A stretch of DNA of 62,399 nucleotides, filler included, from Collodictyon triciliatum (taxonomy: Eukaryota), in NCBI GenBank assembly GCA_043381765.1. It is 6 parts of 6 records of this genome, joined end to end, with 100 filler letters (N's around TTAATTAATTAA, not from the genome) between each part and the next. Parts side by side here need not be neighbours in the genome. Positions count along the whole stretch, not along the records: positions 29,210 to 43,707 come from JBHJMP010001809.1; positions 43,808 to 58,485 come from JBHJMP010001810.1; 4 more parts are not named here. One strand, given 5' to 3'. Shown piece after piece: positions 1 to 62,399 of the stretch; the stretch's first letter is position 1, and every line of letters begins with the position of its first letter. Under the pieces are notes generated by a model, which was not told where the DNA came from, searched no databases, and saw only the letters and a list, made by a program, of their open reading frames with translations. A program made the position numbers and the translations under genes.

Positions 1-15678: not shown

Positions 15679-18167
15679 TCATGAAAGTGCATGCGAATGT
15701 TTTTCTTTGTAATTCTTGTCGTTTTTGTATTTTTTTGTGGTTTTTTCGTATTTTTTGAAGTAAATCGTTTTTCTGGCGAGTGTGTAAGTTGCAGGCATCA
15801 AGAGAAGAAATAAGGAAAGGGACTGCATTTACCTCTTGAGGAAGTAAACCTTTCCCTGTTGACCGACGCTGGTGTCGTACGGAGCTGAGACCAGAACAGT
15901 TCTTCCCTCGACATCGACATCGTATCCAAATGCATCTGAGCCGTCTTCGACTGGAGACTCGTTAAAAAAGTACTCCATCCAATCATCGCCGCTCTTTGAG
16001 AAAAGATGCACAGAGCCTATGTGAGGTCTCATTATGCACACCGCACTTTAAAATACAAACAACATCTGTAAAGTCAGAAAAAGCTACATGATATTTAATA
16101 AAGACACACACCCTTTATGCCACACGCTTGTCCATCAACACAGGGCTTCGCTCCCACAGCAAGTTGAGTGCCATCCGATGAGAAGCTGAGGCTGGACCCA
16201 AACTTCTTCCCAGAGACAGCTGCGTTTGGCTTGATTGAAGATGCAAATGTGTAGCGGTCATCCCTATTCAATCGATAGCTCACAACCGACCCAGAGTTCT
16301 GTCCATCGGTCGCGTCGTCCACAGCAGACACATACAACATGTTCGAGTTGAACTCGATGGCCCATCCGAATCCAAGTCTGCTGGTGTCTGTGATGATTTG
16401 GGTGACTCTCCACTCCTCGTACTTGTACTCAACGATATAGACCGCTTGGTCCGAGGCGATGGACGGGTTGTTGGAGACCGCCATCTTCGTTTCGCTAGCA
16501 AGAGATACAGAATGACCGAAGCGCTCATCAAGCTTTGGAATCAGCGCTGTGATAGTCTTTCTTCCACCCCACTTTCCGTATTCATTTCTTTTGTAGATGT
16601 GTGCACACCCAGCATTAGCGGTGGTTTCAGAGAAGTCGTATGTGACCATCCCGATGGCAGTAGTATTGTTGATGTTGGAGACGGCGGCACCAAACTCAAA
16701 AGTCTTTGATGTGTTACGGTAACGAATGATGGAATCTCGGACAAACGTGTCTTGTGACTCGGTCCGTCGATAGAATACCAGGACACCAACCTGAGTGTCT
16801 TTGTACTTTGATTTAGGAGCGGATACAATCAGGTAGTTATCGTTCATCAACATGTTGAAGCCAAACATGTCATCTTTACTGACGAAGGGGTTCTTTATTT
16901 TGTGGCTGTAAACCCACGAACCGCTATTTGTATCAACCTTGTACATCAGAATGAACCCACTTTTGCACTTGACCAGAGGCGGAGGTCCTGCGCAGAATGG
17001 AACCGAAATAGCAGCTGTGTTGCCGTATATCTCTACTTCAAATCCCAAGTTTTCCGACGTTTTCTTTTCATACCAAACAAGAGGAATTATTTCAGGAGGA
17101 CTCCAAATTTTAATTGTGTAGTCTCCACTTCCAGAGACAATTTTTGAGCCATCAGGAGTAACATCAACACCATAAATCTCACTATTGTGTCCAATCAATG
17201 TGCGAATTAAAGTCCCATCAGACAGATTCCAGATTTTGATTGTGCCATCATGGCTTCCAGAGACAATTTTTGAATCATCAGGAGTGACAGCAACACTCCA
17301 AACATGACTAGTGTGTCCGATCAAAGTGCGAATCAAAGCTCCGTCTGCAAGATTCCAGATTTTGATTGTGTTATCATGGCTTCCAGAAATTATTTTCGTA
17401 CCGTCAAGAGTGACATCGACACTAAAAACATAGGAGGTATGACCAATCGATGTGCAAATTAATTCACCATCCGAAAGATTCCAGACTTTAACAGTGGAAT
17501 CACCACTTCCAGAGACAACTTTTGTACCATCGGAAGTGACAGCAACACTGTGTACAAAATTTGTATGACCCAATAAAGTATTCATTAAACCTCCATCAGA
17601 AAGATTCCAGACTTTCACAGTATGATCCTGGCTTCCAGAAACTATTTTCGTACCATCGGGAGTGGCAGCAACACTATGAACCCAATCAGTATGACCAGTC
17701 AAGGTGCGAATCAAAGCTCCATCAGAAAGATGCCATATTTTGATTGTATTATCCCAACTCCCAGATACTATTTTTAAGCCATCAGGAGTGACAGTAACAC
17801 CTCTGACATTATTTGTATGACCAGTCAACGTGCGAATCAACGCTCCATCAGAAAGATTCCAGATTTTGATTGTATTATCCCGACTAGAACCTCCAGAAAC
17901 AATTTTTGAATTATCAGGAGTAACGATGACACTGCCAACATGATCAGTATGACCAGTCAATGTGCGGATAAGATACTCCTGCCCTTGAACTTGAAAAACA
18001 TGGCTGTGGGATGCTAACCCTAAAATGGTTTTTGTCAGTGTGTTTCGTATTGTAAAATTTCAGCCATTTTATGTGAATATTATTCTAAACAATCTTTTAT
18101 ACGCCAAATACGATACCATACCCATCAGGTATAGAGCTGCTATCCAGAGACTGGTTGCCCTTGTCAT
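15679..18167 (-). CDS. Signal-peptide protein with 7 highly similar WD40 repeats plus FG-GAP (integrin alpha beta-propeller-like) repeats
   Basis: Exon 1 is MTRATSLWIAALYLM (hydrophobic). Repeats read GHT..V.SVAVTPDG.KIVSGS.D.TIKIWNL, followed by FGFNM..LIVSAP, FGAAV, FGHSVSL, FGSSLSFSSDGTQLAVGA and FGYDVDV..VLVSAP. The last exon is inferred. Confidence 0.8.
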
Positions 18168-20379
18168 TCACTAGCAAGAAGATATGAAAACTAATGCATT
18201 TCGATGGTATTTTATCAGTAATTAATCTTTCAATTTTAAACTGAAATTGATTTACTCTCTTTTTATATCACTCTAGGACCCAAAAATATTGCGTAGATTA
18301 ATAAGAACCAAAATGAGTAAAATTGACATGAGATATATTTCATCTTCATTTGATTCAATGAACTAAGACATTTTGAATAGCTATGATGGGATTGATTTAT
18401 TAAATCGTTTGTTTGCGATTAATAAATATTGAAACACTGGTGATTTCGTCACGTTTTCTAATCATCTCATTTAACAACTTAACAAATATATCAATAAGAA
18501 TATATTCTTGGAAGAAACATTTGAACTTTCTCTGGAAGCGTCATTTTGAGAAAAAAATGGCATCCAATATTAGTGAATATGTGTGTATGATACTGTGACT
18601 TTATGCTACATTTTTGAAAATTCTCATAGAATAAGTATTGTGCGATATTCAAATGTGTTTTTATTTGTGACAAATAATGATGTGATAGTTGTGTCCTCAA
18701 ATCTTGTGAGAATAAAGCCTGTGAATGGCTTTTGTGTGATTATTTGGACATGATGGAATATTTTAATGCATAATTTGCATTAGTTATAATAGCTTCACTT
18801 CAAATAAAAATTTATCAATATTAATCTTGTGATGTTCCATAGTCATGCAGAGATTCATGTTGCTGTAGTTATAAAAAAATTTTTTGCTTCATGATTAGAT
18901 GCTTGAAACACTCATATTGTCAAATTATTAAGTAATGATGAGCTGTCACATCGTTTATAATTCTATAAAGTCAAGCCGCTGCCCTTCTGCATGCAATCTC
19001 GATTATCAATATAGCGGAGTCGGTATCTATATTCAGAAGATGGTGTCGTCAGTTCAGCTATATTGTCTCATTGAAAATACATCGATAACATATCGAGGAT
19101 TTTAATTCGAAATGAGCAAATATACCACCTGGAACTTTTGATGAGTTTGTTATTTGGAGCATTGATATTGTCCGTGCACTTTTTCAAAACAATTATGCCA
19201 GGATTGATTTATTGTGTCAAATATACCATCAATAGGGAAACACCTGTAGTAACCTTACAAGCTTTAGTCCCCTCAAATTTTACGTCCATGTGCCGAAGAC
19301 ATTTTTCGAATATTTTGTGCATGACATTGTGTAAATTACACTGTTAAATATCCCAGTAAAGGAAAAATAAAAGCATGAGTACACTCACGTTTTGTTTCGG
19401 TGGTTGCAGGTGCCTCTTCAAGGTCCTCTTTGGGAAAGAAAAGGGAATAGTAACTTGTGGATGAGTGAAGTACACTTGATTCCATAATCCTTTTTTCCCA
19501 CTGTTCTCAACCTTGTTGGGACGACTTTGGCGATAAAGGTAAGTTGCATTACAGTGAATGACTCACATGAATATTTTTGCACTATTAACAAGACAAGGCT
19601 TTCTGTGTGAGAGTTTGTCTTTTGAATGTCACCCTTTTGTTTGCGTATGGAACAGAGACAGCGCCGAATGAGCGTAGTCCATCTCCTGTCCATAATATGA
19701 AGCTTCCCTGAATCCTTCCCATGACACAGGGTTGAGCGAGTTTGTTTTTGAGAGGCGTTTTTCTTTTCTCTTGAAAGTTTTTGAAGCTCCGCCACTATTT
19801 GCAAAGGCCCGCACTGCTCACTCATACTATTCCTGCGCAAGGAAGGCCCAGCAACAAGCAAAGGAGCGAGGTTGTGATGGATGCGATGTAGCGATCACTG
19901 GTCGTGACACTTTCCGCGTAGCGAGTGAGCCAACGTGTCGGCGTTGCAGTCATTACGTGGCGGCGGGCTTTTTGAGTCCTTTGTTTTCAGTCTGAAGAAA
20001 ATTGGATGATTCAAAGAACCGGTCGGAGCATCTTTTTTTTTTCCCTCGAACCAATCAAACCCATCAAAAGTGGGCTTCGGCGCTATGCCAAACGCGCTAT
20101 GAGACTATTTTGGAATTTACACAACAACTTCGGACAAAAGCGGAAAACACCAATACCAATCGGGATGCATGTTGATTAACCGGAGCTGGAATTTATAATC
20201 AAAACAAGCGGTTGAAGGAGCGAACACCATATTTTTGGCAACGCGTTTTGCACAAATGGTGCCACGACATTGATTGTAAATAAACCACCGCAACAGACTT
20301 TCTATTCGACTTACGTAATGATATACGACATTCTGCGCTTCCGCAACTATCGGATAACATGAACTGCGTCATAACGCTG

Positions 20380-21883
20380 GCTATGCAAGTTGCATCCAGC
20401 TCTTCTGGTTCCAAAGCTGGTGCGGATAAACTCTGAGTGGCTCGTAAGTCTAGGAAGACCCGTGCAAGAAAGCCGCCTGCAAGTCCGTCTGAGCGGACAG
20501 TATTTTTGCACGGGGTAGAGCAAGTCGTTTAATACAAATAGAACAAGGCCCGCGGGCTCACAGATGCGCTCGCCTCCTTCTTGAAAGCGAACAAACTTTG
20601 GGAACAGTCCATCCAACTGCGCTTACCGGACAGCGAAGGCTTCTGCCTGATTGCCTTCCGCACTGCAGAAAACACCTGAAAGCTTCTGGAGCTAAAGTAG
20701 GTAAGTTTGAGTGATGTTACAAGCAGCTTCAGCAGAAGTAAAACAACAGAGACCTCGGTGATGCTCTACCAACTACCGCTGGACGTGTGGCCGCAACTCC
20801 TTCGTGAGGAGCTGAAGCCGTTCAGACCGACCCACGTGGACATCAAAAAGGACGAACGCTTCTTCACAGACACGGCCGTGGCGAAGCTTCTTTGTAACAA
20901 GAACCAGCTCCCTGCAAAGTTTACAGTCATGGGTAAAAAGTGTCCAAAGCGCATGTTCAAAGAGCGTCCACCAGATGCGAATAACGAACGACGAGTAAAA
21001 GCCTTCGAAAAAGTATACACATGCCAAACAGACAAGCAGCAACGGGTCAAAGAAGCCAAGGCCAGGCAACAACAGAGTCCGCAAGACTCACAGCAGATAC
21101 GCGCATACAGCGACAGCGACGATGACATGGAAGGAAATATCGGTTACTCTTCAGAATCTTTGCATTCGAGCCCTCCACCGCCAACACCGGACAAATCCGC
21201 GCATCGCAAGACCCAAGAGCAGCGCATCTCCAAATCCCGAAAGAAATCCCCCCTTAAACTACCCATTCATACTGACGTGAATATGGTTAACATAGGAGGC
21301 CTCAAGGCAGTCTTCGTTACTTATCCGAAAGGATACTCCAAAGCGAAGGCGACACAAGAACCAGCGCCCACCAAAGATAGTCCGTTTACCCTGCCCCAGC
21401 CCGTCGCACCGAGAACCGAGGAGCAAGAGCAAACACCACAAGTCGAATCCCAGCTTGGAACTTCACACTTTAAAGACAGTCCGAGCAAGCAGGAGCGTAT
21501 ATTCCTAAAAATACAAACACGAAGCCACACTCCAGTTAAGCAAAGTCCACTGCCGGCTGCACATGTTTCCGAAACCAGGGGACTGTCAAGCGCCACTTCC
21601 GAGAATACCAGACAAACAACTATGTATCGCTTTTTGTCAGAGTCGCCCAGCAAGAAACGCAAGGAAAGTGACCCGTTGTCCCCTCAAAAGACTCATCCTG
21701 TGGAATGAAATAGGATGTAAACCTTGTCTGAGATAGACGGTTGAAAGGACTCGTCGGAATCGATTTGAGAAGTAACTGCCATGTGCGTACTTTCATCGAC
21801 CCGACAACTTTATCCGCTCTTCTGTCAGTCTCGAATACAACCAGAAATCGCATTGGAGCTGAACCACTTTGGGTAGAATAGTC
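20380..21883 (+). mobile_element. Interspersed repeat family, copy B: degenerate LINE ORF1/gag-like element
   Basis: The plus-frame reading upstream of ORF 20707-21708 continues through stops (ERTVFLHGVEQ...FCLIAFRTAEN) into SVMLYQLPLDV...LREELKPF, an RRM-like pattern typical of non-LTR ORF1. It is intronless and homologous to copies A and C. Confidence 0.6.
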
Positions 21884-22080
21884 ATAGAGTAACCCTCCTC
21901 TCTTTTCTATCTAGTTTTTTTCTTTTCTTGATTTTTTCCCTTTATTCGATTCAAAGTGGCTTTCTTTTCTTGATTTAATAAAGTATGGGATTAAGAGGAA
22001 ATGCCAGAATAAAGTTGGTTATCAATGCGCCCAGTTGTCAAGCGGATGTAGGATAGGGCGTTAAGTCTAAGCTTTCCAGG

Positions 22081-24487
22081 TTACGAATTGCTACCGAATT
22101 CAGGAGCCAATTTGCCATGTTTCTTTTGCCTTTCCAGTTCTTCTCGGCGCTTCGATATTGTAGCTTTTTCTTCGAGCAATTTTATAATACTAGCTTTCCT
22201 GCAAATAATTGAGATATTCAGTGGGAAGTTTGAATTTTGAATAATAAAATTAGGATGGAATGCATTACAACTGTGTATTATTTAGGTTTAATATATCGAT
22301 GTTAATACATCCGAAGCTTTGATGCTAGTGAGTGAAGGCGGTGGTATATAACACCCGAAAATTCAGGACTTATGCATGGTTCTATTTTCTCTGAGAAAGT
22401 TATAATTGATTTTTACTCCATGAAATAACATTCCATAAACATATTTTAATACATACATACATACATACATACATACATACATACATACATACATACATAC
22501 ATACATACATACATACATACATACATACATACATACATACATACATACATACATACATACAGTTTTAAGTACCTGAATTTTCTAAATCTTCTGCATTTTG
22601 AGATAGGCGTTCGTATAGCATTTTTTGGATGTCTTCGCCTTTGGCCTCCAAATATATAGATAAGTGTATAGCTGCTTCAAGGGAGCCCTTCAAAAAATAA
22701 TAAGGTTATATTACATGGCATTATTTAACATGACCAAAATATAGCCATAACAGCGCAATCATCTTTTATAATATTGCATTTCTTACTTTCAACACTCTTT
22801 CCCACAAGTCTTTACTTGTTTGAAATTTGAACGATCCTGGGTGTTGGTGTATTATATCCAACAAATTGTTTTCAGTTGAACTTAAAACTCTGACTATCTT
22901 TGATCTACCTATATCTTTGACAAAATTCGCCTGCTCTTGTGCATGAAAATCATCCGTATTTTTAAATAGTTCCACATAGCTTCGTAGAACTTCTTCGGTT
23001 GTAGCTGCATTAGATATATTTTTTCTGTCGGGTGATTCTATTTCTCGAATCAATAATGCAATATACTCTTGGAACGCTACGCGTCGTTTAGATTTCATAT
23101 CGAGATGCATGCGCGTGAGGAAGGGAAGGACTATATCATCTTTTGCAAATTTGTATCTATGTTTTGAAGAGGTGGGAACGATTTACCAAATCTTGATATA
23201 TCAAAAAATGGCATAAAACATTGGTTTTAATTTTATACCCATATTCTTTTTTCTCAAGAAACTGAAACTGATCCAACGTCGATATGAAAGCTTGGCTATT
23301 TTTATCATTAATTCAGATTAACCAATTTTCTTATCATACCAAAAGATTTTGTAATTAACTGCTTCAAACCGTTTCAAGCTAATCTCTTCCTCATAGCGTG
23401 CTTCGTCTTCTGACTCACTCATGTCAAGATACACACCCGTATTAGAAAGCAGCAGATTGGTTATTGTGCGATCAACAAGTTCTTTACCTTATTTTAATTC
23501 GATATACATTAGTCAATATCCTACTTTTAAAGGGCTGTCAATTACCTTATGAAAAGTGGGTCATATAGAATAATTTACCATAATGTTCTTGGTATCTCCC
23601 AATTATATATTCAAGTAGTTTATCAATCCCTAGAGTTGAATGCGATATAATCTGATCTAATAATGTATTCAGCCCTTCAAAATTCCCATGATTTACAAGC
23701 TCGGATAGAGCTAAACGCAGCAAGACAGATTGTCCTCGAAGTTTGGTGAATGCGGTTAGTAAATATTGAAGTACACTTTTGCCTCGATTTCACCACTGAA
23801 TTGACAAAGGAAAATAAAAAAAAAAAAAGAAAAAAGAGAAAATATACAAAATCCAAGCGGAAGAGATTGCTTTGATGGATTCGATGCTTACTTAATACAG
23901 AGTCTGTCGTAATCTTGGATTTCAGCATATTAATTTGTTCTTCTGACAATTCCTTGAAATTGCTTTCGCAAAAAAATATAAAATTCTCAATCACCTCTTG
24001 AGGTTCCAAGAGCCCCCTAGTCTTAAATGTCTCTATGTTAGATGAGATGTAATACTTGTAGTAAAAGTGTTTCATTATATTTCTTCCTTTTACTTCAAAC
24101 TGTACATTTGAATACAGACAATCCATACCTGACTAATGCAGCTATGAGGAAAGATGGGCCGCCCATCCTAAAAGGTGCAAGTTTTCGATATAAGATGTAA
24201 AATTAATAACATAACATTCTGATGACCAATCCTTATCAAATACAAAGCCATATTATGCATTTTTGGCATTATTGTTGTATACATACTGGAAAATCCTCTT
24301 GTAAAGCATTTATTAAGTGGCATTTGGCCATCTTTATTAATTTGGACCCACATTTTAGATCAAACTTGAAAACAACATATCTTTTTTTAATCTCAGATAC
24401 CAATGACTTTTGTTTTGCTAAATCTGATGGATCGTGATTTTTACACTGGGCGGTGTGTGTGTGTGNNNNNNNNNNNNNNNNNNNNNN

Positions 24488-24539
<52 letters not shown>

Positions 24540-27500
24540 TATAATTAGAATTTTAAGTCAAATCAATATTGATTTTGATGTTGTATTTATGAAGAAAAGT
24601 CTCATGCACATGATGCAAATTAGAGTATAACAAAGCTCTTACCTTAGCTCTCTTGTAAAAGAATACACGATTTGCATAAGGATTCTCGATGAAACATGCT
24701 GCCCTTATCTAATGATGCATTAAAAACAGAATATAATCAACTCACACAATTATGATTCATTTATTTTCATCTCTATTGTGCCTTACTTATTCATGTATTA
24801 TACTTGTATATTCAACAGAATACCTCGAGCTCTGTAGCACTGGCCCCAGGATAATTGTTAACCCAAGGAAACTCTTTTTCTATTCTTTTGTTCCAATTAT
24901 TCGGTTTCTCTCTATTTGGTACCCATCCATACCTATATACGTTTAAATAAAAATTGGTATTAATTAAAGTCTTTGATGTCCCATCCATGGATATTGATAA
25001 TTAATATTTTTCTCTAGTTAATCTTTTAATTGTTACCTCGAGCCAAGCAGGCAGACAAAGTATTGTGATTTTCGGACCCTGTCCAAGCATACCAGCATAG
25101 TCTGAATGTCATTCCATGATTAGAAATGAGAGTCTGATATGCTAAAATGATATCTCGTTTATAATCATGAAAGGTATGTGTTATGATATCCAATCGATGG
25201 CATTTACATCTCCATTTTCTGTTCCCTCTGGTGGGATGCCCCATCTTAAATCGATAAATCTTAGGGTGACCCCCTTTTTCTGTGCAGCACTTGCAATACT
25301 ACCATTTTTTTGTGCGATTAAAATAAAAAACAAAAAGAAAAAGGAGAGGAAAATTTATGACGATCAAAATAATGATTTTAGATAACTCTTTACCATGGTT
25401 GGGCATATCTACAAAACTTATCTCGAACTGCAGTCATGTCTTGGAATGTCGATGACACAAAAACATTTATTTCCCTACTTTTGATCTCAGGGTTGAAGTT
25501 TACAATTTTAGTTCCTCCATAATTCCATCGGACAGTGTTGAAAGGTAATTTTAGTTTAGTGTACTGTGCTTGTTTGATTTCATGCCTGAATGACATACAT
25601 TTTACTTCCATACTGTACGGACTCCATGTATCTGGCAAAAAAGAGAATATTGAACTTATGGATATGGGTGTCATCTGATTTTCAGAGTCCAAAGCAGGTG
25701 GACTAATCAAATTGCATGTTGAGGGCCTTAGAATAGTTGATGATTCTACTTTATGTGGTTCTTGCAATTCGCTGATGCAATTTGGGCACATAATTCCTTC
25801 GGAATCACATTTCATGTTGATTCTAGGTTTTATCATTTTCTTTACAATAAAATTAACTGCCTCGAGAGAACAGCCTCGCTCATTCATAGTCTTGACAATA
25901 ATCAGGATTTTGCGAGTACTAGGCAGTCTAACGTGTTTGACTTTCTTTTTTGAATCCTATAATAAAGACTATTCAATCGTTTGATAAAATGAAATGCTTT
26001 TTTTTAAAACTTGAATAAACGATAATTTTTTTTTTAAAAAAAACATTCAAAACTTACGGGTGGCGTGTCTTCCAAAAGAAAGTGAATGAATGCCACAAAA
26101 TCATTATTTTCATTCATATATATTTCATTATTTTCCTCAGTGAAAGAGAACGGAAATATGAGGAATCTTTTGCTCAGAAACAACTCACTTGGTAACTTAT
26201 CAAATACAAGATTTATTTTTGTTACAATATCACTGATAATATGACTGATGTTGCATTTGGGAATCTCATGAGGATAATTCAGAAAGTAATGAACCGCCTC
26301 TGTAACTCTTGATAAATTGGTAACCCATGTATTTACTGGCTCTTCGTCATCCACTAGAATAGGGAATAATATTTTTTCCTCACTGATATTATAAGCCAAT
26401 CCATAATCACAAAAGAGCTCCATAATTTGCTTCGAGAATTTCTTTATTGATGACTGAGTAATGCATAGCGACAGTCTCTTTACATTTTGTACCAATTTCT
26501 CTTCAAGTAGGCTCTTGGTGAAAACACCTCTCATATCTGTTGTATTTTCTCCAGCAGGTTGAGGAACCATAGAAAAATTTAAATTAAAAACTTCTCGAAA
26601 ACATGATATCAATAATTCGGGTTGAAGGAAAATAATATCACTTATTTTTGAACTTTCCTCCATCCAAACAATAGATCCCATGTCCATCAAGAAGCGAAGA
26701 GCTGACTTTGTAGTTGCTGGGTGCATTTCATTTCGCATAACAATGTCGTTCACATCATCAATATTTACAGACACCAGGGTCTTTTTCCATACTTCCAACG
26801 TCTCCTTTAGCTGGCTGTATTTTGATGGAATATATTTCCCAATACTTGGTAACATCAGCATTTGTTTGTATATATCTTCCTTGAGATCAAACAAACCCTC
26901 TCCTGTTTGACTGCTAACCATATGATGTCCACAAAATACAATTTTTCTGTTGTAGTGATTGGAATCTCTTAATATTTTAAATTCCTTTCTGCACTGCGTT
27001 TGGACATGAATCTTTCTATCAGCACTAAATTTGTCAAGATGAGTGCCTACTATCATAATCATCACATTAGATGCAAAATAGGACACCATACTGAGCCATT
27101 GCTCCACACCTCTTAGTCTTGGAGTTTCATACATATTGTATACAATGATAGTTAAAGCATTATCAGACAGAAAAAAGGAATGGGTTGCATGGAATATATC
27201 TTGCCCTCCAAAGTCCCAGATTTTGGCTTCAATATTTTGTCTCACGCCAGCGAATTTGATTGTTTCTTTTTCTATTTCAATTCCATCTGTGTTTAGCCGA
27301 TCGGAATCCACAGTGGGTGAAAAATAGTCTTTTGATATGTTTTGCTTTAGTGACATTCGGAGCGTTGTTTTCCCAGCTTCTCCTTCACCAAGTAGCAATA
27401 TTCTACCCTCAATGTTTACTATTTTCCCTCCAACGAATGATACAAGGAAATCATATACATCTTGGGAACCTCGCTCGAGTATGTTTTTTGGAACATTCTC

Positions 27501-28775
27501 AATGGGATTTTCTTGGAAGCGAAGCCCATTCCTTAGCCCTTGGATTGTGGCCAAAAAGGGAGCAATTTCTTTTATCTGATGTGATTCATGTTTTAAAGAA
27601 AAATAATATCGGTGCTGATAATGATACTTTACGTTTCATACTTATGCAAATAATTGTACTTACGTTGTTATGTGAGAAGTCTAATATTTCTAATCTTTCA
27701 AGATTTGCGATAGATTCAGGCACTTCAGTCAACTATAATTTTACATGTAATCATTCTTTATCAATTAAATAATAATAATAAAAAAACGTACATATATAAA
27801 ATTAAGACAAAGATGCTATTTCTTATGAGGATATAGTTTTTTCTTTTAAAAAAATATCGTTGGTACTTGAATTGAGCATCTTAATATGTTAAGCTAACCT
27901 CATTATGACTAATGTTGAAGTACTTAAGGTTTTTTAAAAATTCGATTTTGATTGGAAGTGAGGCAATTCTCATCCCATAAAAGCTAAGAGATGTAAATGC
28001 TACTTGTCCTCTATCTGGCATCCAATCGGGCTGCGTCATATCACGCGTCTATTTTATATTAGTATACTATTAGTTGAATTTCATTAATTATTTTCTATTT
28101 TCTCTTTCATTTATTCCCCTCCTGTACATCTATTGCTTCATTCATAAAGTGTTGCTTACAGGGACGTTGTAAATCTGTAAATGACGAGCCCATCCATGTA
28201 AACCTTTAGAATCGTGCCATATTGGGAGCTTCTCGATTCCTGCTGGTGCTCTGATAATACTTATTGAGCTTCGAAACTCGACAAAGAGGGTCTTCAGATC
28301 TGTGAGTGCATTGATTTGTGGTGGTAGCTCCTCCATCTATGTACCCAAATTGTTATTTAATATTCCCATACTTTTACATTAAAATGGTTAAGCATACCGG
28401 GTTTCCATAAATGCACAGTTTTTTAAGACGGCTCAAACAGGATAACCCTGGTGGTAGCCAACTAAGCTTATTGCAATATGCATCAAGCATGGTGAGCCCA
28501 ACCAACCATGATATTTCGTCCGGCAAAGTGGATAGTTGGTTGTTTCCAACACCGAGATAAGTAAGTTGGGTCAAGTGCGATATGCCTCGAGGCAACGACG
28601 ACAACTTGTTGTCATAGAGGTAAAGCCACTTCAGCTTTGTCAATTTGAAAACGCCGAGTGGCACATTTGTCAGGTCAGTGCGACTCAGCTGCAACCCAAC
28701 TCGATTTTGAAGTCCCTCGATGCTATCGTCACCTGTAATGACCTTCAGCTCTTCAAGCTCCGTATGACCTGACAT
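22081..28775 (-). CDS. Roco protein: LRR - ROC GTPase - COR - DUF4062 (TEP1/NWD-like) - helical C-terminus, multi-exon
   Basis: LRRs (LYLYDNKLSSLP, LGVGNNQLSTLP). ROC motifs LLGEGEAGKTT, TDGIEI, IWDFGGQ, VGTHLD, VSS, then a COR-like region. DUF4062 motifs VFVSSTFQDM, FIDLRWGI, LVCLDRV..SQYFVCLLGSRYGWVP, FPWVNNYPGASATELE. Confidence 0.82.
22449..22560. repeat. (ATAC)n microsatellite
   Basis: Directly visible, intronic. Confidence 0.95.
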
Positions 28776-28859
28776 AAGATTTGTATACAAGGGCCTCGTT
28801 CTAAAATCCGCCGCGATCAAGCCGCCACGATCTTATTTCCAGACTTGTGTTTGGTGCCT

Positions 28860-29109
28860 GTTGTTTTGTTTTTTTTGTTTTGTTTTTTTTGTTTCTTGTT
28901 TTGTTTTGTTTTGTTTCTTGTTTTGTTTTGTTTCTTGTTTTGTTTTGTTTTGTTTTGTTTTGTTTTGTTTTGTTTTGTTTTGTTTTGTTTTGTTTTGTTT
29001 TGTTTGCTTGTTTGTATGTTTTTGTCTGTTTGTTTGTTTGTTTGTTTGTTTGTTTGTTTGTTTTGTTTTGTTTTGTTTTGTTTTGTTTTGTTTTGTTTTG
29101 TTTTGTTTT
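28860..29109. repeat. (TTTTG/TTTG)n simple repeat at contig end
   Basis: Directly visible. Confidence 0.95.
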
Positions 29110-29306
29110 NNNNNNNNNNNNNNNNNNNNNNNNNNNNNNNNNNNNNNNNNNNNTTAATTAATTAANNNNNNNNNNNNNNNNNNNNNNNNNNNNNNNNNNN
29201 NNNNNNNNNATGAACCAGAACTTGGTACAAGTTACAGACAATCAACAAATCCATACTTGAATCAACTTGTAAGATTTAAATAATTATTTTTTTATAAAAC
29301 AATTAT

Positions 29307-31074
29307 TTAATAAAGAACTTGGGCGTTGTCTTTTCCGACGTCAAGAATACGTGTGTGCTCAATGATGACCCAGCAGGTATAGTCATCTACAGGGGTCAAT
29401 GACGCAAGATTTGCGGGAACTGGTGCCTCCCCAGCAGCGGTGACAACTGAAGCGTGTTTGCAAGACCCGGCAAACTGAAGTCCGACTTGTACAATTCCAG
29501 AATTTGAAGATGCGTTGTAGCCAGATAATTCAAATTCGTCAGAATAATCTGATCGAGTCATCGACCACCCTAATGCGAACAGAGTCGGAGTTTTCCAAAA
29601 GAATTCTTCACACTCAAGTGGATTTGTGTTTTTATCAGCTGTTGTATTTGCCGTGACAACCATTGCATTCTGAACGGCTTTATTGCTGGCATAATTGACG
29701 CCTGCGCCTGACCGTGGTGTAGTCAATTGAATAATTCCACTATTTGATGCGGCACCAGCATTAATTTGAAGTGGTTGAATTGCTTGTTGTGAGAAGTTGA
29801 CCTGTCCAAGCATCTCAGCACTTGTGTTATATCCCAATGCTTTCATTAAATAATTAAGAGCTTCAGGTTGCTGACACAAAGCTTGACCAACTACTGCACT
29901 TGATAAAAATCCAGACGCCGCAGCTGCCGTGCCAGTAGTATTTTGGCCAGCGGCCGGTACATTGGCATAAGCAGGATTTGCTAGCTGAATAGGAACTGAT
30001 GGTAGCACTTTACCGTTGACTGTTAGTCTTGCTTGAGAAAGTCCCTCAATTGCATGGAGTCGGTCAGTACCTAGATATCCAAGATTACCCTGTTCACAAG
30101 CTCGAGTAAAGATAAGATATATAGCATTGATATTTGAGTATTGAACACTGATGTTTTGTGTGACCCATCCTGAAGTTCTTTTTGGAATATTAAACTGAGT
30201 CATAAAATATGTTTCAATTGGAATCTGTAAATTATTATTTATTAAATATTGTGAAAGGGCATTATTATATGATGGCTCCGTTTGAATATAATTAATATTC
30301 ATTTTTAAATTACTTAAAGTATAACTAAGAGTTGTGTTAGTGCTGGCAGTAAAGTCCAAAAAGTCGAATCCGGTATTTGCTCCATAAGCTAATTGACCTT
30401 GACTAAAGCACTCTGATGCGGGCGCCATCCAAATACGAACTTCGAGACTGTTGGGACCTAGTAAATAAGCAGGCAATAAAGTTTTTATATTCATCAAACC
30501 AAGATATCTAAGCGGAAATCCAATTTGAATAGTGTTACTTTCAGTCCCTGCTGCTCCAACTAAAAACAATCTGGACCTATCAAGAACAGACTGACCTATT
30601 CCCATTCCTCCACTCATAAGATTCACCCAATTCTGGTTATTACACCAATTGTGCTTAAACGACTCAAGGTATGAATAGTTGTCGATTCTTTCCAATTCTG
30701 AGCCATTTAAGTATACTGCAATTCTATAAATAAATGATTCATAACTTTCACACGGGCACAGTATTGGCAATACTCTATTCCCTGCTGTAGCTGTGGATGC
30801 ATCGAACAGACCTCTTTTTAGATTTACGGCATTTGTAACCGTTGCGGCATCTAGTCCTTTTACAGTCAGATCCGCTATGATATGAGCAGAGTCCATTTGG
30901 ATAGACCACTCGTTGTCTATAGGCACCCGAAACACAATTTGCGGGCCTGATGAAAAATTTGCTGTTTGCTCTGTTCCGTTGCTTGGCAAAACCTGGCGTT
31001 GTTGTTTTTCAAGAATAGTTTTTTTTTTTTGACGATACATTTCTAAATTGTAGCTCCTCCGGTAGTGAATCCAT
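29307..31074 (-). CDS. Major capsid protein (double jelly-roll, PLV type); probable start at 31074 with a 1-nt shift in an A12 run
   Basis: Beta-rich 577-aa ORF next to the packaging ATPase, with QIVFRVP, SFIYRIAVYLNGSELERIDNY, LLPAYLL..LEVRI and YTLSNLKMN patterns typical of PLV MCPs. An upstream MDSLPEELQF lies in another frame. Confidence 0.78.
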
Positions 31075-31100
31075 ATTTTTAATAAGAAAATAATTTTTGT

Positions 31101-31511
31101 TTAGTAACCTATTTTATTTCGGATATTGTCTCCATGCGTATTAATGACTTTTCCCAGAGATTCATTTTGTTGACCAATTTTTCGAATTACTGGATCATAT
31201 TTTCGTAGTTGTTCGGCTCCTTTTTCAAATGGCTTTTGGAATTTACTGCCTTCGACAAGTCCTGCCACAGTTGCGCCTTTTTTTCCTTCTGCTAAATCTA
31301 AGCCTTTTTTCACGTATCCTTTATTTGCATTGTACACCTTTAATGCCTGCTCCGACAATCCACCCGTGGCTGTACGAGCCAAGTCACGCAGACCGCCACC
31401 TGTAGCCTTGTCCACTGCATTGACCACCTTTTCACCGACATTCATTCCCTTCCTTACAACTTTGACTGCTCCTTTGAAAAATTTCTTTAAACTTCTGCGT
31501 GTGAATACCAT
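31101..31511 (-). CDS. Small basic virion-associated protein with N-terminal amphipathic helix
   Basis: 136-aa ORF between ATPase and MCP; begins MVFTRRSLKKFFKGAVKVVRKG. Confidence 0.6.
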   Translation of the reverse strand: MVFTRRSLKKFFKGAVKVVRKGMNVGEKVVNAVDKATGGGLRDLARTATGGLSEQALKVYNANKGYVKKGLDLAEGKKGATVAGLVEGSKFQKPFEKGAEQLRKYDPVIRKIGQQNESLGKVINTHGDNIRNKIGY

Positions 31512-31534
31512 ATAATTATATATAAAAAAATCTA

Positions 31535-32257
31535 TTATGTAAGTTCCTCTTCAAAATTTTTAAAATAAAGTTGGGGGTTTGCATTACATACAACATACAG
31601 AAAATTATATTTTTCCGCTGTGGCATATGTATAGAACTCTTGAAATTTTTCTTCAGACAAATCTATAATATCCTCATAAATAGATTTTATCTCGTTTTTT
31701 GATTTTGACCTATACATTATAAAATGCGTAAAATTCGTTCTGTGTATTCTTTGAAAGTATGTAAACTTATGTGAAATCATAATTATACTTAGATGCAAGT
31801 GTCGAGACTTTAAAATTAATTTAGTCAGCTGGGTATGCCGGATGCTTTTCAGCTCATTGGCCAAGTCATCGATTATCAGCAGCGCTCTGAAATCCTCCTT
31901 CTCGAAATCTTCGTCACCTTCTACATCCTCCTTTATATATTCTGCTACTTCATTATTTATTGTCTGAAAAACACGCTCCTCTGAAAATTCAATTGAGTCC
32001 AGGGACTTGTCGTAGACCTTACCTTCATCAGTGACATTTGGACTACAAAAATAAATTTTATTAAATACCTCAAAATAGTGCTTTCTAATTAAATTTGCGT
32101 ATAGTGTGGTTTTACTTGAGCCTGTAGGGCCAAGGACACCCATTATAAAATTTCGAGTGGAAATATCCGGCAATGGAAACGGAATTCCAAAATCCCGAGT
32201 TTTTTTAGATTTTGTCAGTGGTGCTATCTTTATATTTGATACGCGTTTCGTATTCAT
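31535..32257 (-). CDS. A32-like (FtsK/HerA) genome packaging ATPase
   Basis: Walker A GPTGSSKT, Walker B LLIIDD, arginine-finger KSRH, IIMISH, RTN and C-terminal YNFLYV..YFKNF. Confidence 0.9.
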   Translation of the reverse strand: MNTKRVSNIKIAPLTKSKKTRDFGIPFPLPDISTRNFIMGVLGPTGSSKTTLYANLIRKHYFEVFNKIYFCSPNVTDEGKVYDKSLDSIEFSEERVFQTINNEVAEYIKEDVEGDEDFEKEDFRALLIIDDLANELKSIRHTQLTKLILKSRHLHLSIIMISHKFTYFQRIHRTNFTHFIMYRSKSKNEIKSIYEDIIDLSEEKFQEFYTYATAEKYNFLYVVCNANPQLYFKNFEEELT

Positions 32258-32278
32258 TATTATTATCTATAAAAAAGT

Positions 32279-32461
32279 ATGTACGAGCTTCTAATTTATA
32301 TAAATGAAAATTTAGTTCATCAGGGTGTATATGATGATTTGGACGATTTACAAAACTATATATATTATCTAGAAAAGTTTCATAGAAAAGAAAAAAATAA
32401 TAGAATTTATAAAATCAAGTCAAAAATGCTTGACGAAAAAATAATTGTTTCATTTAATTAG
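32279..32461 (+). CDS. Small hypothetical viral protein
   Basis: 60-aa ATG ORF that exactly fills the space between the ATPase and the left inverted repeat. Confidence 0.45.
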   Translation: MYELLIYINENLVHQGVYDDLDDLQNYIYYLEKFHRKEKNNRIYKIKSKMLDEKIIVSFN

Positions 32462-32463
32462 AA

Positions 32464-32673
32464 TTTATTCAACAACCCAAAAACCCAAAATGTCCCAAAA
32501 TGTCCCAAAATCCCAAAATTCCCCAAAAAATTTTCCAAATAGAAACCCCCTCAAGATTTTTTTTTACACAATGAAAAAAAAAATACAATGCGCGATTTTG
32601 TATTTCCCATTTTTTTTGGGATTTTTTGGGACATTATAATAAAATCTGGGACCCTCTCCCCATCCTTTTTTTT
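32464..32673 (+). repeat. Left copy of ~200-bp internal inverted repeat
   Basis: Reverse complement of 37354-37553 apart from a few substitutions and one extra TGTCCCAAAA unit. Confidence 0.95.
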
Positions 32674-32739
32674 TAATTGAGAAAACGCATAAAAGTAATT
32701 TAAAAGTAATTTAAAAAGATTTTACTAAGGTTATTTAAG

Positions 32740-35232
32740 ATGTCTTTAGCAATTGAAATACAAGTTTGCCAAGACGATATAATCGAACTCTGCAAAACAG
32801 AGCGATTTATAAGTCAACCAACAAATGTAAAAAATGCTCTGATTTTTTTTAAAAAGTCAGTTGTCGATGGTGTGGTAAAAGTTGAGTACAGTCAAAAAAA
32901 CGAGGGCCGATTTTGGGGCAAACCAGATATCAATGCGCTACCGAGATGGATTAAGCAGACACTCTTACATCAAAAATATAGTGATATTGATATATCGAAT
33001 TGTCATCCAAATATTCTTTTAAAGTTGTGTAACAAACATAACGTAAGATGTGAAGCGTTAAAATACTATTGTGAAAATCGAGACCTATGTTTGACTGAGA
33101 TAATGGATTTATACAAAATCTCTAAAGCAGATGCCAAAGACCTATTCAATATTATGAATTTTGGCGGCGGATTCAATACTTGGACTGAAGACAAAAAAAT
33201 TGTAAATGCAGTTGAATCTGAATTTATAAAGACATATTATGAAGAAGCCAAGAGAATCAAAGAACAATTTGTAATTATCCCAGATTACAAAAGATTTTTT
33301 GATATGGCCAAAAAAGAAAAAGACAACCCCTATGAAATTTTTAATAGTGGTATGGCTTTTATAATGCAACACTACGAGTCTGTTTATCTTGTCAAAGCAC
33401 TGGAACTTGTAAAAAATACAAATATGTATATCCCAGCTCACGATGGTTTTTATTTACATAAAGACCGATACAAAGCTATGGGTCTTGAAAAATTTATAAA
33501 AATGATAAATGAATATGTAGATGAGCCAGGTATTACTTTTATTCACAAAGAAATGAACGAGGCAATTGACCTCAAGACAGCGGATAAAGTAAATATTAAT
33601 TTCTGGGACTCATTTGATTTATATAATATCGCAACCGAAATTATAAAGAAAAAAACATTGACTGCTTCTAATGGTGTTTTATACATGTATAATGGTGTTT
33701 TTTGGGAAGCTGACACACCTGAAAAAAACTATTCACTATTTTCAAAATTTTGGAGTGAAAACTATTATTATGTCATTTACGATTTAATGAAACAAGCATT
33801 TGGTATAAATGAAGAGCAAAGTCAATCCAATAAAAAAATAAATAAAAAAAAAAAGGGTAAAGACTCGGCGCCAACTGAATCTGAAAAGGCTGAAAATGAA
33901 AATACAAAATCAATTGGACTACATCAAAAATCGTGGGAAAGACAATTAGCTAATTCACGTGTGTTTCATTTTAGACCTCTTGTAACGCTAGTTTTACAAA
34001 GACTCGAAAACTCGTCATTAAGGTTTAATGAAATACCTTATTTATTTGCCTTCAACAATAGAATATTTGATTTAAGAATTAATAATTTTATTGAACCAAA
34101 ACCAGAACAATATATATCCGAGACCTGTGGATATAATTATGAAAATGATGAAAATTTAGAAAATAAAAAAACTTATCTGATGTCAATATTCAAAACAATT
34201 CTACCGGAAGAATATGATCTCGAACTTTTTTTAAAATATTGCTCGACAGGTCTAAGTATGACACTCATAGAAAAAATATGTTTGGCACACGGGTCTGGAC
34301 GAAATGGCAAAGGACTATTTCAAGAATTCAACAAAATAACACTGGGAAATTATTTTTATGCATTAACTCCAACTAGTATACAGTCAAAATTAAAAGATGG
34401 TTCGAATCAAGCTTTAGCAAATATTCAGGGCAAAAGACTCATTGTAACCTCGGAGCCAGACCAAGACCAAAAAATAAATACTAGTATCCTAAAGCTACTC
34501 ACAGGCTGCTCTGTTATTAATGCCAGAGCTCTTTATTCAAAGCAAACAGACACTCAAAATTTTGGAACTTATATTTTAGAGTGTAATAGCAAACCTAAAT
34601 TAGATGTTGTCGAACAGGCTATTACACAGAGACTATTTGTAATTCATTTTCCAATAAAATTTATTGAAAAAGAAGTTTATGAAAATTTAGAAGAAAAACA
34701 AGGGTATGGAATAGTTAATCCTAAATATAAAGACTTTGATTTTTTGAAATCATATAAAATCGCATATTTTCATATTTTAGCTGATGCATATCAAAATTAT
34801 ATTAAAAATTCATCATTTTTATTACAACAAGGAAGTCGGTCACATTTAATTACAGAAACCTATTTTCAAGACTCTGATGATTTTACCAGTTGGTTTTACA
34901 CAAATTATAAAAAAGTTGAAACTGATGATGAAATATTAATTTCTTTATCTGATTTAAGAAAAGAATATATAGATTATAAAAGACAATTTGAATTTAAATT
35001 TGAAATAAAAATTGGAACATTTTACGAAAAAATGGCATCGTGTCCTATGCTTTGTAGATTCATAAAACATAGAGATACATATTATAAAGGGCAAAAATTA
35101 AAAAAGCCTACGATTATTGGACACATAAAATTGAATTCGCAAGAAAAAGAAGATGTTGAAATGGAAAATGAAATAGGACAAGAACCTCTTAAATGTGAAG
35201 AATCAAAACCACATTTTGATTTCAAAAAATAA
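32740..35232 (+). CDS. PolA-like polymerase/primase (TVpol) fused to D5-like SF3 helicase
   Basis: PolA-like motifs DIDISNCHPNIL (A), AKDLFNIMNFGG (B) and PAHDG (C). D5 N-terminal FAFNNRIFDL, Walker A GSGRNGKG, Walker B IVTSE, motif C LECN, RLFVIHF. Confidence 0.87.
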   Translation: MSLAIEIQVCQDDIIELCKTERFISQPTNVKNALIFFKKSVVDGVVKVEYSQKNEGRFWGKPDINALPRWIKQTLLHQKYSDIDISNCHPNILLKLCNKHNVRCEALKYYCENRDLCLTEIMDLYKISKADAKDLFNIMNFGGGFNTWTEDKKIVNAVESEFIKTYYEEAKRIKEQFVIIPDYKRFFDMAKKEKDNPYEIFNSGMAFIMQHYESVYLVKALELVKNTNMYIPAHDGFYLHKDRYKAMGLEKFIKMINEYVDEPGITFIHKEMNEAIDLKTADKVNINFWDSFDLYNIATEIIKKKTLTASNGVLYMYNGVFWEADTPEKNYSLFSKFWSENYYYVIYDLMKQAFGINEEQSQSNKKINKKKKGKDSAPTESEKAENENTKSIGLHQKSWERQLANSRVFHFRPLVTLVLQRLENSSLRFNEIPYLFAFNNRIFDLRINNFIEPKPEQYISETCGYNYENDENLENKKTYLMSIFKTILPEEYDLELFLKYCSTGLSMTLIEKICLAHGSGRNGKGLFQEFNKITLGNYFYALTPTSIQSKLKDGSNQALANIQGKRLIVTSEPDQDQKINTSILKLLTGCSVINARALYSKQTDTQNFGTYILECNSKPKLDVVEQAITQRLFVIHFPIKFIEKEVYENLEEKQGYGIVNPKYKDFDFLKSYKIAYFHILADAYQNYIKNSSFLLQQGSRSHLITETYFQDSDDFTSWFYTNYKKVETDDEILISLSDLRKEYIDYKRQFEFKFEIKIGTFYEKMASCPMLCRFIKHRDTYYKGQKLKKPTIIGHIKLNSQEKEDVEMENEIGQEPLKCEESKPHFDFKK

Positions 35233-35499
35233 AAAAAATAAATTGATTTTTATCAAAACAATTTATTTATCTTTAACCAGTTCTCGTTCTCGTTTTATTT
35301 TCCTCCGTTCTGCATATTTTGGGTTGTAAGCGTCTGCATATTGTTTTTTCTTTTTCCATACTTCGACAATGTGTTTAATTTTATCTGATTGAAATCCAAA
35401 TTCTGTCAGGCATCGAAGCTCAAATTGAGGGTCCATTATTATATTCTCTTATAAAAATCTTTTTAAGCCCTATTTAAAAACAATTTGCTGTAGATAATT

Positions 35500-35982
35500 A
35501 TGGCTCCAAAAATCACGCAAGAAATCAAAGACAAACTACCTGAGGACTATAGTTCAGCTGATTGGGAACCTATCGATCCAGAAGATATTCAAGTAGGTGA
35601 TTACATTGCATATGTTGCTAAGGCCCGAAAATATATGTCTGGAAAAGAGGATGCTGGTGGATGGAAGAAAGGAGGATTGATAAATGCTATTCCAAATATG
35701 GACGAACAAATGCGACGCAAGGCAAACAATGATAAGGTGTTTTTCTTCAGGGCTTACGCTGTTCAATGGTCTGTTAACCAAGACAATGTATTGATGTTTT
35801 TCAAGTCAAAGAAAGACGTCGATGAGGTTTTAGCCAAGGGAAGGAAACGAGCCAGGGATACCAAAGAAGAAGGACGAATTAACAAACTGAAATTTGACAC
35901 TGAAAAACTGGAGGAGCAACTCGAGCAAGTCAGCAAGGAAGAAAAGAAGCCTGCACGCCGCGGCCGACCACCCAAAAAATAA
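35500..35982 (+). CDS. Hypothetical protein with C-terminal AT-hook (RRGRPPKK)
   Basis: 160-aa ORF with a core GDYIAY...KKGG...WSV and an RGRP motif at the extreme C-terminus. Confidence 0.65.
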   Translation: MAPKITQEIKDKLPEDYSSADWEPIDPEDIQVGDYIAYVAKARKYMSGKEDAGGWKKGGLINAIPNMDEQMRRKANNDKVFFFRAYAVQWSVNQDNVLMFFKSKKDVDEVLAKGRKRARDTKEEGRINKLKFDTEKLEEQLEQVSKEEKKPARRGRPPKK

Positions 35983-35990
35983 AATTACCT

Positions 35991-37196
35991 CTACAACTTA
36001 TTTCTTCGAGCAGCCCGTTCAGCCCGACTATTTTTTTGATTTTCTGATGTCTCTTTATTAAATCTAAATAAATCTGATTCTAGTAGACCACTAGCGCCTT
36101 TCATCTGTCTACCTTTATTATTTTTTAAAAATTCATCCAAGTCGTCCTGTTCAGCAAATTCACTTAGTAATTGCGATTTTGGTTTAAATTTTTCAACTTT
36201 GGTATCTTCTGAAAGAAGCAGCAAGTCCGCACGACCAAACTTTTTATTTTCTAAATTATCTGTTGTTTCGAGGGTATAATATGGAAGTTGCCATTGTGAG
36301 CTTGGTGTACTTTTTTTTTTAATTTTATAAACTTCGAAAGACCACTTGGGTAGATATCCCTTCTGTTTTTTAATTTTATTTTTCATACTTGCCGGAATAT
36401 CAGTTTTTTCTAAAAGCACTCTGACTTTGTTACCAGGCTCTAGGTCTTTTAATGAGCCCTGTTCTCTTTTTTTGGAGTTGTAATTTTCCATATTTTTAAT
36501 TATTTGTTCCTTGTATTCGGGAAGTAATGCAACAGCAGGGGCTACTTTTGTGTTTTTGTTGGGCTGTAGATTCAGACTGTCCAGAAAACTCTGTAGGTCT
36601 GGAATGGGGTCGTTTCCAGTTTTTTGTTTATATCCGTAAAGCGCTCGTTTCAGGGTGCCATTTTTGCGTTCTATTTGACTTTGACTCGTGGGTGTTGCCG
36701 ACTTGCTTTTAACGTGAGTTATATTTTGTTTTTCTAGTAGTGAGGCCACTTGGTCTTTAAATTCATTACCGTTGTCTGACTGTATTGTTTTAACCAATTT
36801 ATAAGAATTAATAAATTTTCGAAGTTGCTCAGCGACATCACTGGCTTTTAATGATTCGAGTGGATACGCCCATAATTTGCGTGTGTATATATCTGTACAA
36901 GTTAAAAGATAATTTGCATCTTCACTGTCTAGATTTTTTATATCGATAGTGTCAATTTGGACATATCCAGGCTCGAACCGCATAATTGTATTTGTGTTTT
37001 TAGATTTTACCGGTCTTTGTAAAATTTGCCAGTCTGGTTGAGACCTAATAAACTTATCAACATACGAACGAGTAATACCAAATTCACGCACTGCTCTAAA
37101 CAGACCGTCTCGAGAATTAGTATGTTTTGGTGATTTATAAAATACCTCGTTAATCTTGGCTTGCCATTCGTTTCTTGGGAGGATTTTCGTTTCCAT
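35991..37196 (-). CDS. Retroviral-type (rve, DDE) integrase, Polinton-like
   Basis: Catalytic triad in QIDTID, SDNGNEF and QIERKNGTLK. Also DIYTRKLWAYPL, a Polinton-like N-terminus (FY..P...LF......ITRSYVDKFIRSQ..WQ) and C-terminal KWSFEVYKI. Confidence 0.92.
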   Translation of the reverse strand: METKILPRNEWQAKINEVFYKSPKHTNSRDGLFRAVREFGITRSYVDKFIRSQPDWQILQRPVKSKNTNTIMRFEPGYVQIDTIDIKNLDSEDANYLLTCTDIYTRKLWAYPLESLKASDVAEQLRKFINSYKLVKTIQSDNGNEFKDQVASLLEKQNITHVKSKSATPTSQSQIERKNGTLKRALYGYKQKTGNDPIPDLQSFLDSLNLQPNKNTKVAPAVALLPEYKEQIIKNMENYNSKKREQGSLKDLEPGNKVRVLLEKTDIPASMKNKIKKQKGYLPKWSFEVYKIKKKSTPSSQWQLPYYTLETTDNLENKKFGRADLLLLSEDTKVEKFKPKSQLLSEFAEQDDLDEFLKNNKGRQMKGASGLLESDLFRFNKETSENQKNSRAERAARRNKL

Positions 37197-37341
37197 TTCT
37201 TAATTTTTCTTTAGATAATAATCTACGTTCGATAAAGTGGTGGACAGTGCTGGCAAATGGCTCAACTTCCTTTGAGTAATCGAGTTTTTTCACTTTTTTT
37301 TTCTTTTCAACTTTTGATTTTTTATATTGTTTTTGTTTCAT
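37150..37341 (-). CDS. Small lysine-rich protein upstream of and overlapping the integrase
   Basis: MKQKQYKKSKVEKKKK...; the ATG lies immediately inside the right inverted repeat. Confidence 0.4.
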   Translation of the reverse strand: MKQKQYKKSKVEKKKKVKKLDYSKEVEPFASTVHHFIERRLLSKEKLRNGNENPPKKRMASQD

Positions 37342-37353
37342 AATTGTATATAG

Positions 37354-37553
37354 AAAAAAAAGGATGGGGTGAGGGTCCCAGATTTTATTATAATGTCCCA
37401 AAAAATCCCAAAAAAAATGGGAAATACAAAATCGCGCATTGTATTTTTTTTTTCACTGTGTAAAAAAAAATCTTGAGGGGGTTTCTATTTGGAAAAATTT
37501 TTGGGGAATTTTGGGATTTTGGGACATTTTGGGATTTTGGGTTGTTGGATAAA
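37354..37553 (-). repeat. Right copy of ~200-bp internal inverted repeat
   Basis: Reverse complement of 32464-32673. Confidence 0.95.
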
Positions 37554-37569
37554 ATTTCTTGGTGACATT

Positions 37570-40500
37570 ATGGGTAAAAAAGATATCAAAACTCCTATCA
37601 AAACTCCTAGTAAAACAACACCAGGTAAAGTATATACTGGAAGTGCTGTAAGAACACGAATGGCAGAAGAAAAACAACAAGAAGAATATGCAAAATTAAG
37701 AGAATCTCAAAGGCAAGAAAGAGAAGCTGAAGAACGATTAAAAAAGTCTATAAGTGAACAAGACTATCGACAACAGTATTTCGAAGATTATTTTGAAAGA
37801 TCATTGAAAGGTAATATATACGATGCCAAGGGGGGGCAAATTAGTAATTTTGGGGATTTTTTTGTTGCTTTGGCAACAATGAAAACTTCAACAAAACGTC
37901 TTAATTTTCAACCAAAAACAAATGAATTTTTAAAGAGTGGAATAATAAAAGATATGTTGGTTAATTTGGTACCTGAAGAATCCAAGAGTGCGTTTGATAA
38001 GGTACCTTGGACAATAAACACAATATGGCACGTTTTTAATGCAACTCCAATAAAAAAACTAGGTAATGAAATAACATTTACTACAGACCAAGAAACGAAT
38101 GACGTTTGGTTTAATGAAATGAAAGAGTTAGCAAAACAACAAAGTAGAGGGGCTACACCGACTTTATCACGCAGACCATCTGCTGTAGCTGAATCTGCTA
38201 ATGTAAAAATGGAAATTCCGTCAGCAGACCAAATGAGTCGAATGCTTGCTGGCACAAAAAGTAGGCCAGGCAAAGCACCAGTCGAAGCTCCTTCGGCTTC
38301 GCAACCAACTAAATCACCTCGAAAATCACCAGTTAAACCCGCTTTCCCCCCAACTCTTGACCCAAATACTGGGATAGATACTAGAAATCCAACACCTACA
38401 AAATCACCTCGAAAATCACCTGTGAAACCCGCTTTTCCTCCAACTCTTGATCCAAATACTGGGATAGATACTAGAAATCCAACACCTAAAAAGTCACCAG
38501 CTCCACCAGCCAAATCACCCGCAAAATCAACTCCAAAAACGCCAGTTAAACCTGCTTTCCCTCCAACCCTCGATCCAAATACTGGTATAGATACCAGACT
38601 TGCTACACCCGGAAAATCACCTGTTGAATTATTAAAAGCCAAACTAGATCAAATAACAAAAGAAAAAGTTAAGGAATTTAAGGATGAAATATCAAAAATA
38701 AGCCCACAAGTCAAAGTAGATAGTCCAACTCAACAAACAGAAATTCCACTTAGTAGAAGAATACTAGAATCAGAAACACCTGCAGGTAAAGCAAGGCAAA
38801 AAAAAGTTGAAGAAGCGAAAAAAAAAATGGCAGAGGGCTCACCACCTCAAACAAATATATGGTCACCACCTAAATCTGATTCTCCAATTAAAGTTGACAC
38901 AAGTCCACCAAAGAGCGCAAGCCCAAAACCTATAACATTACCAAAACCCAAATCACCAGTCAAAGATGTTATTGAGCCATTTAAACATTTTACTCCCACC
39001 AAAGAACAAGAAAAAAGTCCAGTTGTTGAAAAAGTTATTGCTGAATTGCCTGTAGATGAATTGCCAAAAAGATACACTCCATCAGTATATAAATCCAAAT
39101 TATATAATGATTACAGACAGCATTTAATGGATTTATGGATAAAAGATGCAACTCGTTATTATTCAACAACACCAAGACCAAGTATTGTTAGTTTTCTAGA
39201 ATTTTTAAATTCATTTTTAGCATTAAAAACTGATGTTGATGACAGAGTAGCTACTCAAAAATTTAATATAAAAAAATCGAGATTTTTATTAAACGATTTT
39301 TCACAATTATTTTTTCACAAGGCTTTTGGGATAAGAATGCCTGATATTGATAATGAAGAAGATATTGTTGACGATGATTTGGTTATGGATCTTAATCCAC
39401 TTGTATTAAATAAAGAATCATTAAAGCCTCTTGTAATTGAACGATTTATAAATTATTTAACTGAAATTACCCCGATGCAAAAAGTGCGAAATAGAAATAT
39501 AGCTGCAGAAAGAGAAGCAGCCATTGAAAAACCACCAGAGGTTCAACCAAAAAAAAAACCAATATTAACAGATCTTGAATTAGAAATTGCACAAAAAACA
39601 GGAGAAAAAATTAAAAAGGCTCGAGAGCTTGCAGAAAAAAAAGCTGAAGAAGAAAGATTAGAACAACAGGCTAAAGAAGAAAGAATTAGAAGAATGGCAG
39701 AACAACAAAGAGAAGCTGAACGAGAAGCCGTGAGAGCAAGAGACCAAGCAGAGCGCGATGAAAGAGAAGCATTTTTAAAAATACCAATTTTTAGTAGATA
39801 TTTATATAATGAAGATGAGGATTTATATACTTTTATTAGTGAATTTGACATAAAAAAAGATATAGAAAGATTAAGCGCTCGTAATAGAATAAAATTTTTG
39901 ACAATATGGTATGATGAATTTGCAAAGGTATTGTATCACTTAAAATATGATGTTACTCGAGATAATTTAGGTTGGAATTATTCAACTTTAGATATTATAA
40001 ATAATGAAGAAGACTATAATAAATTTAAAAATATTTATCAAAGAGTATTTCAAGAAATTAATGAAAAATATGATGTTTCACCTATAGGAAAAGTATTTAA
40101 TATATCCAAACTTGAATTAGATATTATAAAAGAAATTAATCAAGATATGTTAAATCAAAGTCAAGAAAGATTTAACACTCAAGATGATACTAGTGATGTA
40201 TCAATGAAAGATAAAACTATTCAAGGAGAATCATATGATGAAGAATTAAATATTACCAGTAATATTACATTTGATTTAAAATATGATATAAACACATATT
40301 TTGATGATGATGAACAAAAAATAATAAATATGATTCATAATCCAAATACCTCATACCTTGATGTTTTTGTAAATGATGAAAATAATCAAAGAGCAATGAA
40401 AAAAATGTCTTATGATTTAATCATACGGGTTAAAAGACTAATAGAAAGTTATACAGATAAATTATATAAAAAAATTAATCCAAATAATTATAAGATTGGA

Positions 40501-40860
40501 AAGTCTATAACATTTAATTTAGATAAAAAAAATACAATTATATTTTTGAGCGCATATGCAATTTTATGTTCTCAATTATCTAGTAATTACGATGATTTAA
40601 ATCAATCGATTAAATTATGGCTTTTGGCAATTAAAAATTATAATCAAAAAATAAATCAAATATATGATAGTGTTCAACCAAGTGAATTTGATTTGAAACA
40701 AACAGCAGTTAATGAGTCTATAAATGAATTAACTCCAATTCAAAAACGACAATTTAATCAGGTGATTAGGCAAACGGCAGCCCCAATAAATCAAAATAAA
40801 TATTTATATATTATTTGGTTGGATAATCAAAAAACGCGGTATATTGGAATAACAAAATAA
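37570..40860 (+). CDS. Large S/T-P-x-K-rich, coiled-coil hypothetical viral protein (~1096 aa)
   Basis: First ATG at 37570 (the TTG start at 37489 lies inside the IR). Internal 30-aa repeats KSPRKSPVKPAFPPTLDPNTGIDTR. Confidence 0.8.
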   Translation: MGKKDIKTPIKTPSKTTPGKVYTGSAVRTRMAEEKQQEEYAKLRESQRQEREAEERLKKSISEQDYRQQYFEDYFERSLKGNIYDAKGGQISNFGDFFVALATMKTSTKRLNFQPKTNEFLKSGIIKDMLVNLVPEESKSAFDKVPWTINTIWHVFNATPIKKLGNEITFTTDQETNDVWFNEMKELAKQQSRGATPTLSRRPSAVAESANVKMEIPSADQMSRMLAGTKSRPGKAPVEAPSASQPTKSPRKSPVKPAFPPTLDPNTGIDTRNPTPTKSPRKSPVKPAFPPTLDPNTGIDTRNPTPKKSPAPPAKSPAKSTPKTPVKPAFPPTLDPNTGIDTRLATPGKSPVELLKAKLDQITKEKVKEFKDEISKISPQVKVDSPTQQTEIPLSRRILESETPAGKARQKKVEEAKKKMAEGSPPQTNIWSPPKSDSPIKVDTSPPKSASPKPITLPKPKSPVKDVIEPFKHFTPTKEQEKSPVVEKVIAELPVDELPKRYTPSVYKSKLYNDYRQHLMDLWIKDATRYYSTTPRPSIVSFLEFLNSFLALKTDVDDRVATQKFNIKKSRFLLNDFSQLFFHKAFGIRMPDIDNEEDIVDDDLVMDLNPLVLNKESLKPLVIERFINYLTEITPMQKVRNRNIAAEREAAIEKPPEVQPKKKPILTDLELEIAQKTGEKIKKARELAEKKAEEERLEQQAKEERIRRMAEQQREAEREAVRARDQAERDEREAFLKIPIFSRYLYNEDEDLYTFISEFDIKKDIERLSARNRIKFLTIWYDEFAKVLYHLKYDVTRDNLGWNYSTLDIINNEEDYNKFKNIYQRVFQEINEKYDVSPIGKVFNISKLELDIIKEINQDMLNQSQERFNTQDDTSDVSMKDKTIQGESYDEELNITSNITFDLKYDINTYFDDDEQKIINMIHNPNTSYLDVFVNDENNQRAMKKMSYDLIIRVKRLIESYTDKLYKKINPNNYKIGKSITFNLDKKNTIIFLSAYAILCSQLSSNYDDLNQSIKLWLLAIKNYNQKINQIYDSVQPSEFDLKQTAVNESINELTPIQKRQFNQVIRQTAAPINQNKYLYIIWLDNQKTRYIGITK
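38308..38598 (+). repeat. Coding 90-bp tandem repeat (2 full copies plus 1 partial)
   Basis: Visible at DNA and protein level; differences between the full copies are mostly synonymous. Confidence 0.9.
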
Positions 40861-40876
40861 TTTTATTTACATTTAT

Positions 40877-42322
40877 ATGGCACCAAAACAAAGACAAAAA
40901 AATCCTGATGCATTCAAAGAAAGGCAAGCAAGAAATAGAGCTCAGGGTACTACACCAGCTAGGACTGTTGCAGAAGTGGCTCAACAACAGAGTCCATTCG
41001 TAGGATTTGCTCAATTACAACCGGCTCCAGTTAGTTCAAATTCAACTTCACCGCAAGTAGTACCTACACCCGCTAGAAAACCAATGTCAAGAGTAGGTTC
41101 TCCAATGGATCTAATGGGTACATTTTTTGTTAGTGACGATGATATCTTTGCTTCTTCTTCATTGCCTCGACCCCCAGGGCCTCCACCTACGAGTCCTCCA
41201 TTCCAGAGTCCTTTACCCGGTCAGCAAATATTTGGACCCGCATCAGCTGTTCCAATGGCTACAATTCTAAACACTGCTCAAAATCCAGACACAAATCAAA
41301 ATTTATTTACATTTGGGTCACCTGCAAGACAACCTGGAATAAATGACCCATTAAGAATAAGTCCAGCTAGACCTAGTTCAGTTAAAAGTCCAGGTGTAGC
41401 AGGTGCTGTTCCTCCTTTTGCTAGATATCAACCGACAATAGCAGAGGTAAATTCTCCATCGGTAAGAAAAGCTAGAGAACTTGGAGCTACAGAAAAATCA
41501 CCAGCCTCGGCCGCAGATTCACCATCTACTCCAGTAGAAGCACCAAAACTAAACAGAGCGGAAAGAAGAGCCAAAGCAAGAGCAGAAAGAGAAGAAGCAG
41601 ACCGTATATTGGCAGAATCATTGGAAAGAGATTTAAACACAGCACAAACTATTAATGTAGGTAGTATATATGAATCTGCCCGAGAGCCACCAGGTGGAGA
41701 CCCTGATGACCCAGAAGTGGGTGTTGGACAAGGTGGGCCTGCTATTGAGTTAAATCTAAATGAATTTACAAAAGCAATAGCAAACGGTTTTAGATTGGCC
41801 CAGGGTGACTTATATTCTATGGCATCAACCGAGCCAGGTGATTATACATCAAATACAAAAAGCGCAGCTGTTACAGATTTTTATGCCAAAATAGATCCAG
41901 GTATGCCAACTGAACAACGTAGGAGTATAATATTAGAAGAATTTAATAATATTGGAGCTGTTTATGCTGCTTCTCCAAATGAAACTAATATGGATTTACT
42001 TAGGCGCCTAGATTTTGTTAGAAAAATGCAAATTCAAAATCAAGCATTTGCCGATTATCGAAATGGTATTAGTCGTATAGAACCAGGATTTACACCAACA
42101 TCAATGTTTACAAATGAAAAAATACTGGGTACAGCTTTTAATGGAAGTCCCACATCAAAAGTTGTTAGATTTACAAATGGTATTTCGGAAATAAAAATAA
42201 TAGGGGACGGCAATGGTCGATATTATGGAGTACAATCTGGAAAAAGATTTGGCCCTAGAAAATTTGATGAGATAGAACGCTGGGCATCATTAGGTGGATT
42301 TGAAGCAGATGAATTGAAATAA
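40877..42322 (+). CDS. Pro/Ser-rich hypothetical viral protein (481 aa)
   Basis: Long intact ORF 16 nt after the previous stop. Confidence 0.75.
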   Translation: MAPKQRQKNPDAFKERQARNRAQGTTPARTVAEVAQQQSPFVGFAQLQPAPVSSNSTSPQVVPTPARKPMSRVGSPMDLMGTFFVSDDDIFASSSLPRPPGPPPTSPPFQSPLPGQQIFGPASAVPMATILNTAQNPDTNQNLFTFGSPARQPGINDPLRISPARPSSVKSPGVAGAVPPFARYQPTIAEVNSPSVRKARELGATEKSPASAADSPSTPVEAPKLNRAERRAKARAEREEADRILAESLERDLNTAQTINVGSIYESAREPPGGDPDDPEVGVGQGGPAIELNLNEFTKAIANGFRLAQGDLYSMASTEPGDYTSNTKSAAVTDFYAKIDPGMPTEQRRSIILEEFNNIGAVYAASPNETNMDLLRRLDFVRKMQIQNQAFADYRNGISRIEPGFTPTSMFTNEKILGTAFNGSPTSKVVRFTNGISEIKIIGDGNGRYYGVQSGKRFGPRKFDEIERWASLGGFEADELK

Positions 42323-42377
42323 TTAAAAAATTATATGAAAGTGCTAGTCAATCCTCATTTATTGAAAACTGTTGTAT

Positions 42378-42869
42378 TCAAGGCACGGAAATTGTAACAT
42401 TATAAAAATTATCAACCATTTGTTTCCTAAATGCCACAGCGTCTTCAATATTTTGAAAATATTTTTTATGATATGTATATTTAGCAGTACAATAACTAAC
42501 TTGAAATTTTCCATTTTTTTTAATTTTTGAAATACCTCCATAGTTTGTATTTGAATTAAATTTTATACGATTACGTGCATTCATTGATTGATTAACCCAT
42601 CGCAAATTAGTAGAATTATTATTTAATTTATTACCGTCAATGTGATCAATTATATTGTATAATTCAGGACAAGGGTTCGAGACGTGTACAATGGCTACAA
42701 GTCTATGTATCAAATAATATTTTTTACATAATTGAATTTGTTTATAACCCTTGTTGTGTTTTTGAGTTTTTAAAATTGAAAGTTTGTTATTTCTTACATT
42801 TCCAAAAGTACTTATCTCATATTGAGCACAAAAGGGAATAGGTTTATATAATTCTTCATTTAAAGACAT
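42378..42869 (-). CDS. NUMOD4 - HNH endonuclease with AP2-like C-terminus
   Basis: YEISTFGNVRN (NUMOD4), IHRLVA, IDHIDGNKLNNNSTNLRWV (HNH), GISKIKKNGKFQVS...YFQNIEDAVAFR (AP2-like). Confidence 0.88.
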   Translation of the reverse strand: MSLNEELYKPIPFCAQYEISTFGNVRNNKLSILKTQKHNKGYKQIQLCKKYYLIHRLVAIVHVSNPCPELYNIIDHIDGNKLNNNSTNLRWVNQSMNARNRIKFNSNTNYGGISKIKKNGKFQVSYCTAKYTYHKKYFQNIEDAVAFRKQMVDNFYNVTISVP

Positions 42870-42909
42870 TATACTAACTTATATAAATACCTTTAAGTAT
42901 CTTTGCAAG

Positions 42910-43320
42910 ATGACTACACAAACATTTCAAATTACTACCAATGATTACAGCGTCAAAATTCAATATGATGGTCAATTAATTGGTCCATTTACCAAACTTG
43001 AAATTCGCTTCATAAAAGAAGATGTGAAAAACATTAAAGTTGAATGGGATGGCCTGAATCTCAAGATGATAGTTGGGAGGAAAACTGAAACATTTACAAC
43101 TGATGCGTTTAGCTGTTTTTCTGCACATCTAAGATATGATGTCGAGGATAATTACCAAGGCCACCTGGATGCTACTCTTAGCTGTCTTTTTTTGGTTATG
43201 AGGCCTGAGGACTCTCCTAATAGAAGAGCGTGGCTTTTCGCGAGAGAAGAGCTAAAACCATTACTGGTTAGTCTGCTCTGCTATATTCTCAAGCGTCACC
43301 AAGATGATATACAACAATAA
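42910..43320 (+). CDS. Hypothetical viral protein (136 aa)
   Basis: Intact ATG ORF divergent from the HNH gene. Confidence 0.6.
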   Translation: MTTQTFQITTNDYSVKIQYDGQLIGPFTKLEIRFIKEDVKNIKVEWDGLNLKMIVGRKTETFTTDAFSCFSAHLRYDVEDNYQGHLDATLSCLFLVMRPEDSPNRRAWLFAREELKPLLVSLLCYILKRHQDDIQQ

Positions 43321-43355
43321 ACTGACACCACAAAATAAATTTTTTTCAATTTTTA

Positions 43356-43548
43356 TATTCCACATTTGGTATATAAAAATTTATTATTCCACATTTGGTA
43401 TGAATTAAATTATTTATATTCCACATTTGGTATGAATGCAGGGAAATAAGTATTAGGTCAGTCGTCGAGAATTAGGGCGAGGTACCGTACTCGCCATATA
43501 TGGTATGAATGCAGGGAAAGAAGTTATCGGTCAGTCATCGAGAAATAG
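43356..43548. repeat. Sub-terminal direct repeats of the viral element
   Basis: TATTCCACATTTGGTAT at 43356, 43385 and 43417. A ~48-bp unit TGGTATGAATGCAGGGAAA...GGTCAGTCRTCGAGAA at 43428 and 43501, separated by a GGCGAG...CTCGCC hairpin. Confidence 0.9.
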
Positions 43549-43560
43549 AAAAAGGACGTA

Positions 43561-43608
43561 AAGTGACATAATTATATTATTAATATTAATAATATAATTA
43601 TGTCACTT
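43561..43608. repeat. Perfect 48-bp palindrome
   Basis: AAGTGACATAATTATATTATTAAT|ATTAATAATATAATTATGTCACTT; the two 24-nt halves are exact reverse complements. Confidence 0.97.
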
Positions 43609-44682
43609 GCCACCTGTGCCCAGTAGGAACACACAACCCATCAGCCGGTCAAACATCTTGCCTTATTTGCGAAGCAGGAACATATAGTCCATCCGTTGGC
43701 TTAAGCANNNNNNNNNNNNNNNNNNNNNNNNNNNNNNNNNNNNNNNNNNNNTTAATTAATTAANNNNNNNNNNNNNNNNNNNNNNNNNNNNNNNNNNNNN
43801 NNNNNNNTGTTTTATTTTATTGTTTTATTTTATTGTTTTATTTTATTGTTTTATTTTATTGTTTTATTTTATTGTTTTATTTTTCCCTGCACTTTTCATG
43901 TTCTACGAAACGAAATATCCGCGTACCCATTCGTTCATTTTTAAAATGTTATTACATGATATATTCATATCTAATTTACCTCCAATCCCACACCCCAGGG
44001 CCCCAGAAACAGAATGGTTATCTGCCAGTCGCGACAACTGCCATTGAGGGCGGCCATGAAGAGTACGGCCAGGGTGCTTCTTCACCAGAACATGTGCTTT
44101 CAGCCGACTCCGCCCAATCTCGCCTTGCATAGTGATGTAAGCCTACGAATCCCTCTCTTCTACTACCAGGATTCTTTCGCTTCTGTTCGGCATCGTGGTT
44201 GCATTCCGACGGTTGAGACATGCTCATATTCGAAAAAGACAACCCTATCTCGAGTCCTGACCTGCTTGTGGGGCCCAAGCAAATTAATAAACCCATACAT
44301 CTGCATATGACCCGGTTGTGCGGTATCATTATCAAGGGTCAGGCAAGGAAGAGGAAGAGAGAATGGGACAATAAATCACCACAGCGCGACTTGGAATGCT
44401 ATTATAAATCTACTAACAGTATGGGGAATGTAAGATCAAGTGCCGTTTTTTCATGCTTCGCTTTGGCTTTTTCACATTACCTTGCTGTCCACACGCTTAC
44501 AAGGCTGCTTTCCGGGTCACCTCAAAAATTGTGATCCTCATAGGTGTATTTTCCTTTCAGTCGCTCACAACCAAACACGATGATAATAATTATAATAAAA
44601 ATAAATAAAAAAAGCACCTCAAGCTCAAGCTTAAACACCGGACAGGAAAGGGAGGAAAAAACCGGAGAAAAGAAACAGAGTC

Positions 44683-45982
44683 ATGTTCCAGCCGCCGGAA
44701 GATCAGCGCACCGACCTGCAAGCACACATCGCTCAAGTCCGCCCATGGTCGGTTTTTTTCGATCGGTCGCACTTGAGTCTTCCAAAGAGCGCCACGTGGA
44801 AACCCCGCGTCCAACGCAATCTTACCTACTTTCGTATGAACTACATCGCAACGTCGGCAGCGGTCTTTTGTATTAACGTGTGAGTCTCAAGCCTTTTCTT
44901 CAGCNNNNNNNNNNNNNNNNNNNNNNNNNNNNNNNNNNNNNNNNNNNNNNNNNNNNNNNNNNNNNNNNNNNNNNNNNNNNNNNNNNNNNNNNNNNNNNNN
45001 NNNNNNNNNNNNNNNNNNNNNNNNNNNNNNNNNNNNNNNNNNNNNNNNNNNNNNNNNNNNNNNNNNNNNNNNNNNNNNNNNNNNNNNNNNNNNNNNNNNN
45101 NNNNNNNNNNNNNNNNNNNNNNNNNNNNNNNNNNNNNNNNNNNNNNNNNNNNNNNNNNNNNNNNNNNNNNNNNNNNNNNNNNNNNNNNNNNNNNNNNNNN
45201 NNNNNNNNNNNNNNNNNNNNNNNNNNNNNNNNNNNNNNNNNNNNNNNNNNNNNNNNNNNNNNNNNNNNNNNNNNNNNNNNNNNNNNNNNNNNNNNNNNNN
45301 NNNNNNNNNNNNNNNNNNNNNNNNNNNNNNNNNNNNNNNNNNNNNNNNNNNNNNNNNNNNNNNNNNNNNNNNNNNNNNNNNNNNNNNNNNNNNNNNNNNN
45401 NNNNNNNNNNNNNNNNNNNNNNNNNNNNNNNNNNNNNNNNNNNNNNNNNNNNNNNNNNNNNNNNNNNNNNNNNNNNNNNNNNNNNNNNNNNNNNNNNNNN
45501 NNNNNNNNNNNNNNNNNNNNNNNNNNNNNNNNNNNNNNNNNNNNNNNNNNNNNNNNNNNNNNNNNNNNNNNNNNNNNNNNNNNNNNNNNNNNNNNNNNNN
45601 NNNNNNNNNNNNNNNNNNNNNNNNNNNNNNNNNNNNNNNNNNNNNNNNNNNNNNNNNNNNNNNNNNNNNNNNNNNNNNNNNNNNNNNNNNNNNNNNNNNN
45701 NNNNNNNNNNNNNNNNNNNNNNNNGCATCGCTCTGTTCTGGATACTGGGAATCAGCTCGTGCCGTAAGAGATACAACATCACCACCACGATTAACCTCGT
45801 TCTGTCCATCCTGATTCAGTGCTAGATAAATGAGTGCTCGACTCTCATGCGCATATCAATTATTAGGCTTGTTTAAAAAATTTTTCATTTATTTAGTTGT
45901 GCTTGGACACAGCGCCTTTTACGAGCCTGTCAGCGAATCCGGCGGCTTTGAGCGCGTCTTTGGTGACATCCTCGACAGCTGA
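44683..45982 (+). CDS. PRA1 family protein (prenylated Rab acceptor), middle lost in N gap
   Basis: VRPWSVFFD...LSLP...RVQRNLTYFRMNY and C-terminal LGHSAFY. Confidence 0.82.
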
Positions 45983-46260
45983 GCGAAGCAGAGCCCACGG
46001 ACGCGGCATATCTGATTGTTCCCTCATTCATCCTTTTCTGGAATAAATTCTCTGAATTGGAACACTGAACGATCCGCGCAATATCCTAATGTGGCGGCTG
46101 AATGAAACTTTCATGCACTGAACAGATCGCGTCCACGGGAAAAAGCAATCAGCCAAAGAAACTTCCACAGCGGAATCCACACGACTCTGCGCGACTCGAA
46201 CAACGGGACAAAGCTCGCTGCCCTGAAAAGGAAAACCCAAACAAACAAAAGCGAATCTGG

Positions 46261-49200
46261 ATGACCCGAGCAGACGACTTTGCAAGTGTGATTCGTGGGC
46301 TGGGCTTTGTGTGGCAGGCTACGAAAATAGGGATCCCACCGCCGCTTTCAATTCCGCCCCGCGTCAGGCAAGGTGTTTCGCAAAGTCCTCAGTTGCGCAC
46401 GGATAAGCCCCCAAAGCCTCCAATTGTGCCAGAAGTAAAGAGAGAGCGTGGTGATGCAGTCTCTGTCGAAGCCGGTGCGAATGTTGTTCAAGTGGCTCCA
46501 GCAATTCCCGCAAAGATTGTCTTGCCCGTTTCTGAGTTGACTGCACCTGGAGAGGGCACGGAAGTTCGCAGGTATGGCTATATGTTTTCTTCTCTTTTTT
46601 CTTCTCTTTTTCTTCTCTTTTTTCTTCTCTTTTTTCTTCTCTTTTTTCTTCTCTTTTTTCTTCTCTTTTTTCTTCTCTTTTTTCTTCTCTTTTTTCTTCT
46701 CTTTTTTCTCTTCTCTTTTTATCTTCTCTTTTTATCTTCTCTTTTTATCTTCTTTGAATCGAATAAAGAAAAAAATCTTCTCTTTTATCTTCTCTTTTTT
46801 CTCTTCTCTTTTTTCTTCTCTTTTTTCTTCTCTTTTATCTTCTCTTTTATCTTCTCTTTTTTCTTCTCTTTTATCTTCTCTTTTTTCTTCTCTTTTTTCT
46901 TCTCTTTTTTCTTCTCTTTTTTCTTCTCTTTTTTCTTCTCTTTTTTCTTCTCTTTTTTCTTCTCTTTCTTCTCTTTCTTCTCTTTCTTCTTCTCTTTTCT
47001 CTTTTCTCTTTTTGTTTCTATATATATTTGATGTTCGACGCCAAAAGGAAGAGCTTATAACCCGTTAATATGGACTGGTTTATATTTATATTTATATTTT
47101 TGTGAATATATACTCATTTATATATAAAAATCTTAATTATGGATTCAAATTTTCTCCATATTATGAAAGAGAGGCCACGATACCCGTGATCAGCAGGAAT
47201 ACTCCTTCAAAGCCCATTCTGAAGGAAAATCGTGTACCTGCTGGTCGTGCCGCTCGAATGTTTCAGATAGGAAGTATACATTTTATTTTCTGCTAAAGCC
47301 AGGGGTCTATGGTATCTGATGCGATGCGACATATTGTGTTGTGTTGTGATGCCATGTGTTGATATTGTTGCTTTCGCCCCATGATGTGTTACTCAGCGTT
47401 TAATTATGCAGTAAATAATCTGTTCACTGTGCAACTGCTTGCTTAGACGATTTTCGTTGTTACATGATTTAATCAGAAAGTATTGCATAGACTTGGCTTT
47501 TGGAGTTGGGATCGGAACCATCACGGCTATGGCAAAACAAAAACTTGGTGGTCAGGATGGTTGGCTTGTTTAACTTCAATTTCAATACTAAAATGTCATA
47601 TATCGATAATAAAGCCCAGTTCTAAATAAATATATAAAAACGCAGCCACTCTCCGCTCTGCTGTTCTTACCAATGAAAACGTGGAGAAAATTGCAGAGAC
47701 TTTGTGTGAGATGCGTGGAGCAGCGTTGAAATTCGGTCAAATGCTATCCATGCAAGGTTTGGGTTACTTAGATGGGGACAGGCATGTCAAAAGCTGTATT
47801 ATTTATAATGTATGTAAGACCCTTTGAATTTGGAAGGACCTGGTCTGAATATGCATATTTTAGACAACTCGATTCTCCCAGAGCAGCTCCATATAGCTTT
47901 AGAGCGGGTTCGTCGAAATGCACACATGATGCCAAGGACTCAACTATATGTAAACCATTTCACTGGCCTGCACGTTTATCTGCTTCATTTAATTACTGTG
48001 TAAGATTCGTACCCAAAAACTGTCTAGACTGAAAACACGACTCACATAGGAGGTCATGGAAAAGGAACTGGGTGCTGATTGGAGGTCCAAGTTTGAGAGT
48101 TTCGATGATGAGCCAATGGCAGCTGCCTCTATCGGACAGGTTTTTATTACCTTTATTTTCCTTCTATTTCAGAGTCAAGAAAAATAGAAGTCATGGCTGT
48201 TCTTATTAACATCCCCTTGCTCGTGTCTCTTTGTGTCAGGTTCATCGCGCTGTCCTAAAGCCCTCCCATTCACGGAATTGGATAGAAGCTGCTGTAAAAA
48301 TACAATATCCTGGTGTTGCAGAAAGCATAGAAAGTGATTTGAAAATGGTCTCTTCCGTTTTATCAAATACTGGTAGACTTTAAATCATCTTGCTAGTTTC
48401 TTTCTTTTTTCTTTCTTTTTTCTTTCTTTTTTCTTTCTTTTTTCTTTCTTTTTTCTTTCTTTTTTCTTTCTTTTTTCTTTCTTTTTTCTTTCTTTTTTCT
48501 TTCTTTTTTCTTTCTTTTTTCTTTCTTTTTTCTTTCTTTTTTCTTTCTTTTTTCTTTCTTTTTCTTTTTTTTTCTTTCTTTTTTTCTTTCTTTTTTCTTT
48601 CTTTTTTCTTTCTTTTTTCTTTCTTTTTTCTTTCTTTTTTCTTTCTTTTTTCTTTCTTTTGATATGCGCAAGTCGATGGAGGTTTTGGTTTTGGTTTTGG
48701 TTTGCTAGCCATCATTTGCATGGATGCTATAAGTCTCAATTTACTTTGATATGATTGTCAATTCACACACAGGTATTCTTCCAAAGGGATTGTACATAAA
48801 CTCGACCCTTATATCTGCTCGAGATGAGCTGATTCAGGAGACGGACTACTTACTCGAGGCTTCCTTTCAACAAAGATATGCGTACGGTTTTCATTATGTG
48901 GAAGAAAACAGTATTTTAGTGCGTTCTCGTTCTTTTGCTATGCAGTAAACCTTAAAAACGTTTTTTTAAAAGACAATATCCGGTATATGCTACGAAAATA
49001 CATTACTTCACATGCTTGTTCTTTGTCTTAGTCCTATTTTTATCTGTAAATTGCTTCTTCATCTCTTTCTCCTTTTTTTTTTTTTTTTTTNNNNNNNNNN
49101 NNNNNNNNNNNNNNNNNNNNNNNNNNNNNNNNNNNNNNNNNNNNNNNNNNNNNNNNNNNNNNNNNNNNNNNNNNNNNNNNNNNNNNNNNNNNNNNNNNNN

Positions 49201-50462
49201 NNNNNNNNNNNNNNNNNNNNNNNNNNNNNNNNNNNNNNNNNNNNNNNNNNNNNNNNNNNNNNNNNNNNNNNNNNNNNNNNNNNNNNNNNNNNNNNNNNNN
49301 NNNNNNNNNNNNNNNNNNNNNNNNNNNNNNNNNNNNNNNNNNNNNNNNNNNNNNNNNNNNNNNNNNNNNNNNNNNNNNNNNNNNNNNNNNNNNNNNNNNN
49401 NNNNNNNNNGTATTTTGTATTTTGTATTTTGTATTTTGTATTTTGTATTTTGTATTTTGTATTTTGTATTTTGTATTTTGTATTTTGTATTTTGTATTTT
49501 GTATTTTGTATGTGCCTTGTAGATTGGCTACAATATCTTGCGCCTCTGTATGAAAGAGCTATTCGAATTCAACCTGATGCAGACAGACCCAAACTGGTCA
49601 AATTTCCTATACCGACCGGACTTGAAGAAGGTATTTGAATAAACTATATAATACAATAGAAATCATCACAGAGGTTTTTGTGTAATGCATACCAAAAGAC
49701 TGTATCATAATATATCGTTTTTTCCTTTGTTTTCTCATCTGGAAATGGCTAGTATTGGTTGTGCAAAGATTCTCGCCACAATAATCACCCAATTTATTTC
49801 ACCTGGCAGATTGTCCTTCTAGACTTTGGAGCAAGTCGGAGCTACCAGCGCTCCTTCATCCAAGAATACCTCCGAATCGTTCATGCTGCAGCCCATCAGG
49901 ACAGAGACACGATTATTGACGGCTCCATCAAGCTAGGCTTCCTTACTGGCGACGAGACGAAGGTTTACAAACTCTTTCCTATTTTATTATTTCAGCCACA
50001 GCCACCAACATAACAAAACCACATCACACCTTCACGCCCCATCAAAAATATTTATAGTAATCATAATCATAAATCCCGGATTAAATAAGCTCTGAAAGAA
50101 AAATTATCTGGAAATATTATTCTTTTTTTTAAAAAAAACGCAGCGAAACTTCTGCTTCTGTTTTTCATGACAACCACAATCACTCGCAGACCATGATTGA
50201 CGCACACTACCAAGCCGTACTTGCCTTGGGCGAGCCGTTCGTCAATGACCGGCCCTTTGATTGGGGGCGCCAGAAAATATCGGAGAAGGTCAACAGCCTC
50301 ATGCCCAAGATGCTTGGCGACCGCCTCACACCCCCGCCGCAGGAAGCAAACTCCATCCACCGCAAACTCGCCGGTGCGTATCTGCTCTGTGCAAAGCTGC
50401 GCTCCGTCTTCCCTTGCCGCAGGCTGCTTCTTGATGCCTATAATGGATTCCAGCGCATGTAA
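46261..50462 (+). CDS. COQ8: COQ8/ADCK3 (ABC1 family atypical kinase), multi-exon; start approximate
   Basis: [18 protein letters not shown] (KxGQ), [72 protein letters not shown]. Confidence 0.92.
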
Positions 50463-50687
50463 CGGAATCTGTGGCCATTTTTTTCCATTTATGTATCCCA
50501 CAAATCATAAACACCAAATCACAGAATTGCAGAAACCAATAGTTGTGGACAAAGCGAAAGAAATTACATGTCTAGTTGTGTTCAATTCGTATAAGTAATA
50601 AACTCTAATTGTTTCAGACAGTAAATTGGTGTTATGATGATAAAATTAGATAACATATGCGGTAATATTATATTTTCCACATTTGAT

Positions 50688-52510
50688 ATGATGAACTGCG
50701 GGGTTTCCGGTTCAAGGCGAGACGATTGCACAACATCCTTGGCGCACGAGACATCTTTGGCAGAATCAAGTGATGGCGACAGGGCACAGAACGAACGCAG
50801 GTAACCCCTTTCACAAGAGGCTTTTTTTTTTTATTTTCCATTCTCATTTTTCATTATTTCATGGTGGGGTTTCTTACTCCGATATGCCCGAAGTCGAGTT
50901 TGGACTGCGGTTACCTGAGCTGCCCAGAGCTGTCTTTTTGTCTTTTTTTTTTTTTTTTTTCATCGAAGCGGTGTTGCTTGTTTTCAAAGTCCCCAGTTGT
51001 GCTCGCTGACACGGCCTTCAGACAGGAATGGGGTTGAGAGAATCGCTGTTGTGGGAATCACACTGGGCGTGACAGTTGCCGTTGCATATCGTGTGAAAGA
51101 AAACCGCGACAGGATCTCTGCGATTGCGACCAAGTTTGAAGGGATGAAGGCCACGACTTACCGAAGGTAATTGCTTTTCAACCTGTACACAAAGTTAGCT
51201 ATCTCAAGTCCCATGATTCTTTTCTCTCTCTCCCTCACATTTATTCGAAGCTTTTTGAATTGGGCGCCTATCTATATGTCCCCAAACTTCACCTTCTGTC
51301 TGCTCGTCATTTTTAAGTGATTTGCTTATCCGTGGATACTGTCATGATGAGGATATTTCCTAACAATGGCGTCCATTCGGCCCTGTTCTCTTTCTGTTTT
51401 GTTTTTCTTTTACCACCAACTACATCTGAATCCGAAGGTGATTTTATCATTAGAAAATCACCACCATCACTATCATCACCATTAGCAACACTCGCTCTAA
51501 CCCAACCTGCTTCCGCTTTTGCCGCTGGAAAGCACCAAAGAACCTGAAGGAAAACATGGTTGGGTGGGAGTTTCCTTGTGACCTCGAGCAGAATGCACAC
51601 GAGGTAAAGGAGGCCTTTTTGAACGACTTTCGGAAAGGAAATCTCTTTGTAGGGGCTGGTCGCTCTGCCAGAGCAGCAGATGGAGAAAAGGAGGTTCTGC
51701 GAATCAACTTTAAGCCAGATGATATAAGATCGATGGAAATACATAAACCATGCGTGTTTTTTGAACCTGTTCGGATTACAACATTGTACTTTGTTACAGA
51801 CGGACTGAAAAAACATAACAAACAACAACCCTTTAGCTTATCAGTGCCATGATGGCCGAGGCCACTGATATTCACGATGCGTTGGAGTCACTCAGGCGCT
51901 ATGCAAAAGGATTGAATGAGGCTATGGAAGAGGCGTTGTCGGACGTGGTCTCGTCAACAAAGTCTGAATACACTGATATCAACAAGCTAGACCAGTTCCA
52001 GCTAAGGTTTATCCCTGGTTTTGATATTCAATCGCTTATTTTGTCTCTATAAACTAGAATACTATGTGAGCTGGTGATTACAGGCGCATGATAACCATTC
52101 GGCAAGGCCTTTATCCCTTGGAATATTGAAATCTCTTTATGAGTTTTCTCAATTTATTTATTTGTAAAATTAGGATGTTGGAGAATAAGTTTTATCAACA
52201 CGCATTCAAGAAAACATGGTGGGAAGTTGCCCTGCATCCGAATCACAACTTTGCCGCTCGGTAGGAGATGAATAATACTGCTGTGTGATATATTAGTTCC
52301 TGTGACAGGAAGAAGAAGAAGAAGAAGAAGAAAAAAGGCCATGCAAACCACGACACAACTTTTACAGTTCTCTAAAGAGCAGGTACTGAATTGATTAATT
52401 GTTGCTACCACAGAACTTATTGGGACTTGCTAATCGCCCTGGCTCGTCTTGATACACTTCGAGGCCTTGTGCACGAGGCTCTCACCCACGAAGCGGCCAA
52501 GTATCGCTAG
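50688..52510 (+). CDS. Hypothetical protein with one predicted TM helix (spliced)
   Basis: GT-AG exons join in frame: IAVVGITLGVTVAVAY (TM), AMMAEATDIHDALESL..., TYWDLLIALARLD...KYR*. Confidence 0.5.
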
Positions 52511-52930
52511 GGACTGCGACCAGATGGCTTCATTCAATAAAGATATCGCATCAAATGAAAAGTAAATATCATGTTAAATGAACATTTCAAGTCAGCTGGG
52601 TGTTGTGGGACTCTGGGATAGAAGCAACCGAGACAGATTCGTTTGCGTCGCTTTCATTCCAACCTGCATAACAGACTGGATTTTATAAGGCGATTTTTTT
52701 CTTTTATTTCTCCGTCGAATATTTACCTCTGCCTCTTGCTTACCATCGAGTTTGTGAACCGTTCTGGTTCATCATCATTCTCAACTTTCTCGATACTTAC
52801 CATGTTTTCCATGTTCTTCATATTCTCCCCACTTTGTATATTATATTTATGTATTCTGGGGACTTTTTTTTCTCTTCTTTTTGGGTTCGTAGGGTCGATC
52901 ACTCATGATTGTATTTCTCAGATCAAGGCG

Positions 52931-57852
<4,922 letters not shown>

Positions 57853-58687
57853 AGTATTACTGTACTGAATCGCATTCTCTGTGGAATTTTTTTTTTTTTC
57901 CGTCTCTGGATGTTGGATACCATGTTTTTGACGAGCAGACTTTGTTATTGCTCTAGAATCTGGCGAAGATATAAGTCCCATCCTCTTTCCACCCTTGTAC
58001 ACGGAGGTCGTTGCCAATTACGCGCCACCCCCAGAATAGAAAGCTCTCACTACGAAACAACACGTCATCGTTCATTAATTTGACGTCATATAAACTCATC
58101 ACTTAGCCACACTCTTTTATTCAGAATATATTTCAAAGAAAAAGTTCAAATTAGTGAACTACATTTACATATGCGGAAATTTCAACATCACAAACGCAGC
58201 ATATAACCAAAATAATAAATTAATAAATTCCACTAATGGAAATATTATTCTGGACGCCAATTATTTGCTCCTTTGGCAAGGATTTCCGTTGTGTGGTGGA
58301 GGCATCATTGTTCTCCTTCGACCGCTTTTGTCGGGGCAGCAGAAATGATCTGAAAGAACCCAAGAGACAAAAAAACAAAAACAAAAACAAATACAAATAC
58401 AAATACAAATACAAATACAAATACAAATACAAATACAAATACAAATACAAATACAAATACAAATACAAATACAAATACAAATACANNNNNNNNNNNNNNN
58501 NNNNNNNNNNNNNNNNNNNNNNNNNNNNNTTAATTAATTAANNNNNNNNNNNNNNNNNNNNNNNNNNNNNNNNNNNNNNNNNNNNGCCTCCAGCTTATCA
58601 AAGTATTCTTTCAGTTCCTCAAAAGTAGAAAAAGAGCAGTTTCCACCGTCCGTGGTATATAGTCGTAGCATATCTAAGACTAGATAT

Positions 58688-59427
58688 TTAAAAAAGGATC
58701 TCTTCCGCAAAGTTCTTGTAAGCTTTGATTCTGCGGGGTACCATCAAGTTTACATATAGAAAGCAGTATGGGTCTGCGGTGGCAAAATCAAATACCTGGT
58801 CAAAGAGTTTCTGATCGAGGTTTGTCATTTCATTCAGGGCTTCCCGTTCGTGTTTGTTGTCGGTATAGAAAGCAACGAGGTGGGAGGCGTTTGCCGTACC
58901 TTGGGGGTTGAACAATTCGATGGGCGTGAACCACTACAATCATAGAAAGTCTGAAATGACGGTGCTGCAACATTTTCTTGAGTAGGGTCTTACTAGGGCG
59001 CTCGAAAGCAGTACCCAAATCGTCAACCACCAATAAATAAGCATTGTCTTTAAAATCCGGGTCACCGGTTATGTCTTTTGTGACTTGTTCAAAGATTTCC
59101 TCGTTAAAGTCCTCATACATGCGGCTCTTGTGAAATTTGACACCTCGTATGAAGATCGGTGTATTTTTCTCCTCTATTCCGGAAATATTACTGGAGCAAA
59201 AATATACCTTGTGAATATCGGTGATCATTTTTCTCGTTTACCCACCGCCAAATTACTGATCAGCGTCGTTTTAAAACCGCTAGCGACTTTTTCAGAATTC
59301 ACCTCCAGAAGGGTCTATCACTCTTTGCGTCCAGGCAAATATCTCCAATCATCAACTTCGCGCTTGTTTTTTTTTTGACGGTTTTTTAGTGGGGCAACTC
59401 AACGTTACTTACTTTCTTGCTTTCCAT
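58688..59427 (-). pseudogene. A32-like packaging ATPase, frameshifted
   Basis: MESKKVSNV..VAPLK (cf. MNTKRVSNIKIAPL), KTTLISNL, KVYFCSSN, LLVVDDL, QHRHFRLSMIV, YCFLYV..AYKNF, split across frames. Confidence 0.82.
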
Positions 59428-59796
59428 ACATTAAACTAACGAAATAAAAGATATTGTCGTAACGAGATTCCCGCACTCTGGGCCTTTCTAACTGTTTCCT
59501 TAATTCGGCGCTCTCGATTTTTCTAGCCTCTTCCTTTGTGAGATATTTGTTTGATCAGGACACGTCGTGGCTGTAACGAAGAATATCGTGAATGGGGTTT
59601 TTTGACCAGCCTCGTATTGCTTGACCGTTGAACGATTTCCTTGTTTCTTCTTTTTGCCTTCTGTTTGCTTTAGGGTTAAATTTTGGCGAGGTGGGCTCTC
59701 TGCTTTTTCTGATGCTAGCGTTTTCTTTTTTGGTTTTCTCAATGGTAATTTATCGATCACTCATATGAATCCATAGAAAATATTTCTGGCAAGAGT

Positions 59797-60554
59797 ATGG
59801 ACAAAGCGTTTTACAATTTATGTTGATTCGCGAAAACCGAGACGCGGCAGTATCGCAGACTTTAATTTTTCGCAACGACACAGAACAGGTACGTGTCCGG
59901 TACAAAGCAAAATCGGATTAGAGCGCATCCAGATACCGACATGCCGTACACAATGTCACATCCCCAACAACGAGTTATCCTTCCTTTGCCAAGTCGGAGC
60001 AGACAGCCCCGTTTCATAAATGTGTCACTTGAAACTGGATTACACCATCAATGGAAAATAGTCAGTGGACATTAGAACAAAGTGAACGCAGCCACGGCAT
60101 CCCAGTTAGCTAATGCAGTTGTTCAGTTTCATTTCTTACCGGCAAACAGAAGATTGCTATCAAAAGGAGACGGAGCATTCAATCTCATATCAATTGTTTG
60201 TGAATTCGTCGACGTGTCGGACCTAATTGGGCTGACGGCCAATCTATCATTCAATACGTCTTTTGTGGAGCTACAGAATACGGTCAATATTCGACCTTTT
60301 GATTATGTGTACCTGGTCAGCCCGAACATTCAGAGTTCGAGCTTTGCCAGCAACATAGGCGGCAATGGCATCATCGCAAAAATACCGCTGACTCTTGGTT
60401 CACGGTACTNNNNNNNNNNNNNNNNNNNNNNNNNNNNNNNNNNNNNNNNNNNNTTAATTAATTAANNNNNNNNNNNNNNNNNNNNNNNNNNNNNNNNNNN
60501 NNNNNNNNNTTACAAGACTATTCGTTTATGCTGCGTGTAATTCCCGAGGAATAA
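59797..60554 (+). pseudogene. Minor capsid (penton)-like protein, frameshifted and interrupted by a spacer
   Basis: N-terminal FTIYVDSR..GSIADF, then DYVYLVS...IIAKIPL and, after the gap, LQDYSFMLRV..*. These are recurring PLV/virophage penton patterns. Confidence 0.68.
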
Positions 60555-60570
60555 ATTCTTGGCAAGTGTA

Positions 60571-62399
60571 ATGGGTTTTTTCATAAACAGAAGAAAAGAG
60601 CTACCGGAATTTTCCAATCAAGACGCAAACAAAGTATTAAAAGTAGATTCAAGTGGGCTTTATTTACAGTGGCTGCAGGAGACGACGGCACCGGCTGAGT
60701 TGCCTCCGCAAACAGTCAGCGCCCTTCTTACAACAACGGATCATAGCTAGCTGGCTGCCATATGCTAATACACTAGCAAATGGTTACGAAGCGATGGTAT
60801 TTGGTCAAATGTTAGACAGGTTCCCACTAGTGGCGCAGGAAATGAAAATTGAGTGTTGGTAGCTAGCGGGGGTAGTTCAATTTGGACACCCAATTTATTA
60901 GTGATAGCACAAATGTTTTGTGACTTGCCTCTTACATTTAATCTTTCACGGGTTGGCTCAGCAGCAGAACCAAATTTATTATTTGAGACAATACAACAAA
61001 CTCCGGGTGCTAGCCGAACAGGTATTTGGGGAACAGATAATACTATTCGTTTTTGGAACAGAATGGAGCGCAAAGACGTGTCATACAAAATAACCGAGGT
61101 ACTCTATCGGTTCCGTTGACTTTCTCAAGCGATTCTGCTGCTACGTTGAGAAGGTCTGATAATGTAAATATAATTTTTACAAGATGGCGGAAGTACAGAC
61201 ACAAGGAATATACAATTTTAGTGTTGGGAACATTCGTGCACTAGGAGGAAGATTGTTTATACAGCAAGGGACATTTACTGTTGAAAAAAAATAGCCAATT
61301 TGTTGTTAATAACGCGGTGACTCATTACATATCAGGCCAATTAAATTTAAACACAGCAGGATCGGCAGCTGCTCCAACTCTTTATTTGGTGACTCGACGG
61401 TACCGCACTCAGGTATTTGGGGTACAGATGGGTCTATTAGAATTGGACAGATGTGTAGAAAGGTAATATTGGTACACGGGCGCGACTCTTACAGGCAATC
61501 TAGTTATGGCCGAACTAAACGGCGGCATTTGGTGTTTTACAAAATGCAATAGCTAATAATCCCAATTCAGGGTTGTATTCAACAACAAGCATAATTCAGG
61601 CTTCGATTTTCAGACACTAATTCCAATGTTCGTGTATTATGCAAAATATGCATGTGTTAGACTGTACCCAGCAATCTATTGAAGGTATTGTACGTATAGA
61701 GAGGCCTATTAGTGCAAAAAACTTTCCGAACGCCATTTTCGACCCAAGGTCACACAGCCCAGTTCTATAAAACAACGACCCTATGAATGATAAGAGTTGA
61801 ATAAGCAATAATCTAGCAGGCGTATATTTTACCTTCATTTAGCATCAGAGCAATGGCCAACACCATATTATATTCCTTCAAAAGTTTCACTAATACAGGC
61901 ACGTATTTAATGTGGACTAGTAATATAGCAGGAGTGAAATTCACATAATGAATAATTCAACGAGAACTGTTATCTCAGGAACTTCACATTTCAATTATTG
62001 AAGGTGGGGTATACACTTGTGTATGCCATTGGATTTCTTCAACTACTGGAATTTGGTATTTTGGTTGACGGAATACTACCTACTAGTGTTTCCGATCCGT
62101 TTGTAGTTGGTACAACTATAGATTTTCAAGCATCTGGTGGTGCTGCTAAAATACAAGGGTCAAATGTAGGAGCAAACTCAAATATAGTTATGATTATTGA
62201 TAGCGCTACAAGTACTAATTTTACCAAGGATGATACCGAAGTTCAAAATACACTACGATTGTTTAAAGCGCCGATTACCGATTTTATAATACACGACAGC
62301 GGAACGCACAATGTGAGTCGAAATTCACCAAATAAAATCGTATTGACAAAACAGTCATCGGGATCTTCAAATGCAGTAATTGTATTTCCAGTAAGTACT
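60571..62399 (+). pseudogene. Tail-fibre-like protein, frameshifted, runs off the window
   Basis: ANKVLKVDSSGLYLQW and repeated GSAAEPNLLF..TGIWG / AGSAAAPTLY units; Gly/Thr/Asn-rich. Confidence 0.5.

Follow-up and report, generated by a model that had tools for sequence, protein, structure and literature searches.

A freshwater Polinton-like virus contig with replicase and integrase genes between inverted repeat arms

A contig rich in viral genes within a eukaryotic assembly raises the question of whether it is an integrated element of that eukaryote or the genome of a circulating virus, and how its replication genes relate to the genes around them. The window analysed here, a stretch of 62,399 nucleotides from the Collodictyon triciliatum assembly GCA_043381765.1, contains at 29210-43707 exactly one whole contig of 14,498 bases. 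The spacers on either side of it (29110-29209 and 43708-43807) are artificial, each made of 44 N, TTAATTAATTAA and 44 N, and join separate contigs of one assembly. The contig holds 13 ORFs without internal stops (standard code) and is about 89% coding (0.89), whereas the coding share is 22-47% in the four other contigs of the window that have an ORF of at least 100 aa.

A preliminary description had recognized a Polinton-like virus (PLV) gene set at this place, with an A32 ATPase, a PolA-motif polymerase fused to an SF3 helicase, an intact DDE integrase and an HNH gene, but with neither pPolB nor protease visible. This observation was confirmed when the coordinates, the ORFs and each of the named genes were checked. 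Its interpretation holds in part: a PLV-type morphogenetic module is indeed combined with an rve integrase and a replicase of TVpol-SF3 type, and the left end is missing, while the designations endogenous, intact and possibly undescribed are not supported, as discussed below. The contig covers most of a PLV genome from an uncharacterised freshwater lineage. The best joint explanation, to which we assign a probability of about 0.6, is a freshwater PLV genome whose exchangeable replicase module lies between iteron-type, origin-like inverted arms, in an integrase-capable virus.

Virion genes and contig ends

Outside the segment that carries the replication genes, the contig has the following features.

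29210..29281, plus strand: 3'-terminal piece of a gene truncated at the left end of the contig, converging on the capsid gene (blastn; reading frame by eye)
29307..31040, minus strand: major capsid protein (MCP), double jelly-roll, 577 aa as called (19 homologs; AF2; Foldseek against PDB and BFVD)
31101..31511, minus strand: 136-aa basic protein with no assigned function, kept in relatives at 69-94% identity, nothing above the Pfam cut-off
31535..32257, minus strand: A32-type genome-packaging ATPase, 240 aa (Pfam Pox_A32 7.5e-15; 87.5% identical to the ATPase of relative L005)
32279..32461, plus strand: 60-aa ORF, position conserved in L005 (42% identity)
37570..40860, plus strand: 1096-aa protein whose tandem repeats are proline-rich (90-nt unit at 38304-38621), without a match in Pfam or the PDB
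40877..42322, plus strand: 481-aa protein, N-terminal half Pro/Ser-rich, no usable match in an Atlas search
42378..42869, minus strand: endonuclease of homing type, 163 aa, NUMOD4 and HNH_3 (Pfam 8.7e-07 and 1.2e-08; phrog_59 4e-29)
42910..43320, plus strand: 136-aa ORF with no assigned function (ORF call)
43348..43608: non-coding repeat region with three 32-nt repeats, two 55-nt repeats and then a perfect 48-nt palindrome (43561-43608)
43609..43707: 99-nt tail, 50.5% G+C against a contig mean of 33.5%

Structure prediction, proposed earlier as a check on the MCP, found the double jelly-roll: the AF2 model (pLDDT 59, pTM 0.66) matches in Foldseek the MCPs of SGIV, ASFV (p72), PBCV-1 (Vp54), mavirus and Sputnik with E values of 7e-13 to 3e-10. 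The 19 homologs, 59-92% identical, have metagenome sources; three are labelled 'hypothetical protein', the rest are nameless, and none has an informative name. The IMG/VR scans made returned no relative of the MCP family. The description of the element as apparently intact is not quite right, because a 12-A run near the 5' end of the MCP gene contains a single frame break; the first 12 codons, which are conserved, are found upstream of this break (about 31041-31075) in a different frame.

The left end is missing, as described earlier, and the contig starts inside a viral gene. Blastn similarity of this gene to relatives L002, L003, L004 and L006 reaches 29239-29247 and covers the 3' end of a 170-aa ORF in L002 (2251-2763, minus strand). 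Relatives have at least three further genes beyond the MCP, one of which is a penton lead, and the penton gene, absent from the contig itself, is probably located past the left end. At the other end, the 99-nt tail may be either viral terminal sequence or flanking DNA.

The replication genes and the repeat around them

The central part of the contig is organized as follows.

32477..32673: left arm of an inverted repeat, weaker similarity extending outward to about 32460
32740..35232, plus strand: 830-aa replicase with a TVpol-type family-A polymerase domain (residues 1 to about 280), D5_N and SF3 helicase (folds, motifs, family searches)
35263..35436, minus strand: 57-aa ORF (read by eye) in the stretch that follows the polymerase gene, where breakpoints of contigs from other metagenomes cluster
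35500..35982, plus strand: 160-aa protein ending in a basic RGRP (AT-hook-like) tail (motif by eye), no Pfam match
35991..37196, minus strand: rve (DDE) integrase, 401 aa (rve 3.5e-11; D82, D141, E176; chromodomain not detected)
37354..37548: right arm of the repeat, the same as the left one at 191 of 197 positions

The N-terminal 310 aa of the replicase adopt a family-A polymerase fold (AF2 pLDDT 93.6); among the Foldseek matches listed for this model, 50 of 50 are family-A polymerases, and VIA-align of the polymerase domain gave Z scores of 14.7 and 14.4. A D5-like SF3 helicase makes up the C-terminal half. Pfam searches of 10 ORFs, on a contig that lacks the left end of the genome, gave no match to pPolB or protease families. 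In the integrase, D82, D141 and E176 are invariant among 21 aligned sequences. The pairing of these two genes had been considered possibly undescribed, but PLV surveys already report a primase/polymerase-helicase together with a tyrosine recombinase or an rve integrase (PMC10120064; bioRxiv 10.64898/2026.06.19.733378). An rve integrase was detected within the flanks of none of the 80 TVpol loci fetched from IMG/VR, none of the three complete TVpol-bearing IMG/VR records has an rve match, and in the cryptophyte PLV cluster C1, where TVpol-S3H is dominant, rve is reported in only 2 of 298 (PMC12220804). The pairing is uncommon, yet within the range of recent PLV surveys.

The inverted repeat, which is 197 nt long and 97% identical, does not appear in the preliminary description. 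The 4.7-kb segment between its arms consists of the polymerase gene, two small ORFs and the integrase gene. In the left arm, CCCAAAA occurs six times in direct and twice in inverted orientation around a short palindrome with a GC centre, and the two arms together hold 15 of the 22 CCCAAAA copies of the contig; the single-strand fold of one arm is modestly better than that of shuffles (z -2.35). Such arrays suggest that the arms may be iteron-type, origin-like binding sites for the replicase encoded between them, and that they could supply the homology by which the module would be inverted or exchanged between PLV backbones through recombination. As the arms fill two divergent intergenic regions, they could instead be a duplicated promoter region. 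Repeats also bracket the TVpol gene in 4 of the 80 IMG/VR loci. In one of them, L061, a 260-nt inverted repeat (92% identical) contains 12 of the locus's 15 TGTAATG copies and brackets 5.9 kb with a TVpol-S3H gene only 27% identical to that of the contig.

Judging from sequence comparison, the replicase evolves as an exchangeable module. The polymerase has a homolog, P0023, that is 97% identical, and the MCP a homolog, P0006, with 73% identity; for both, the longest contig is given as 24,938 nt and the sources as jgi and lgn, and thus a 97% polymerase appears to stand beside a 73% capsid in one relative, the link being only this equal length and these sources. Polymerase and integrase may not travel together, because none of the integrase homologs listed is on a 24,938-nt contig. 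In L005 the MCP is followed by a 144-aa ORF, the ATPase, a 63-aa ORF and a TVpol-S3H gene, the polymerase having the same position and orientation as in the contig; its alignment to the contig's replicase is limited to two stretches, of 73 aa (37%) and 109 aa (28%), and L005 has no repeat arm. In the metagenome run X4, the bracketed segment is represented at 97.6-98.5% identity with a depth of about 20, and the MCP region at 90% identity or more with a depth of 0.8-8; the higher conservation of the bracketed segment could be due to purifying selection alone. In each of the four runs compared, loose contig ends fall at 35161-35252, where the polymerase gene ends.

Circulating virus, integrated element or nested transposon

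Parts of the sequence were found in 20 public runs from 13 studies, and the contigs of run X1 tile the contig at about 96-99.6% identity. Such a virus would circulate as particles and be able to integrate through its own integrase. A more doubtful reading, though one that deserves some weight, is that of an intact endogenous PLV, integrated by its own rve integrase into the eukaryote of the surrounding contigs. The other contigs are eukaryote-like (WD40 and Roc-COR genes, low ORF density, scaffold gaps), the integrase triad is intact, and the 99-nt tail could be flanking DNA. Moreover, decayed PLV-like genes are present on two small neighbour contigs: one has an A32 ATPase gene (58697-59213, frameshifted and N-terminally truncated), the other, at 60601-61029, a homolog of a gene after the MCP in L002 and L003 with three in-frame stops. 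However, the contig stands alone, with no host junction, TIR pair or TSD and its left end inside a viral gene; all 20 runs are labelled metagenome and none as organism; the source assembly may itself be a binned metagenome; and identities of 95-99.6% across samples of four studies fit a circulating virus.

It is unlikely that the 5.1-kb repeat-bounded segment is a separate self-replicating transposon nested in the PLV, with the arms as TIRs around a TVpol-helicase and an rve integrase. The arms do bound replicase and integrase exactly, a 100%-identical integrase is found on a 4,813-nt contig equal to the interval that the arms enclose, an 80%-identical polymerase lies on a 5,063-nt contig, L062 (6.3 kb, from another sample) equals the bracketed segment of L061, and transpoviron-like mobility of such modules has been proposed (bioRxiv 10.64898/2026.10.13.758929). 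Yet short contigs are expected from repeat-induced assembly breaks, and L062 ends inside the arms. No target-site duplication is present beside the arms, whose similarity fades outward gradually (by eye); no contig among the joints listed bridges an 'empty site'; only one replicase is visible on the PLV contig; and the relative with the 97% polymerase has no matching integrase among those listed. The TVpol-S3H gene of L005 stands in the same place without an arm, and therefore the replicase slot belongs to the backbone.

It is very improbable that the contig is a chimera of two entities sharing a repeat, with the inverted repeat, or the way in which the three parts are joined, produced by the assembly. 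Repeats that exceed the word size cannot be phased in short-read graphs. In X4 and X1 the core of the repeat reaches 2.8-3.6 times the unique-sequence depth, which exceeds what two copies explain, and the orientation of the inner segment comes from the original assembler alone, as Logan contigs break inside the arms. Yet all four arm-to-flank junctions occur in independent assemblies (X1 records 3, 4 and 5; X2 record 15), depth is similar over the three parts in X1, X2 and X3, the replicase of L005 independently adjoins the ATPase, and L061 is a separate case of the same layout on one 19-kb contig.

Comparison with known systems

Like PLVs of the PgVV, TVS and YSL type (Yutin et al. 2015, PMC4642659; later surveys of aquatic and endogenous PLVs, PMC7805220, PMC10120064 and PMC12220804), the contig combines a double jelly-roll MCP with an A32 ATPase in a small genome with patchy accessory genes, and no protease is seen; homing-type HNH endonucleases are also known from the PLV surveys. 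It differs from most PLVs in its rve integrase, which counted as a single PLV exception in 2015 (PMC4642659), and from the PgVV, TVS and YSL type in that its replicase and integrase lie inside an internal inverted repeat and no penton gene is on the contig.

With the Maverick/Polinton elements and mavirus-type virophages the contig shares the rve integrase, the A32 ATPase and the double jelly-roll MCP, and their combination of a virus stage with integration is the lifestyle expected of its virus. Those elements have terminal repeats and a 5-6-bp TSD. In contrast to them, the contig has a replicase other than a protein-primed PolB, and the 10 ORFs scanned show no adenain-like protease. The contig's integrase also has no chromodomain, whereas that of the IMG/VR relative L007 has one. 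The TVpol-S3H type of replicase is that of Sputnik-type virophages (PMC4642659), and the MCP model matches the Sputnik and Qinghai Lake virophage MCPs (E 3e-10 to 3e-12), but the recombinase that Sputnik-type virophages use is of the tyrosine type, and their protease is a cysteine protease.

Barth, Ha and Aylward 2026 (bioRxiv 10.64898/2026.10.13.758929) describe Polisuviricotina replicase modules that are bracketed by non-TIR repeats and proposed to be mobile. As in the contig, replication genes are bracketed apart from the morphogenetic module, and replicase and capsid modules reassort. In their account, however, bracketing repeats occur in genomes with more than one replicase class, and DDE integrases are consistently found with pPolB, not PolA, whereas the PolA-type replicase is the only one seen here and stands beside rve; the arms, as putative iteron arrays, also differ from the bracketing repeats described there. 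The replicon-cassette layout is a notable feature of the contig, and repeat bracketing may help such viruses to swap replication genes.

In satellite phage P4, a bacterial element that lacks its own capsid genes, the iteron sites ori and crr flank the gene of the alpha primase-helicase and are some kilobases apart. These sites are not long inverted repeats. As an analogy of mechanism only, P4 resembles the contig in having a D5-like primase-helicase with binding repeats at two sites flanking its own gene.

Gene content and boundaries of the viral contig

The contig at 29210-43707 derives, with high confidence, from a polinton-like virus (PLV). It carries capsid, packaging, rve integrase and TVpol-S3H genes (the last encoding a family-A-type polymerase fused to an SF3 helicase), and its replication and integration genes lie between near-identical iteron arrays. 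The segment is exactly one contig (14,498 nt, G+C 33.5%), the artificial spacer between the window's six contigs being 44 N, TTAATTAATTAA and 44 N. ORFs of at least 100 aa cover about 89% of it, compared with 22-47% of the four other contigs with such ORFs, and its neighbours contain scaffold gaps, one (TG)n run and eukaryote-type genes (WD40, Roc-COR). The neighbour at 14601-29109, of eukaryotic type and unknown taxon, has long single-exon ORFs for WD40 (16095-17585) and Roc-COR (26034-27356) proteins, and its (TG)n run has a 22-N gap (24466-24487) inside it. The viral contig has 13 ORFs without internal stops under the standard code, including one of 57 aa, read by eye; Rfam and tRNA scans across the window gave no match.

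The capsid gene was recognized through its predicted fold:

29307-31040, minus strand: candidate major capsid protein (MCP) gene, double jelly-roll by predicted structure

By sequence the candidate matched nothing in Pfam, PHROG, PDB or the phage collection, and no relatives were found in IMG/VR (pattern scans) or in GTDB genomes. Its 19 homologs (59-92% identity) include three labelled 'hypothetical protein', the others having no name. The AF2 model built on their alignment (pLDDT 59, pTM 0.66) retrieved the capsid proteins of SGIV (7e-13), PBCV-1 (Vp54, 1e-11), mavirus (1e-11) and Sputnik (3e-10), and also ASFV p72, from the PDB with Foldseek. In BFVD it had 100 matches at E<=0.001, and nearly all of the 50 listed are capsid proteins; the matches include MCPs of nucleocytoviruses and of a Qinghai Lake virophage, and one protein of Tetraselmis viridis virus S1. 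These matches uphold the MCP-like gene proposed in the preliminary description, and the double jelly-roll fold on which that proposal was made to depend is found in the model. That the element is apparently intact, as was also proposed, is not quite correct. The sequence MDSLPEELQFRN starts 17 of the 18 full-length MCP homologs, with one residue different in the remaining one; in the contig, the corresponding codons sit upstream in another frame, and the frame changes within a 12-A run. This break could stem from a homopolymer error in the assembly, or the lesion could be real. The A32 ATPase reported earlier was confirmed as a 240-aa protein matching Pfam Pox_A32 (7.5e-15; 55.5 bits, cut-off 22.8).

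As had been noted, the left end of the element is missing. The contig ends there inside a viral gene, with similarity to relatives reaching 29239-29247 and covering, in the relative L002, the 3' end of a 170-aa ORF converging on MCP. No repeat joining the two contig ends was found. No penton (minor capsid) protein was recognized among the contig's ORFs. L002 has two further ORFs beyond the 170-aa ORF, and one of them (291 aa, two genes past MCP) resembles, in the Atlas, penton clusters of DUF5901 and Sputnik V18/19 (0.97-0.98), which is no more than a lead. Since the contig is cut inside a gene on the side where L002 has this penton-like ORF, the missing penton gene probably lies beyond the left end.

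Three 32-nt repeats and two 55-nt repeats at the right end (43348-43707) precede a perfect 48-nt palindrome, which is followed by a 99-nt tail of 50.5% G+C. The single-strand fold of this repeat region has a z of -4.18; possible identities are a genome terminus, a region for packaging or origin function, and a junction. Another repeat lies within the 1096-aa ORF, where about three copies of a 90-nt coding unit at 38304-38621 give a proline-rich peptide unit; in the metagenome run X4 this stretch shows length variants, 18 nt being left out and one joint going back 96 nt. The PDB sequence search with the 1096-aa protein and the Atlas search with the 481-aa protein returned nothing usable.

The replication protein is of 830 aa. 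Its C-terminal half contains D5_N and DUF5906 domains and is similar to poxvirus D5/E5 (1e-11) and ASFV C962R (6e-8). The N-terminal 310 aa had no Pfam match, and their family comprises 2,788 cluster representatives at E<=0.001 (602 at E<=1e-10). The AF2 model of this domain, made from 88 aligned sequences, is of high quality (pLDDT 93.6, pTM 0.88), and all 50 matches listed by Foldseek are family-A DNA polymerases, the best being Klenow (9.7e-6, TMq 0.53). An independent, all-against-representatives search with VIA-align placed residues 1-274 closest to Pol theta (Z 14.7) and Klenow (Z 14.4), with T7-type and mitochondrial RNA polymerases ranking below them. Residues R57, D84, R114, K133, E213, D235, G236 and K270 are invariant in the 88 sequences and presumably belong to motifs A, B and C. 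The same SF3 helicase domains lie downstream in all ten relatives sampled from the 88 and checked with Pfam. The fold and the domain matches thus bear out the polymerase-helicase fusion read earlier from sequence motifs, an architecture that one study attributes to PgVV, some PLVs and Sputnik (PMC4642659). Pattern scans of IMG/VR revealed no relatives of the polymerase, and in the phage collection it matched phage helicases only, at <25% identity.

The 401-aa integrase matches Pfam rve (3.5e-11) and, in the PDB, retroviral integrase cores (PFV integrase 1.3e-4); no relatives were found in GTDB genomes. Its D82, D141 and E176 are invariant across 21 aligned sequences, in agreement with the intact DDE integrase described before, and judged from these residues the enzyme is plausibly catalytic. 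The HNH gene likewise stands, as a 163-aa protein with NUMOD4 and HNH_3 domains. The absence of pPolB and of an adenain-like protease also holds for the ten ORFs scanned in this incomplete contig, in which no PolB family and, at E<=0.1, no protease family was detected.

An inverted repeat around the replicase and integrase genes

The preliminary gene list did not include a long inverted repeat, whose two copies (arms) occupy both divergent intergenic regions of the contig and are identical at 191 of 197 positions:

32477-32673: left arm of the inverted repeat
37354-37548: right arm of the inverted repeat

Beyond the arms, similarity persists in weaker form as far as about 32460 and 37559; one 10-nt unit of the left arm has no counterpart in the right. 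The arms enclose the polymerase-helicase gene, the 57-aa ORF, an ORF of 160 aa whose tail looks AT-hook-like by eye, and the integrase gene. One flank is formed by the ATPase-MCP block, the other by the 1096-aa and 481-aa genes. In each arm, CCCAAAA units spaced 8-10 nt apart form an array, together with inverted copies, around a short GC-centred palindrome, and 15 of the contig's 22 CCCAAAA copies fall in the arms. The single-stranded DNA fold of an arm has a modestly higher stability than that of shuffled sequence (z -2.35). Pattern scans for the repeat core in IMG/VR found no relatives.

We favour a reading, to which we give a probability of about 0.6, in which this PLV carries an exchangeable replicase module between origin-like, recombining arms of putative iterons. 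The arms would be putative origin-like binding sites for the replicase or for the AT-hook-like protein, and homology between them would permit inversion and module exchange through recombination. An origin function of the arms is itself a tentative proposal, at somewhat less than even odds. The nearest analogy is phage P4, in which repeats bound by the primase-helicase are located at two sites around its gene. The arms could also be a duplicated promoter, a possibility that is compatible with the favoured reading.

Inverted repeats flank the TVpol gene in 4 of 80 IMG/VR loci screened, out of 294 that encode a TVpol relative. In L061, a 19-kb PLV-like contig with genes for an A32 ATPase and a collagen-like fibre as well, 260-nt arms of 92% identity (5959-12362) surround 5.9 kb containing four ORFs of unknown function and a TVpol-S3H gene 27% identical to ours. 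Of the 15 TGTAATG copies at this locus, 12 lie in the arms, where they occur in both orientations; the design is the same as in our contig, with a different repeat word. That an unrelated TVpol module has its own iteron-bearing arms suggests that the design is general. The contig L062, recovered from a different sample, matches L061 over 6000-12322 at 100% identity and has both ends inside the arms, as would be expected of either an assembly break caused by the repeats or a free form. In two other loci, L026 (50-111 / 3209-3271) and L039 (9308-9371 / 12031-12095), repeats of 63-65 nt directly flank the TVpol-S3H gene alone; every repeat copy in L026 is itself a hairpin palindrome.

An extension of this reading is speculative, and we consider it fairly unlikely as a whole: pairs of iteron-rich inverted repeats may serve TVpol-helicase replicons as their cognate origins and as ends for recombination, making 'arm - replicase (+/- integrase) - arm' a semi-autonomous replicon that moves between PLV backbones, each replicase lineage having its own repeat word (CCCAAAA here, TGTAATG in L061). 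If true, it would provide a concrete, sequence-level mechanism for replicase turnover across PLVs. A 2026 preprint reports repeats away from the termini that surround replicase modules, and its authors propose partial autonomy for these modules (bioRxiv 10.64898/2026.10.13.758929).

Module exchange and the state of this copy

Among relatives, the replicase appears to have been exchanged between related PLV backbones. In the metagenome relative L005, MCP is followed in the same order by a small ORF, the ATPase, a 63-aa ORF and then a TVpol-S3H gene that is divergent. Identity to our contig is 87.5% for the L005 ATPase and 68% for its MCP, and its polymerase can be aligned only over 73 aa (37%) and 109 aa (28%); the intergenic region of L005 has no arm and no CCCAAAA array. 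Among polymerase homologs P0023 comes closest, at 97% identity; the MCP homolog P0006 is only 73% identical. Both are listed with a longest contig of 24,938 nt and the sources jgi and lgn, from which we infer that they share one contig. No integrase homolog is listed with a contig of that length, which argues against the module travelling as one unit. Identity among polymerase homologs falls from 80% directly to <=37%, while it grades from 92% to 59% for MCP and from 100% to 37% for the integrase.

Parts of the contig are present in 20 sequencing runs from 13 studies, all labelled as metagenomes (freshwater, subsurface, wetland, wastewater), and no RNA run is listed among them. The bracketed segment is the best conserved part in all four runs compared; it has 20 differences in 4,813 nt in X1, and in X4 it is 97.6-98.5% identical at a depth of about 20, against 0.8-8 for the MCP region (>=90% identity). 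Purifying selection could explain part of this conservation. In all four runs, contigs break within the arms, and breakpoints also cluster at 35161-35252, the end of the polymerase gene. In X1 the depth of the repeat core (32500-32606, 37421-37517) is 34.6, against 9.65 for unique sequence, and in X4 it is 56 against about 20, ratios of 2.8-3.6. This excess is more than two copies per genome would give; further copies at unassembled termini or in co-occurring relatives or elements are possible.

The preliminary description took the element to be endogenous. The contig itself shows no integration, and we think it doubtful that this copy resides in a host genome. The intact integrase triad and the G+C-rich tail beyond the right-end palindrome favour integration, as do decayed PLV-like genes on two small neighbouring contigs:

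58697-59213 (contig 58586-60409, G+C 42%): decayed A32-type ATPase gene, 30-32% identical to the PLV ATPase
60601-61029 (contig 60510-62399): decayed PLV-like gene with three in-frame stops

The ATPase gene is split between two frames, and its N-terminal part with Walker A is missing; the second gene shares 26% identity (E 2e-6 to 8e-6) with the ORF that is third downstream from MCP in L002 and in another relative, L003. An open ORF fragment at 60076-60409, on the first of these contigs, looks penton-like by eye and matched no family. Against integration, the contig has no host junction, its left end lies within a viral gene, near-identical copies occur in metagenomes from several studies, and none of the runs with the sequence is organism-labelled. 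For annotation, this cautions against taking the presence of a virus contig in a eukaryote assembly or bin as evidence that it is integrated. Virophages of the Sputnik/mavirus type need a co-infecting giant virus for replication, and AAAATTGA and TCTA are known as giant-virus promoter words; neither had a consistent placement upstream of the contig's genes, a result that is uninformative either way.

The bracketed segment could instead be a nested transposon with its own terminal inverted repeats (TIRs). Short contigs matching the module do exist, which assembly breaks at repeats explain equally. We regard a transposon as improbable: inspection by eye revealed no target-site duplication at the arm edges, the repeat has no sharp edge, none of the joints listed crosses an empty site, and the conserved replicase slot in L005 contradicts it. 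An assembly chimera is very improbable because all four arm-flank junctions, though not the orientation of the inner segment, recur in independent assemblies.

Comparison with known systems

PLVs belong to the most numerous DNA viruses of aquatic protists, with genomes of about 14-40 kb that have terminal inverted repeats or a circular map, and their replication genes are known to reshuffle against capsid genes. Mavericks/Polintons have long TIRs and a 5-6-bp target-site duplication at the host junction. Our contig shares the rve integrase with the latter; it differs in having a family-A-type replicase, and neither PolB nor an adenain-like protease was found in its incomplete sequence. With PLVs it shares the double jelly-roll MCP and the A32-like packaging ATPase.

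The combination of TVpol and rve is within the known range, though uncommon. In 2015 an rve integrase in a PLV was a single exception (PMC4642659). Later surveys report rve widely and describe elements in which either pPolB or a primase/polymerase-helicase goes with rve or with a tyrosine recombinase (PMC10120064; bioRxiv 10.64898/2026.06.19.733378; PMC12220804), so the gene set itself does not support the suggestion of a possibly undescribed lineage. In the TVpol-dominated cryptophyte cluster C1, rve occurs in only 2 of 298 PLVs (PMC12220804), and the 2026 preprint on replicase modules pairs DDE integrases with pPolB and not consistently with PolA (bioRxiv 10.64898/2026.10.13.758929). Profile searches of the flanks of the 80 IMG/VR TVpol loci found no rve-type integrase, nor did Pfam detect rve in three complete TVpol records.

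The added value of the contig is its clean, iteron-bearing, repeat-bracketed replicase-integrase module. As in other repeat-bracketed replicase modules, the replication genes lie between repeats distinct from the genome termini; here one replicase and one integrase have near-identical iteron arrays exactly at the module edges. Its relatives include an apparent case of a near-identical replicase with a diverged capsid and, in L005, a different replicase in the same slot.

Follow-up and report, generated by a model that had tools for sequence, protein, structure and literature searches.

Replication modules bracketed by repeats have already been proposed in viruses related to the one described here. 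According to the accessible text of a preprint on Polisuviricotina, some related genomes have repeats, distinct from the terminal ones, that bracket replication genes and leave the capsid module aside, and its authors suggest, as speculation, autonomous mobility of these replication modules (10.64898/2026.10.13.758929). For polinton-like viruses (PLVs), the accessible part of a 2024 article in Virus Evol sets out a replicative end-module hypothesis, in which replicase and integrase genes cluster beside inverted repeats; these repeats may be both origin and integration substrate, and their DNA can resemble that of the parasitised large virus (PMC11296320). Polintons/Mavericks and transpovirons, as far as the sources consulted describe them, carry inverted repeats that enclose an rve integrase together with a replicase, and have virus-like capsid genes in the same element. 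PLVs swap replication modules between capsid backbones.

This work describes a pair of inverted repeat arms around the replication and integration genes of an element in the window, a 62,399-nt stretch of contigs chained by N44-TTAATTAATTAA-N44 linkers. As in the Polisuviricotina modules, the repeats bracket replication genes away from the capsid module. In the preprint text consulted, those modules occur in genomes with several replicases, whereas the 10 ORFs of ≥ 100 aa scanned here, on a contig cut at its left end, include no second replicase. Here, moreover, the arms are also the upstream regions of outward genes, one arm has a direct repeat of its own and no convincing target-site duplication (TSD) surrounds the pair. 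The repeats of the PLV end-module are described as element termini accompanied by a tyrosine recombinase, whereas the present arms lie 4.7 kb apart around a module with an rve integrase, and likeness to giant-virus DNA is confined to a 10-bp repeat array. Compared with Polintons/Mavericks as described in the sources consulted, no DNA_pol_B (protein-primed PolB) was detected among the 10 scanned ORFs, no adenoviral protease was found on the incomplete contig, the capsid genes lie outside the repeats and a 6-bp TSD is not present around the arm pair. This one sequence lets three ideas be tested, namely that origin and promoter form one unit, that repeats flip a module and that repeats move a module.

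Gene content and limits of the element

The element lies on a 14.5-kb contig (JBHJMP010001809.1, 29210-43707), limited by linkers at 29110-29209 and 43708-43807. The left cut falls 97 nt past the capsid gene, and the right end bears repeats unrelated to the arms and a possible host gene fragment; neither terminal repeats nor a circular end overlap were found on this contig. Because the contig is cut on the left, the placement of the repeats in the middle of the element rather than at its ends, as given in the preliminary description, which had not recognised the joined contigs, can no longer be asserted. Judged by its genes, the element is an integrating, capsid-encoding PLV: a double jelly-roll major capsid protein (MCP), an adjoining A32/FtsK-type ATPase and a non-PolB replicase were found. 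It is present in at least 13 metagenome studies.

Domain searches agree with the gene distribution first proposed, with a replicase, an AT-hook ORF and an integrase enclosed by the arms and the capsid, ATPase and S/T/P-rich genes outside. The replicase (830 aa, 32740-35232, plus strand) carries D5_N and DUF5906 (SF3 helicase) domains, and its residues 427-744 match the helicase domains of poxvirus D5 and ASFV C962R (E 1e-11). The N-terminal 310 aa are unassigned and match nothing in Pfam or the PDB. An AF2 model of this N-terminal domain is unusable (pLDDT 39), an Atlas search with it returned D5_N clusters only, and three motifs within it might, by eye, be read as PolA-like. The 160-aa ORF (35500-35982, plus strand) ends in ARRGRPPKK, a C-terminal RGRP motif that looks AT-hook-like by eye, and Pfam finds no domain in it; an identical protein is recorded from a 24,938-bp contig. 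The integrase (401 aa, 35991-37196, minus strand) is of the rve (DDE) type (E 3.5e-11, 43.7 bits, cut-off 32.6) and is the only recombinase; no tyrosine or serine recombinase was found among the 10 ORFs scanned.

Outside the left arm lie the MCP gene (577 aa, 29307-31040, minus strand) and the A32-type packaging ATPase gene (31535-32257, minus strand; Pox_A32 E 7.5e-15, 55.5 bits, cut-off 22.8). A profile of the capsid family had no match among PDB sequences. An AF2 model built on a 20-sequence alignment (pLDDT 70.9, pTM 0.77) was matched by Foldseek to the SGIV MCP (1.7e-16), to PBCV-1 Vp54 and to the Sputnik and mavirus MCPs (down to 1e-11), and in BFVD at 1.4e-21; the predicted fold confirms the product of 29307-31040 as a double jelly-roll capsid protein. 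Outside the right arm, a P/T/S-rich ORF of 1096 aa (37570-40860, plus strand) with 90/123-nt internal repeats reads away from the arm and is followed by an S/P-rich ORF of 481 aa (40877-42322, plus strand) and an HNH_3/NUMOD4 homing-endonuclease-like gene (42378-42869, minus strand).

Anatomy of the arms and neighbouring gene starts

The left arm (32464-32673, plus strand, 210 nt) turns its array-bearing outer end toward the ATPase gene and its inner end, GGGACCCTCTCCCCATCC-T9, toward the replicase gene. The right arm (37354-37553, minus strand, 200 nt) is the same unit in opposite orientation. The near-identity reported for these two intervals is borne out by blastn, which aligns them as a single 197-nt inverted match (96.95% identity, E 1.4e-91) and finds two copies and no third in the window. 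A repeat search resolves the pair into 32493-32673 / 37354-37534 (181 nt, 98%) and an outer, more gapped portion, 32464-32518 / 37499-37553 (55 nt, 84%).

Each arm is an intergenic unit with internal repeats and dyad symmetry, as in hr-like elements. The left arm holds 4.7 copies of the 10-nt unit CCCAAAATGT (32484-32528, plus strand) and the right arm the mirror array (37499-37541); one additional unit in the left arm accounts for the difference in length. Two inverted unit copies, TTTTTTGGGA and TTTTTTGGGACAT (32612-32634, plus strand), 85-130 nt from the CCCAAAATGT array, form a dyad with it. A central hairpin, AAATACAA-N9-TTGTATTT (32581-32605), can be read between A- and T-tracts, and the inner end is C-rich. 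The DNA fold of the whole arm has -27.6 kcal/mol (z -2.9), and neither a tRNA nor an Rfam family was detected in the arms.

As originally noted, the major genes read away from both arms on either side; four gene blocks begin 12-206 nt from the arm ends. The replicase starts 66 nt and the ATPase 206 nt from the ends of the left arm; at the inner end of the right arm, orf63 starts at 12 nt and the integrase ATG lies at 157 nt, and at its outer end the ATG of the 1096-aa gene is 16 nt away. Because this last gap is only 16 nt, the promoter of the 1096-aa gene must lie in the arm.

A duplicated control unit as the favoured reading

Our tentative preference, to which we give close to an even chance, is that the arms may represent a promoter/origin unit present twice, that recombination maintains the likeness of its copies, and that this may also produce inversion on the side. 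Among the models put forward in the preliminary description, that of duplicated bidirectional promoter/origin units subject to gene conversion fits best, given the gene starts, the iteron-like arrays with their dyad and hairpin, and the arms that collapse into one record with sample-specific variants in metagenome data. A non-coding control unit of ~200 bp, with one copy at each border of the replicase/AT-hook/integrase block, would act as a divergent promoter and probably as an origin or enhancer to which the D5-type replicase, or some other DNA-binding factor, binds by recognition. Of the two, the copy beside the 1096-aa gene would be the older, and the left one would have been inserted by duplication ahead of the replicase gene. 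Either recombination or gene conversion would keep the arms similar, and recombination between them could flip the 4.7-kb block with all genes intact and each still beside its arm. Since a flip breaks no gene and separates none from its arm, inversion would be an expected by-product rather than a designed switch.

Comparable units are known elsewhere. The short segment of HSV carries oriS in inverted repeats, and baculovirus hr elements and SV40-type origins are repeated non-coding units; in such units, divergent promoters or enhancers sit together with an origin in which inverted binding sites accompany an A/T tract. The likeness to the arms is one of layout, by analogy, with no sequence or protein homology. 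For hr-like repeats, several copies per genome would be expected; two are present on the contig, and the word depths given below exceed a two-copy prediction.

Logan contigs from four metagenome runs, each of a different study (X1, X2 and X3 among them), were compared with the window, and concerted change is seen in X1 and X3. The two arms of the window differ at 32530 and 32571, whereas in X1 and in X3 one single record fits both arms. The X1 core contig carries the right-arm letters at both positions, and that of X3 the left-arm letter at 32571. Word depth, which is not a copy number, is 34.6 in the arm core against 12.6 and 7.47 in the flanks in X1, and 56 against 18.7 and 11.3 in X3; core depth thus exceeds the sum of the flanks and the two-copy prediction in both runs, which points to further arm contexts and counts against a simple duplication.

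An insertion of the left copy is suggested by a direct repeat around this arm, with TTTAATT-AGAA upstream (32453-32463, plus strand) and TTTAATTGAGAA downstream (32672-32683). The two copies match at 11/12 positions, which is equalled by 0.84% of 5000 random AT-rich site pairs (P 0.0084), and no comparable flanking repeat was found at the right arm. Because this was one of about four configurations tried, the corrected significance is only ~0.03.

Relatives provide two further points in favour of a control unit. For the 1096-aa protein a single relative was found (85% identity), encoded on a 14,737-bp contig that starts within the unit, ~150 nt upstream of its first gene. The gene call of this relative begins 51 codons upstream of the Met, and these codons are an in-frame reading of unit-like sequence (last residues 13/17 identical), so that such sequence is kept upstream of this gene. 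In a distant relative with a 33% identical capsid protein (L089), a 58-nt repeat of 88% identity directly precedes two consecutive genes, one of which encodes a D5-like replicase.

Several observations fit a control unit less well. A length of 200 nt exceeds what promoters need, since elsewhere in the element genes that diverge are separated by only 40 and 63 nt. No motif common to the arms and the other upstream regions of the element was found, nor were words such as AAAATTGA, which we take to be a giant-virus promoter word, in either. A pair that tightly brackets replication and integration genes is also what a single insertion bounded by terminal inverted repeats (TIRs) would produce. Should this plain reading hold, the repeats amount to a regulatory region in duplicate, which helps annotation and is no surprise.

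Possible mobility of the enclosed module

Alternatively, the 5.1-kb segment from arm to arm could be a replicating and integrating cassette that was inserted into, or fused with, a capsid element and may move between capsid backbones; we consider this unlikely. Its genes suffice on their own for replication and integration and read inward from the arms as in small linear replicons, and the arms qualify as TIRs (197 nt at 97%). With AGAA included in the repeat, the segment ends in 5'-AG...CT-3', presumably resembling Polinton termini. The 5-bp word AATTT stands just outside both arms (32462-66 and 37553-57) as a candidate flanking pair, but a match of this type, with 1-3 nt of slack allowed, arises by chance in 4-18% of cases in AT-rich DNA and may equally belong to a longer version of the repeat itself, AGAA(A)TTT. 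Where the initial description found no TSD outside the repeats, this word is thus a candidate that is not convincing; no 6-bp duplication is present, and the direct repeat surrounds one arm only.

The blocks differ in GC3, which is 0.30-0.33 for the capsid block, 0.22-0.39 for the enclosed genes and 0.15-0.16 for those on the right, and divergence steps up at the right arm, from 0.4% inside to 4.3% just outside relative to the X1 strain and from 0.4% to 3.7% relative to the X2 strain. Both patterns agree with a cassette, whereas the outward 1096-aa gene, which relies on the arm that ends 16 nt before it, does not. The integrase on a 12,670-bp Logan contig is 91% identical but the replicase only 78%, and 5/24 listed loose ends fall where the replicase gene finishes (35161-35252); together these suggest that exchange proceeds gene by gene. 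No copy standing on its own was found, and contigs of 4813 nt are what a repeat break in an assembly graph is expected to give. One 5,063-bp contig had been considered as a free module and was rejected, as its replicase call begins at residue 11 and the contig edge thus lies inside the gene. The lack of another replicase outside the pair, among the ORFs scanned on the cut contig, likewise counts against a cassette. The earlier model of a self-integrating, capsid-less transposon is therefore weakened by the lack of a convincing TSD, the one-armed direct repeat and the 78%/91% discrepancy, and keeps the precedent that such cassettes are proposed in the accessible text of the Polisuviricotina preprint (10.64898/2026.10.13.758929).

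Similarity of the array to giant-virus loci

The 10-bp array of the arms also occurs 47-49 nt upstream of GIY-YIG/zinc-finger genes on three giant-virus contigs from two lineages. This apparent commonality is a lead only. Beyond the array, the arm and the giant-virus loci are no more alike than shuffled sequence (z -0.06 to -0.38; 262-340/500 shuffles score equally high), and the array was found in 2/80 GIY-YIG family loci, both on the original contigs, so it is not a general family feature. A literature search with 9-mers gave primer noise, and the papers among the matches listed are unrelated. A conserved 107/119-aa ORF beside the array in two of the giant-virus loci (L006/L007) was rejected as a gene, being antisense to PolB.

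It is conceivable, if rather improbable, that the arms are helper-virus-responsive origin/promoter units and that a giant-virus factor activates or cuts both module borders. If so, the block would be invertible, excisable or copyable as a unit and would be a natural vehicle for swapping replicase modules across PLVs. A real array link would also name candidates for the giant-virus partner of this element.

Inversion, genome ends and assembly

Recombination between inverted copies inverts the enclosed segment in the 2-micron plasmid, in plastid genomes and in the herpesvirus short segment. That the arms serve to invert the 4.7-kb block as a flip-flop, with two genome isomers that have a functional role, appears quite improbable here. 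The repeats are long and similar enough (197 nt at 97% is ample for homologous recombination), they evolve in concert and every gene would remain beside an identical arm end. However, an FLP-like site-specific recombinase was not found among the 10 ORFs, and the sole recombinase, being of the DDE type, is not an invertase. Neither orientation has an evident benefit. No strand-changing joint occurs among the 15 + 9 listed, though such contigs cannot show one across a 170-nt repeat, and no arm-to-arm skip is seen among the joints listed. The 12,670-bp contig and a 10,102-bp Logan contig (integrase 91% identical) exceed the module in size, from which we infer that those relatives lack the exact repeat pair.

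We judge it very unlikely that the virus genome truly ends in this unit and that the contig shows such termini joined by, or next to, other DNA, as in a circular or concatemeric replicative form, a tandem or nested integration, or a two-segment genome. The 14,737-bp contig begins inside the unit as a genome end would, but assembly breaks likewise give contig starts inside repeats. The 24,938-bp contig, from a 97%-identical strain, carries a capsid-side gene, the replicase, orf57, orf160 and a 97% identical integrase; no homologue of the 1096-aa protein was found for it, which is consistent with an end at the right arm. The core depth above two copies would also agree with a terminal repeat. 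Against this, the window contig runs from arm into flank on both sides, as does a 917-nt contig of X2 (37391-38319) at the right arm, and the right end of the window contig bears its unrelated repeats and possible host gene fragment instead of the unit.

Among the pieces listed, contigs end inside the arms in 4/4 runs from 4 studies. In X1, a 4813-nt contig spans exactly 32607-37420, the left flank contig ends at 32499 and the right one begins at 37518. One core is thus joined by the two flanks and by the 4.7-kb segment at either end, a four-way topology that recurs in all four runs. An origin of the pair in a collapsed or chimeric junction, which the preliminary description had named as its refutation, is therefore scarcely credible, even though the assembly is fragmentary, with numerous N gaps and linkers. 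This recurrence excludes local misassembly for the repeat pair, and a collapse would not yield the several site differences and the extra repeat unit that distinguish the arms, whereas the orientation of the block, ambiguous with short reads around a repeat-bounded segment, is given only as in this assembly.

Further searches and joints

The arm core was absent from IMG/VR (28-nt core) and from JGI metagenome contigs (22-nt core), and IMG/VR searches by replicase, capsid and integrase gave no useful relative with genomic context. A replicase alignment produced 590 pattern matches and 0 confirmed ones in JGI metagenome contigs. An integrase alignment against genome contigs returned 5 loci (30-33% identity) on bacterial MAG contigs, which are uninformative. 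The capsid block is thinly covered in X3 at 90% likeness, which is not evidence of absence. Low-depth joints connect the left-arm area with the HNH gene in two runs, from 32454 to 42458 in X3 and from 32717 to 42507 in X1.

The repeat pair and its gene context

An inverted pair at 32464-32673 and 37354-37553 had been claimed for the polinton-like virus (PLV), and the alignment bears it out, with a core of 197 nt at 96.95% identity (E 1.4e-91). The left arm exceeds the right by 10 nt because it holds one additional repeat unit, and a third copy was not found within the 62,399-nt window. The gene content given in the preliminary description also stands. The replicase (32740-35232), a 160-aa ORF (35500-35982) with the C-terminus ARRGRPPKK, and an rve integrase (35991-37196) are encoded inside the pair, and the capsid protein, the A32 ATPase and P/S/T-rich ORFs outside it. 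The replicase (830 aa, D5_N and DUF5906) matches poxvirus D5 and ASFV C962R helicase domains over residues 427-744 (E 1e-11 to 1e-7); searches with its N-terminal 310 residues gave no assignment. The 577-aa capsid protein is a double jelly-roll protein (AF2 model, pTM 0.77), whose Foldseek matches include the SGIV capsid protein (1.7e-16) and those of PBCV-1, Sputnik and mavirus, with 1.4e-21 in BFVD. Further outer genes encode an HNH/NUMOD4 endonuclease and the P/S/T-rich proteins, which are 1096 and 481 aa long.

The P/T/S-rich repeats within the 1096-aa protein stem from tandem repeats of 90 and 123 nt (38304-38621), and metagenome strains differ by indels in this gene, with 18 nt omitted at 38924 and, in run X3, a back-step of 96 nt at 39014. 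Two low-depth contigs (2-3) from two studies join the left-arm neighborhood (32454/32717) to the interior of the HNH gene (42458/42507), with 17-21 unrelated letters between. On this weak evidence, relatives may carry deletion variants or a mobile HNH gene.

The element is located on the 14,498-nt contig 29210-43707. Five N44-TTAATTAATTAA-N44 linkers (14501-14600, 29110-29209, 43708-43807, 58486-58585 and 60410-60509) make the window a chain of separate contigs rather than a single molecule, and features should not be read across them. Other N runs are scaffold gaps (6219-6890, 24466-24487, 44905-45724 and 49091-49409). Neighboring contigs carry intron-type eukaryotic genes, e.g. WD40 and Roc-COR, and the preceding one closes directly before its linker with ~300 nt of tandem repeat of ~10-nt period (28823-29119). 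The element contig is cut 97 nt past the capsid gene. Its right end (43348-43608) comprises 2.9 copies of a 32-nt unit containing TTCCACATTTGGTAT and two ~45-nt repeats, with a perfect AT-rich 48-nt palindrome at 43561-43608; the final 88 nt encode a Cys-rich Ephrin_rec_like fragment (E 2.7e-4, under the Pfam cut-off). From 43348 onward the contig may comprise the element terminus, the host junction and host DNA. Repeat number at 43348-43608 differs among metagenome strains, as seen from joints in the run comparison. A separate 1.8-kb contig encodes a further A32-type ATPase fragment (58697-59213, minus strand) that shares 30-32% identity with the ATPase of the element, so the assembly contains at least one further polinton-like element.

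Arm anatomy and adjoining gene starts

An arm is composed of five parts. From the outside inward, these are 4.7 copies of CCCAAAATGT, a hairpin AAATACAA-N9-TTGTATTT between A- and T-tracts, two inverted copies of the repeat unit (TTTTTTGGGA and TTTTTTGGGACAT), TATAATAAAA, and GGGACCCTC(T/A)CCCCATCC followed by a T-run. As single-strand DNA the arm folds at -27.6 kcal/mol (z -2.9), and it has no match to tRNA or any Rfam family. Four gene blocks adjoin the arm ends, all directed outward from their arm. The replicase starts 66 nt from the arm end, the ATPase 206 nt (with a possible intervening 60-aa ORF), the integrase 157 nt and the 1096-aa gene (37570-40860) 16 nt. The integrase start is conserved in relatives. 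It is overlapped in a different frame by orf63 (37150-37341, minus strand), a basic 63-aa ORF beginning 12 nt from the right arm and representing a small gene or else a leader.

Only 16 nt separate the 1096-aa gene from the arm, so its predicted promoter has to lie within the arm. In the element's two further divergent gene pairs, 40 and 63 nt of intergenic DNA suffice, so the 200-nt unit probably has roles beyond promoting transcription. Given inverted binding-site clusters beside an SF3-helicase replicase, our guess is a putative origin or enhancer. SV40-type origins, HSV oriS and baculovirus hrs would be analogues of such a unit. Our leading, still tentative reading is that a promoter/origin unit is present twice, as the two arms, that recombination between them preserves their similarity, and that inversion may follow as a side effect.

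Origin and concerted evolution of the two copies

The preliminary description had reported no target-site duplication (TSD) outside the arms, and none that convinces was seen around the pair. A 5-bp AATTT directly outside both arms can also be read as an extension of the repeat, and such a match arises by chance in 4-18% of cases in AT-rich DNA with 1-3 nt slack. The left arm on its own is flanked by TTTAATT-AGAA (32453-32463) and TTTAATTGAGAA (32672-32683), which match at 11/12 positions; among 5000 AT-rich site pairs drawn at random, 0.84% reach that score, or a significance of ~0.03 once roughly four tried configurations are allowed for. Nothing comparable flanks the right arm. The 1096-aa protein has a single relative in the databases, 85% identical and encoded on a 14,737-bp contig that begins within the unit. 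The relative's gene call begins without Met, 51 codons upstream, and these codons are an in-frame reading of unit-like sequence (13/17 last residues identical), so the unit is conserved before the 1096-aa gene in a more distant strain. The left-only flanking repeat, the lack of a convincing TSD around the pair and the unit before the relative's gene together suggest that the right copy came first and that a duplicative insertion later produced the left one.

The window arms differ at 32530 (A/T) and 32571 (A/G). The single core contig of X1, one of four public metagenome runs (X1, X2, X3 and X7) compared with the window, has T and G at these positions, the right-arm letters, and the core contig of X3 has A at 32571. 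The arms are therefore homogeneous per sample and different between samples, which is the signature of inter-arm gene conversion or recombination. Inter-arm recombination would also invert the enclosed block, leaving every gene and its adjacent arm end undisturbed.

Mobile cassette or exchange of single genes

The arm-to-arm block might alternatively be a mobile replication-integration cassette, and divergence changes at the right arm. Compared with the window, X1 has 20 differences over 4813 nt inside the pair versus 34 over 787 nt outside, with the jump at the right arm, and X2 diverges by ~0.4% inside versus 3.7% outside that arm. GC3 falls there too, the integrase having 0.28 and the 1096-aa gene 0.15. 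Across 29307-43320, GC3 is 0.30-0.33 in the capsid, 136-aa and ATPase genes, 0.22-0.39 in the enclosed genes and 0.15-0.16 in the 1096-aa, 481-aa and HNH genes, which hints at a mosaic origin. The divergence jump and the GC3 fall favor a module boundary and could also reflect a fast-evolving surface-type protein.

In a close strain (24,938-bp contig), the 136-aa capsid-side gene (99.3%), replicase (97.5%), orf57 (96.5%), orf160 (100%) and integrase (97%) occur together, and the block retains the same capsid partner there. On a 12,670-bp Logan contig the replicase is 78% and the integrase 91% identical. This integrase (P0023) is a 223-aa ORF in which residues 1-222 are fused to the last seven, so that an internal deletion in frame has taken out the C-terminal half. 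A 91% identical integrase is also encoded on a 10,102-bp Logan contig. Both relatives probably go without an exact inverted pair, since Logan contigs cannot cross one. The unequal replicase and integrase identities, together with the 5 of 24 loose ends shown that fall at 35161-35252, point to single genes and not the whole block as the unit of exchange. We consider a mobile cassette unlikely.

Reproducibility in public runs and the remaining explanations

Part of 31500-38500 is contained in 20 of 24 listed public runs (13 studies), two of which, X1 with 81% and X2 with 61%, hold at least half of the sampled words. The run comparison covered four runs from four studies, all as Logan contigs, with 32 pieces listed and another 309 unlisted. 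Among the pieces listed, X1 has a 4813-nt contig that equals exactly 32607-37420, a left flank ending at 32499 and a right flank beginning at 37518. In X2 one contig begins at 32607 and one spans 37391-38319, and right-flank contigs begin at 37544 in X3 and 37543 in X7. X1 and X3 each have one record, again among the pieces listed, that fits both arms. These breaks are the graph expected of an inverted repeat, and the Logan graph therefore cannot tell block orientation. Among the 15 joints listed and the 9 in table 5c, none changes strand, nor would such a joint be anticipated from this graph. Arms serving as a functional inversion switch would share the homogenization described for the preferred promoter/origin reading, and we judge such a switch improbable.

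It is less probable still that the arm unit is a true terminal repeat. Terminal repeats serve as a completeness marker in the accessible part of PMC7805220, which also gives TSDs of 5-7 bp. On contig 29210-43707, terminal repeats and an end overlap were looked for and neither was found. PLV inverted repeats, clustered with replicase and recombinase genes, have been proposed as origin and integration substrate in the consulted sections of PMC11296320 (2024), where one has 72% nucleotide identity to an entomopoxvirus terminal repeat. The available portion of an October 2026 preprint (10.64898/2026.10.13.758929) describes replication genes bracketed, in some related multi-replicase genomes, by repeats other than the terminal ones, and proposes mobility of such modules as speculation; its figure 6 may depict an equivalent architecture. 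A literature search on virophage genome isomers or polinton internal inverted repeats, with figures and supplements outside its scope, found no paper. The arm architecture is a variant of something only lately begun to be described. An artefact is highly improbable, as the matching contig breaks in four runs make the pair real, reproducible and no product of this assembly.

Giant-virus arrays, and a distant relative

A 20-nt piece of the array matches three IMG/VR contigs (L006, L007 and L008), and a control with the array letters reversed gave 0 IMG/VR matches. Arrays of the 10-nt arm unit GTCCCAAAAT are located at L006:1094-1156, L007:4162-4224 and L008:9792-9830. These contigs are giant-virus fragments of two lineages, L006 and L007 with a family B polymerase and L008 with an NCLDV capsid protein and poly(A) polymerase. 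In each, a GIY-YIG/C2H2 zinc-finger gene is preceded at 47-49 nt by 4-6 exact units, which have the same polarity as the array before the PLV 1096-aa gene. The GIY-YIG/C2H2 proteins of L007 and L008 share 39% identity over 87 residues, with the array unit identical. Within this gene family the array occurs at 2 of 80 loci, both on the original contigs, and five other loci have different tandem units. Outside the array, similarity between the arm and the L006-L008 loci is at chance level, and PLV proteins have no homologue there. The accessible part of PMC11464507 describes virophages copying helper promoters, and these matches hint that the array may be a candidate binding site common to the PLV and a helper giant virus.

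A distant relative, L089 (12,855 nt), encodes a 33% identical capsid protein, ThyX and a GIY-YIG gene. No long inverted pair was found over its 12,855 nt. It has a 58-nt direct repeat (10372-10429 and 12735-12792, 88% identical) directly before two consecutive genes, of which one encodes a D5-like replicase and is flanked by the repeat, so duplicated upstream regions occur in this virus group.

Follow-up and report, generated by a model that had tools for sequence, protein, structure and literature searches.

A perfect 48-bp palindrome that probably marks the right end of a polinton-like virus in a Collodictyon triciliatum assembly

A perfect, AT-rich palindrome of 48 bp probably marks the right end of a polinton-like virus (PLV), which is present as one incomplete scaffold in an assembly of Collodictyon triciliatum. 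From the inside out, the end region would begin with the last gene, whose stop is at 43320, pass into a 200-bp array of repeats that all point one way (43348-43548), and finish with the 48-bp AT-rich palindrome itself. The non-coding end region comprises about 290 bases, counted from the stop through the palindrome, and the palindrome begins 240 nt past the stop. Immediately outside it, the scaffold continues for 99 bases in what appears from its sequence to be a cut piece of a cell-type gene. These features, together with the viral genes, are listed in Table 1.

The stretch of DNA that was analysed, here called the window, is 62,399 bases long. It consists of six separate scaffolds chained by linkers of the form N44-TTAATTAATTAA-N44, so features are not readable across the linkers. 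The initial annotation spoke of one contig. That frame had to be given up, and the contig of the palindrome is 29210-43707 only (14,498 bases). This scaffold has no similarity to the other five in the window, which carry ordinary eukaryote genes, for example those for a WD40 protein and a Roc-COR GTPase. Judged by its gene set, the scaffold is that of a PLV. It starts inside the virus, where the first bases hold only a short frame fragment, and the left end is therefore absent. A replicase 97% identical to the one encoded here (P0003) lies on a contig of 24.9 kb, from which it follows that roughly 10 kb of the virus may be missing. The P0003 contig was sought in viral_contigs and genome_contigs and was absent from both; the sole match in genome_contigs was weak and came from an archaeon (L002). 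At the other extremity the host-like flank runs into the scaffold end at 43707, and nothing past that position belongs to the scaffold.

Table 1. Features of the window, in order of position, with the linkers last.
Feature	Position	Strand	Basis or remark
Viral part, polinton-like virus	29210-43608		gene content; G+C 33.4%; X1 coverage at 97-99% identity
Candidate major capsid protein, 577 aa	29307-31040	-	language-model features
Packaging ATPase, Pox_A32 family	31535-32257	-	Pfam PF04665, E 7.5e-15, 55.5 bits (cut-off 22.8)
Replicase, 830 aa: conserved N-domain and D5-type superfamily 3 helicase	32740-35232	+	Pfam D5_N, DUF5906
ORF, 160 aa	35500-35982	+	tail to tail with the rve integrase
rve-type integrase	35991-37196	-	Pfam PF00665, E 3.5e-11, 43.7 bits (cut-off 32.6)
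ORF, 1097 aa, no known family	37570-40860	+	tandem repeats at 38304-38622
HNH endonuclease with NUMOD4 motif	42378-42869	-	Pfam HNH_3, E 1.2e-8; NUMOD4, E 8.7e-7
ORF nearest the end, 136 aa, no known family	42910-43320	+	non-coding end region begins after its stop
Subterminal repeat array	43348-43548	+	tandem 32-nt units, two 55-nt repeats, 13-nt core
Perfect 48-bp AT-rich palindrome	43561-43608		centre between 43584 and 43585; candidate fold-back end of viral DNA
CACTT, common to the outer right arm of the palindrome and the virus-free form of the flank	43604-43608		X4 record 31
Fragment of cell-type cysteine-rich repeat gene	43609-43707	+	Pfam Ephrin_rec_like, E 6.1e-8, 32.8 bits (cut-off 23.1)
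Linkers	14501-14600, 29110-29209, 43708-43807, 58486-58585, 60410-60509

The palindrome consists of AAGTGACATAATTATATTATTAAT followed directly by its own exact reverse complement. The arms are 24 nt long, the spacer is 0, and the symmetry stops at 24. The exact 24+24 structure without a spacer had been claimed from inspection, and the region does equal its own reverse complement, the match ending precisely at 24. The G+C content is 12.5%. The 24-nt arm is found only at the two sites of the palindrome in the whole window, with 0 expected from 100 shuffles, and it had 0 matches in viral_contigs. Five spacerless palindromes with arms of at least 9 nt are present in the window, and the other four are homopolymer or TA runs with arms of at most 10 nt. 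In simulated sequence, arms reached at most 14 nt when the scaffold was modelled (200 Markov runs) and at most 13 nt when the local AT-rich stretch was modelled (2000 runs). These simulations and shuffles place the palindrome far beyond chance. Among the 25 longest inverted repeats listed for the scaffold, it is the sole palindrome. As DNA, it is predicted to form a single unbranched stem of 22 pairs (-17.5 kcal/mol).

The repeat array is separated from the palindrome by 12 bases. It begins with 2.9 tandem units of 32 nt (43348-43437) and includes two repeats of 55 nt (43421-43475 and 43494-43548), which are spaced 73 nt apart and are 85% alike. A core of 13 nt, CCAYATWTGGTAT, occurs four times, at 43360, 43389, 43421 and 43494, always in a single orientation. 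Outside the array, the core is absent from both strands of the window. A longer, 19-nt form of the core has three matches in the array and one match with 3 mismatches in another scaffold (0.06 expected). The one-way repeats are probably binding sites for a viral replication or integration protein. Between the two 55-nt repeats lies a small G+C-rich hairpin (43476-43495; GGCGAG, an 8-nt loop, CTCGCC). An 18-nt form of the repeat core also led to a locus, L001, that was considered as a relative. It was rejected as a chance match with no further similarity.

Near-identical words of 42900-43707 are present in public sequencing runs; the 20 runs listed come from 15 studies and are mostly from freshwater, and no RNA run holding this stretch is among them. 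The contigs (not the raw reads) of four public runs, X1 to X4, were compared with the scaffold. X1 covers the whole virus (30 of 30 depth bins) in pieces 97-99% identical to it, with 1-46 other letters per listed piece. It is without 24 nt at 38839 and 18 nt at 38923, so the X1 virus is another strain, and the length of this region, which lies in the 1097-aa ORF, differs between strains. Record 8 of X1, a contig of 294 nt that aligns over its full length, spans 43305-43599. Its stop is the centre of the palindrome plus 15.

The position of the stop is informative. A graph of words was simulated at k=31, which we take to be the word length of Logan contigs, and with what we take to be their rules of graph clean-up. 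A stop at 43599 is expected where the DNA finishes with the palindrome or folds back at its centre. Where the right arm is followed by other DNA, the contig stops at 43590 instead, and this includes a mixture of free and joined forms. Presumably the clean-up could clip a short dead end past the palindrome, measuring a few tens of bases at most. For the scaffold, the k=31 logic predicts pieces 38459-43590 and 43579-43707. A positive control is provided by a 181-nt inverted repeat of the virus, within which the X1 and X3 pieces break symmetrically at 32607 and 37420, as the k=31 logic requires. The contigs of this one run indicate that X1 viral DNA ends or turns back at the centre of the palindrome, with nothing else joined to it at comparable depth.

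Records running over the scaffold ends were counted in all four runs: X1 has 0 (right end), X2 has 0, X3 has 0 and X4 has 1. On the left side, record 1 of X1 extends roughly 1.5 kb past 29240. In X2 the contig already stops at 43573, in agreement with neither of the predicted positions (43590 and 43599); this stop could be fitted only after the fact, by arms of 41 nt or a terminal inverted repeat (TIR) of 65 nt. The X4 record (record 31, 151 nt, depth 2) agrees with 43604-43707 with 0 differences and continues for 27 letters past the scaffold end, and it has 20 unlike letters before 43604. We infer that it represents an 'empty site', that is, the virus-free form of the flank. Together, the X1 virus that lacks the flank and the X4 flank with another left neighbour fit a boundary between 43603 and 43608. 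Polinton tips read 5'-AG...CT-3'. The tip here can be placed only within 43603-43608, so such a boundary is not fixed to a base. The proposal of the initial annotation that the palindrome lies at the right terminus is thus supported: the X1 contig stops at 43599, no X1 contig goes past the right end, the flank is of cell type, and in X4 the flank is differently joined. The depths of the X1 records (13.7 for record 8 and 9.6 for record 7, 21.1 in total at 43337) were also considered as a sign of a two-copy terminal repeat. This was discarded because copy number is not readable from the depths of contigs when the sample is mixed.

The flank differs from the virus in composition, with a G+C content of 50.5% in its 99 bases (43609-43707) vs 33.4% for the rest of the scaffold. 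One reading frame stays open between 43593 and 43707, where the scaffold ends. It lacks a start codon, and its first cysteine codon begins at 43608. The peptide repeats the pattern C-x2-C-x2-G-T-[HY]. It has 4178 matches at E <=0.001 among 1.84 billion representative proteins, at 37-50% identity, and the 150 matches listed are mostly repeat proteins of 1000-6500 aa. A degenerate pattern of the peptide had 0 matches in metagenome_contigs. By these sequence criteria the flank is a cut piece of a cell-type gene. The description of the flank as host-like is thereby supported, given an Ephrin_rec_like match above the cut-off, relatives among repeat proteins and the G+C content. Two other views of the flank were rejected. 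It is not a viral gene, as X1 has the virus and no record overrunning the right end, and it is not an exon that starts at the palindrome, as no AG directly precedes the frame.

The join to the cell gene can be considered separately. The balance tips slightly towards a real insertion of the virus; otherwise it is a chimeric join. A true junction contig that breaks after 99 bases would be explained by the flank coming from a highly repetitive gene family. An assembler would also be expected to discard a chimeric link of low depth in most cases, and not to keep it as 99 end bases. If it is no chimera, the join would tie the virus to the cell genome of this assembly.

One rival leaves the end in place and changes only how it was joined. 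On this view a broken cell gene would have become attached to a free viral end, linear or hairpin, through the CACTT microhomology and not by the integrase, either in the cell by end joining or as a chimera of the library or the assembly. This is compatible with the palindrome being the end, and we hold it as a tentative possibility to which we give somewhat less than even weight. The palindrome closes with the same 5 letters with which the virus-free flank of X4 begins, and microhomology needs no coincidence to account for them. The reading with an integrase and a target-site duplication (TSD) needs 5 chance letters in the palindrome or in the X4 match, a coincidence of about 1 in 1000 by our own calculation. 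The occurrence of the virus without the flank in X1, and of the flank with another left neighbour in X4, also agrees with joining by microhomology. On the other side, the element encodes an rve integrase, an overlap of 5 bp would equally suit a TSD, and the depth of the X4 record is only 2. Terminal palindromes lie directly beside TSDs in related elements, according to a recent preprint (bioRxiv 10.64898/2026.07.28.741278). The suggestion that the palindrome is also the end used by the integrase meets a difficulty: the shared CACTT fits microhomology joining better than an integrase TSD.

The palindrome could instead be internal to the virus, as a replication origin or a transcript-end hairpin. 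In that case viral sequence would extend past it, and the scaffold would have arisen as a chimera or by rearrangement at a fragile palindrome. Repeats beside an AT-rich palindrome are the classic layout of an origin. The end region here has that layout, which could be recognised by a helicase-replicase. In relatives with the same type of replicase, long spacerless palindromes are internal and intergenic (arm of 32 in L038, 22 in L030, and 18 and 16 in L005). One of the two in L005 is 25 nt past a gene end and the other is 150 nt before the replicase gene. One relative is classed with direct terminal repeats, and its genome may be circular. However, X1 has no second path at the outer edge of the palindrome (the stop is at 43599, not 43590) and no record past the right end. 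The palindrome is also 240 nt past the last stop with the repeat array between them, and no other gene end of the scaffold has a comparable hairpin. We consider an internal palindrome distinctly unlikely.

The distant relatives neither support nor refute a terminal palindrome. The loci retrieved with the replicase alignment (80 from IMG/VR) are from relatives only 21-29% identical and are mostly fragments, and the outcome is neutral for this reason. Among 86 ends of IMG/VR contigs, one has a palindrome with arms of at least 12 nt within 300 nt (L014, arm 13, loop 6). TIRs were not found within the available parts of the nine loci that share the N-domain of the replicase. Some of the internal palindromes of the relatives have features of their own. 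Those of L005 (1375-1410 and 8180-8211) are related copies, each beside a repeat of about 170 nt, and their flanks are not mirrored. That of L038 (8127-8190) is a perfect intergenic palindrome of 64 nt, and its flanks are not mirrored either.

An artefact made in this assembly only, by an amplification or assembly fold-back chimera, is scarcely credible: spacerless inverted joins are typical of displacement-amplification chimeras, and this one is on a short scaffold of a fragmented assembly, but in the independent X1 strain a contig crosses the left arm and goes exactly 15 bases beyond the shared centre before it stops, as the palindrome requires, and the arms end after 24 bases on both sides with no long inverted duplication.

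With the palindrome taken as the end of the virus, a route to replication can be proposed. A single strand of the end would snap back into a hairpin of 22-24 bp with an extendable 3'-OH. Replication would start from it without a protein primer and would pass through head-to-head or tail-to-tail junctions, which would have to be nicked or resolved. Given that the palindrome is the end, we regard this sequence of snap-back, start without a protein primer, and junctions needing nicking or resolution as slightly short of an even call. Alternatively, the end may be a covalently closed hairpin, in which case the 'right arm' would be no more than the opposite strand continuing around the tip. The centre would then be the one meaningful feature, and the arms would measure 24 nt because of the point at which the flank became attached. 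We give about equal likelihood to a discrete terminal repeat of 48 bp and to a closed hairpin tip, and the contigs fit both. We know of no established account of how replication starts in PLVs and virophages that are without a protein-primed polymerase.

The replicase is a candidate for the enzyme that would extend such a primer. It matches PHROG families of DNA primases, down to E 8e-28. Its helicase part has a confident predicted fold over residues 430-800 (pLDDT 75-95), and GxGxNGK is invariant in this part of the replicase alignment. The N-domain has pLDDT <50. It is conserved in 12 sequences, a set that includes two near relatives and nine IMG/VR contigs, with D82, D84, N87, K133, G143, D235 and G236 invariant. 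Pfam gave no match in the N-domain in any of the ten N-domains scanned. A profile of ten N-domains, compared with 177,635 PDB sequences, had DNA polymerase I (7r0k_A) as its best match, at E 0.99, and the alignment spans the AK..F....GG stretch of motif B. This is a hint that the N-domain is possibly PolA-like, of the 'TVpol' type. The 'PolA-like polymerase' of the initial annotation must mean this N-domain; the best PDB match is indeed a DNA polymerase I, and at E 0.99 it lends the name weak support. Fusions of PolA with a superfamily 3 helicase ('TVpol') are described as common among PLVs and virophages in two studies (PMC12220804, PMC3671162). The scaffold pairs a replicase with a fused D5-type helicase and an rve integrase, and no protein-primed DNA polymerase (pPolB) was seen on the 14.5 kb.

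The Pfam scan covered 10 ORFs of 100 aa or more on the 14.5-kb scaffold, of which three large ones match no family at all. No pPolB family was found among the 10 ORFs of this part of the genome, the left part being missing. No protelomerase or telomere resolvase family was found among them either, within the incomplete 14.5-kb part, which agrees over that scope with the earlier remark that no protelomerase is visible. The scan of the 10 ORFs also gave no HUH/Rep family on the scaffold. The HNH_3 and NUMOD4 matches both exceed their cut-offs, and some 700 bases separate their gene from the palindromic end. The gene may be mobile, of the homing type, or it may encode a candidate nickase that resolves hairpin turn-arounds. 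A combined scheme is conceivable, in which the virus is a dsDNA 'rolling hairpin' virus: the tip, snapped back or covalently closed, would prime a PolA-like replicase with no terminal protein involved, the HNH/NUMOD4 protein would resolve the turn-arounds, cell DNA would capture the end via microhomology, and the integrase would go unused. As a whole we consider this scheme unlikely.

Terminal hairpins are known from other viruses. Parvoviruses have ssDNA genomes with terminal palindromes of 100-500 nt, which are T- or Y-shaped, and an HUH nickase. By analogy, the end described here would resemble theirs in being a terminal palindrome able to self-prime, which implies a site-specific nick for the turn-around. 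Unlike theirs, its predicted stem is unbranched, no HUH protein was seen, and the sole nuclease near the end is the HNH/NUMOD4 protein. The hairpins of poxviruses, African swine fever virus (ASFV) and chloroviruses are AT-rich, incompletely paired and present in flip and flop forms, and these are large viruses with their own resolvases. A hairpin telomere that is read through becomes a palindrome centred on its tip, and replication proceeds via palindromic concatemer junctions. The present end is like these telomeres in being the AT-rich end of a linear dsDNA, and unlike those of the poxvirus type in that pairing is perfect over its 48 nt and neither a resolvase nor a protelomerase was seen on the 14.5 kb. 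Hairpin telomeres of these three groups are mentioned in two papers (PMC11296320, PMC12747079).

The closest parallel is in Halocafeteria seosinensis. According to that preprint, of July 2026, palindromes are found at the tips of TIRs, beside TSDs, in four subtypes of endogenous virophages and one PLV subtype, and the palindrome is 52 nt long in one subtype (bioRxiv 10.64898/2026.07.28.741278). The palindromes go preferentially with replicases other than pPolB and with particular rve integrases. The tips are proposed there to fold into hairpins that prime replication, with parvoviruses cited as an analogy; accidental annealing at single-strand breaks is given as an alternative. The virus described here is like the Halocafeteria elements in having a tip palindrome of about 50 nt (52 there, 48 here) beside cell DNA, an rve integrase and a non-pPolB replicase. 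It differs from them in what is seen of its ends. In Halocafeteria the palindromes are in TIRs at both ends, beside TSDs, in complete integrated copies, whereas here the right end only is seen. The junction here, unlike theirs, shares 5 letters with the target, and CACTT could be a 5-bp TSD or a microhomology. The hairpin-priming mechanism of the initial annotation is already in print as a hypothetical model, for which this virus is a new case. Hairpin priming would be plausible at the virus end as well.

The proposal that terminal palindromes act as primers dates only from 2026 and was based on integrated copies of a single protist; the present virus is a second, unrelated case. It adds a different host setting and a virus that is widespread in freshwater runs. 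Further, one freshwater metagenome gives a sign that viral DNA outside the chromosome, in non-integrated form, ends or folds at the centre of the palindrome.

Polintons, or Mavericks, and PLVs are described as ending in TIRs of hundreds of bp, with TSDs of 5-6 bp made by the rve integrase (PMC12220804, PMC12747079). The virus is like them in having an rve integrase, capsid-like and ATPase genes and an insertion beside a cell gene. It differs in that no pPolB was seen on the 14.5 kb. A PLV 'end module' of inverted repeats, a primase-helicase and a recombinase has also been described (PMC11296320), and repeat-bracketed replicase modules, possibly mobile, are reported in a further preprint (bioRxiv 10.64898/2026.10.13.758929). 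The present virus is similar to both in having its replicase and integrase together within a 181-nt inverted repeat. Unlike the end module, the bracketed module is internal here (32493-37534), 6 kb from the palindromic end.

The copies of the 181-nt inverted repeat (32493-32673 and 37354-37534) are 98% alike, and a weaker symmetry reaches 32464 and 37553. The repeat brackets the replicase, the 160-aa ORF and the rve integrase, and the capsid and ATPase genes lie outside it. No TSD was found at this repeat by eye. Short telomere-like repeats, CCCAAAA/TTTTGGG, are present at its outer ends.

The 577-aa ORF is a lead for the viral capsid protein. Its language-model features score 0.98 (220 of 256 shared) to the capsid clusters Capsid_N, Sputnik MCP and DJR-like. 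It has no match in Pfam, PHROG or PDB sequences and no relative in viral_contigs, and an AlphaFold model made without an alignment had a pLDDT of 31 and was unusable. The ORF at 40877-42322 has no relative in metagenome_contigs, and the feature search gave no usable match for it. The 1097-aa ORF contains three tandem copies of about 100 nt, which encode units rich in Pro, Lys and Ser.
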